Shown piece by piece: positions 1-32,000 of a stretch of 32,000 nucleotides of DNA. The stretch is from an uncultured Chloroflexia bacterium (GTDB lineage: Bacteria > Chloroflexota > Ktedonobacteria > Ktedonobacterales > JADMIN01), in assembly GCA_963718915.1 (NCBI GenBank), contig CAVRAI010000015.1:630001-662000 (forward strand). Direction: 5' to 3'. The position numbers and the translations under genes were made by a program. How positions within the stretch are numbered: position 1 is the first letter of the stretch; each line of letters begins with the position of its first letter. The notes beneath the pieces were generated by a model. The model was given only the letters and a program-made list of their open reading frames with translations, was not told where the DNA came from and made no database searches.

Positions 1-2
1 GA

Positions 3-590
3 GTGGGACCGGGCGCAGCACTACTGCCTGGCGTGCGCGCTGCGGTAACAGATGCGCTCGCTACTGCCGCGACGCCAGTCGTTGAGTTGGTACGCGAACT
101 GGCTGCGCGTGCGCGGTACGGTTTTTCTGGCATCGACCTCTCGCCCGCGCCGATGGGCGAGGATAGCATCGCTGGAGCCTTCGAGGTGGCGGGCCTGGGC
201 CGGTTTGGCGAAACGGGGACGCTGGCGCTGGCTGCTGCCATCACACGGGGAATCAAGGGTGTGAGGCTGCCACTTTGCGGCTACTGCGGGCTGATGCTGC
301 CGCCGCTCGAAGACCGCGTGCTGGGCGAGCGCTGCGCGGAGGGGCTGCTGAGCGTCTCGTCGCTGCTCAGCCTCTCCTCGGTCTGTGGCGCCGGGCTGGA
401 TACCGTGCCGCTCCCAGGTGATACCCCGGTCGAGCGGGTTGCGGCGCTGCTGATGGATGTGGCGGGGCTGGCGGCGCGCCTGCGCAAACCGCTCTCAGCG
501 CGGCTCTTCCTGGTGCCAGGCGCGCAACCCGGCGAGATGACACGCTTCGACTCGCCTTACCTGACCAATACCCGCGTGCTGCCACTCTGA
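3..590 (+). CDS. DUF711/UPF0210-family protein, C-terminal part (5' end outside window)
   Basis: ORF is open at the left edge, with stop TGA at 588-590. The block SVCGAGLDTVPLPGDT ... RLFLVPGAQPGEMTRFDSPYL matches my recollection of the UPF0210/DUF711 C-terminus (GLD-x-x-P-x-PGDT). Third positions are G/C-rich like the neighbours. Confidence 0.55.
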   Translation: MGPGAALLPGVRAAVTDALATAATPVVELVRELAARARYGFSGIDLSPAPMGEDSIAGAFEVAGLGRFGETGTLALAAAITRGIKGVRLPLCGYCGLMLPPLEDRVLGERCAEGLLSVSSLLSLSSVCGAGLDTVPLPGDTPVERVAALLMDVAGLAARLRKPLSARLFLVPGAQPGEMTRFDSPYLTNTRVLPL

Positions 591-612
591 TACAATGGTG
601 GAGCGAACTCCT

Positions 613-632
613 CACCGGCCGATCTGCCGGTG
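613..632 (+). terminator. GC-rich hairpin after the DUF711 stop (possible terminator, no U-tract)
   Basis: CACCGGC (613-619) - 6 nt - GCCGGTG (626-632), a perfect 7-bp stem 23 nt after the stop. No T-run follows, so it is not a canonical intrinsic terminator. Confidence 0.25.
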
Positions 633-747
633 GCGAGGCCATACATGCGCTGGCGGCTGAAGCCGCGCCTATGGGCTGCGCCGGAAAGCTCGCCTACGCG
701 GGCTCCCACAGGATATGGCGGGCAAGCAGCGAACAGTCTCTACGGAT

Positions 748-770
748 GACTAGCGAACAATTCGCTAGTC
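748..770. promoter_or_regulatory. Perfect 10-bp-arm inverted repeat (candidate operator) just upstream of a small membrane-protein gene
   Basis: GACTAGCGAA-caa-TTCGCTAGTC. A TACAAT box follows at 777-782, then ATG codons at 774 and 792. Confidence 0.35.
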
Positions 771-985
771 ACAATGTACAATGGAGGCGAGATGAGGGCG
801 CGACGGATTGAGTTTGGCGCGGGGATCGCGGCCTGCGTGTTGAGCGTGCTCGCCTTCGCCTTTCTGGTCTTCGCGCCTATCGTGCCGGTCTGCTCTGTAG
901 CGAACGGCGCAAAGCTTGCCCCGCGCATGCTGCCCGCTATAGTCACTGGCGCAAGGCTCCGTCTGGCGTTCGGCGCTGGCTCTTC

Positions 986-1240
986 GTGCTGGCGATGCTG
1001 GCGCTCTCGCTGGCGGGCGGCATAGGCGCCATAATCGAGGCGCGGACGGGTCGGCGATTTGCGGCGATACCGCTCTGGGCGGCGACGGTGCTGGTCTTTG
1101 GTGGCTGCGCGCTGGCGGCGGGTGGCGCGGGCATCATCTATCTCCCCTCGGTGCTGGCGCTCGGCCTCGCCGCCTATGCCTCGATCCTCTCCCGCCTCCA
1201 GACGCGCAATCGAACCGATTTCCTCTCCCCGACACCGTGA
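986..1240 (+). CDS. Small integral membrane protein (possibly the 3' part of a frameshifted gene starting at 774)
   Basis: GTG start at 986. The 84-aa product has three hydrophobic helices (LAMLALSLAGGIGAII, IPLWAATVLVFGGCALAAGGAGII, VLALGLAAYASIL). ORF 774-1025 in another frame encodes one more TM helix. Confidence 0.4.
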   Translation: MLAMLALSLAGGIGAIIEARTGRRFAAIPLWAATVLVFGGCALAAGGAGIIYLPSVLALGLAAYASILSRLQTRNRTDFLSPTP

Positions 1241-1266
1241 GGGTAGTGGTGAGGAGAGGTCGCTCG

Positions 1267-2637
1267 CTACGCCGCCGGGAATAGCTGCTCGTCGTGCGTT
1301 TCCCTCTCAGATTCGGACATACGCGCGGATTCAGACATACGCGCGCAGCGAATCCGCGGGTTGAGGCTCGCCGCCAGCGCCACCATCACCAGCCCGGCGC
1401 CCAGCGCAACCACTGTCGCGCCCGCGCCCGCATGCTCGATGAAGAATCCAGCGACTGCCAGGCCAACGGGGAGGCTGCCATACACCAGCAGGCGGATAAT
1501 GCTGCTGACCCGGCCCTGGAGCGCATCGGGGATGAGAGACATCCGGTAACTGAACTGCGCCACGTTGATGACGGCATAGACCGCTCCGAGCGCCGCCATC
1601 ACCAGGCCAAGCGCAAACGGTGTTGGAGCGACCGCATAGAGCAGCCAGATCAGCGCCACCAGCCAGTTGCCGCCGATGAACGCCTGGGCAAACGAGAGCC
1701 GCCGCACAACCCGCTCCGCCAGCAGTGAGCCGAGTACGGTTCCGCAGCCACCCAGTCCCAGCATTAGTCCGATTTCCGGGGTGGACGCATGCATTCGCTC
1801 GGCCAGCACGATAACCAGCAGCGCCTCGCTCGCCACAAGGCAGTTACCCGCGGCGATCAGAGTCGTCAGCGCGCGTAGCGCCCGGTGACGCCAGAGCCAG
1901 ACGACTCCCGCGACGATATCGTCACGCATTGTCCGCCAGTTCAGCGGATGCGCCTGCTCATCAGCCGCATGCTGTTTCGGCAGCTGGATACGCCACAGCG
2001 CTAGCACCGAGACGCCATAGGTCACGGTGTCGAGCAGGAACGGAACCATCCGCCCGATGGCGAAGAGTGCGCCACCCAGCGCTGGGCCAAGCAGTGTCGT
2101 CACCCCGTCCGTCAGGCTGAGATATTGCGCGGCGGCAGCGGGCATTTCCTCCTGTGTGACGATGCTCGGTAGCACGGCAATTTCCGCGAGATCGAAGAAG
2201 GTGAAGAGCGTCCCCTCGATCACCGCGACCAGACAGATCTGAAGCACACTGAGATGGCCAAGCAGGAGCGCCAGTGGAATGCTGCCAAGCGCAAGCGCCC
2301 GCCCGCTATCGCAGAGAATCATGACGCGGCGACGATCCCAACGATCCACCAGCGCCCCGGCGGGCAGCGAGAACAGCAGGTACGGCAGCATTCGTAGCGC
2401 GCCCGCCAGCCCAGCGATGGCTGCCGATTGCGTCAGCGCCAGCACCAGCAACGGAAACGCGATCTGTGTCATCTGCGAGCCAGTGGCTGAGACCAGTTTG
2501 CCTCCCCAGAGTGTGAGATAGTTGCGGCGGCGCCAGAGTGGCTGCCGATGCAGCGTCCAGCCAACCGCCTGGCGCGGCCAGGCTCGCACCCCTTGCGCCG
2601 CGACCCGCGCGCGAATCGTCAGAGTGATGATGTTCAT
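1267..2637 (-). CDS. MFS transporter (EntS/MFS_3-like efflux type)
   Basis: ATG at 2637 is preceded by GAGAGGA, so the track's extension to 2700 is unlikely. The protein is polytopic, with an MFS loop motif LVDRWDRRRVMI and the N-terminal WGGKLVSATGSQMTQIAFPLLVL. Confidence 0.8.
   Translation of the reverse strand: MNIITLTIRARVAAQGVRAWPRQAVGWTLHRQPLWRRRNYLTLWGGKLVSATGSQMTQIAFPLLVLALTQSAAIAGLAGALRMLPYLLFSLPAGALVDRWDRRRVMILCDSGRALALGSIPLALLLGHLSVLQICLVAVIEGTLFTFFDLAEIAVLPSIVTQEEMPAAAAQYLSLTDGVTTLLGPALGGALFAIGRMVPFLLDTVTYGVSVLALWRIQLPKQHAADEQAHPLNWRTMRDDIVAGVVWLWRHRALRALTTLIAAGNCLVASEALLVIVLAERMHASTPEIGLMLGLGGCGTVLGSLLAERVVRRLSFAQAFIGGNWLVALIWLLYAVAPTPFALGLVMAALGAVYAVINVAQFSYRMSLIPDALQGRVSSIIRLLVYGSLPVGLAVAGFFIEHAGAGATVVALGAGLVMVALAASLNPRIRCARMSESARMSESERETHDEQLFPAA
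1311..1346. repeat. 18-bp tandem duplication inside the 3' end of the MFS gene
   Basis: ATTCGGACATACGCGCGG / ATTCAGACATACGCGCGC (16/18 identical). It encodes ARMSES-ARMSES in the C-terminal tail. Confidence 0.85.
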
Positions 2638-2671
2638 GGTATCTGTCCTCTCGTACTCGCTCGTGGCGCGA

Positions 2672-2848
2672 CTACTTCCAGTTGATGGTGAAAGCGCCAA
2701 GCGCGGCGGCTAATAGAAACGCCGCGCCTGTCTCCGGGCATGGCTGCGCATGAATCGTGGGGCGCTGGCTCTCGTTTGCGTTGCCGTCCACCGTGTTCTC
2801 CTCATCATTGCGCGTCGTATCAGTTACACTGGATGTCTCTGTTGTCAT
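2672..2848 (-). CDS. Unlisted 58-aa ORF upstream of the MFS gene; acidic/polar N-terminus and hydrophobic C-terminal segment
   Basis: Hand translation: MTTETSSVTDTTRNDEENTVDGNANESQRPTIHAQPCPETGAAFLLAAALGAFTINWK*. GGAAAGG lies about 15 nt upstream. The stop is 35 nt before the MFS start, on the same strand. It falls below the 60-aa cut-off of the track. Confidence 0.3.
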   Translation of the reverse strand: MTTETSSVTDTTRNDEENTVDGNANESQRPTIHAQPCPETGAAFLLAAALGAFTINWK

Positions 2849-2970
2849 AGTTGACTCGCTGCCTTTCCGCTGCGTATCACCGCATCGCTACAAGTGCCCT
2901 GGCGCGTGAGATCGCCATGTCGTTCTGGGTTCCAGTGTGCCTGAGTTCAGTTGCCAATACCACGAAAAAC

Positions 2971-3011
2971 TGACATGCGCGTTGACATAGCTACTGACAA
3001 ATCTGGTGATA
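2971..3011. promoter_or_regulatory. Four phased direct repeats TGACA/TGACA/TGACA/TGATA at exactly 12-bp spacing
   Basis: Repeat starts are at 2971, 2983, 2995 and 3007. The second copy is part of TTGACA (2982-2987). The array lies in the divergent intergenic region between the small ORF/MFS (-) and the XRE-ATPase-TPR regulator (+). Confidence 0.4.
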
Positions 3012-3185
3012 AAATCTCAACTCATTGTGAACCGCTCCCCTGCACAGGCGTCCCCGCGCGTGTTACCATGTGGTGTGGAGCCGTCCGCCGCTGATTTCCC
3101 CCTGTTAGAAGGTGTAGAGCTGGGGGTCACTCTGGTTCTGGCTCTCTCTCCGCGGAGAAGGGGTTAGGGGGTGAGGTGAGCCACA

Positions 3186-6100
3186 ATGACTATGGCGCGT
3201 GACCAGGACACACAATCCGACTTCGCCGATCTGCTACGGCGCGCTCGCCGTGACGCTGGACTTACCCAGGAGGAACTGGCCGAGCGGGCTGGGCTGAGCG
3301 CGCGCGCCATCACCGCGATTGAGCGGGGCATCAGCCGGGCGCCCCACAAAACCACCGTTGAGCTGCTCTGCGCCGCCCTGGAACTCCCGCCGGAACAATA
3401 CGCCGTGTTTCTTGCCGCTGCCCGCAAACGACCAGGAGGGGCCGCACTGAATCCCACGCTACCACCTGTTGACGATGGCGGCTCCAACAGCAATGGCAGC
3501 GGATCGCTGGCAGCGCCATTGCAGGCGGTTGGCGGGTTTCTGGGCGCGCTGCCCGACCGTCTCATCGTCACCCGCGAGGCTGAGCTACGTCAGATCGGCG
3601 ATGCGCTCGATGCGACACTTCACGGCTCGGCTAAAATCGTGTTTCTCGCGGGCGAGCCGGGCGTGGGCAAGACGCGACTGGCCCAGGAAGCAACGCTGGT
3701 GGCGCAGGCACATGGCTATCTGGTGGTGACTGGGCGGTGCCAGGAACCCTACCAGGCGATGCCGTACTATCCCTTTGTCGAGGCGCTGCTGGCCGCCATT
3801 ATGCATGCCGCGCCCGCCATCCGTGAAGAATTGCCGCGCTCCTGGCCCGAGGTGCAGCGGCTCCTGCCTGGCTCCATACAGGATCGCGAGGCGAGCGGCG
3901 CCTACCGGCGAGCGGAGGAACAGCAGCGCCTCTTCTGGTCGATAACGCGCTTCTTCCAGGCGTTGGCCCTGGAGCAGCCAATTGCGCTGCTGCTTGATGA
4001 TCTGCACTGGGCTGACGACGCCAGTTTGAGCCTGCTACAGCATCTGGCGCAACACACACGCGCCTCGCGGGTCTTCATCCTCTGCGCCTACCGCGATACC
4101 GAACTCTCGCGTCGCCACCCGTTACGTCGCATCCTTCACGATCTTGCCCGCGAGCGACTGGCCGACCGTCTGACCGTCACGCGGCTCTCGCAAGGAGGTA
4201 CAGCGGCGCTTATCGCCACGATCATTGCGGAAAACGTGGGAAACGACGTGAATGCTCCCGCCGAGCCGCCCGCGGCGCTCATCGAGGCCATTCACCGCAG
4301 TACCGATGGCAACCCTTTTTTCACTGTTGAGGTGCTGCGCGCACTGCAACAGCGTGGCGAGATGCGATCCGCTGATGGCCGCTGGGAATGGCGGAGCACG
4401 CAGGAAATTCTGGTGCCGGAGAGTGTCCAGGCAGCGATAGATGAGCGGCTGGCAAGACTCGATCCGGGCGCGCAGGAACTTCTGGAAGAAGCCAGCATCC
4501 TGGGTGAGAGTTTCGTCTTTGATGATCTCGTCGCGCTTCAGGAGCGAGATGAAGACGAGGTGGAGATGGCGCTGGAAGCAGCGATTGGGGCGGCGCTGGT
4601 GCAGGAGACCGGCCCAGACAGCTACCACTTCAACCATGTGCTGACACAGCAGGCGTTGTATCACGGCGTCTCGCGCCGCCGCCGCCGCCGACTGCATCTG
4701 GCCGCTGGCGCCGCGCTTGAGCGGCTACCTCAGAGCCAGCGTTCCGGGCATGCCAGCGAACTGGCCTGGCACTTTCTCCAGGCGGACGAACCGGCGCGCG
4801 CCTTGCCATATGTCATCCAGGCAGGTGACCAGGCGCAGGCGATCTATGCCTATACCGCCGCCGAAAATCGCTACCGGACGGCAGTCGAACTTGCTCGCAG
4901 TCTGCAAGATACAGCCCAGGAGGCGGTAGTCCAGGCGCGGCGTGGGACAGCACTGGCAGGACTCGCGCGCTGGGACGAGGCGCTGGTGGCCCTACGGCGG
5001 GCGGCCGATCTGGATCGCGCGGCTGGCGCGTATGAGGCGCTCGCTCAGGATGTCGCGCTCATGGCCCGCGTCTACAATGATCATGGAACGCCGGAAACCG
5101 GCATCGAGGTGACGCGACCGTACCTGGAGCAACTTCCGGCGCAGACATCGGCGGGCGCGCTGGCGCGGGTCTATACCGCCCTGACCTATCTCTATCTGTC
5201 CAGTGGCTTGTATCATGAATTGCTGGCGATTGCTGAACGCGCGCTGGAGTTTGCTAGTGAGGCGAGCGATCCGCGCCTGCTTGCCGAGGCGCAAGGCAGG
5301 CGTTGCGCCGCTCTGGCGACGCTGGGACGTTTCGATGAGGCGCTGCCCAGTCTGCACGAAGTCGTCCGTCTCGCCGAGGAGGCTGATGCTCTGGAGACGC
5401 AGGTGCTGGCGCTCAACAACATTGCGCACTCGTATCTGCTGATTGGTCCCCTCGACTCCGCGCGAGACACATTCGCGGGCGCTCTCGATCTGGCGCCGCG
5501 TCTGCATTCCCCGGTGTTGTTGCCGCTACTCCTGGTGAATCACGCCTACGCCAACTTCCTGCTGGGCGACTGGCAGCGCGCCCATGCCGACTTGAACAGC
5601 GCCAGCCAGATCGCTCAGGAGATGGGCATCAATGCACTCTCGGCCTCCCTCCCTGTTCTGCGCGGGCGGTTGTATCTCGCCGAGGGTAGGCCGAGTGACG
5701 CGGCGCGCGTCATTGCCGAGGGGCTTGCGCTTGGGGAGCCAGATGCTCAGACCATGTACGATGCCCAGAGCGCCCTTGCCGAGCGTGAACTCCTCAGCGG
5801 GCGACCAGAGGCCGCGCGTGACCGTGTGCTACCTCTCGTCGAGGGAGCGAATCCGCACGTTCCAGATGCGGTCGCCGTGCTGCCTTTGCTCGCATGGGCT
5901 CACCTGGAAATGGGCGAGATCGAGCGCGCTACAAGTATCGTGGCGGAGGCGATACAACTGCTACGAGCGATGGGGATGCGTGTCATGCTGGTCAATGCGC
6001 TACGAATACAGGCGATGGTGGCGCAGCGGCAGGGCGACCGCGGCACGGCGGAGACGACGCTAGCTGAGGCCGTCTCGCTGGCTGACGCCATCGGCTATCC

Positions 6101-6257
6101 CTACGCCAAAGCGCAGGCGCTCTTTGACTGGGCGCTGCTCGCCCCAGATGATGTTGCCAGCCAGGAACGGCTGCGCGAGGCCAGTGCCATCTTTACACGG
6201 CTAGGCGCGAGCGGCGATGCGGTTCGCTCAGAACGCGCACTGAAGTCGCGAAAATAG
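3186..6257 (+). CDS. Large transcriptional regulator: XRE-type HTH + P-loop (AAA/STAND-like) NTPase + TPR-like repeats
   Basis: ATG follows GGTGAGGTGAG. Motifs: HTH LTQEELAERAGLSARAITAIERG, Walker A GEPGVGKT, Walker B LLLDDLHWAD. The C-terminal half is roughly 550 aa of helical repeats. Confidence 0.85.
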   Translation: MTMARDQDTQSDFADLLRRARRDAGLTQEELAERAGLSARAITAIERGISRAPHKTTVELLCAALELPPEQYAVFLAAARKRPGGAALNPTLPPVDDGGSNSNGSGSLAAPLQAVGGFLGALPDRLIVTREAELRQIGDALDATLHGSAKIVFLAGEPGVGKTRLAQEATLVAQAHGYLVVTGRCQEPYQAMPYYPFVEALLAAIMHAAPAIREELPRSWPEVQRLLPGSIQDREASGAYRRAEEQQRLFWSITRFFQALALEQPIALLLDDLHWADDASLSLLQHLAQHTRASRVFILCAYRDTELSRRHPLRRILHDLARERLADRLTVTRLSQGGTAALIATIIAENVGNDVNAPAEPPAALIEAIHRSTDGNPFFTVEVLRALQQRGEMRSADGRWEWRSTQEILVPESVQAAIDERLARLDPGAQELLEEASILGESFVFDDLVALQERDEDEVEMALEAAIGAALVQETGPDSYHFNHVLTQQALYHGVSRRRRRRLHLAAGAALERLPQSQRSGHASELAWHFLQADEPARALPYVIQAGDQAQAIYAYTAAENRYRTAVELARSLQDTAQEAVVQARRGTALAGLARWDEALVALRRAADLDRAAGAYEALAQDVALMARVYNDHGTPETGIEVTRPYLEQLPAQTSAGALARVYTALTYLYLSSGLYHELLAIAERALEFASEASDPRLLAEAQGRRCAALATLGRFDEALPSLHEVVRLAEEADALETQVLALNNIAHSYLLIGPLDSARDTFAGALDLAPRLHSPVLLPLLLVNHAYANFLLGDWQRAHADLNSASQIAQEMGINALSASLPVLRGRLYLAEGRPSDAARVIAEGLALGEPDAQTMYDAQSALAERELLSGRPEAARDRVLPLVEGANPHVPDAVAVLPLLAWAHLEMGEIERATSIVAEAIQLLRAMGMRVMLVNALRIQAMVAQRQGDRGTAETTLAEAVSLADAIGYPYAKAQALFDWALLAPDDVASQERLREASAIFTRLGASGDAVRSERALKSRK

Positions 6258-6263
6258 CACTAC

Positions 6264-6578
6264 TCAGTCGCCGTGTGGGCTGGCAAAGACCTCATAGTGG
6301 GTGACGGTTGGCTCCAGCTCCAGCAGATAGTCCGGGTCGAAGTCGTAGTACTTCGCCTTCTCGATATCCTCTCCAGCGAAACTGCGAATGGCGTCCTCGG
6401 AGTCCCAGAGAGTGAGCAGCAGAAAGTGGGCGACCTCGCCCTCAATGCGCCGCATCACGTAGACGCCACGGTTGCCAGCAATTGCCTGATAATCGGCAAC
6501 GGCGACGGTTCGCATCAAATCCAGGTACTCATCGGCTTTGGCAATGGGTGTAACGCCGTGCCAGGTGCGAGCGATCAT
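6264..6578 (-). CDS. ABM/Dabb-like (antibiotic-biosynthesis-monooxygenase fold) small protein
   Basis: 104 aa, with ATG after GGAGATAAACC. The pattern FLLLTLWDSEDAIRSFAG resembles the ABM-domain W-x-S-x-E/D-A-x-x-x-F signature. Confidence 0.5.
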   Translation of the reverse strand: MIARTWHGVTPIAKADEYLDLMRTVAVADYQAIAGNRGVYVMRRIEGEVAHFLLLTLWDSEDAIRSFAGEDIEKAKYYDFDPDYLLELEPTVTHYEVFASPHGD

Positions 6579-6777
6579 GGTTTATCTCCGTTCGATGTCG
6601 CATCTCAACTGTCATATTCCAAATGTTATTGGGCGCCGTCTATCACGCGACCGGCATACCACCCGCGACCTGCCGATCACGCTCGACAAGCTGCTGTGAG
6701 CCACTGTTACCTCAGAGCGAACAATGAGTGTCGGGCAATGACGCCAGACTATCATCGATTGCGCCTGAGGTAGCACC

Positions 6778-7581
6778 ATGAATCAAACCATCATCTTCAT
6801 TCACGGCGCGTGGATGACACCCAAATGCTGGGAACCGTTCGAGTCGTTTTTCACAACGCGCGGCTATACCTGTCAGGCTCCGGCGTGGCCGTATCACGAC
6901 AGGCCAATCGATGAACTTCGCGCCAGGCCCGATCCCGGCCTGAAACAGCTTGGGCTTGGTGAGATCATCGACCACTATGCCCGGATCATCCAGCAGCTTC
7001 CAGAGCCACCGATTCTCATTGGCCATTCCTTCGGCGGGCTTGTCACCCAGGTGTTGCTCGACCGCGGGCTGGGCGCGGCTGGGGTCGCGCTCGATCCCGC
7101 CCCGCCGCGTGGCATCCTCGCCGCCGCCTATCCCACGACGACGCGCGCGCTGTTGCGAATCATCGCGACGCCGGGCGGATGGCGCAAGGTCTTCCACTGG
7201 TCTCTGGGTGAGTTCGCCTATGCCTTCGTCAACACGCTGCCACCCGAGGAGCAGAAACGCGCCTACGATGAATACGTCGTGCCGGAGTCGGGCCGACTGT
7301 TCTTCCAGAATGCGCTTTCTCCGCTGAATGCGCGCACGCCTGGGCAGGTCAATTTCAACAATGGCCGCCGTGCGCCGCTGCTCATTACCGCGGGGACAAA
7401 GGATCATATTATCCCGGCGGGGATGGTGCGAGTCACCTTTCGCAAATACAACCAGCGCTCGGGGGCGATTACCGAATTCCAGGCATTCCCTGGCGGAACA
7501 CACTGGCTTATCGCTCAGCCAGGATGGGAAATGGTCGCTGGTTCCGTGGAAACCTGGCTGCGCAAGCACACCTCGCGCTAG
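6778..7581 (+). CDS. Alpha/beta-fold hydrolase
   Basis: ATG follows GAGGTAG. Oxyanion region IIFIHGAW and nucleophile elbow GHSFGG are present. Size is typical at 267 aa. Confidence 0.8.
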   Translation: MNQTIIFIHGAWMTPKCWEPFESFFTTRGYTCQAPAWPYHDRPIDELRARPDPGLKQLGLGEIIDHYARIIQQLPEPPILIGHSFGGLVTQVLLDRGLGAAGVALDPAPPRGILAAAYPTTTRALLRIIATPGGWRKVFHWSLGEFAYAFVNTLPPEEQKRAYDEYVVPESGRLFFQNALSPLNARTPGQVNFNNGRRAPLLITAGTKDHIIPAGMVRVTFRKYNQRSGAITEFQAFPGGTHWLIAQPGWEMVAGSVETWLRKHTSR

Positions 7582-7617
7582 AAGGTATCTAATAGACAGA
7601 ACCGCCTTGCGATAGGG

Positions 7618-8091
7618 TCAGGCGCGGCGAACGCGCATATGCAGCAGCGGGTACGGTTTGCCGATGCTATCCACCGCCGAGCGTCCCACGACCTCGAAAC
7701 CCATCCGCAGGTAAAAGCCTATCGCCTGCGGATTCTGCTCATTGACATCCAGTTTATCCGCGCCCAGGGTCGTCACTGCATAGCTCAACAGCCGCCGCCC
7801 AATGCCCTGGCCGCGCCACTCCGGATCCACAAAGAGCATCTCGACTGTCCTATCCTCCACCCCAATGAATCCTGCCACTTGACCAGCGCGCTCACGCACG
7901 CACAGCAGATGCGATACATGAGGCAGGCTATCCCACACCAGCGGCCGGATGACCTCGATATTGGCCTCGGTGACAAACGTATGCGTCGCCCGTACGGACG
8001 CCTCCCACACCTCGACCACACGGACAAAGTCATCCGGGCCGACCGCCGAGACGCCCTCTCGCAACCGCATTTCCTCAAGCATCTCGATCAC
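7618..8091 (-). CDS. GNAT-family N-acetyltransferase
   Basis: Acetyl-CoA motif A WRGQGIGRRLL, followed by NPQAIGFYLRMGFEVVG. The start is GTG at 8091 or ATG at 8082. Confidence 0.85.
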   Translation of the reverse strand: MIEMLEEMRLREGVSAVGPDDFVRVVEVWEASVRATHTFVTEANIEVIRPLVWDSLPHVSHLLCVRERAGQVAGFIGVEDRTVEMLFVDPEWRGQGIGRRLLSYAVTTLGADKLDVNEQNPQAIGFYLRMGFEVVGRSAVDSIGKPYPLLHMRVRRA

Positions 8092-8400
8092 CTATGAAGC
8101 CCTTACTGCTCTCGTCCGCTAGAATAGCGCGAGACGCCGTCACCCAGACTGGCCCATCACGCCATTGTCAGGCGAGGACATCTTCCCACGTAACACAGTA
8201 CCGCGCGCATGCCCAATCGTTACACGCCCGGCATAGCCCAAGAACGGCGCCAACCTGGCTATAGTCAGCGCCAGTGACATTCAACGAGTATGCGCTGGGA
8301 GCGCCCTCGCCGGGCTATCAGGACGTCAATGGAACCGTGCTCATAGCGTGGACGGGAACTGACTCCGACAAATGGCTGAGAGTGGGGAACGGCGGGTCAC

Positions 8401-9276
8401 CTATCGGGGTAAGCGGCGCGCCTCCTCCAGATAAGCGGTCACGCCATCATCCAGTTCCTGAGGGTAGGTGTATCCCAGCGCCTGCCCCACCTCAATCGCT
8501 AGCCGTCTGAAGAGCGCGGTCATGACGAAGAGCGCCTCCCAGTTTTCCGCGATGCCTGGCCCTACGTAGGTATGCTCGAACGCCGACCAGAGGTCGGGCG
8601 GCAGTGCGCGCTTCAGTCCTCGGCCCACAACGCCCGGCTTCCATGCCCAGTCATGATCAAGCTCGATGCGCCATTCGAGCAGGGGCAGCAATAATTCGCT
8701 TCTCATGACGACATCGAGGTTATAGCGAGCGAAGACAAGGTCGTCGCGCCAGAGGTTTTTGGCGACATAGGTGGATTCCCACCAGAACTCTTCGATGAGC
8801 GCCAGATATGCCTGTTCGGTGGGTTTCGGCGGAATATGCGCGGTACGGGTGGGCGCTGGCAGGCGCGCGGCCAGCCCATCTTTATCCAGCAAAACGCGAT
8901 AGCCCCAGTCCAGAAAGTCAGTGGATAGCTGTTGCTCTACCAGACGCTGGAGTAGCTCAATGGGCCAGATGGCAAAGTCTATCCTGGTGTGGTCGTGATA
9001 CATCACCAGGCGCATGTGGGTCTCGACACCCAGCACCGCAACCGGGTCGCCAAAGCGCACCAGTGGCTCGCCAAAGAAGCGCTGCCAGTCGTTGTTCTCG
9101 GCGAATGGGCGCGTATCCGAGACGACCAGCAGGATGTCATAGTCGGAGAAGCGGTCGAGCGGCGCCTGTTCGACGGCGCGCGAGCTTTCCAATATGACGG
9201 CGCGGATGAGCGGATGGCTCTCAGCCCACCACACAACTCGCTCCAACACCGCTGCTTCGTCGGGCATCTCTGGCAT
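8401..9276 (-). CDS. Aminoglycoside 6-nucleotidyltransferase, ANT(6)/AadK-like
   Basis: Best start is ATG 9276, preceded by GGGAGA. It matches my recollection of B. subtilis AadK along its length: IRAVILESSRA, DRFSDYDILLVV, FWWESTYVAKNLWRDDLVFA, ELLLPLLEWRI. Confidence 0.7.
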   Translation of the reverse strand: MPEMPDEAAVLERVVWWAESHPLIRAVILESSRAVEQAPLDRFSDYDILLVVSDTRPFAENNDWQRFFGEPLVRFGDPVAVLGVETHMRLVMYHDHTRIDFAIWPIELLQRLVEQQLSTDFLDWGYRVLLDKDGLAARLPAPTRTAHIPPKPTEQAYLALIEEFWWESTYVAKNLWRDDLVFARYNLDVVMRSELLLPLLEWRIELDHDWAWKPGVVGRGLKRALPPDLWSAFEHTYVGPGIAENWEALFVMTALFRRLAIEVGQALGYTYPQELDDGVTAYLEEARRLPR

Positions 9277-9436
9277 AGCGCATCGTCTCCCGCTGGATCC
9301 CTCTATGGTGGTATTCGACCCATACATGAGCCAACCACATCGTACGGCCAGCATGCCTGGGATCGCCGTCAGATATCTGACAGAGTGCCTGCGCCTGCGC
9401 GGCGGGATTGCACTCACCAGCCTCTAACGCGATGAA

Positions 9437-9471
9437 GCTCCTGCCTATCGCACGATACGACTGGCAGGAGC
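9437..9471. terminator. 9-bp perfect inverted repeat downstream of the monooxygenase/small-ORF pair
   Basis: GCTCCTGCC (9437-9445) - 17 nt - GGCAGGAGC (9463-9471). There is no adjacent U-tract on the minus strand, so terminator function is uncertain. Confidence 0.3.
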
Positions 9472-9527
9472 CTGTGCTGATTTTGAGATGAAAAGCGCTT
9501 TCACTCCGTGCGTCAGAAGGAGCACGC

Positions 9528-9743
9528 TTACGCCGCGCACAGCTCCTGTTGCGCTGCACGCTCGCTGGCGAGTCGCTCTGCCAGCCGGGCAACCCACTCC
9601 GGCCAGGTGAAGTGCGCGTCGGGCAGTTGCGTAGCAGGAAGCGGCCAGTAGGGTCGTGTTGATGTCATCGCGGCGCGCTGTGTCTGCTCGGATAGCGCTT
9701 CAGATGGTCGCTCAATTGGTCGCTCAATCGTTGCGGTATTCAT
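9528..9743 (-). CDS. 71-aa hypothetical protein, probably co-translated with the upstream monooxygenase
   Basis: ATG at 9743 has a strong GAGGAG 7 nt upstream, and begins 27 nt after the monooxygenase stop (9770). It contains an IERP-IERP duplication. Confidence 0.5.
   Translation of the reverse strand: MNTATIERPIERPSEALSEQTQRAAMTSTRPYWPLPATQLPDAHFTWPEWVARLAERLASERAAQQELCAA
9705..9728. repeat. Perfect 12-bp tandem duplication within the 71-aa ORF
   Basis: TGGTCGCTCAAT x2 (9705-9716 and 9717-9728), in frame. Confidence 0.9.
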
Positions 9744-9769
9744 CCTATTCTCCTCGTCTCATTATTGGC

Positions 9770-11023
9770 CTAATGGCCACGTGCCAGCGCTGGAGCCATC
9801 TCCAGCTGGGTCACATCGGCCAGGAAGATCCCGGCCTGCTCGGGGGTGGACATCGCCGCCCAGAAATGCTCAGGATGGTTAAAGCCCCAGGCATAGGCGT
9901 CCGCAACCGTCTGATGCTGCGTCGCGGCGCGCAACACCTCCAGCATGTGCGGTTGTGGTGGCCTCAGACGCCCGTTGGTTCCCTCGGTCACGGGCTGCGT
10001 GAAGGCCCAGACGCGCTGCTCGGCGTCGCGGCAGAATTCTTCGTCGAAGCTATGGGCGTCGAGGATCGCCTCGCCCAGCGCCCAGGCGGCGTACGAAGCG
10101 GTGTTGGCCCCCTGGCCAATGATCGGATCGTTCACGATGTGCGCGTCGCCCAGCGCCACCACATACTGGCCCGTCTCCAGGCGCCGATACCCAGCACGCA
10201 CAGTCGGCGTGATCGCGGCGTGGCAGAGATCAAGATGGCGGCTGAGCGTGAATGCGTCACGGTCGATACGCGCAGAGATCGCTGGGGCGTACGTCCGCAG
10301 CAGATCGAGCACGGTCGCCTCGAAGCGCCTGGGATCGTCCAGATAGCGCATGTGTGCGACCGCCTCGAAGGCTCCCCCTTTGATGCTCTCGAAGGCGATG
10401 GCCGTCAGCCCCGGCTCGAACGAGACGACGGGGAACGACAGGATTTCTCCCTGACCTGGAACGACGATGACGTCGAGCGCACGTGGTGAGCCGAGCGCAA
10501 CGCCGCGATAGAAGCCACCAGCGACCAGGCGTTGTGGCGCGCTGAATGGTGAGTGCTCGGCAATGCGCGGGAAGAGCGTGCCAAGCGCTCCACGCCCGGT
10601 CGCTACGACCACCAGATCGTACTCTTCGGCGAGGGTCGCTACATCCTCCACCTGGAGTGTCCCAACGCGCACACGCCCACCACGCCGCGCAAAGTCATCG
10701 AGCAGGCGCGCGCAGTAGATGCGCATATCAACACTCATACATGGTTCATCGTACGCGCCGCTGAAAAATAGCGGGCGCTCGCCATGGATACGCAAGGCAA
10801 GGTGTGTCAATGCGACCTCTTCGTCGTCCCAGTGAGCCACCCCAAGCATGCGCTCGCGTGCGCGCGTTGGCGCGGAACGTATCACGGCATTTGACAGTCG
10901 GCTGGATAACAACTGGTCAGAGGTTTGCTCCGTGTGAATCGTCACCTCGAAGCCCGCGTGTCGCAGGAACAGGCCAAGTTGTAGGCCCGCGATCCCCGCG
11001 CCGATAATCCCAATCCTCGTCAT
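9770..11023 (-). CDS. StyA-like (styrene/indole monooxygenase family) FAD-dependent oxygenase
   Basis: ATG 11023 follows GAGAGGGGGA. It has the dinucleotide-binding motif RIGIIGAGIAGLQLG and the later DPIIGQGANTAS block. At about 417 aa its size is typical of StyA-type oxygenase subunits. Confidence 0.7.
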   Translation of the reverse strand: MTRIGIIGAGIAGLQLGLFLRHAGFEVTIHTEQTSDQLLSSRLSNAVIRSAPTRARERMLGVAHWDDEEVALTHLALRIHGERPLFFSGAYDEPCMSVDMRIYCARLLDDFARRGGRVRVGTLQVEDVATLAEEYDLVVVATGRGALGTLFPRIAEHSPFSAPQRLVAGGFYRGVALGSPRALDVIVVPGQGEILSFPVVSFEPGLTAIAFESIKGGAFEAVAHMRYLDDPRRFEATVLDLLRTYAPAISARIDRDAFTLSRHLDLCHAAITPTVRAGYRRLETGQYVVALGDAHIVNDPIIGQGANTASYAAWALGEAILDAHSFDEEFCRDAEQRVWAFTQPVTEGTNGRLRPPQPHMLEVLRAATQHQTVADAYAWGFNHPEHFWAAMSTPEQAGIFLADVTQLEMAPALARGH

Positions 11024-11100
11024 GGCTATCCCCCTCTCGCTGAACAATCGCGTTCAGTGTTGATGGGTCTAGCCTACCGGTAGATAGTGCTGGATAGACA

Positions 11101-11139
11101 GCCGAAGCGCTGCCGAATTGGCGCCGAATTATTGCCGAA
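11101..11139. promoter_or_regulatory. Four GCCGAA hexamers phased at exactly 11 bp (TTCGGC on the coding strand of the flanking genes)
   Basis: Hexamers start at 11101, 11112, 11123 and 11134, with non-conserved 5-nt spacers gcgct/ttggc/ttatt. They lie between the regulator stop (11167) and the StyA-like start (11023). Confidence 0.55.
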
Positions 11140-11166
11140 AAGTGGGAGGGGATGGCGTGGGAGATT

Positions 11167-13296
11167 TTAATTGCTGGCGCCGTTGAGCTCGCGCTGCCAG
11201 AGCCAGTCGGTGATACGCTCGATTCCGTTGGCGAGGTGATAGCGATAAGTGTTGAAGGGGAGGCCGAGCAGTTCCGCGGCTCGCTCCTGCGTAGGCGCTG
11301 GTTCGATGTAGGTATGCCAGATGGCGCGGTGAAACTTGATCTCCTTCGGGTTCTCCGCCAGACTGGCCACGGCTTCGAGCATGAGCGCCCGCAACGCTTC
11401 GGGTGAGGGGCCTTGCCGGGCGACATCCGCGACCAACCGTGACTGCATCAGCGGATTCGCCGCCAGCTCGCTCGCGTGGGTATAGTCGCGCAACGCCTGA
11501 CGCACCGCATCGGCAAACTCTGGCTGCGAGAGCACCAGCAGTGACGGCGCAGAAGAGAGGGTTGGTGACTGTGTCGTGAGATTCGGGTCGGCGGCCAGGG
11601 TCGCTTTGACGTTGAGCCAATCCATGGCTGGCTCCACGCGCCAGTCGTGCGTAAAGACACCGAAGCGTTGCCCATCAGTCACAAAGTCGGCCTCCGGTGA
11701 GCGCCAGAAATGGACGGCGGTAAAATGGGGTTCGATGAAATCAGGATCGAAGATGGGGATGAAGTTCCAGGCCAGCTTGGGATGAGTAATAAGGTCGATG
11801 GTTGTATTGATCGCCGCGAGATTAAAAGCTGGCGAGACGCCCTGGAAACCCTCGGTGGTCATCCAGAAACGCGCGTAGAGGATTTCTTCGTCCTGCCGCA
11901 GTGGGCCATGACGCGCAATGAAATCTACCGCCGACCGGATCGCTGGATCCGTCGCGATATCCTCTGGACTGGGCTGCCTCAAGAGGAGATGGGCCAGGAG
12001 GCCGAACACGTCGCCGCCCACATTGCGGAGCATGCGAAACGCCTGCGGCTGGCGCTCGAGCCAGTAAGCCGCGATCTTCGCCGAGGCCTCCCCCTGATGG
12101 CGCGCGATCAACGCCAGGATGGTAGGGTGGTCGTGTGCCGATGCCACCTCGGCGTAGGCGCTGCCCAGCGCCGACCATTCATAGTAGGGGCGGTAGACGG
12201 GGCTATGCCGACACAGGTAGAGCAGGGAGAACCAGATGCGCTGTTGCTCCATGCCATAGGCCTGGACAAATCTGGCGTAGAGGGCGGCAAACAGGCGATG
12301 GGTGAGACGGCGGAAGCTCTCGGGATTGCGCCAGCGCCAGTCGGCATCCAGCACCTCGCGCGCCAGATCGTGGGGGAAGAGGCCAAAGGGGCCGTCTTCA
12401 ATGAAGGGGAGTTGGCGCAGCCACTCGAAGAGCGTATGCGCATCACTAACGCTGGCTCCTTCAAGCATATCGCCTAACAAAGTCTCGGTAGTTGCCCACA
12501 TGCGCACGCAGATATCCAGCGCCAGACGATGATCGGCGCTGGGCACATCCTGCACGAGGCGCTCCAGCAGCACGCGCACCACATCTGGCTCAGGTTCATA
12601 GAGCGACGCGCGCGATGGCAACTTTCCCCCACGGCCCAGCACATCGGCGACGAGCGCCAGCGCCAGGGGATGCCCATGCGTAAAGGCCAGAACGTCAGTA
12701 TGCAGATCATCGGGGATGCCGCGCATTGCCAGATAGGTCTGGCACTCGTCCGGGCGCAGATCGCGGAGCGGTGCGATGCGCGCTAACTCTGCCCAGTCAA
12801 TATCGGTACGCCAGGGTGACGTGGGTGGGTTGCGGCTGGCGATCACCACGAGGCTCTGCGCTGGCAGTTGCGGCAGAAACGTCTCACGCAGCCAGCCATC
12901 GAGCGCGGTCAGGATTTCGTAGCGATCAATCAGGAGCACGCCAGCCGATGGCCAGTGTGCGATAACATGCGCCAGACTCACGTCCTCAAGCTCCAGGCAC
13001 TGGCTCAGGGCAAACAGAAACCCCGATGGCGTTGGGTCGATATTTCGCCCATCCACCTGCACGACGATCTTTTCGCCGGTTGCCGCGCGGCGGGCGTATT
13101 CGTGGAGCAGGGTGGTCTTGCCGATGCCACCGGGGCCATAGACGTAGAGCACAGCAAAAGGCGGCTCGGCTGTCTGGATCGCTGCGCAGAACATCTCAAG
13201 TTCATCTGAGCGTCCGACGAAGCGTCCGCGCCGGGCTGCGACCAGCCGATCAGCAATTCGCGGGGTTTGCGCAGTAGCGTGATTCCTGGTAGCCAT
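11167..13296 (-). CDS. P-loop NTPase regulator with C-terminal HTH
   Basis: ATG at 13296. Motifs: Walker A GPGGIGKTTLL, Walker B-like VLLIDRYE, and a C-terminal HTH ERAAELLGLPFNTYRYHLANGIERITDWL. Confidence 0.75.
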   Translation of the reverse strand: MATRNHATAQTPRIADRLVAARRGRFVGRSDELEMFCAAIQTAEPPFAVLYVYGPGGIGKTTLLHEYARRAATGEKIVVQVDGRNIDPTPSGFLFALSQCLELEDVSLAHVIAHWPSAGVLLIDRYEILTALDGWLRETFLPQLPAQSLVVIASRNPPTSPWRTDIDWAELARIAPLRDLRPDECQTYLAMRGIPDDLHTDVLAFTHGHPLALALVADVLGRGGKLPSRASLYEPEPDVVRVLLERLVQDVPSADHRLALDICVRMWATTETLLGDMLEGASVSDAHTLFEWLRQLPFIEDGPFGLFPHDLAREVLDADWRWRNPESFRRLTHRLFAALYARFVQAYGMEQQRIWFSLLYLCRHSPVYRPYYEWSALGSAYAEVASAHDHPTILALIARHQGEASAKIAAYWLERQPQAFRMLRNVGGDVFGLLAHLLLRQPSPEDIATDPAIRSAVDFIARHGPLRQDEEILYARFWMTTEGFQGVSPAFNLAAINTTIDLITHPKLAWNFIPIFDPDFIEPHFTAVHFWRSPEADFVTDGQRFGVFTHDWRVEPAMDWLNVKATLAADPNLTTQSPTLSSAPSLLVLSQPEFADAVRQALRDYTHASELAANPLMQSRLVADVARQGPSPEALRALMLEAVASLAENPKEIKFHRAIWHTYIEPAPTQERAAELLGLPFNTYRYHLANGIERITDWLWQRELNGASN

Positions 13297-13334
13297 TGTC
13301 TCATGCTCTCTGAATGACGCCTGGCATGGAATGG

Positions 13335-13343
13335 AGTATAGCA
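13335..13343 (-). promoter_or_regulatory. Extended -10 promoter element (TGcTATACT) for the P-loop/HTH regulator
   Basis: The minus strand reads gTGCTATACTcc. This is about 40 nt upstream of ATG 13296. No good -35 is present, which is consistent with the extended -10 class. Confidence 0.35.
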
Positions 13344-13385
13344 CACGCCAGACTTCGTGGCGGGCCGCTGCCGATCCATAATTTG

Positions 13386-13411
13386 GCGTAGAGATAATGC
13401 GTAGAGATGAT
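13386..13411. repeat. 13-bp tandem direct repeat upstream of the regulator promoter, overlapping the GT2 stop codon
   Basis: GCGTAGAGATAAT / GCGTAGAGATGAT (12/13 identical). Confidence 0.8.
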
Positions 13412-15069
13412 TACGAAGAGCGGACCCGCTGCAGCCAGGGGATGATGACCTGGATGAAAGAGCGACTTACCACGGCGAGCGCGATAAGCACAAACCAGCC
13501 CATCAACGTTTGATTGGGCGCCCGCATCTGCGCGGTGATGAACAAGATACCGCCCAGCAGCGCCGAAGTCATCGTCGCGACGACTGGCCAGGAAAACCAG
13601 CGCACGCAGAGCGCGATAACAAGCACGCTGAGCAACGTCAGCCAGATAGAGAATACCCCGCTGAGTTGCAGGTAACCCAGACAGGCGAGACCCACCGCCA
13701 GATCCGCCGCGATGGTCCAGCGGCTCGTGATGCCCTTTCTGGCCACGAATTCCAGCAGGGCGGTTGTCCATCCCAGCAGCAACAGCGTTTCGGCGATTTC
13801 CAGCCGCTCTCCAGCGCCCCACGACAGCACCAGCAACACCGCGATGAGCAGGCGCACTCTCGCCAACCCGCCTCCCCACAGCATACCCAGGGTATACCCC
13901 TCGCGTTGCGCGCCGAATTGATAGGTTCGACCCTTCCAGACGATTCCCGCGCCGAACTCCGTCTGGATCGCGGCGTGCAGCGTTGTCAGGATGATGGCCA
14001 GCATCGTTCCGGCCTGGAGAAATACCAGGGCGGGCGGCAGATGGAAGCGCCGCATCACCAGCAGGTGGGTTGTCCAGAGAAAGGCGACCTGGAGGAGCGG
14101 TAGCCAGAACCACGGGCCAGATGCTGGGTAATGGATCAATCCAACCGCCAGAAAGACATATGGCCCACAGAACAGCGCGACGCAGGCCGCGACGCCGGGC
14201 AGAAGAATAGGGAGCGAATAATTGATCGCGGCGAAGGCGCTTTTGGTGATGCCGCGCCAGGCCTCCGCGAAGCTGTGGTACATCCGCACGCGCATCAGGG
14301 CCGTGCCATCAATCCAGACGAGCCGCCCGCCATGGCGTTTGATGAGCCGACTCAACTGGATATCTTCCACGATATCGGTGCGCACTGCGGCGTGGCCGCC
14401 GATACGCAGATAGGCTTCGCGGCGGAAGAGCAAAAACTGCCCCAGCGCCCCGGCAAATACTGGTGATGGATGGTTCGTTACCAGGCCCAGTGGTAAGAAT
14501 GCGGCGAATGTCATGGGGATGATCGGCAAGAGCAGCGCTTCACCGAAACTGCCGACGAGGGTTGTCGGGATCATCGTCAGCAGGTCGGCGCGTCGCTCGC
14601 GTGCCTGGCGCAGCGTGACCGAGACACACTGTGGAGCAAGCACGGTGTCAGCGTCTACGAAGAGCAACCACTCGCCACTCGCCGCTTTGGCCAGTTGCGC
14701 GCAGGCGTTGGCCTTGCCGTGCCAGTTGGGCGGCAGTTCCCCGCCATGCAGCAGCCGCACATTGGGATAGCGTCGCGCCAGATCGTCGACGATGGCTGCC
14801 GTCTGGTCCTCGCTCTGATCATCGAGCACGATGATTTCGCAGCGCGGATAGTCCTGTTGCGCGAGCGATGCGACGCACTGCGCAATCGAGCGTTCCTCGT
14901 TGCGTGCGGGCACGAGGATGGAGACGAGCGCCGTCTCTGCGCTGTCATCTACGTCACCATCACTCATGAGCGCCTGTCTATTGGGTGCGCTGAGCAGGCG
15001 CAGATTATTGATGGTGTTGAGCAGCAACGCCGCCAGAATAGCTGTGATGAAAACCTGATATATGAGCAT
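13411..15069 (-). CDS. Family-2 glycosyltransferase fused to an extra polytopic membrane domain (CrtQ/HpnI-like catalytic part)
   Basis: ATG follows GAGG. GT-A motifs: VSILVPARNEE, IIVLDDQSED, LPPNWHGKANA, LFVDADT. The C-terminal region of roughly 170 aa adds several further TM helices. Confidence 0.8.
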   Translation of the reverse strand: MLIYQVFITAILAALLLNTINNLRLLSAPNRQALMSDGDVDDSAETALVSILVPARNEERSIAQCVASLAQQDYPRCEIIVLDDQSEDQTAAIVDDLARRYPNVRLLHGGELPPNWHGKANACAQLAKAASGEWLLFVDADTVLAPQCVSVTLRQARERRADLLTMIPTTLVGSFGEALLLPIIPMTFAAFLPLGLVTNHPSPVFAGALGQFLLFRREAYLRIGGHAAVRTDIVEDIQLSRLIKRHGGRLVWIDGTALMRVRMYHSFAEAWRGITKSAFAAINYSLPILLPGVAACVALFCGPYVFLAVGLIHYPASGPWFWLPLLQVAFLWTTHLLVMRRFHLPPALVFLQAGTMLAIILTTLHAAIQTEFGAGIVWKGRTYQFGAQREGYTLGMLWGGGLARVRLLIAVLLVLSWGAGERLEIAETLLLLGWTTALLEFVARKGITSRWTIAADLAVGLACLGYLQLSGVFSIWLTLLSVLVIALCVRWFSWPVVATMTSALLGGILFITAQMRAPNQTLMGWFVLIALAVVSRSFIQVIIPWLQRVRSS

Positions 15070-15118
15070 GAGCGCCTCATCTAGAGAATGCTGGAATTAC
15101 CTTGCGGGGTGGTTGGTA

Positions 15119-15784
15119 TCAGCGCGGGCGAGTGTCCGGCGGAGAAGAGTCGTCACTTGCTTGGTTCGTTGGACGTTGCCAGCCAGGGTTTGCCGCCCCC
15201 TGCCAGGGATGACTGTTCCAAACGCGCGTATCATGGGCGTGGTCAAGCCGCTTTTTCAGCGCGGCCAGCAGAGCGATGCCGAGTGTATACGCGGATACCC
15301 AGAGCGGCTGGCGAAACAGGAGGGGTAGCAGGATGATGGCGACAATCCCAACCGCCACGCTGGGGTTGAAATCGCGGACGATAAGGTACGCCAGTCCCAG
15401 GATGATGAGCGCGCATAGGGTGGAGAGCGGCGAGATCGCCAGCAGCACGCCGAGCGCCGGGGCTAGCCCTTTGCCGCCGCGTCCGCGCAGGAAGATGGAG
15501 AACTGGTGGCCAAGCACAACCGCCACCCCGGCAATGAGGGCGCTCACCGGCGGAACAATCGCGGTGGCTGCCCAGTAGATCAGGTAGCCTTTCAGGCAAT
15601 CGAGCAGAAGAGCCAGGACTCCCCATTGCGGGCCGACGACGTGCCATACGTTGCGGCTGCCGACGTTGCCCTCGCCCACTTCATAGAGCTTCAGACCTGT
15701 GCGCCATTTTGTGATGATCTGGGAAAATGGGATCGAACCGATGAGGTACGCGCCCAGAATCACGACGAGGCTGAGTTTATCCAT
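15119..15784 (-). CDS. plsY: PlsY-family glycerol-3-phosphate acyltransferase (divergent motif 1)
   Basis: ATG follows GAGGTGG. The N-terminus LGAYLIGSIPFSQII ... GEGNVGSRNV ... LLLDCLKG matches PlsY (canonical GSGNxGATN). It carries a hydrophilic C-terminal tail. Confidence 0.7.
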   Translation of the reverse strand: MDKLSLVVILGAYLIGSIPFSQIITKWRTGLKLYEVGEGNVGSRNVWHVVGPQWGVLALLLDCLKGYLIYWAATAIVPPVSALIAGVAVVLGHQFSIFLRGRGGKGLAPALGVLLAISPLSTLCALIILGLAYLIVRDFNPSVAVGIVAIILLPLLFRQPLWVSAYTLGIALLAALKKRLDHAHDTRVWNSHPWQGAANPGWQRPTNQASDDSSPPDTRPR

Positions 15785-15959
15785 AGCACCACCTCACACG
15801 TCCAAGCGACCCAACAGCACCTACTATCTAGCATCTTGTATAGCATCTCGCATAAAACGGCCCACAGCGCGAAAGACTTCCCTTGCTCATCATACCCGAT
15901 GCTTACCCTGTCAGGGTAGTGAGCGGAGATAGTTCGGCCATCGGCATGTGTCGAGGGAG

Positions 15960-17174
15960 CTACGAGAGAGCGGGGCAGTTTGCTGGCGGCGTGAAGGCAA
16001 GGGGTGGCATGGGCAGTTGTCCATAGGGGCTGACGCTCTCCATCAGCCGGAGCAGCGCCACATACTGCGGTTTGGCGGCGCCGTTTTTGGCGACATCCAC
16101 CATATCATCGGTTCCGTAGCCGCCGACATTCGCGAGGTCGAACTGGTTGGCGAATGAGGCGCCCGCGCGGGCCATGCTCTTCAGCGCGGTGACGCTATAT
16201 TGCGCGATCCAGCAGGCATCTTTTGTGTAGTCTGGCATCGGCGCCGATGGGTCGGCGTTCCACTCGGTCACGCCGATGGGGATACGCGCGCCCGCAGCGC
16301 CGAAGTACTGTGTCAGCCACCCGCGCACCATCGTCACCTGATCGCCGTAGCTATCCGCCTTCGCCATGCACGAGTCAGCGCTTTCCTGCCAGCAGGGATA
16401 CCAGTGAAAGGTTACGAAGTCCGGCACTACCTTACTCAGCGCCATCCCTTGCAGCGCCTTTTGCATGTAGCAGACGGTACTGTCGAACGTGTAGGTACAC
16501 TGGCTATACTGCGGCGTGGTGGCGGCTGGCCCGCCGAAAAGCGCATGAGGGTCAATCGCGCGCAGCCTGGGGATCTCGCTCGCCCACTGTGAGATGTAGG
16601 TCGCAACCAGAACCTGCTCGTTATCCGGCTCATTCATGAATTCGTAGGACGAGCACTTGCCCTTGAAGAGCGTCACCATATGCTCGTCGTAGGCCATGCT
16701 GTTCCCGCTCGGCAGCTCACAAAGCAATTGCGCGCCGGTGTTGAGCGCCGCCTGCACCTTGCTTTGCTGATAGGCGTCTGTCACCGGCTGGCTCGTGACG
16801 AGGTCAGTCTGGAAGAGCCAGGTGCGGATCAACGCCAGATGGTCGGCCTTCACCTGCTTCTGGATCGCCGGTATAGTGATGAGATTCTTCTCGGCGTCCC
16901 AGTTCTGTGTGTCATTGGTGCCCCAGAGCATCGAGGGGATGCCATGCCAGAGGGTCTCGCCGGGCAGCAGTGGTGGCGGTGTCTTCGGCGCCCAGTTGGC
17001 GGGCGGGCCAGCGTTTTCACCGCCGATGAGTCGGGACACTGCTGCGGTTCCACCGCCGATGGCGACCAGCACGAGCGCCACCATCAACGCGGCAACGATG
17101 GGCTGCGTTCGCACCCAGTTGGTCAGCCGCCTCTTCGGAGACGTCTTCTGAGGCATTGTCTGAGCAGCCGTCAT
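15960..17174 (-). CDS. Membrane-anchored/secreted glycoside hydrolase, clan GH-A TIM barrel (family not assignable by eye)
   Basis: ATG 17174 follows GGAGGAGAGGGG. Signal-anchor IVAALMVALVLVAIGGGTAAV. Acid/base-type motif EFMNEPD and nucleophile-type motif GVTEWN. Confidence 0.6.
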   Translation of the reverse strand: MTAAQTMPQKTSPKRRLTNWVRTQPIVAALMVALVLVAIGGGTAAVSRLIGGENAGPPANWAPKTPPPLLPGETLWHGIPSMLWGTNDTQNWDAEKNLITIPAIQKQVKADHLALIRTWLFQTDLVTSQPVTDAYQQSKVQAALNTGAQLLCELPSGNSMAYDEHMVTLFKGKCSSYEFMNEPDNEQVLVATYISQWASEIPRLRAIDPHALFGGPAATTPQYSQCTYTFDSTVCYMQKALQGMALSKVVPDFVTFHWYPCWQESADSCMAKADSYGDQVTMVRGWLTQYFGAAGARIPIGVTEWNADPSAPMPDYTKDACWIAQYSVTALKSMARAGASFANQFDLANVGGYGTDDMVDVAKNGAAKPQYVALLRLMESVSPYGQLPMPPLAFTPPANCPALS

Positions 17175-17615
17175 GTCTTTGCCCCTCTCCTCCACCCCCA
17201 TGTCACACAGCTACGCGACGACGCTGCGCTTCCCAGCTTGTCGGCAACATACCCCCAACCATGTCCCGTCGGCAACAAACGAGGTGTGTAGCGACAGGCG
17301 ACAGGGTAACACCTGCATCGAGAGTGACATGAGTGAGTGTGTACATTGCACATTTGGACGATGCAAGCGCCGCGATGACCGTCAACAATGTTGTTCCTAC
17401 TGGAATTTTGAGTCTCGCAACACGCTAAATGCCGTCTCGATGATACGGAGGGATCTGCACAGGACGAACCTTGTTTGTTTATCTGTGTCCAGGGCACTCC
17501 AATTTGCAATATTGCATGCTTCGTGACAAAGTAGAGGGTATAGTATAGTGAAGCAATCGACAAAAGAACCAAAGGCGAGTATAGGTGTTATCCGAAAGTA
17601 GATAGGGGGACTAAA

Positions 17616-18740
17616 GTGTCCAAGCTTGTTATCTTCGGAAGTGCAGTTGTTGATTTGACCTTCACTGTACGGACATCCCTTCCGAAAGAAGGCGAATCAA
17701 TACCTGGCAAGTTTGAGGCATCCCCAGGTGGAAAAGGGCTCTATCAAGCGGTTGCGTGTGCTCGCCTGTCGTCGAAGTTGTCTTCAACGACATTCATAAG
17801 TTCCATTGGAAATGACCAGTTTGGAGCCCAAGTTCGCGATATTCTCACGATGGAGCATATTCACGAATGCATAGCAAATCAGGATCTTGGTGACAGAGAG
17901 ACAAGTGTAACCGATGTTGTGTGCATGCTGGTAACTCCTGGGAAGACTACTTCATACATAGGGTGTCGGAATGCAACAGATCGATTATCCGCTGACTTTG
18001 TCAGATCCGAGGCTGCAGCTGTGATTCAGGCCGCAGATGTTGTTCTCGTGACATTTGATGCTGCGGTGGAGGCAACGAAGGAGGTCATTTCACTTGCACG
18101 TGCTGCAGGTAAGCCAACCGTCATCAACGCCTCTCCACCTCATGAGAAGATGCCTTTGTCAGTTGTGCAAGGCGCAGACTTTGTGGTTGCGACTCATAAA
18201 GAGGCATGGGAGTGGCTACGCTTGCAAGGACATCTTCAAGCCGACGAATTGGAGAGCAAGGCGGAAGAATCAGTTGCCCGTAAGATCCTGGCGTCGGGCG
18301 CAAAGACCGTAATTCTAACGTTGGACGATAATGGCTGTATAGTGGTTGACTCATTAGGTTCCCGACATTATGAAGCATATACCGGCGGAACACCTATGGG
18401 TGGAACTGGAGCGAGGTCGGCATTCTGCGCAGGCCTTGCTGTTGCTTTGGTGGACCCCTTTGAAGTCGAGTGGGCATTGGCCGACTCAACTCCAGAGTCC
18501 AATCGGATCGCGACCGCATCAGCGGCTCGCTACTTCGCAACTCAAAAGGCAGGCAATATCCAGGCTATGCCTTATCGGGTGGATTTGGAGCGATTCTTCG
18601 AGCGGTGGCCGCCACTGAAGCTGATTTCTCCAAGCGCGGCACAAACGATAACAACCGACAAAGGTTCCGCGCAACCTAATAAGCAGCCAGACTTAAAAGT
18701 GCTAGGCAGCAAGCAGCCTCCAAAAGAACGGACATCCTAG
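17616..18740 (+). CDS. PfkB/ribokinase-fold protein with degenerate catalytic motifs and a low-complexity C-terminal tail
   Basis: GTG follows AGGGGGA. It aligns to E. coli ribokinase: VIFGSAVVDL, LPKEGESIPG..ASPGGKGLYQAVA (GG motif kept). NxxE reads THKE, and signature-2 G-A-G-D reads G-A-R-S (GGTGARSAFCAGLA). Confidence 0.8.
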   Translation: MSKLVIFGSAVVDLTFTVRTSLPKEGESIPGKFEASPGGKGLYQAVACARLSSKLSSTTFISSIGNDQFGAQVRDILTMEHIHECIANQDLGDRETSVTDVVCMLVTPGKTTSYIGCRNATDRLSADFVRSEAAAVIQAADVVLVTFDAAVEATKEVISLARAAGKPTVINASPPHEKMPLSVVQGADFVVATHKEAWEWLRLQGHLQADELESKAEESVARKILASGAKTVILTLDDNGCIVVDSLGSRHYEAYTGGTPMGGTGARSAFCAGLAVALVDPFEVEWALADSTPESNRIATASAARYFATQKAGNIQAMPYRVDLERFFERWPPLKLISPSAAQTITTDKGSAQPNKQPDLKVLGSKQPPKERTS

Positions 18741-18803
18741 CGCCTGGCTAATGCTCAACGTTCCGACCAGATATCTTCTCTGCCAGTATCAGGCGATTTC
18801 GTC

Positions 18804-18830
18804 TTTTTTGGGCATCGTAAGCCCAAAAAG
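18804..18830. other. Stable hairpin between the PfkB-like and Gmk-like genes
   Basis: TTTTTGGGC (18805-18813) - atcgtaa - GCCCAAAAA (18821-18829), about 65 nt after the PfkB-like stop. It is not followed by a U-tract. Confidence 0.4.
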
Positions 18831-18930
18831 TGGCGTGCCGATATACGACAAGTGAATGTTGAAGTCCCCTGATCTTCGTACCATCCCTGAGGCCAGGTAA
18901 TATGGGGAAACTAGAGGAGGGAGTACTCGA

Positions 18931-19593
18931 TTGGCCAAACGAAAGGGGGCGCTCCTGATAGTCAGTGGGCCATCAGGGGTAGGGAAGAACACCCTAGTGA
19001 ATCGCATCTTGCAGGTCGAGAAGAATGTACATCAGATGCCAACAGTCACCACTCGCGCTCCGCGTAATAGCGAGAAAGAAGGTCGGGAACACTTCTTCGT
19101 TACCGAAGCGGTGTTCGATGCCCATGTGCGAGATCAAGCGTTTCTTGAATGGGAGTGGATTCATGGTAATCGCTATGGCACTCTTCGCTCAACAGTAGAT
19201 AGCCTGTTAGCTGCTGGAAAGATTTGCATAGCAGATGTAGATGTCAAGGGAGCGTTGAATCTCAAACAAGAACATCCATTTGGAGTCATAGTTGTTTTCG
19301 TGCTACCTCCGTCGCCTGATGTCCTGCGCAAGCGCATATTGATGCGAGGGCCAGTGTCAAATGAGGAACTTGCAATGAGAATCGACCGAGCTGCCATAGA
19401 AATCGCCCAGGCTGGAAAGTGCGACTATCAACTTGTCAATGACGACCTTGATGCCGCTGTGGCCGCTCTCCTGGGAATTGTTCGGAAACTGAGGGGTAAA
19501 GGCGCTCGGTTCGGGCCATTGCAAGTACGATTCAAGCAACAAAAGCAAGTGCTGGCATCGCGGCGATTAGATTTACGGTCCAATAAGTCATGA
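18931..19593 (+). CDS. gmk: Guanylate kinase family protein (island-borne copy)
   Basis: TTG start follows GGAGGGAG. Motifs: P-loop SGPSGVGKNT, TTRAPRNSEKEGREHFFV, FLEWEWIHGNRYGT, and a Gmk-like lid/C-terminus. It is collinear with E. coli Gmk as I recall it. Confidence 0.8.
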   Translation: MAKRKGALLIVSGPSGVGKNTLVNRILQVEKNVHQMPTVTTRAPRNSEKEGREHFFVTEAVFDAHVRDQAFLEWEWIHGNRYGTLRSTVDSLLAAGKICIADVDVKGALNLKQEHPFGVIVVFVLPPSPDVLRKRILMRGPVSNEELAMRIDRAAIEIAQAGKCDYQLVNDDLDAAVAALLGIVRKLRGKGARFGPLQVRFKQQKQVLASRRLDLRSNKS

Positions 19594-19701
19594 CTAATTA
19601 CCAAGCGAGAATACTCCCCACACATTTGCTACGCGGGTGAACGCATCAACGTCACGCACATGGACTTATCTATCGTAGCATCTTTAGATCTGAGGTAGTT
19701 A

Positions 19702-20295
19702 ATGAGACGAATTTGTATTTTTGCTGGCAGCAGGAGGGGGATAGACCCTGATTTTCTGCACGCTACTACTCAACTTGCCCGCGCTATCGTTGCCCGGGGA
19801 TGGGGCATTGTCTACGGTGGAGCATCCGTGGGGCTCATGGGAGCACTTGCAGATGCCGCGCTCGCTGCTGGCGGCGAAGTCATTGGAGTCACGCCAAGGA
19901 GTGTCTTCTCTTCCGAGTTGCCTCATTCTGGATTGACAAAATTATATGTAGTTGCGAGCATGCATAGACGTAAGGCGCTCATGGCTGATCTTTCAGACGC
20001 GTTTATTGCCTTGCCAGGCGGGTTTGGAACATTCGATGAACTATTCGAAGTAGTTACATGGGCGCAGTTAGGAATTCACTCCAAGCCCATCGGAATCCTT
20101 GATACATGCGGATACTTCGACCCATTATTAGACCTAATCAAGCATGCAGCACGCTGTGGATTTATCAACCCGGAACACATGTCCTTGATTGAAGCTGATG
20201 CTAAAGTCGATCAACTCCTCGACTCGCTCGCAAGCCGGGCGTCGACAATGAGAAAGAAGGTTAGACCATCAGTGAGCAGCCAACTTAAGCAATAA
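19702..20295 (+). CDS. LOG-family protein (nucleoside 5'-monophosphate phosphoribohydrolase; TIGR00730-type)
   Basis: ATG follows GAGG. Motifs: ICIFAGS, VYGGASVGLMG, and the canonical PGGFGTFDELFE. Confidence 0.85.
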   Translation: MRRICIFAGSRRGIDPDFLHATTQLARAIVARGWGIVYGGASVGLMGALADAALAAGGEVIGVTPRSVFSSELPHSGLTKLYVVASMHRRKALMADLSDAFIALPGGFGTFDELFEVVTWAQLGIHSKPIGILDTCGYFDPLLDLIKHAARCGFINPEHMSLIEADAKVDQLLDSLASRASTMRKKVRPSVSSQLKQ

Positions 20296-20366
20296 CAGTC
20301 GTTGGAAGCTACTTCATCATGCCTATCGTCTGGTCGTTTCTTCCAGAGCCGGAGAAAGGATGCACC

Positions 20367-20738
20367 ATGGATGTCCATCGAGCGATAGAATCTAGATTGC
20401 TGGATTTTCAAGTAGCAGGCGTCTTTCAGTTCGCGCTGTCGCTAGAGCGTGGTAATCATGGGGAGGCAGCCCTCGTTCTGCACAGTACTGCATGCACTGT
20501 CGGATGCAGAGCTGCAGAAGCCAAGGAGTATTTACGACAGTTTGGATTGATTGAACCCAATAGATTTTGCCCCTATTTCTACAGTGGTTGCCAGTATAAG
20601 ATCTTGAGATCGACGGAGAAATATTTTCCAGGTTTCGAATTGCACAGCGATCCTTGGAGCGGCGGTGCGCTGAAGGCAATAGCGGAAGGTTTCGATGCCG
20701 ATTTCAGCGAAGTGCGCGCTCATCAAAACGGTTCTTGA
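20367..20738 (+). CDS. Hypothetical 123-aa protein
   Basis: ATG 20367 is 6 nt after GGAGAAAGGA; the track's start at 20319 lacks an RBS. I recognise no motif. There are five Cys, and a possible HTH-like stretch GEAALVLHSTACTVGCRAAEAKEYLRQFGLIE. Confidence 0.5.
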   Translation: MDVHRAIESRLLDFQVAGVFQFALSLERGNHGEAALVLHSTACTVGCRAAEAKEYLRQFGLIEPNRFCPYFYSGCQYKILRSTEKYFPGFELHSDPWSGGALKAIAEGFDADFSEVRAHQNGS

Positions 20739-20863
20739 TCTCGACGAATTGCGTCAGCCTGCCTCATGGGACGCCCTGCCGTGAGGGTTCAACTGTTATG
20801 AGTGTGTCGAATTTGGCATCTGATGGTACAGGAGATATGGAGAATCACAGGAGGAGTCAGACG

Positions 20864-22891
20864 ATGACGAAAGTGAGCAAGAAAACTGTTAAGGTCTTTT
20901 GCAGCTACTCCCATCGAGATGAGTTACTTCGCGAGACACTCGACAAGCACCTTGCATTTCTCCAAAGGAATGGGACGATTAGCAACTGGAATGATCGAAA
21001 AATTGACGCTGGCGTCAAATGGGAAACCGAGATCAGTGCTCATCTGGAGTCAGCAGATATAGTATTGATGCTCGTAAGCGCCGATTTTATGGCCTCAGAT
21101 TATTGTTACGGAATTGAGATGCAACGGGCGCTTCAACGATTTGACGAGGGATCTGCCCGGGTTATTCCGATAATCCTACGGCCAGTTGACTGGCAAGCCG
21201 CGCCTTTTGCAAAGCTACAGGTGCTCCCACGGGATGCAAAGCCTGTGACTGGGTGGGACGATCCAGAAGAGGCATGGGCGAGTATTGCCACTACAATCCG
21301 CCTTTTGTGTGAAGAGATAGTCGCCGAGGCTGATGTACGGCATATTGATACTACAGAGCGGACTGTGCAACTGACACAGCACGGAGGGATGAGCTATCAA
21401 TTACACGAAGTTTTCGTCAAATCTGGTATGCCAGATATAACCCTGGTAGAGAGGGATGAGTTTGACTCACTCAAGATTGCTATCGCTACACCTGGACGTG
21501 GCGTAGTAATAGAGGGGCCATCAGGAGTTGGCAAGACGACTGCTGTTCGGCAGGCGCTAGCAGAAGCTGGCCAAAGCGGCCACCAATATAGCCAGGTTGG
21601 TGAGCATATTTTGACCGCGAAAAGTCCAGACGACGTAAAATCCCTGTCCCACATCGAGAAGTGGCATACTGGCGCAGTTGTAATCGACGACTTCCATTGC
21701 CTTAATGCACCTCTCCAACTTGAGTTGGTGAATTACCTCAAGCGGCTAGCTGATCAGCAGCCACGTGACAAGAAACTCATACTCATAGGTATTCCTGGTA
21801 CAGGACAACGGCTCGTAGATATATCTCATGATGTAGCAACCCGCATTGACTTGTTTCGTTTCGGCAAAGTCAGTGATCAACTGGTGTTAAGCCTCATACG
21901 CAAGGGAGAAGATGCGCTAAATGTTGAGTTTGATCGGAAGGTTGAGATTGCAATGGCGTCTTCAGGAAGCCTAAATATTGCTCAGTACCTTGGTTTCGAA
22001 ATTTGTGAGAGGGAGCATATACTTCAAACGGCTCCTACCCGTCGCTATATCAGAACAGACCTGGGTTCCGCCGTATCAAGAGTAGTTCGGGATTTGTCGT
22101 CAAAATTCCACGGCCCCATCCGCCAGTTTGCCGCACTTGGCCCACGTACTGACACAACGTGCCTCGAACTGCTCAAAGAATTACCCCATACTCATGACGG
22201 ATTCTTGCCTCTCTTGACGTTGTCTGACAGACGACCTTCCTTGGCGATCGGTATTAGCTCTTTTGTCGATGGGAATTGGATGCAATCCTTATATTCCAGG
22301 CATCCGGAAGTCGCTGATTTCATTTATTTCGATGAAAGTGCTGTGGCGCTTGTTGCAGAGGATCCTCAGCTTACCTTTTATCTAAGCAATGCTAACTTTG
22401 CTCAATTAGAGAACGAAGCAGGCAAGTATATACCCCAAATTCGTAAACGTCTCACCTTTGTGTATAGTCATGTGGATGCGGAATGGCTTGAAAAAATTAG
22501 AATCCATCTTAAGCCCGCTGTTAACGATGCGGATCTTGAGTTGTGGAGTGATACGCGCGTTCAAACGACAGCCAAATGGGCAGACGAGCTTCAGCGTGTA
22601 TTCGACGTTTCCGCCGCAGTCATAATTCTGGTAAGTGCCGATTTTCTGGCGTCGGAGTTTGCTTTACAGCAAAGACTCTATAGCCTTCTTACAATCGCTC
22701 ATGCCAATGGGACAACCATCATTCCATTGATTGTCTCACCTTGTCTATACCGTGGAAGTAGTTTGAGAGGGTATTTGCCGCACGGCTCGCCAGACAGGCC
22801 TTTGACAGCAATGAGGGATTGGGAGCAGGGCAAGACTCTGTTATCACTTACAGAAGCTATTTTAAAACTGGTAAAGCAGGAAAGCAAATGA
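20864..22891 (+). CDS. TIR domain - P-loop NTPase - second (degenerate) TIR-like domain protein
   Basis: ATG 20864 is 7 nt after AGGAGGAG; alternative starts are 20798 and 20837. TIR1: KVFCSYSHRDE ... VSADFMASDYCYGIEMQRAL ... VIPIILRPVDW. Walker A GPSGVGKT (21515-21538) and Walker B VVIDDF (21677-21691). TIR2: LTFVYSHVDAEW ... VSADFLASEFALQQRL ... IIPLIVSPC. Confidence 0.85.
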   Translation: MTKVSKKTVKVFCSYSHRDELLRETLDKHLAFLQRNGTISNWNDRKIDAGVKWETEISAHLESADIVLMLVSADFMASDYCYGIEMQRALQRFDEGSARVIPIILRPVDWQAAPFAKLQVLPRDAKPVTGWDDPEEAWASIATTIRLLCEEIVAEADVRHIDTTERTVQLTQHGGMSYQLHEVFVKSGMPDITLVERDEFDSLKIAIATPGRGVVIEGPSGVGKTTAVRQALAEAGQSGHQYSQVGEHILTAKSPDDVKSLSHIEKWHTGAVVIDDFHCLNAPLQLELVNYLKRLADQQPRDKKLILIGIPGTGQRLVDISHDVATRIDLFRFGKVSDQLVLSLIRKGEDALNVEFDRKVEIAMASSGSLNIAQYLGFEICEREHILQTAPTRRYIRTDLGSAVSRVVRDLSSKFHGPIRQFAALGPRTDTTCLELLKELPHTHDGFLPLLTLSDRRPSLAIGISSFVDGNWMQSLYSRHPEVADFIYFDESAVALVAEDPQLTFYLSNANFAQLENEAGKYIPQIRKRLTFVYSHVDAEWLEKIRIHLKPAVNDADLELWSDTRVQTTAKWADELQRVFDVSAAVIILVSADFLASEFALQQRLYSLLTIAHANGTTIIPLIVSPCLYRGSSLRGYLPHGSPDRPLTAMRDWEQGKTLLSLTEAILKLVKQESK

Positions 22892-23219
22892 TCGGAAAAT
22901 GGACCTGCTGCAAGAAGGATGTCCAATGAACGTACAAGTTTGACCCATCTGATCTGACATGCGGGTGTTATGCCAGTGCAACGAGAAATTGACTGCTGTT
23001 CGAGGTCATCGCAAAGGGATCATACTGATTTCGGGTGAGTTGTTGTGGTTCAGGCGCCCACCGTAGCCTGAAGGCCACGGCGAATTTCCTCGGACGCAGC
23101 CTCGTCCACCCATTCGCTGTAGCGTTTACGCTACGGCTTGCCTGCCCTCGAAACCAACAACAACGCAGACAGATTTCGTATCACAGGCTTTTCAGTGCGC
23201 GAGCTATACTCAATCGTTG

Positions 23220-23294
23220 TGGTGCCCCCAGGGCGACTCGAACGCCCGCCCCCGGCTCCGGAGGCCGGTGCTCTATCCACTGAGCTATGGGGGC
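23220..23294 (-). tRNA. tRNA-Arg (anticodon CCG), CCA encoded
   Basis: Minus strand, 75 nt: GCCCCCA-TA-GCTC-AGTGGATA-GAGC-A-CCGGC-CTCCGGA-GCCGG-GGGC-GGGCG-TTCGAGT-CGCCC-TGGGGGC-A-CCA. All four stems are fully paired, and the T-loop is TTCGAGT. Confidence 0.9.
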
Positions 23295-23319
23295 CAGTGG
23301 TAGCGATGTTAGCGGTTGA

Positions 23320-23348
23320 AGTGTAGCACACGCGCCCGCCTGCCGCAA
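23320..23348 (-). promoter_or_regulatory. Candidate promoter for tRNA-Arg
   Basis: The minus strand reads TTGCGG - 17 nt - TACACT, ending about 25 nt upstream of the mature tRNA 5' end. Confidence 0.3.
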
Positions 23349-23448
23349 GGAAACGCGGTGGAAGAATCCGTGAGGCAACCAGCGCACCCTGGGCATCGTA
23401 GTCTACAATAGCTCCTGTGGACACCAACCGCCAGACATCAGATGTAAC

Positions 23449-24321
23449 ATGCGAAGGATGCTCATGAGCCTACCACCGTACAACCAGCCGCCAGCGGAAA
23501 CATCCGCCGTGCAGGCAACGGCGCCAACGCCCTATCCCACAGCCGCATTTCCGCCGCCGGACGCCGCCATTGCGATGCTCGGCCTGACACGCGCCTTCGG
23601 CAAGAAGGTTGCCGTCAACGGGCTGACGCTGGCCGTCAAACGCGGCGAGTTCTTTGGCTTTCTCGGCCCCAACGGCGCGGGCAAGTCGACCACCATCAAG
23701 ATGCTGGTAGGGCTGCTGCGTCCCTCGGCGGGCAGAGCCTGGGTTGGCGGCGTGGATGTCTGGCGCGACCCCATCCGCGCCAAGCTGCAGATGGGCGTGC
23801 TGCCCGAACAGCTCAATCTCTACGACCGCCTCTCTGGTCGCGAGTTGATCCAGTTCGCCGGGCGGCTCTACAACATGCCGCGCGATGAGGTGGCCCGCCG
23901 GACGGAGTCGCTGCTCAACGTGCTGATGCTGGGCGACGACGCCGATAAACTGGTGATCGACTACTCGGTTGGCATGCGCAAGAAAATCGCGCTGGCGTCG
24001 GCGCTGATCCACCGGCCAGAGGTGCTCTTCCTCGACGAGCCGTTCGAGGGGATTGACCCCGTCAGCTCGCGGGTCATCGCCGACATTCTGCGGGACCTCA
24101 CGAATAGCGGGACGACCATCTTCTTCAGCTCGCATATTCTAGCTGTGGTCGAGAGGCTCTGCACCCGCGTCGGCATCGTCAAGCAGGGACAGCTCATCGC
24201 TGAGGGTACGCTGGCCGACCTGCGGCAACGCGCGGGGGCGAGCGGCGACTCGCTGGAAGACGTCTTCCTCGATCTGGTCGGCGCCAATACCCGCGAGGGA
24301 GGGCTGGAATGGCTGGAATAG
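23449..24321 (+). CDS. ABC transporter ATP-binding protein (ABC-2/drug-exporter type)
   Basis: Motifs: Walker A GPNGAGKST, signature YSVGMRKK, Walker B LFLDEPFEGID. Start is ATG 23449, or 23464 after AGGA. Confidence 0.85.
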   Translation: MRRMLMSLPPYNQPPAETSAVQATAPTPYPTAAFPPPDAAIAMLGLTRAFGKKVAVNGLTLAVKRGEFFGFLGPNGAGKSTTIKMLVGLLRPSAGRAWVGGVDVWRDPIRAKLQMGVLPEQLNLYDRLSGRELIQFAGRLYNMPRDEVARRTESLLNVLMLGDDADKLVIDYSVGMRKKIALASALIHRPEVLFLDEPFEGIDPVSSRVIADILRDLTNSGTTIFFSSHILAVVERLCTRVGIVKQGQLIAEGTLADLRQRAGASGDSLEDVFLDLVGANTREGGLEWLE

Positions 24322-26102
24322 CCACCGCGCCACAGCAGTCCCAGGAGGGCGCGCGCCCGCTGACCCGCCGCTTCGGCCTGCGCTGGGATCACATCCGCAC
24401 GCTGCTCTGGCTCCGCTGGAAGCTGACGGTGCGTGGCTATACCCGCTCGGCGCGGCAGATTGTCAGCTTCATCTTTACCGCCATCTTTCTGCTGGGGCTG
24501 GCGGCGGCGCTCGGCCTCGGTACCACCACGGGTTATCTGCTGCTCGACCGCCCCGACGCGGCGCAACTGCTCTACATCGTGCTGGTTGGCCTCTGGGCCG
24601 CCTGGGCGGCGTTCCCGCTGATGCAATATACCCTGAACGAAGGGCTGGATGTCACCAAGCTCCAGACCTATCCGCTGACCCGCGGCGAGCAGATGGTCAG
24701 CCTGCTGCTTGCGACGCTGCTCGACATGAGCACCATCATCATCCTGGCGCTGCTGGCCGCTGTCATCGTCGGCTGGCATGCCTCGCTGCCCGCCGTACTG
24801 ATAACGGTCGTAGCGCTAGCGCTTGTCTACGTGCTGATCGTCACCACCAGCCAGTTGTTGCTGGCCGCGCTGATGGGCATTCTGCGCAGCCGCCGCTTCC
24901 GCGACCTGATGGTGGTCTTTTTCGCGCTCTTCGGCGTCTCCTGCGCGCTCATCAATCAGTTTGTCAGTCGCGCGATGATCGGCTTCCGTCCTGGCGACTT
25001 CGCCTCGTGGCATCTGGAACGCTATCTCCAGTGGTTCCCGACGGGCTTCGGCGCGCGGGCGATCATCCTGGCCGATCAGGGTAGCTACGTGGCGGCCCTG
25101 CCATGGCTCGGCGCCATGCTGGCGCTGGTGGTGGTGATGATTGTCGTCTGGGCCTGGGTGCTGGAGCGTGGTATCACCACGGCGGAGTCGGCGGGCGCTG
25201 GTGTGCGTCGTCGCTCGCGTCGCGGGCGGGCAGGTGTCGCGGTTGCTGGAGGCAACGGTGGTGTCGCGGTAGCTGGAGCGGCTGCTGGGGCAGGTTCGGG
25301 GCGTAGTGGCTGGGGGCCGTTCTCAGGGCCAGCGCTGGCCATCGCCGATAAAGACCGCCGCTACTTCTGGCGCGACCCGCAGATCAAGGCGTCGCTGGTC
25401 AGCACGCTCGTCCTGCTGATCTTCGTCTTGCTTCCCAGCATCTTTGGTGGGCGGCGCATGGAATTGACTAGCCCCGACGGCGGGTTAGGTATCCCGATTG
25501 CGCCGTGGCAGGTCTTCATCGCGCCGCTGCCATCGCTGCTCATCACGCTCAATCTGGCCCAGAATGCGTTTGGGCTGGAACGTGAGGGCTTGCAGACGCT
25601 TTTCCTCTTTCCGGTCAAGCCGCTGGATATTCTCAGAGGGAAGAATCTCGCGGTCGCGGTTGTGGCAGGGAGCGTCTCGGTGCTGATGACGGTGCTGATC
25701 GCGGCGCTGGGTGGCGCGTGGTCGAATGTGCCGATGGCGCTAGGCTATGCCGTCGCGGCGATTCTGGTGCTGTTGGGCTGCGGCAATCTGATCTCGGTCT
25801 TCGTTCCAATGCGTGTCCGGCGGATGCGTATGGGCCAGGGCAACTTCGCGGCGTCGGGAAATGGCTGCCTGCGCACGCTGCTGATGGGGTTCGCGACCAT
25901 GGCAACCTATGCGCTGCTCGCCCCGGTCGCGGCGGCGCTGCTGCTGCCGCTGATTCTGTCTCACCCGGAATGGCTGGTCGTCACCCTGCCCGCGTCCGTG
26001 CTCTACGCCGTCATATTCTACGAGGTGGTCACTCGAATCGCTGCGTCGCAACTGCTCGCGCGCGCGCCTGATATTCTCAAAGCGACAGTGCCCGACAATT
26101 GA
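24309..26102 (+). CDS. ABC-2-type transporter permease, large, with a Gly/Ala/Arg-rich insertion
   Basis: The start overlaps the ATPase stop (ATGGCTGGAATAG), which suggests translational coupling. Hydrophobic helices flank a hydrophilic loop GVRRRSRRGRAGVAVAGGNGGVAVAGAAAGAGSGRSGWG. Confidence 0.7.
   Translation: MAGIATAPQQSQEGARPLTRRFGLRWDHIRTLLWLRWKLTVRGYTRSARQIVSFIFTAIFLLGLAAALGLGTTTGYLLLDRPDAAQLLYIVLVGLWAAWAAFPLMQYTLNEGLDVTKLQTYPLTRGEQMVSLLLATLLDMSTIIILALLAAVIVGWHASLPAVLITVVALALVYVLIVTTSQLLLAALMGILRSRRFRDLMVVFFALFGVSCALINQFVSRAMIGFRPGDFASWHLERYLQWFPTGFGARAIILADQGSYVAALPWLGAMLALVVVMIVVWAWVLERGITTAESAGAGVRRRSRRGRAGVAVAGGNGGVAVAGAAAGAGSGRSGWGPFSGPALAIADKDRRYFWRDPQIKASLVSTLVLLIFVLLPSIFGGRRMELTSPDGGLGIPIAPWQVFIAPLPSLLITLNLAQNAFGLEREGLQTLFLFPVKPLDILRGKNLAVAVVAGSVSVLMTVLIAALGGAWSNVPMALGYAVAAILVLLGCGNLISVFVPMRVRRMRMGQGNFAASGNGCLRTLLMGFATMATYALLAPVAAALLLPLILSHPEWLVVTLPASVLYAVIFYEVVTRIAASQLLARAPDILKATVPDN
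25233..25278. repeat. In-frame 27-nt-offset duplication inside the permease loop
   Basis: GGTGTCGCGGTTGCTGGAG (25233-25251) and GGTGTCGCGGTAGCTGGAG (25260-25278). Both encode GVAVAG. Confidence 0.8.
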
Positions 26103-26153
26103 TATATCGGATGGGTGTGATATAGGCGCGTCGGTGTGATGAAGGGTGGCGCG

Positions 26154-26885
26154 ATGATTGGCTGGGCCGGGCTGGCGGGCGCGTTTCTCGCGGGGCTGCT
26201 CTCGTTCGTCTCACCGTGTGTGCTGCCGCTGACGCCCATCTACATCGCGCAACTGGTCGGGCCGAGCGTCTGGCAGCTTGCAACGGTTGAGCGGGCCGAG
26301 CGCCTGCGCATCCGCCGGATCGCCTTTGCCACGGCGCTGGCTTTTGTCGGCGGCTTCTCGCTGGCCTTCATCGCGCTCGGTGCGACCGCCAGCGAGCTGG
26401 GCAACCTGCTTGTCGCTCACTCGGCGCTACTGCGGCAGGTCGGCGGTTTCGTGTTGATCGCGCTGGGCCTCTATGTCACCGGGCTGTTGCCACTGCCCTG
26501 GCTCGACCGCACCGGGCGCATTCCGCTGCGTATGGGCAAGCCGGGATACGCTACATCATTCGTCGTGGGCGTCATCTTTGCCCTCGGCTGGACACCCTGC
26601 GTTGGGCCGATTCTCGCTGGGATTCTGGCGCTGGCAGCGCAGGGCGGCACGTTGCGCGCGGGCGTGCTGCTCCTCGCGGTCTATTCGTTGGGGCTGAGCC
26701 TGCCGTTTCTCGCGCTGGGCCTCGCCTTCGACCGTCTGACGCCGCTGCTGGCCCGGCTCCGGCGCTGGTCGCGGCTCATCGAAGCGCTAACCGGGCTATT
26801 GCTGGTCGTCATGGGTGTTATGATTCTCATGAACTGGCTGTTAGTCGTGAACTCGTGGATTCCCGTGCCCTCGTGGCTGGTGTGA
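26154..26885 (+). CDS. ccdA: Cytochrome c biogenesis / thiol-disulfide electron transfer protein CcdA (DsbD family)
   Basis: LLSFVSPCVLPLTPIY and a second conserved region FALGWTPCVGPILAGIL. Six TM helices. The ORF opens at 26136; ATG 26154 has the better RBS spacing. Confidence 0.8.
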   Translation: MIGWAGLAGAFLAGLLSFVSPCVLPLTPIYIAQLVGPSVWQLATVERAERLRIRRIAFATALAFVGGFSLAFIALGATASELGNLLVAHSALLRQVGGFVLIALGLYVTGLLPLPWLDRTGRIPLRMGKPGYATSFVVGVIFALGWTPCVGPILAGILALAAQGGTLRAGVLLLAVYSLGLSLPFLALGLAFDRLTPLLARLRRWSRLIEALTGLLLVVMGVMILMNWLLVVNSWIPVPSWLV

Positions 26886-26895
26886 GGAGTGTGGA

Positions 26896-27717
26896 ATGAG
26901 TATTGCCCCTGCGCGAGCGGAGCGTATGGCGAGGGGTGGGCCGCCGTGGTGGCTGCTGGCGGGGCTGCTGGCAGGCTACGCGCTGGCGCTGGTAGGGCTG
27001 GCGGTCTTTCCAGGGGCAACGCTGATCGAGCGGTTGCGCGCCCTCGACGGCGGTATCTGCGCGCAACTGCCCGGCCACTCGTTCTTCCCCGGCGGTGAGC
27101 AGCTACCCCTCTGCGCGCGTAATACGGGCATCTATCTCGGCTTCGCCACGACTTTCCTCTACCTGGCGGCGTCTCGTCGGCTGCGTGTCTCGCGCCTGCC
27201 GCGCCTGTCGGTGATGATCGTGCTGGGGCTGGCCGTCCTGCTGATGGCCGTCGATGGCTTCAACTCACTCTTCCTCGACCTGGGCCTGCCGCATCTCTAC
27301 CAGCCAGAGAACTGGCTGCGCCTGCTGTCCGGTCTCGGCGCGGGGACGGCGATGGCGGCGATCATCATTCCGACGGCCAGTGGGCTGATCTGGCGCGCGG
27401 ACGATCCACGGTCGTCATTCGACTCATTGGGCGAGCTGGCGCTGATGCTGCCACTGCTCACCATCGATTTTTTCGTGGTCATCTCGATTGCGCCGATCAT
27501 TCTCTATCCAGTAGCGATAGTGAGTTCGGCGGGGCTGGTGATCGCGCTCACGCTGGTGAACCTGGTCTTTGCGCTCGGCCTCACCAACCAGCTTGGGCGG
27601 TTCAATACCTGGCGTCAGCTCTTCCCATTGTTCAGTGGACTGGTGGTGCTTGCCGTCGTGGAATTGATGGCGCTTTTCCTGCTGAAGTCCTCGGTGATGC
27701 ACGCGCTGATGACCTGA
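26896..27717 (+). CDS. DUF2085-family membrane protein
   Basis: ATG follows GAGGAG. GGICAQLPGHSF ... LPLCARNTGIYLGF resembles the DUF2085 signature C-H-Q-x-P-x-R-S-F ... C-A-R-C-x-G-I-Y. Polytopic. Confidence 0.6.
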   Translation: MSIAPARAERMARGGPPWWLLAGLLAGYALALVGLAVFPGATLIERLRALDGGICAQLPGHSFFPGGEQLPLCARNTGIYLGFATTFLYLAASRRLRVSRLPRLSVMIVLGLAVLLMAVDGFNSLFLDLGLPHLYQPENWLRLLSGLGAGTAMAAIIIPTASGLIWRADDPRSSFDSLGELALMLPLLTIDFFVVISIAPIILYPVAIVSSAGLVIALTLVNLVFALGLTNQLGRFNTWRQLFPLFSGLVVLAVVELMALFLLKSSVMHALMT

Positions 27718-27765
27718 TCAATCCGCCCTCTTCCCACAACTCTTCGGGGATACGTAAGATGGCGC

Positions 27766-27794
27766 TTGCCCTGGGTAGCTTCACGGGCTATACT
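27766..27794 (+). promoter_or_regulatory. Sigma-70-like promoter for the 27863 gene
   Basis: TTGCCC (27766-27771) - 17 nt - TATACT (27789-27794). Confidence 0.4.
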
Positions 27795-27862
27795 ACGTAC
27801 CAGGGTGCAGGCAGTGGCCAGTCGCAGTCGGCCCGCGAATGGCTGCTACGGGAGGTATCGCT

Positions 27863-28336
27863 ATGCCTGATAAGTATATGCGAGAAATCGAAGAGATCCT
27901 GCGCAACCTCGAGGGTACTGAGTCTCAGCAGGACCTCGGGGAACGCATCCGCCCGTTCAAACGCCCCGCAACGCGCCGTCCGCGTGGCCCTCGCGTCTCG
28001 TGGATCCCTCGCCTTGAATTACCAGTCACCCTGATGCTGGTGGGCATTGCGCTGGCGCTCGTGGGCGCTGGGCTGGCCTTTTACCAACTCGAAGCAACGC
28101 TGGTCAGTGGTCTTATTGGACTCGGCGGCTTCCTGCTCTTTGTAGCGGGCGTCGCGTTTGGCTGGTGGGCGCGGTTTCGCGGCGTGAGTGTTCCCACGCG
28201 CCGTGTGCGTCGTTCGCCCAGCTCCGATAATGTGGTACGGATCAGGCCCGTTCGCTCGAACCCACTCTCCCGGCTGACCACCAGTCTCCGCATGCGCCAG
28301 ATGCGGCGACGCTACCGCAACACCACCGACCGCTGA
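27863..28336 (+). CDS. Hypothetical membrane protein (two adjacent TM helices, basic tail)
   Basis: ATG 27863 is 6 nt after GGGAGG. MPDKYMREIEEILRNLEG ... LMLVGIALALVGAGLAFY / LIGLGGFLLFVAGVAFGWW. Confidence 0.5.
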   Translation: MPDKYMREIEEILRNLEGTESQQDLGERIRPFKRPATRRPRGPRVSWIPRLELPVTLMLVGIALALVGAGLAFYQLEATLVSGLIGLGGFLLFVAGVAFGWWARFRGVSVPTRRVRRSPSSDNVVRIRPVRSNPLSRLTTSLRMRQMRRRYRNTTDR

Positions 28337-28431
28337 TCTGTCTCCTCTCGTTTGATGTGCATTGAGTATCGTGATGCCACTCGGGTAGAACCAGGATACG
28401 CGGTTGACTTGTTTTTGGTGAGGAGTAGCAA

Positions 28432-28854
28432 GTGCATTGGGACTTCGGCTGGACAATCTTCTTTGGCATCGCCGCAGCTGTTGTACTGGTCTTCTGGGGT
28501 CGTCAGTTAGTGCTTAGCATACTGGCGATCTATCGCGCTCAACGATATGGCGATCCGAGTGAGCCCAGAAAATACCAAATCGGGAAGCGCCTGGTGTCCA
28601 TAGCCACGGCAAACGCTATGTTATCAGTGTTCCTTGTAGATTCGCTGTCTCTCCTGTTTCTAGAAGTTTTGGCAGTGCCTATTCCTCCCTGGTTTTGGAT
28701 AGTTACCATCATATTGATCTGCCTCACATCTGTTTCGTTTTGCGTTGGTTTTGCATTCATACTCCCCGGTGAAATCGCAAATATGCGCCGCGAGGCACGA
28801 GAAGCGCGTGAGAGTGGTGAAGGTTTCTGGATCGGCCGTCACAGCGATAGTTGA
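28432..28854 (+). CDS. Hypothetical membrane protein (about 4 TM), lower G+C
   Basis: GTG start follows GGTGAGGAG. Hydrophobic segments: TIFFGIAAAVVLVFW, LVSIATANAMLSVFLV, FWIVTIILICLTSVSFCVGFAFIL. Confidence 0.5.
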   Translation: MHWDFGWTIFFGIAAAVVLVFWGRQLVLSILAIYRAQRYGDPSEPRKYQIGKRLVSIATANAMLSVFLVDSLSLLFLEVLAVPIPPWFWIVTIILICLTSVSFCVGFAFILPGEIANMRREAREARESGEGFWIGRHSDS

Positions 28855-29101
28855 TCCCAGCTTCGCCATATGTATTGTCAAAGATTGGAAGGCATACCCC
28901 TTCATAGCCAATGTACACGGGCTACACGAGCCGTTGTTGCAGGCCTGGTGGAATGGCCGCTGGTAGCCATGCGCCAGCGATGAAGTTTGATGAGATGCGA
29001 AGTGACGCCGGGCGGAATCGGAGCAACCCCATCAATGCGCAATCCTTGTCGGCGGTATAGACCAACCCCCACTCATGTGTAGAGCGGGGATTGGCGGCAT
29101 C

Positions 29102-29845
29102 TCAAAGACACTCGGGATCATTTGCGTTGGGGATAAACATCCCGTTCGTTTGGCGCGGACGCCTCGCCTGCGTCAAGCGGTAGCCCGCGCCATCACTGTC
29201 GTCGGCAAGTGTTTCTTGCCAGCGAGCGCGATGAATCGCCAATCGCGCCACGTCATGATACTGGCAGCCCGCACGTCGTTCTTCTCTGAGTATTCCCTCT
29301 ATCCGAAAGCCCCAGTTAGATGCAAGTTGAATCGTGCCCCTTTGCTCAAGCAGCGGCTCGGCAAAGACTTTGTGCATTCCAAGCCAGCCGAAGAGGAAGT
29401 CGAGAAAGAGAATGCCTGCCTCTGCGCCCGCGCCATAGCATCGCGCTTCAGGGATGACATAGACATGCATACGGCAGCGTTGGTGCGTGGTTGACAACTG
29501 ATCACCGTAGGCCCAGCCGATCATCCGGCCAGAGTGCAACCCTTCAACAATCATGTGTGGCTCGCCTGCTGCAAGTGAGCCATGCAACTGCCGGGCGAAC
29601 GTCTTGAGACCCTCGACTCGGGAATCCTCGCGCCACAGCGAGACTTCGTGTGTATCTGTTGCCCAGACGTGCAGTTGTACCTTGTCACCTTGTTCGAGTG
29701 GGCGTAGGCGCACATGCGCGCCTTGAAGTTCAGGGAGCGTGTTCGAGGTGGAGTCGCTGGATCCGCATCTTCCGGATAACTGATTGTTCCATTGCCAGAT
29801 ATGCTGGCTGTGCCAGCGTTCATTTTCGCCCTCATCTGCCACCAT
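29102..29845 (-). CDS. GNAT-family acetyltransferase (RimJ/RimL-like)
   Basis: VRLRPLEQGD ... IGWAYG ... MHVYVIPEARCYGAGAEA ... LGMHKVFAEPLLEQRGTIQLASNWGFRIEGILRE. The start is uncertain; ATG 29845 is chosen. The upstream 95 codons of the track ORF do not look protein-like. Confidence 0.6.
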   Translation of the reverse strand: MVADEGENERWHSQHIWQWNNQLSGRCGSSDSTSNTLPELQGAHVRLRPLEQGDKVQLHVWATDTHEVSLWREDSRVEGLKTFARQLHGSLAAGEPHMIVEGLHSGRMIGWAYGDQLSTTHQRCRMHVYVIPEARCYGAGAEAGILFLDFLFGWLGMHKVFAEPLLEQRGTIQLASNWGFRIEGILREERRAGCQYHDVARLAIHRARWQETLADDSDGAGYRLTQARRPRQTNGMFIPNANDPECL

Positions 29846-30209
29846 GTTACTACCCTTGCCGTTCTCGTGAGCTGCGCCGCACATAAAAGAGCGCGCGCCT
29901 GTCCAGATGTCGTGATCCGCGGATGTCCGGGCATTCCCTGCCCTCATGCTCAGGATACCGACAGACGGAGTGCATTCCAGGTTCGACAGCGCCATTTCGC
30001 GAGGAAAAGCGGCAAATGTACTATGAAAAGCAGCAAATTCCCCAGCGCTGACGAGAAACGGTATCACGCTTGATTTCCGAGCTGTTTGTATGCCAAAAAT
30101 ACAGTGGCACAAGCTTTCAAAAAGAGGCAATTCTGGCGTCCGGGCATTTTCTCGCTATGCTCTAGCCGCACGCTGTTCTCCATCCGTAGCAGGACTGGTA
30201 AGGCGAATA

Positions 30210-32000
30210 ATGGCCGACTATCGTCAGCAGTCAGAGAATCCGCGCAAGCAACTTGCTCGCATTTTCAACACGACAGTCAGTGACAAGGAAGTCGGCTCCT
30301 GGCTCATCACTGAAGATTTTTTCTCCAGCGATGTTAGCGCACCACTCCGACCAGACTCTGCGGCGGTACGGGGACGCACACTCCGTGCGGTTGCATGGCA
30401 GTTGATCGAGGACCATAACCGCCAGTTTATCAAAGGGTCCACAAAATCAGTGTGCGCTAATGAGAAGTGCGCGCAATGGACGAAACTGCGCCAATGGCAT
30501 CTCATGGCGCTCCTCTATTCCTGGGATGATAACGCGGGTTTGCAGCGACCGAAGAGTATCAAAGAGCTTTACAATATTGGCAAGCGCGCAAAAGCGGAGC
30601 GCAAGCGGGTCCGCAACCCGGCAGGTAAACGACGGACGCCCGATGAGTCACTATTTGACGATCCTTTTGTGGGTCAAGGATACAGCGAGAGAACATATGG
30701 CAGCGCCAAGGCCGCCGTGTTCGACGCACTCTATGAGCATCTGTGCGATCCCGATGACCCGATCATCCGCAGAGCGCTGAGGGCGTTGGCGGGGACACCG
30801 CCTGCTTTGGTGGCAGTCCGCCAGGAGATAACCCTGCCCGCGTCCTCATCCTCATTGGATGTGGCGTCGCCAAGCCAGACATCTGCTTCACCACTGGAAA
30901 ACCTCGATCCAGCGCCAGCATATTCCGGCGATGTTCCGGCAATTCTCTACATAGACGAAACGACCATCCCAGGGCGGGATGCTACAACCCTGCCACGCAC
31001 GTTCCGCCCTCCCCGATTCATGCGGCAGTGGCGACTCTGGTTGCAAGTCATTGGCGCTATCGCTGTTCTCTTTGCCTGCCTCATCACCACAGGGGCGCCG
31101 CCATTCGTCAGTACCCTGACATGGAGAAGCGCAGAGTTGTCTGGTTGGCTGATAGCTCGTCAGGGGATAGCGCGCGAACCGCCGATCCTTGCGGTGGTAA
31201 GTTTACGCAGTGGCGACTGGCGTGCGCTCTGGCCACCTCAAAGTGTCATAGACGGGCAGACACAGGTCACTCAATTCTTGCCAGGAACCAACTCAGTTAC
31301 CGCGCCCGCATTCACAGCGAGGGGCAACCAGATTGCATTCGTTGCCAGGGATAACAATCAGGTTGCGGCCATTTATAAGGCGACGCTGGTGATAGGGTCG
31401 GATGGCTGGCCAACGATTGCCGGAACTGGTCCACAGAGGCTCGTGGAGTGTAACTGCGGCGCCGTGACATGGACACCCAGCGGGCAATGGCTTCTCTATA
31501 ACAGCCCTGGGGGATTGATGGCTGTCGCAAACGATGGCACACGCACACGCACCATCACCACCAATGGCCGAGATGGCTGGCCCGCCTGTTCACCGGATGG
31601 CCACTACCTCGCCTATCAACGCGATCAGCATGGCATTGTCGTGATCCCCACGATGGACTGCCTGCCCGATGCTCATTCCTCCGAGCAGATGCGCTTTCTC
31701 AATGGGTACACTCCGGCGTGGAACCCGTCATGGTCGCCGGATGGGCGATCATTGTCCTTTGTCTCCAATGCGGCAGGGCACAGCGCTGTATACGTCGTCC
31801 CGTTCACCAGTTTCGCGGATCATCTCCAGTATCTGGTTCGCGACTCCGCACAGGTAATAAGCAACTTCGGCTGCGGGAATCCCGTCTGGGCGCAACGAAT
31901 AGCCTCTGTTGGGATTAGCGTGCCTCCTGCCGTCGTCTTCGGCTGCGACCGCCCGACGTCCGATGAACATCATGGCACATTGGGCGTCAGTTCTGGTCTC
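30210..32000 (+). CDS. Single-pass membrane protein: cytoplasmic N-domain, TM helix, extracytoplasmic TolB-like (PD40) beta-propeller; 3' end outside window
   Basis: I found it by hand translation of the frame with codon starts at multiples of 3. That frame is open from before 30090 to the window edge, and the ORF is absent from the track because it has no stop. ATG 30210 (MADYRQQSENPRK...); TM WRLWLQVIGAIAVLFACLITTGA (about 31029-31097); repeats FTARGNQIAFVA, WTPSGQWLLYNS, CSPDGHYLAYQ, WSPDGRSLSFVS. Confidence 0.65.
   Translation, partial: MADYRQQSENPRKQLARIFNTTVSDKEVGSWLITEDFFSSDVSAPLRPDSAAVRGRTLRAVAWQLIEDHNRQFIKGSTKSVCANEKCAQWTKLRQWHLMALLYSWDDNAGLQRPKSIKELYNIGKRAKAERKRVRNPAGKRRTPDESLFDDPFVGQGYSERTYGSAKAAVFDALYEHLCDPDDPIIRRALRALAGTPPALVAVRQEITLPASSSSLDVASPSQTSASPLENLDPAPAYSGDVPAILYIDETTIPGRDATTLPRTFRPPRFMRQWRLWLQVIGAIAVLFACLITTGAPPFVSTLTWRSAELSGWLIARQGIAREPPILAVVSLRSGDWRALWPPQSVIDGQTQVTQFLPGTNSVTAPAFTARGNQIAFVARDNNQVAAIYKATLVIGSDGWPTIAGTGPQRLVECNCGAVTWTPSGQWLLYNSPGGLMAVANDGTRTRTITTNGRDGWPACSPDGHYLAYQRDQHGIVVIPTMDCLPDAHSSEQMRFLNGYTPAWNPSWSPDGRSLSFVSNAAGHSAVYVVPFTSFADHLQYLVRDSAQVISNFGCGNPVWAQRIASVGISVPPAVVFGCDRPTSDEHHGTLGVSSGL

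What the first reader, a model, noticed from the sequence alone, without database searches (positions are those of the whole stretch)
17616..22891. Five-gene low-GC cassette linking a TIR-NTPase-TIR protein to PfkB-like, guanylate-kinase-like and LOG proteins: candidate undescribed nucleotide-centred defence system
Seen: five co-directional ORFs (17616-18740, 18931-19593, 19702-20295, 20367-20738, 20864-22891) each have their own Shine-Dalgarno. They fill a block whose composition and codon choice differ sharply from both flanks and which ends near a tRNA gene. Motifs give a ribokinase fold, guanylate kinase, LOG, an unknown protein, and TIR - Walker A/B NTPase - TIR. Established: bacterial TIR domains are NAD+-cleaving immune enzymes that deplete NAD+ or produce ADP-ribose-derived signals (Thoeris ThsB). 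The Thoeris effector ThsA reads that signal through a SLOG domain, the superfamily that includes LOG. LOG enzymes cleave the N-glycosidic bond of nucleoside 5'-monophosphates, and nucleotide-pool depletion is a known abortive-infection strategy. Inference: this gene combination does not correspond to any named system I know (Thoeris, CBASS, Pycsar, Avs/TIR-NLR, nucleotide-depletion enzymes). Two readings are plausible. (a) The TIR-NTPase senses infection and makes or consumes a nucleotide, with LOG as a purine-nucleotide-destroying effector and the kinase folds binding or modifying the signal. (b) The three enzymes build or activate a modified nucleoside or nucleotide (nucleoside to NMP to NDP logic) downstream of the TIR product.
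Basis: partly seen in the sequence, partly recalled or inferred. Interest (0 to 1): 0.85.

Follow-up and report, generated by a model that had tools for sequence, protein, structure and literature searches.

The report
TIR defence gene with kinase-like partners
A foreign, low-GC gene cassette joins a TIR "cell-suicide" immune protein to a ribokinase-like protein that has lost its catalytic residue and to a guanylate kinase; this three-gene combination recurs in other bacteria and matches no named anti-phage system, while the LOG gene and the small unknown gene are local add-ons.

Summary
In detail: five co-directional ORFs with Shine-Dalgarno motifs, the stated domains, a 5.9-kb low-GC block (0.47-0.53 against 0.60-0.66), and tRNA-Arg at its right edge.

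The conserved unit has three genes, not five. PfkB-like, Gmk and TIR-NTPase-TIR recur at 54-58% identity as a low-GC block in an unrelated neighbourhood (L001), without LOG or orf4.

The PfkB-like protein belongs to a very rare ribokinase-derived clade, about 7 clusters among 1.84 billion representatives. In it the catalytic G-A-G-D is replaced, by G-A-R-S in all members with known context. In all five lineages with context it sits just upstream of a true NMP kinase (Gmk or Cmk). In three lineages a TIR protein follows, with two different architectures. Other slots hold nucleotide-catabolic enzymes: LOG, dCTP deaminase, or an HD nucleotidase.

The TIR-NTPase-TIR family usually travels alone, often on Tn3-type transposons. 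Only the two kinase-linked members have Arg at the Glu position of the second TIR.

PADLOC and the literature searches found no named system. My best reading is a TIR/STAND abortive-infection gene with a new nucleotide-sensing accessory pair, similar in logic to Kongming. The mechanism is inferred.

The parts
17300..23219 (.). Low-GC island that holds the cassette
   Evidence: GC 0.47-0.53 against 0.60-0.66 in the flanks. Against strain L007, divergence is about 10% left of about 17,300 and about 0% right of it, and L007 ends at 23,219, next to the tRNA. No integrase or att repeat was found.
17616..18740 (+). PfkB-like protein derived from ribokinase, with a remodelled active site (374 aa). 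R267-S268 (nt 18414-18419) replace the G-D of the GAGD motif.
   Evidence: Pfam PfkB 1.9e-27. AF2 model pLDDT 89; Foldseek gives true ribokinases, target-normalised TM 0.80-0.91. GARS, loss of the NxxE Asn, and GGKGL[YF] are invariant in the five lineages with context. The clade is about 7 clusters among 1.84e9 representatives.
18931..19593 (+). Guanylate kinase (220 aa, TTG start), apparently catalytically intact
   Evidence: TIGR03263 176.5 bits, above the 160.45 cutoff. 54% identical to the Gmk in the L001 cassette. P-loop GPSGVGKN and the TTRxPR, E/Y/T and lid Arg motifs are visible in the sequence.
19702..20295 (+). Type-I LOG (nucleotide 5'-monophosphate phosphoribohydrolase), an accessory specific to this lineage
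   Evidence: TIGR00730 192 bits and PF03641 2e-42. 201 bits to PDB 5zbj and 187 to YvdD. PGGFGTFDE motif present. Absent from L001; present in L007.
20367..20738 (+). orf4, an orphan ORF (123 aa), doubtful as a gene and specific to this lineage
   Evidence: No Pfam, NCBIfam, PADLOC, PHROG or PDB match. Best of six frames but with a weak codon score. Frameshifted in L007. Absent from L001.
20864..22891 (+). TIR - STAND/ORC-like P-loop NTPase - TIR protein (675 aa). Approximate domains: TIR1 nt 20888-21313 (E85 = 21116-21118); NTPase 21461-21868 (K224 = 21533-21535; Walker B DD 275-276); helical and winged-helix region 21869-22423; TIR2 22442-22888 (R604 = 22673-22675, at the Glu position).
   Evidence: TIR_2 twice; PADLOC ThsB1 6.3e-63 and PDC-S59 1.4e-12. 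AF2 pLDDT 86; Foldseek top hits are RPP1 TNL 4.5e-10, Cdc6/Orc1, Avs4 and Avs5. Across 50 family members: TIR1 Glu 47/50, Walker A Lys 50/50, TIR2 Glu 45/50, and Arg only in the window and P0002.
23220..23294 (-). tRNA-Arg(CCG) at the right border of the island
   Evidence: ARAGORN; Rfam tRNA 68.4 bits.

Best explanation
This is a horizontally acquired anti-phage cassette with a three-gene core.

(1) The TIR-NTPase-TIR protein is a self-contained sensor and effector of the TIR-STAND (NLR-like) kind. The P-loop NTPase acts as a nucleotide-dependent switch and oligomeriser. The N-terminal TIR, with its catalytic Glu85, is the NAD+-cleaving abortive-infection effector.

(2) In this sublineage it is coupled to a conserved two-gene nucleotide module. 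One gene is a ribokinase-derived protein that keeps the fold and part of the ribose pocket (D13, GG, K40, D148) but has lost the catalytic base (GAGD to GARS). The other is a true NMP kinase, here Gmk.

I propose that the PfkB-like protein no longer works as a sugar kinase. Instead it acts as a receptor for a ribose-containing ligand, and the NMP kinase makes or consumes that ligand. This would tie TIR activation, or its restraint, to the state of the (d)NMP and nucleoside pool, which phage infection disturbs. The Glu-to-Arg change in the second TIR of exactly the two kinase-linked proteins fits a TIR2 converted from catalysis to binding or regulation.

LOG here, dCTP deaminase and an HD 5'-deoxynucleotidase in sister cassettes, are swappable nucleotide-catabolic add-ons. 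orf4 is probably not essential.

Shown: gene content, conservation, linkage, motif states and folds. Inferred: the defence role, NADase activity, the sensor role of the PfkB-like protein, and any ligand.
For: Conserved three-gene block at 58/54/55% identity in a different neighbourhood, low GC in both genomes.

The PfkB-like clade is next to an NMP kinase in 5 of 5 lineages with context, with 4-nt overlap coupling in L196. A TIR protein lies immediately downstream in 3 of 5, with two unrelated architectures (TIR-NTPase-TIR and TIR-beta-helix). The cassette is again low in GC in L009/L010.

PfkB-like and NMP-kinase identities co-vary between loci: 72/68, 60/54, 44/49, 40/54.

The active-site remodelling is invariant down to 34-35% identity, while a sister tier keeps GASD and the Asn. 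The fold is that of a ribokinase.

The NMP kinases pass NCBI equivalog cutoffs and keep their catalytic motifs.

TIR1 Glu is near-invariant; TIR2 Glu is 45/50, with Arg only in the two kinase-linked members.

Both TIR partner types hit PADLOC defence-candidate models: ThsB, PDC-S59, PDC-S66. Family relatives ride Tn3/integrase elements and swap their N-terminal effector modules (PNP, SIR2-like, caspase, CHAT), which is typical of defence genes.

There is a precedent for a housekeeping enzyme that lost its catalytic Asp, kept its binding pocket and became a nucleotide-signal sensor paired with an NADase, with nucleotide kinases making the signal: Kongming KomB.
Against: Only five lineages have context, and all come from metagenomes. 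In two of them (L008, L196) no TIR is visible; a conserved TPR protein lies upstream but is cut by the contig end.

The TIR-NTPase-TIR family is autonomous almost everywhere: none of about 85 other contexts has the kinases.

The NMP kinases look fully canonical and could simply be metabolic.

Loss of the Asp does not prove loss of kinase activity. From my own knowledge, ThiD and ThiM in the same superfamily use Cys at that position.

In strain L007 the TIR gene and orf4 carry frameshifting indels while PfkB-like, Gmk and LOG are intact. So the enzymes may be maintained without a working TIR gene, or that part of the contig may be assembly noise.

There is no experimental evidence and no protein-interaction prediction.
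Confidence: 0.4

Rival explanations
1. Two independent systems sit side by side. The TIR-NTPase-TIR gene is a complete single-gene defence. The PfkB-like plus NMP-kinase pair, with LOG, DCD or HD, is a separate nucleotide-pool-manipulating defence or salvage module. The two co-travel only because defence genes cluster in islands.
For: The TIR family is autonomous in about 85 other contexts and is often lone Tn3 cargo. In L196 and L008 the pair occurs with DCD or HD and no visible TIR. In L007 the enzymes are intact while the TIR gene is broken. Nucleotide depletion by dCTP deaminases or dGTPases is a known stand-alone defence (my own knowledge).
Against: The same order and orientation, with a TIR immediately downstream, occurs in three lineages with two unrelated TIR architectures. 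All three proteins have diverged to a similar degree between the window and L001. The TIR2 Glu-to-Arg change is found only in the kinase-linked members. The island in L001 holds just these three genes.
Confidence: 0.28
2. One reading: the PfkB-like protein is still an active kinase with altered chemistry, for example acting on an anionic or phosphorylated substrate. With the NMP kinase it phosphorylates a nucleoside-like or ADP-ribose-derived TIR product stepwise into an active signal or toxic nucleotide.
For: The pairing of a PfkB-family protein with an NMP kinase has nucleoside to NMP to NDP logic, and the partner switches between Gmk and Cmk. A conserved Arg-Ser rather than random decay suggests selected function at the site. 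T235, G240 and E196 on the ATP side are retained. From my own knowledge, viperin-type systems use neighbouring nucleotide kinases; the weak PADLOC 'pVip-kinase' hit covers only the P-loop.
Against: The catalytic base and the NxxE Asn are lost. The NMP kinases look like canonical GMP/CMP kinases rather than enzymes for an exotic substrate. In L196 and L008 there is no TIR to supply a product.
Confidence: 0.15
3. The first reader's reading (a), with all five genes as one unit: the TIR-NTPase senses infection and LOG is the purine-nucleotide-destroying effector, analogous to ThsA/SLOG in Thoeris.
For: LOG belongs to the SLOG superfamily (PF18306 1.1e-12). Some family relatives carry a fused PNP nucleoside-phosphorylase domain, which is a comparable N-glycosidase effector. 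The sister-cassette slots hold DCD or HD.
Against: LOG and orf4 are missing from the closest cassette, L001. The LOG protein is an ordinary stand-alone type-I LOG with no effector fusion. There is no ThsA hit in PADLOC. orf4 is an orphan and is frameshifted in L007.
Confidence: 0.07
4. This is not immunity at all. It is a mobile nucleoside/nucleotide salvage islet (ribokinase-like, Gmk, LOG) that happens to lie next to a TIR gene.
For: Gmk and LOG look like normal enzymes. L196 has RNR, DCD and an ordinary PfkB gene nearby.
Against: A ribokinase without its catalytic Asp is a poor salvage enzyme. The clade is extremely rare and mobile. It neighbours TIR repeatedly. It forms low-GC islands in three different hosts.
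Confidence: 0.08

Closest known systems
Bacterial TIR-STAND / TIR-NLR single-gene systems (Avs-like; nSTAND 'NTP-dependent conflict systems' of Kaur, Burroughs, Iyer and Aravind)
   Same: An N-terminal TIR with a catalytic Glu, a central P-loop NTPase with lid and winged helix, structural matches to RPP1, Cdc6/Orc1, Avs4 and Avs5, swapping of the N-terminal effector among relatives, and carriage on mobile elements.
   Different: The C-terminal sensor position holds a second TIR domain instead of TPR, WD40 or LRR repeats. Pfam nSTAND models score below their cutoffs (21.9 against 34). This sublineage has a conserved PfkB-like plus Gmk operon partner that I did not find described for these systems.
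Thoeris (ThsB TIR plus ThsA with a SLOG or Macro sensor)
   Same: A ThsB-like TIR (PADLOC ThsB1 6.3e-63) and a SLOG-superfamily protein (LOG) in the same operon.
   Different: There is no ThsA. The LOG is a catalytic housekeeping-type LOG without a SIR2, TM or Macro effector, and it is absent from the sister cassette. The TIR is embedded in an NTPase protein.
Kongming (KomA adenosine deaminase, KomB dead HAM1, KomC SIR2; Zeng et al., bioRxiv 10.1101/2024.12.20.629578)
   Same: The logic is shared. A housekeeping nucleotide enzyme with its catalytic Asp replaced but its pocket kept acts as a signal sensor. It is paired with an NADase effector. Nucleotide kinase activity is needed to make the signal. 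Nucleotide-metabolic accessories are swappable.
   Different: No component is homologous: PfkB, Gmk and TIR here against HAM1, deaminase and SIR2 there. Here the kinase is encoded by the cassette rather than borrowed from the phage. The ligand is unknown.
Nucleotide-depletion defences (dCTP deaminase/AvcD, dGTPase)
   Same: A nucleotide-catabolic enzyme is linked to a kinase-like module. The sister cassette L196 carries a dCTP deaminase directly after the Cmk gene.
   Different: The DCD is dUTPase-fold and a separate gene. The window has LOG instead. No PADLOC hit.
Ribokinase RbsK (PfkB family)
   Same: Fold (target-normalised TM up to 0.91), the GG/K motif, D16, and the E of NxxE.
   Different: GAGD becomes GARS, so the catalytic base is lost. 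N14, N46 and N187 are replaced. A C-terminal extension of 40-60 aa is present.

Membership tests
Thoeris | ThsB-type TIR protein | tested here: met
   PADLOC ThsB1 6.3e-63, matching both TIR domains. TIR1 Glu85 is present. However, the TIR is part of a 675-aa NTPase protein.
Thoeris | ThsA effector: a SLOG or Macro sensor fused to SIR2, TM or another effector | tested here: not met
   No ThsA model hit. The only SLOG-superfamily protein is a 197-aa canonical LOG (TIGR00730 192 bits; 5zbj 201 bits) with no effector domain. It is absent in L001.
Thoeris | TIR-made ADPR-derived signal activates the effector | not testable with these tools
   Needs biochemistry and LC-MS.
STAND / NLR-like NTPase (Avs, TIR-NLR, nSTAND) | P-loop NTPase with Walker A and Walker B | tested here: met
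   GPSGVGKT with Lys in 50/50 members; hhhhDD with Asp in 49/50.
STAND / NLR-like NTPase (Avs, TIR-NLR, nSTAND) | NTPase followed by helical lid and winged helix, with overall similarity to NOD modules | tested here: inconclusive
   Foldseek top hits are RPP1 (4.5e-10), Cdc6/Orc1, RFC, Avs4 and EfAvs5, but TM scores are low for the multidomain chain. Pfam nSTAND_NTPase5 and nSTAND3 score below their cutoffs.
STAND / NLR-like NTPase (Avs, TIR-NLR, nSTAND) | C-terminal repeat-type or dedicated sensor domain | tested here: not met
   The C-terminus is a second TIR domain, residues about 527-675.
PfkB ribokinase (active kinase) | Ribokinase fold with the GG/K sugar-binding motif | tested here: met
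   pLDDT 89; target-normalised TM 0.80-0.91 to ribokinases. G38, G39, K40 and D13 are invariant.
PfkB ribokinase (active kinase) | GAGD anion hole with the catalytic Asp | tested here: not met
   G-A-R-S in the five lineages with context, and GARS, GERS or GAQS in four further clusters. The sister tier keeps the Asp.
PfkB ribokinase (active kinase) | NxxE motif | tested here: not met
   The Asn is replaced by Thr or Pro; the Glu (E196) is kept.
Guanylate kinase | Equivalog-level match and catalytic motifs | tested here: met
   TIGR03263 176.5 bits against a 160.45 cutoff; the L001 partner scores 188.5. The P-loop and GMP-binding motifs are present in the sequence.
LOG (type I) | PGGxGTxxE and GGGxGxM motifs with a family-level match | tested here: met
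   PGGFGTFDE and GGASVGLMG are visible in the translation. TIGR00730 192 bits against 96.
Kongming | Homologues of KomA (adenosine deaminase), KomB (HAM1) and KomC (SIR2) | tested here: not met
   No such Pfam domains in any of the five proteins. The resemblance is in logic only.

The most novel reading that the evidence does not exclude
The GARS-type PfkB-like protein and its NMP-kinase partner are the conserved core of an undescribed family of nucleotide-sensing immune cassettes. A dead ribokinase would read a ribose-containing metabolite or signal whose level is set by the partner kinase. That information would be passed to interchangeable effectors: TIR-STAND-TIR, TIR-beta-helix, dCTP deaminase, HD nucleotidase or LOG. 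This would be a second, independent case, after Kongming's dead HAM1, of a housekeeping nucleotide enzyme recruited as an immune receptor.
Probability: 0.25. Interest if true: 0.85.

Novelty: new variant of a known kind. Interest (0 to 1): 0.62.

Why it matters
TIR enzymes are central to immunity in bacteria, plants and animals, but how their activity is wired to cellular metabolism is poorly understood. If the linkage is functional, this cassette is a compact three-gene test case in which a TIR/STAND effector is coupled to a ribokinase-derived pseudo-enzyme and a true NMP kinase. It would extend the recent idea, shown by Kongming, that inactivated housekeeping nucleotide enzymes serve as immune sensors and that ordinary nucleotide kinases take part in immune signalling. 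It also points to specific residues to test: PfkB-like R267/S268, TIR1 E85, Walker A K224 and TIR2 R604. The caveat is rarity. Only about seven sequence clusters are known, all from metagenomes, so general importance is uncertain.

Tried and rejected
(1) Integrase or att evidence for the island: no repeat of the tRNA 3' end and no recombinase gene.

(2) Scans of genome contigs and metagenome contigs with PfkB-like clade patterns: 93 and 110 pattern matches, no true relatives. The invariant TGARSAFCA signature as a DNA pattern gave 101 stretches in metagenome contigs, all chance matches by tblastn.

(3) Phage origin of the PfkB-like module: no relatives in viral contigs. Phage and plasmid records hold only ordinary ribokinases below 30% identity.

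(4) A riboswitch or other RNA element in the 315-nt leader or the intergenic gaps: only the tRNA was found. Promoter and terminator motifs are not enriched.

(5) A named system: PADLOC matched only the TIR/NTPase protein, apart from one weak PsyrA hit for LOG (4.5e-05). Seven literature searches found no PfkB-family plus NMP-kinase plus TIR system. The 'pfkB' of the KKP system is an unrelated gene name.

(6) orf4 identity: nothing in Pfam, NCBIfam, PADLOC, PHROGs or PDB sequences.

They are metagenomic singletons on contigs of 1.9-6.8 kb.

(9) The 'PfkB-like = nucleoside kinase' idea was set aside: its nearest sequences and folds are true ribokinases, not adenosine or nucleoside kinases.

Full report
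OBSERVATION. Each is preceded by a Shine-Dalgarno-like motif. Profile searches confirm the motif-based calls:
- PfkB: 1.9e-27.
- Guanylate kinase: Pfam 2.2e-36, and NCBIfam TIGR03263 at 176.5 bits, above the equivalog cutoff of 160.45.
- LOG: PF03641 2e-42, and TIGR00730 at 192 bits.
- A 123-aa ORF with no family.
- A 675-aa protein with a TIR_2 domain at each end and a P-loop between them. PADLOC scores it as ThsB-like at 6.3e-63.

GC falls to 0.47-0.53 between about 17.3 and 23.0 kb, against 0.60-0.66 on both sides. A tRNA-Arg(CCG) gene at 23220-23294 on the minus strand has its 3' end facing the block. No integrase and no att-like repeat were found.

A near-identical metagenomic contig, L007, is collinear with window 15942-23219. 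The two sequences differ by about 10% up to position 17,299 and are almost identical after it. This places the left edge of the island where the GC drops, and L007 ends exactly at the tRNA. The flanks are ordinary chromosomal genes: PlsY, a GT2 glycosyltransferase, an ABC transporter and a DsbD-like gene. The only weak element is orf4. It is an orphan, its codon score is low (0.04 against 0.12-0.18 for the other genes), and it is frameshifted in L007.

WHICH GENES BELONG TOGETHER. The TIR-NTPase-TIR protein belongs to a large family, with 440 hits. Most members are about 670 aa with the same TIR-NTPase-TIR layout. In some relatives the N-terminal module is replaced or extended by PNP, SIR2-like, caspase, CHAT, DUF4062, a protein kinase or an HTH domain. 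The closest relative, P0002 (55% identity), lies on a 542-kb contig (L001) directly downstream of a PfkB gene and a guanylate-kinase gene. There is no LOG and no orf4. These two partner proteins are 58% and 54% identical to the window's. The three-gene block in L001 is again a low-GC island (0.48-0.53 against 0.64-0.70), and its neighbours are entirely different. So the conserved, mobile unit is PfkB-like, Gmk and TIR-NTPase-TIR. LOG and orf4 are insertions specific to the window and L007.

The rest of the TIR family does not carry this module:
- P0005, P0008 and P0015 are lone cargo next to a Tn3-type transposase and a tyrosine recombinase.
- P0025 stands alone.
- P0047 is followed only by another TIR protein.
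- None of 80 genomic loci has a PfkB-like, Gmk, Cmk, LOG or orf4 relative within 10 kb. These loci come from Ktedonobacteria, Thermogemmatispora, cyanobacteria, actinomycetes and others. The one ordinary ribokinase, in L186, lies 8.5 kb away.

THE PfkB-LIKE PROTEIN IS THE UNUSUAL COMPONENT. Its homologues fall off sharply: 99% (L007), 58% (L001), 40% and 35%, and then ordinary ribokinases at 29% or less. A profile search added P0183. Alignments show three changes shared by all five lineages with known context:
- G-A-R-S replaces the ribokinase G-A-G-D, which forms the anion hole and supplies the catalytic base.
- Thr or Pro replaces the Asn of NxxE.
- Tyr or Phe replaces the Asn of GGKGxN.

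D13, G38, G39, K40, D148 and E196 are kept. A confident AlphaFold model (pLDDT 89, pTM 0.89) matches true ribokinases with target-normalised TM scores of 0.80-0.91. The protein is therefore derived from a ribokinase. It keeps part of the ribose pocket, now more hydrophobic and aromatic, and it lacks the catalytic Asp.

An exhaustive HMMER search of 1.84 billion representatives found only about seven clusters of this Asp-less type, carrying GARS, GERS or GAQS. A sister tier keeps GASD and the Asn. The clade is absent from 185,579 species genomes, from the JGI metagenome collection searched, and from viral contigs, phage records and plasmid records. All members are metagenomic.

CONTEXT OF THAT CLADE. 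In every lineage with context, the PfkB-like gene is followed directly by an NMP-kinase gene. It is Gmk in the window, L007 and L001. It is a (d)CMP kinase in L008, L196 and L009-L014, where the scores of 164-177 bits exceed the TIGR00017 cutoff of 135.55 and the catalytic motifs are kept. In L196 the two genes overlap by 4 nt. PfkB-like and kinase identities co-vary between loci: 72/68, 60/54, 44/49 and 40/54.

The third position varies between loci:
- TIR-NTPase-TIR in the window and L001.
- A 380-aa TIR-beta-helix protein with its Glu intact in L009-L014. It hits PADLOC PDC-S66 and ThsB, and the cassette is again low in GC next to flanking genes at 0.64-0.68.
- A dCTP deaminase in L196.
- An HD/YfbR-like 5'-deoxynucleotidase on the opposite strand in L008.

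L008 and L196 also share a TPR protein immediately upstream (65% identity). Its N-terminus is lost at the contig ends. The theme is therefore a remodelled ribokinase, plus a true NMP kinase, plus a TIR protein and/or a nucleotide-catabolic enzyme. LOG in the window fits that last category.

THE TIR PROTEIN. The model (pLDDT 86) shows a TIR, a linker helix, a P-loop alpha/beta domain, a helical and winged-helix-like region, and a second TIR. The best structural matches are the plant TIR-NLR RPP1 (4.5e-10), Cdc6/Orc1-type AAA+ proteins, RFC, Avs4 and Avs5. Across 50 family members the Walker A Lys is invariant, the Walker B Asp is present in 49 of 50, and the TIR1 Glu in 47 of 50. The Glu of the second TIR is present in 45 of 50. 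The only two proteins with Arg at that position are the window's and P0002, which are exactly the two linked to PfkB-like and Gmk.

HOW IT MOST LIKELY WORKS (inference). The family's autonomy, its mobility, its effector swapping and its PADLOC candidate hits (PDC-S59) mark the TIR-NTPase-TIR gene as a self-contained defence gene of the NLR-like kind. TIR1 would be the NAD+-cleaving effector and the NTPase the switch. In this sublineage it has acquired a conserved two-gene nucleotide module.

The closest documented logic is Kongming. There, a defensive clade of the housekeeping enzyme HAM1 has its catalytic Asp invariably replaced but keeps its substrate pocket. That protein senses a nucleotide signal and partners with a SIR2 NADase. 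Nucleotide kinases are needed to make the signal, and nucleotide-metabolic accessories vary between loci.

By analogy, I propose that the PfkB-like protein is a receptor for a ribose-containing ligand, and that Gmk or Cmk sets the level of that ligand. This would link TIR activity to a nucleotide pool that infection disturbs. TIR2 with Arg may have moved from catalysis to binding. I rate this at about 0.4.

The main rival (0.28) is that the kinase pair and the TIR gene are separate systems that merely co-travel. Three things support it: the autonomy of the TIR family, the L196 and L008 cassettes without a visible TIR, and the intact enzymes next to a frameshifted TIR gene in L007. From my own knowledge, ThiD and ThiM in the same superfamily lack the Asp.

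COMPARISON WITH KNOWN SYSTEMS AND NOVELTY. This is not Thoeris: there is no ThsA. It resembles TIR-STAND/NLR-like genes but has a TIR where the sensor repeats normally sit. It is not Kongming by homology. PADLOC does not recognise the accessory genes. Seven full-text searches found no paper linking a PfkB-family protein and an NMP kinase with TIR defence. I classify it as a new variant of a known kind: TIR/STAND abortive infection with a new accessory module. There is about a 25% chance that the kinase pair defines a new family of nucleotide-sensing immune cassettes. Interest is moderate to high (0.62). The linkage is real and undescribed, and it makes specific residues testable. But it is rare, known only from metagenomes, and its mechanism is unproven.

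Noticed in passing
window 15942-23219 compared with L007 (ENA ERZ25039457 contig_68081): Divergence is mosaic: about 10% in the left flank (15942-17299) and about 0% across PfkB-like, Gmk and LOG. Substitutions and 1-5-nt indels cluster only in orf4 and the N-terminal two-thirds of the TIR gene (20350-21860), which breaks both ORFs in L007. Either the TIR gene is decaying in that strain or this is local assembly noise.
   Followed up: partly
L003:636-6909; L004:100-4991; L200:181-4303: Stand-alone TIR-NTPase-TIR genes sit directly beside a Tn3-family transposase (DUF4158/DDE_Tnp_Tn3) and a tyrosine recombinase. This suggests the family spreads as transposon cargo.
   Followed up: partly
Protein hits P0018, P0021, P0035, P0053, P0062, P0069-P0075, P0077-P0090, P0095, P0100: Relatives replace or extend the N-terminal TIR with PNP nucleoside phosphorylase, caspase, SIR2-like (PF13289), CHAT, DUF4062 or Ser/Thr kinase domains, while keeping the NTPase and the C-terminal TIR. 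So the C-terminal TIR is the constant part of the family.
   Followed up: no
L120:3420-3947: A 42%-identical homologue of the L008 HD/YfbR-like 5'-deoxynucleotidase lies about 6 kb upstream of a DUF4062-NTPase-TIR gene in a Pseudonocardiaceae MAG. This is a possible second link between this HD enzyme and the TIR family.
   Followed up: no
L201:771-4361: The family member P0047, which has Ala at the TIR2 Glu position, is followed 64 nt downstream by a second, 504-aa TIR_2 protein.
   Followed up: no
window 3186-6257 (+) and 11167-13344 (-): The same window holds two further STAND-type NTPase genes: an HTH-AAA_16-TPR(MalT-like) protein of 1023 aa, and a 725-aa AAA_16/NACHT-like protein.
   Followed up: no
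window 28000-31000: A second, milder dip in GC (0.54-0.58) contains a GNAT-domain ORF (29102-30130, minus strand) and several short ORFs. It may be another acquired segment.
   Followed up: no
L010:498-1190 (also in L009 and L011-L014): A conserved 230-aa protein lies immediately upstream of the PfkB-like gene in the Cmk/TIR-beta-helix cassette. It has an N-terminal hydrophobic segment that looks like a transmembrane helix (by eye, not tested) and a weak PA-IL-like lectin match (2.4e-4). It could be a fourth component of that cassette type.
   Followed up: no
P0211: A member of the Asp-retaining (GASD) sister tier of the PfkB-like clade is 567 aa long, with a C-terminal extension of about 230 aa that was not identified.
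   Followed up: no
window 15960-17201 (-): A 413-aa ORF bordering the island has no Pfam family. It is about 10% diverged, with indels, between the window and L007, where only a 223-aa gene is called.
   Followed up: no

What the first reader, a model, noticed from the sequence alone, without database searches (positions are those of the whole stretch)
20864..22891. Unusual TIR - P-loop NTPase - TIR architecture with only the first TIR keeping the catalytic Glu
Seen: TIR1 (about 20885-21285) carries the bacterial TIR pattern FCSYSHRDE ... LVSADFMASDYCYGIEMQRAL ... VIPIILRPVDW, with the conserved Glu at codon 21116-21118. A central NTPase has Walker A GPSGVGKT and Walker B VVIDDF, but no obvious C-terminal sensor repeats (TPR/LRR/WD). 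Instead a second TIR-like domain (about 22451-22860) repeats the same scaffold: FVYSHVDAEW ... LVSADFLASEFALQQRL ... IIPLIVSPC. At the position aligned with the Glu it has Gln/Arg. Established: the Glu is required for TIR NADase activity, and TIR enzymes act as head-to-tail oligomers. Inference: the second TIR may be a non-catalytic assembly or regulatory partner, with ATP-dependent oligomerisation switching TIR1 on. I do not recall this arrangement being described; TIR-NLR/Avs-type proteins normally have a repeat sensor.
Basis: partly seen in the sequence, partly recalled or inferred. Interest (0 to 1): 0.65.

Follow-up and report, generated by a model that had tools for sequence, protein, structure and literature searches.

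The report
Two-TIR ATPase immune-type protein
This gene encodes a protein with an NAD-cleaving-type "TIR" domain at each end of an ATP-driven switch; it belongs to a large but unstudied bacterial family, and in this copy the second TIR has lost its catalytic residue and the gene travels with two unusual nucleotide-kinase genes.

Summary
ORF 20864-22891 (+) encodes a 675-aa TIR1 / P-loop NTPase / helical+winged-helix / TIR2 protein with no repeat sensor. Both ends pass Pfam TIR_2, and a TIR2-only model matches solved TIR domains. TIR1 keeps the catalytic-position Glu (E85); TIR2 has Arg (R604), and no alignment shift restores a Glu.

The interpretation needs correcting. The architecture is not a one-off: at least 65 protein clusters share it, in Ktedonobacteria, cyanobacteria and actinomycetes. 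In that family TIR2 normally keeps the Glu (83 of 95). Its loss is confined to a minority, including this protein and its nearest relative. TIR2 is a paralogue of TIR1. The NTPase core is shared with a widespread ~500-aa NTPase-TIR family related to PADLOC candidates PDC-S59 and PDC-S66. Many relatives add a further N-terminal effector domain.

Most likely this is an NLR-like conflict protein. NTP-driven oligomerisation would activate TIR1 as an NADase, with the degenerate TIR2 kept as a scaffold. This is inferred, not shown.

New lead: the gene lies in a low-GC cassette with a divergent PfkB-like kinase lacking the catalytic Asp and a guanylate kinase. That kinase clade recurs beside a TIR protein in two independent lineages.

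No description was found in the searchable literature. I rate it a new variant of a known kind.

The parts
20849..20854 (+). Ribosome-binding site AGGAGG, 9 nt before the ATG
   Evidence: Read directly from the sequence.
20864..22891 (+). Gene for the 675-aa TIR1 / NTPase / winged-helix / TIR2 protein (stop codon included)
   Evidence: ORF list and translation. Full-length AlphaFold model: pLDDT 88, pTM 0.75. 440 homologues at E<1e-5.
20885..21349 (+). TIR1 (residues 8-162); matches 20 of 21 family-conserved columns
   Evidence: Pfam TIR_2, E 4e-24. PADLOC ThsB1 model PDLC00420, 178 bits. Conservation count.
21116..21118 (+). Codon GAG for E85, the catalytic-position Glu of TIR1
   Evidence: This position is Glu in 96 of 108 TIR1 domains of the family.
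21395..21868 (+). P-loop NTPase core (residues 178-335). Walker A GPSGVGKT at 21515-21538, Walker B region AVVIDDFH at 21674-21697, invariant R327 at 21842-21844
   Evidence: Invariant columns in alignment A1. Weak, sub-threshold Pfam hits to AAA_22, nSTAND5 and nSTAND3. Foldseek matches to RPP1, Cdc6/Orc1, RFC, RuvB, Avs4 and Avs5. PADLOC PDC-S59, E 2e-13.
21875..22423 (+). Helical lid plus helical/winged-helix-like region (residues 338-520); no repeat sensor
   Evidence: Secondary structure of the model. No TPR, LRR or WD hit. This region is conserved with the ~500-aa NTPase-TIR family (query residues 179-567).
22442..22888 (+). TIR2 (residues 527-675): a TIR fold that is a degenerate paralogue of TIR1
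   Evidence: Pfam TIR_2, 36.6 bits. Domain model pLDDT 91 with mostly TIR matches in Foldseek. hhalign of TIR1 family against TIR2 family, E 1e-41. Matches 31 of 48 conserved columns against a family median of 45.
22673..22675 (+). Codon AGA for R604, at the position of the catalytic Glu in TIR2
   Evidence: Other family-conserved residues lost in TIR2: G->T569, P->Y606, Q->L638, N->G641.
17616..18740 (+). Cassette gene: divergent PfkB-like (ribokinase-fold) protein. 'TGARSAF' replaces the canonical 'TGAGDAF', so the catalytic Asp is Ser
   Evidence: Pfam PfkB. Alignment to solved ribokinases. Clade alignment. Only 5 clusters carry the motif.
18931..19593 (+). Cassette gene: guanylate kinase
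   Evidence: NCBIfam TIGR03263, 176.5 bits against a cut-off of 160.45. Conserved next to the PfkB-like and TIR genes in L001.
19702..20295 (+). Island gene: LOG / TIGR00730 phosphoribohydrolase-type (SLOG superfamily) protein. Present here and in L169, absent from the L001 cassette
20319..20738 (+). Island ORF of 139 aa with no family match; coding status uncertain
23220..23294 (-). tRNA-Arg(CCG). Its 3' end faces the low-GC island and marks the island's right border
   Evidence: ARAGORN and Rfam. GC drops to 0.47-0.53 over about 17.0-23.2 kb, against 0.60-0.66 in the flanks.

Best explanation
The gene encodes a single-chain, NLR-like conflict (probably anti-phage) protein. A central P-loop NTPase of the STAND / ORC-Cdc6 type, with lid and winged-helix-like modules, is flanked by two paralogous TIR domains.

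It belongs to a large family found mostly in filamentous bacteria. The family shares its NTPase core with a widespread ~500-aa NTPase-TIR family. Its members carry a TIR1-type domain at both ends, and many add a further N-terminal effector.

Proposed mechanism (inferred, not shown): a trigger allows NTP-dependent oligomerisation. This packs TIR domains into arrays that form composite NAD+-cleaving active sites, and the result is NAD+ depletion or production of an ADPR-derived signal.

In this protein TIR1 is the only catalytic TIR. TIR2 has lost the Glu and several other family-conserved residues, but it is retained under constraint as a structural or regulatory partner for TIR1.

The gene was acquired horizontally as part of a low-GC cassette next to tRNA-Arg.
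For: Shown by tools:
- Domain identities and folds.
- TIR1 is intact. E85 is present, 20 of 21 conserved columns match, and the ThsB-type TIR model scores 178 bits.
- NTPase motifs are invariant across 56 aligned homologues: G218, P219, G221, G223, K224, H278 and R327; D275, D276 and F277 are conserved in at least 90%.
- TIR2 lacks the Glu and matches 31 of 48 conserved columns. It is still 51% identical to P0002's TIR2 in an intact ORF.
- TIR2 is a paralogue of TIR1 (hhalign E 1e-41). The C-terminal TIR of the short family is only distantly related (E 0.01-0.04).
- Relatives carry swappable N-terminal domains typical of conflict systems: PNP_UDP, caspase, SIR2_2, protein kinase, CHAT and DUF4062.
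- Some family loci lie within about 3.5 kb of known or candidate defence genes: one DISARM (DrmABC) locus and HEC-01 hits.
- Short-family members occur on 54 plasmid records.
- No partner gene is conserved family-wide, so the protein is probably self-contained.
- The island has low GC and abuts a tRNA gene.

From established knowledge: the Glu is required for TIR NADase activity, TIR active sites form between neighbouring TIRs, and STAND/NLR proteins are activated by nucleotide-dependent oligomerisation.
Against: - No biochemical or phage data exist for any member of the family.
- No sensor domain or trigger is identified.
- The NTPase does not reach the curated cut-off of any Pfam STAND family: nSTAND5 21.9 against 34, nSTAND3 19.7 against 27.2, NACHT 12.9 against 26.7.
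- The invariant R327 sits where an AAA+ arginine finger would be. The assembly mode (ring, spiral or NLR-like wheel) is therefore open.
- Most relatives keep the Glu in both TIRs, so a scaffold-only TIR2 cannot be the general mechanism.
- The defence-island association is modest and was not compared with a background rate.
- The co-travelling kinase genes hint that this copy may not act alone.
- I could not inspect inter-domain contacts in the model.
Confidence: 0.55

Rival explanations
1. This is a multi-gene system. The TIR / NTPase / TIR protein works together with the co-transferred PfkB-like protein and NMP kinase, plus LOG in this genome. Either the kinases process a ribose- or nucleotide-type product of TIR1 into a signal, a toxic nucleotide or a recycling intermediate, or the degenerate TIR2 has become a sensor for a small molecule they make.
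For: - The PfkB-like, Gmk and TIR-NTPase-TIR genes are the only genes shared between the window and contig L001. In both they form a low-GC block (0.48-0.52) inside ~0.65-GC DNA with unrelated flanks.
- The PfkB-like clade is tiny. Five clusters carry the conserved 'GARS' in place of 'GAGD'.
- A 35%-identical member sits in the order 230-aa ORF, PfkB-like, cytidylate kinase, TIR + beta-helix protein. That TIR belongs to an unrelated lineage.
- Two other members sit directly downstream of a TPR protein.
- The clade with the PfkB/Gmk neighbours is also the one whose TIR2 has diverged most among members without an extra effector.
Against: - There are only two independent lineages with a TIR neighbour, and the contigs are short.
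- None of about 160 other family loci has PfkB or Gmk neighbours.
- Two PfkB-like contexts look like ordinary nucleotide metabolism: dCTP deaminase plus ribonucleotide reductase, and an HD phosphohydrolase.
- The Gmk passes the housekeeping guanylate-kinase model.
- The PfkB-like protein lacks the canonical catalytic Asp and the Asn of NxxE, so it may not be a kinase at all.
Confidence: 0.2
2. The protein is not an immune protein. It and the island genes serve nucleotide salvage or turnover, with the TIR domains acting as N-glycosidases on nucleotides alongside a sugar/nucleoside kinase, an NMP kinase and LOG.
For: - All four annotated island genes have nucleotide-related folds.
- The TIR, DRHyd and SLOG folds are evolutionarily related nucleotide-processing domains (Kaur et al. 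2020, PMC7159879, citing Burroughs et al. 2015).
- Other PfkB-like clade members sit next to DCD, RNR and HD genes.
Against: - Family members elsewhere have no such neighbours.
- Relatives fuse caspase, SIR2, kinase and CHAT domains, which are typical of conflict systems.
- The distribution is patchy, the gene lies in a low-GC island, and short-family members occur on plasmids.
- A regulated AAA+/STAND switch is not expected for a salvage enzyme.
Confidence: 0.1
3. TIR2 is decaying. It is a relic of an internal duplication under relaxed selection with no remaining role, or the whole gene is drifting toward loss of function.
For: TIR2 of this protein and of P0002 rank fifth and sixth lowest of 95 for matches to family-conserved residues. 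Mean identity to other TIR2 domains is 0.36, against 0.56-0.58 for typical members.
Against: - The ORF is intact in two genomes that are only 55% identical overall.
- TIR2 is still 51% identical between them, comparable to the MID region at 48%.
- The TIR2 model is confident (pLDDT 91).
- TIR1 and the NTPase motifs are intact.
- Members with other effectors also keep a degenerate TIR2 rather than deleting it.
Confidence: 0.1

Closest known systems
Plant TIR-NLRs (RPP1, ROQ1) and bacterial TIR-carrying STAND/NLR-like defence proteins (Avs, TIR-NLR types)
   Same: An N-terminal TIR is followed by a P-loop NTPase with helical and winged-helix-like modules. The best full-length Foldseek hits are RPP1 chains, and Avs4 and Avs5 also match. 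The expected logic is the same: oligomerisation switches on a TIR NADase.
   Different: There is no LRR, TPR or WD sensor; a second TIR sits at the C-terminus instead. No NACHT, NB-ARC or nSTAND model reaches its curated cut-off. An invariant Arg lies at the position of an AAA+ arginine finger.
~500-aa NTPase-TIR proteins related to PADLOC candidates PDC-S59 (NTPase part) and PDC-S66 (TIR part)
   Same: The NTPase plus middle region is homologous: 30-35% identity over query residues 179-567, and the PDC-S59 model hits both proteins. Both are single-gene, lack a sensor repeat and end in a TIR.
   Different: They have no N-terminal TIR. Their C-terminal TIR (motif 'YDFALSFAG...WTKFES') is a distant lineage from TIR2 (hhalign E 0.04). 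These are untested candidate systems, and I found no paper on them.
Thoeris ThsB
   Same: TIR1 matches the PADLOC ThsB1 model PDLC00420 at 178 bits (E 8e-53), and TIR2 matches it at 40 bits.
   Different: No ThsA (SIR2, Macro or TM domain plus SLOG) is nearby. The only SLOG-superfamily neighbour is a stand-alone LOG enzyme, which is absent from the sister cassette. Here the TIR is fused to an NTPase.
Paired TIRs with one non-catalytic partner: RPS4/RRS1 heterodimer, SPARTA TIR-APAZ assemblies
   Same: This is an analogy for TIR1 (Glu) working with TIR2 (no Glu). The RRS1 TIR is among the best TM-score matches of the TIR2 model (TM 0.61-0.67). In locus L172, a family member whose TIR2 lacks the Glu is followed by a paralogue whose TIR2 keeps it.
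   Different: Here the two TIRs are in one chain separated by an NTPase. The regulatory role of RRS1 comes from my recollection of the literature and was not tested here.
SARM1
   Same: Its TIR NADase is controlled by oligomerisation and by regulatory domains in the same chain. It is the top Foldseek hit of the TIR2 model.
   Different: SARM1 has ARM and SAM domains and no NTPase. It has a single TIR, which is catalytic.

Membership tests
TIR domain (Pfam TIR_2 / TIR) | Sequence match above the curated cut-off | tested here: met
   TIR1: whole-protein score 85.8 bits. TIR2 alone: 36.6 bits. The cut-off is 28.
TIR domain (Pfam TIR_2 / TIR) | Flavodoxin-like alternating beta/alpha TIR fold | tested here: met
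   Models have pLDDT 88 (full length) and 91 (TIR2 alone). The two domains show the same strand/helix order. Most Foldseek matches of TIR2 are TIR domains, though E-values are weak and a few other flavodoxin-like folds appear.
Catalytic (NADase) TIR | Conserved Glu at the start of the alpha-C helix | tested here: met
   This row concerns TIR1. E85 is present, and the position is Glu in 96 of 108 family TIR1 domains.
Catalytic (NADase) TIR | Conserved Glu at the start of the alpha-C helix, in TIR2 | tested here: not met
   R604 occupies the position. The family TIR2 Glu aligns with the Glu of the plant TIR 'DEL' motif. No alignment shift restores a Glu.
Catalytic (NADase) TIR | NAD+ cleavage activity | not testable with these tools
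   This needs an enzyme assay.
STAND / NLR-like NTPases (NACHT, NB-ARC, nSTAND, Avs) | P-loop NTPase with Walker A and Walker B motifs | tested here: met
   GPSGVGKT and VVIDDF are present, with invariant or >=90% conserved columns across 56 homologues.
STAND / NLR-like NTPases (NACHT, NB-ARC, nSTAND, Avs) | Match to a curated STAND family model above its cut-off | tested here: not met
   nSTAND5 21.9 against 34; nSTAND3 19.7 against 27.2; NACHT 12.9 against 26.7; NB-ARC 11.7 against 23.5.
STAND / NLR-like NTPases (NACHT, NB-ARC, nSTAND, Avs) | NBD, helical and winged-helix module resembling solved STAND proteins | tested here: inconclusive
   Foldseek hits RPP1, Avs4 and Avs5, but Cdc6/Orc1, RFC and RuvB score equally well. 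I could not inspect coordinates.
STAND / NLR-like NTPases (NACHT, NB-ARC, nSTAND, Avs) | C-terminal repeat sensor (LRR, TPR or WD40) | tested here: not met
   No repeat family is detected, and the C-terminus is a TIR.
Thoeris | ThsB-type TIR protein | tested here: met
   PADLOC ThsB1 model PDLC00420, E 8e-53, for TIR1.
Thoeris | Adjacent ThsA effector (SIR2, Macro or TM domain with SLOG) | tested here: not met
   No such gene lies in the island. There is only a stand-alone LOG enzyme. No partner is conserved family-wide.
PADLOC candidates PDC-S59 / PDC-S66 | Full-length match to the candidate models | tested here: inconclusive
   PDC-S59 matches only query residues 250-398, corresponding to model positions 133-279 of 428 (E 1e-12). 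PDC-S66 does not hit the query, although it hits the short family's TIR.

The most novel reading that the evidence does not exclude
The gene is one component of an undescribed mobile cassette type. In it, a catalytically re-wired PfkB-like protein ('GARS' in place of 'GAGD') and an NMP kinase (Gmk here, Cmk elsewhere) partner with TIR proteins, and possibly with STAND-type proteins.

The pair would phosphorylate a ribose-bearing TIR product. One speculative possibility is stepwise conversion of an ADP-ribose-type product to a pyrophosphorylated intermediate, analogous to the PRPP-forming, Gmk-like enzyme PhnN. The result could be a signal, a toxic nucleotide, or NAD+ recycling that limits self-damage.

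The Glu-less TIR2 of this clade would then have been repurposed as the binding or regulatory site for that molecule.
Probability: 0.2. Interest if true: 0.8.

Novelty: new variant of a known kind. Interest (0 to 1): 0.5.

Why it matters
TIR domains fused to NLR-type ATPases are central to immunity in plants and bacteria. How TIR-TIR contacts create and control the active site is an active question.

A large natural family with two paralogous TIRs on one ATPase offers a ready comparative series. Either TIR has lost its catalytic residue in different lineages. Extra effectors (SIR2, caspase, kinase, PNP) have been added in others.

This series could be used to separate the scaffold role of a TIR from its catalytic role. 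It could also show how a repeat-less ATPase senses its trigger.

If the kinase cassette proves functional, it would add an enzymatic step (phosphorylation) downstream of, or alongside, TIR chemistry.

Tried and rejected
1. Island ends. I looked for att-type direct repeats of the tRNA 3' end or an integrase. Only short chance repeats turned up, and no integrase.
2. Family-wide partner gene. All-against-all clustering of neighbour ORFs from 82 loci found only genus-level synteny and generic ABC ATPases.
3. PfkB, Gmk, LOG and ORF139 next to other family members. tblastn over 162 loci found them only in L001 and L002.
4. A metagenome scan for closer relatives of the query found none above about 49% identity.
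5. Thoeris membership is rejected because there is no ThsA.
6. A promoter and terminator scan of the island gave counts at chance level.
7. Phage genomes gave no match. Plasmids carry only the short family or TIR1-like single domains.
8. The protein upstream of the PfkB-like gene in L170 and L163 shows only weak TPR hits and no PDB sequence match. Reading its 'GGLPLAIELAA' stretch as an NB-ARC GLPLA motif is by eye only.
9. Literature searches (nSTAND+TIR, TIR-STAND, PDC-S59, PfkB+TIR, 'two TIR domains', cytidylate kinase+TIR, N-/C-terminal TIR) found no description. The supplement of PMC13581612 is not held.
10. Rescue of a TIR2 Glu by an alignment shift is rejected. E598 corresponds to the conserved D79 of TIR1.
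Full report
THE OBSERVATION

The ORF at 20864-22891 (+) starts at an ATG nine bases after AGGAGG and encodes 675 aa. The E85 codon GAG is at 21116-21118.

Pfam TIR_2 hits both ends. The whole-protein E-value is 4e-24, with the best stretch at residues 11-119. The last 155 aa alone score 36.6 bits against a gathering cut-off of 28. The two ends align to each other at 25% identity, E 8e-13.

DOMAIN STRUCTURE

A full-length AlphaFold model built on 56 homologues has pLDDT 88 and pTM 0.75. Its layout is:
- TIR1, residues 9-162
- a disordered linker, residues 164-172
- a P-loop core, residues 180-335
- a helical lid, residues 338-385
- a helical region with a beta-hairpin, residues 400-520
- TIR2, residues 529-674

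The full-length model matches the plant TIR-NLR RPP1, Cdc6/Orc1, RFC, RuvB, Avs4 and Avs5. A separate TIR2 model (pLDDT 91) matches mostly TIR domains: SARM1, TLR1/2/10, MAL, MyD88, RRS1/RPS4 and SPARTA TIRs, with TM 0.5-0.67. The E-values are weak, and a few other flavodoxin-like folds appear in the list.

THE GLU POSITION

A profile of the TIR2 family aligns its conserved Glu with the Glu of the 'DEL' motif in plant TIR AT1G72930, the catalytic Glu of plant TIRs by prior knowledge. The query has R604 there (AGA, 22673-22675). In both domain models the residue lies at the same place, the second residue of helix 84-95. E598 corresponds to D79 of TIR1, which is conserved in both domains, so no shift restores a Glu.

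No TPR, LRR or WD repeat is detected.

THE FAMILY

The protein has 440 homologues at E<1e-5. About 65 clusters at 90% identity have the same TIR1 / NTPase / middle / TIR2 layout at roughly 670 aa and 40-55% identity. An exhaustive HMMER scan finds 5,832 clusters (50% identity) at E<=1e-30, a count that also includes proteins sharing only one TIR or the NTPase.

Genome hits are in Ktedonobacteria and Thermogemmatispora, cyanobacteria, Pseudonocardiaceae and other actinomycetes, Chitinophagaceae and Saprospiraceae.

Many members place an extra domain in front of TIR1. These include PNP_UDP, caspase, SIR2_2, protein kinase, CHAT, HTH and DUF4062. A few members lack TIR2 or TIR1.

The aligned position is Glu in 96 of 108 TIR1 domains and in 83 of 95 TIR2 domains. 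The Arg is shared only with the nearest relative, P0002 (55% identity). Ten other TIR2 domains lost the Glu to assorted residues. Several DUF4062-bearing members lost it in TIR1 instead.

'Only the first TIR is catalytic' is therefore a lineage trait, not the logic of the architecture.

HOW FAR TIR2 HAS DIVERGED

TIR2 of the query matches 31 of 48 family-conserved columns, and P0002's matches 28. The family median is 45. TIR1 matches 20 of 21. Losses in the query include G->T569, E->R604, P->Y606, Q->L638 and N->G641.

The only TIR2 domains more degenerate than these belong to members with an N-terminal kinase or SIR2 domain.

Mean identity of the query TIR2 to other TIR2 domains is 0.36, against 0.56-0.58 for typical members. 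Between the query and P0002, however, TIR2 is still 51% identical, compared with 69% for TIR1, 58% for the NTPase and 48% for the middle region. TIR2 has diverged but is retained.

ORIGIN OF THE ARCHITECTURE

A wider family of ~500-aa proteins is found in many phyla and on 54 plasmid records. It shares the NTPase and middle region at 30-35% identity over query residues 179-567. It ends in a TIR_2 domain and hits the PADLOC candidates PDC-S59 and PDC-S66.

That C-terminal TIR is only distantly related to TIR2 (hhalign E 0.04). The TIR1 and TIR2 families, by contrast, are close paralogues (E 1e-41). TIR2 therefore arose by duplication of a TIR1-type domain.

TIR1 itself scores 178 bits against a PADLOC ThsB model. 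No ThsA is present, so this is not Thoeris.

MECHANISM

What follows is inferred. The NTPase motifs are invariant or nearly so: G218, P219, G221, G223, K224, D275, D276, F277, H278 and R327. TIR1 is intact.

By analogy with TIR-NLRs, Avs proteins and SARM1, I propose that nucleotide-dependent oligomerisation brings TIRs together. This would build NAD+-cleaving sites. E85 of TIR1 would be the only catalytic residue, and TIR2 would act as a scaffold or regulator.

Support for a conflict role comes from three observations:
- the effector domains fused in relatives;
- a DISARM locus and HEC-01 hits among 124 neighbour ORFs of 27 family loci;
- the horizontal-transfer signature of the locus.

No partner gene is conserved family-wide. 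The trigger is unknown. The NTPase passes no curated STAND model. R327 lies where an AAA+ arginine finger would be, so the geometry of assembly is open.

One informative relative is P0047, whose TIR2 has Ala at the Glu position. Sixty-four bases downstream lies a 504-aa paralogue with NTPase, middle region and a TIR2 that keeps the Glu. This suggests that family members can work as pairs and that a Glu-less TIR2 can be complemented.

GENOMIC CONTEXT: A NEW LEAD

The gene lies in a low-GC block (0.47-0.53, against 0.60-0.66 in the flanks) from about 17.0 to 23.2 kb, ending at tRNA-Arg(CCG). The block holds five genes:
- a PfkB-like gene (17616-18740)
- a guanylate kinase (18931-19593)
- a LOG/TIGR00730 gene (19702-20295)
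- a 139-aa ORF (20319-20738)
- the TIR gene

In the contig of P0002, the PfkB-like (58% identity), Gmk (58% identity) and TIR genes are again adjacent. They again form a low-GC block (0.48-0.52) in ~0.65-GC DNA, and nothing else is shared with the window.

The PfkB-like protein belongs to a very small clade. Five clusters carry an invariant 'TGARSAF' where ribokinases have 'T(G/A)AGD(A/T)F'. The catalytic Asp is thus Ser, and the Asn of NxxE is also lost.

Other members of this clade have the following contexts:
- A 35%-identical member lies in the order 230-aa ORF, PfkB-like, cytidylate kinase, TIR + beta-helix protein. That TIR is from an unrelated lineage.
- Two further members lie after a TPR protein truncated by the contig end. 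They are followed by cytidylate kinase, and then by an HD phosphohydrolase in one case and by dCTP deaminase and ribonucleotide reductase in the other.

The trio of PfkB-like protein, NMP kinase and TIR protein therefore recurs in two independent lineages. This is suggestive of a functional link but thin. None of about 160 other family loci has these neighbours. Ordinary nucleotide metabolism is a live alternative.

NOVELTY

I found no paper in the held library describing a TIR / NTPase / TIR protein, PDC-S59, or a PfkB+TIR system. The components and the general logic are known. The dual-TIR, repeat-less arrangement and its variants are not described. I rate it a new variant of a known kind, with interest 0.5.

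Noticed in passing
window 17616-19593; L001 8082-12025: The PfkB-like, guanylate kinase and TIR-NTPase-TIR genes form a low-GC block in two otherwise unrelated high-GC contexts. They are the only genes shared between the window and L001.
   Followed up: yes
window 17616-18740 (motif at about residues 264-270): The PfkB-like protein has a conserved 'TGARSAF' in place of the ribokinase 'TGAGDAF', so the catalytic Asp is Ser. It also lacks the Asn of the NxxE motif. Only five clusters in the 5.8-billion-protein collection share this motif.
   Followed up: partly
L165 498-4469 (also L164, L166-L168): A distant member of the same PfkB-like clade sits in the order 230-aa ORF, PfkB-like, cytidylate kinase, 380-aa TIR + beta-helix protein. 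This block also has lower GC than its flanks. The TIR keeps the Glu and belongs to a different TIR lineage.
   Followed up: partly
L163 3-740 and L170 2-1363: Two more PfkB-like + cytidylate kinase pairs lie just downstream of homologous TPR-containing proteins (65% identical to each other). These proteins are cut by the contig end. One shows a 'GGLPLAIELAA' stretch that resembles the NB-ARC GLPLA motif by eye only. Their N-terminal domains are unknown.
   Followed up: partly
window 19702-20295 and 20319-20738: A LOG/TIGR00730 (SLOG superfamily) gene and a 139-aa ORF with no family match lie between the guanylate kinase and the TIR gene. They are also present in L169 but absent from the sister cassette in L001.
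   Followed up: partly
L172 771-4361: A dual-TIR family member whose TIR2 has Ala at the Glu position is followed 64 nt downstream by a 504-aa paralogue. The paralogue has NTPase, middle region and a TIR2 that keeps the Glu, and its Walker B acidic pair reads DS. P0054 has a similar downstream gene. These may be paired family members.
   Followed up: partly
homologues P0077-P0097 and others: DUF4062-bearing relatives have a degenerate TIR1, several without the Glu, while TIR2 stays intact. This is the mirror image of the query. Members with a kinase or SIR2 domain have the most degenerate TIR2.
   Followed up: partly
L169 (ENA ERZ25039457 contig_68081): A 99%-identical copy of the island exists in a public metagenome assembly. 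There the TIR gene is split into several short called genes, probably because of assembly indels.
   Followed up: no
window 18967-18988 and 21515-21536: A 22-nt direct repeat (86% identity) links the P-loop codons (GPSGVGK) of the guanylate kinase and of the TIR-NTPase gene. It is most likely a coincidence of the shared motif.
   Followed up: no
window 11167-13344 (-) and 8401-9417 (-): A 725-aa protein with an AAA_16 domain, possibly another STAND-type regulator, and a streptomycin adenylyltransferase-family gene lie upstream of the island.
   Followed up: no
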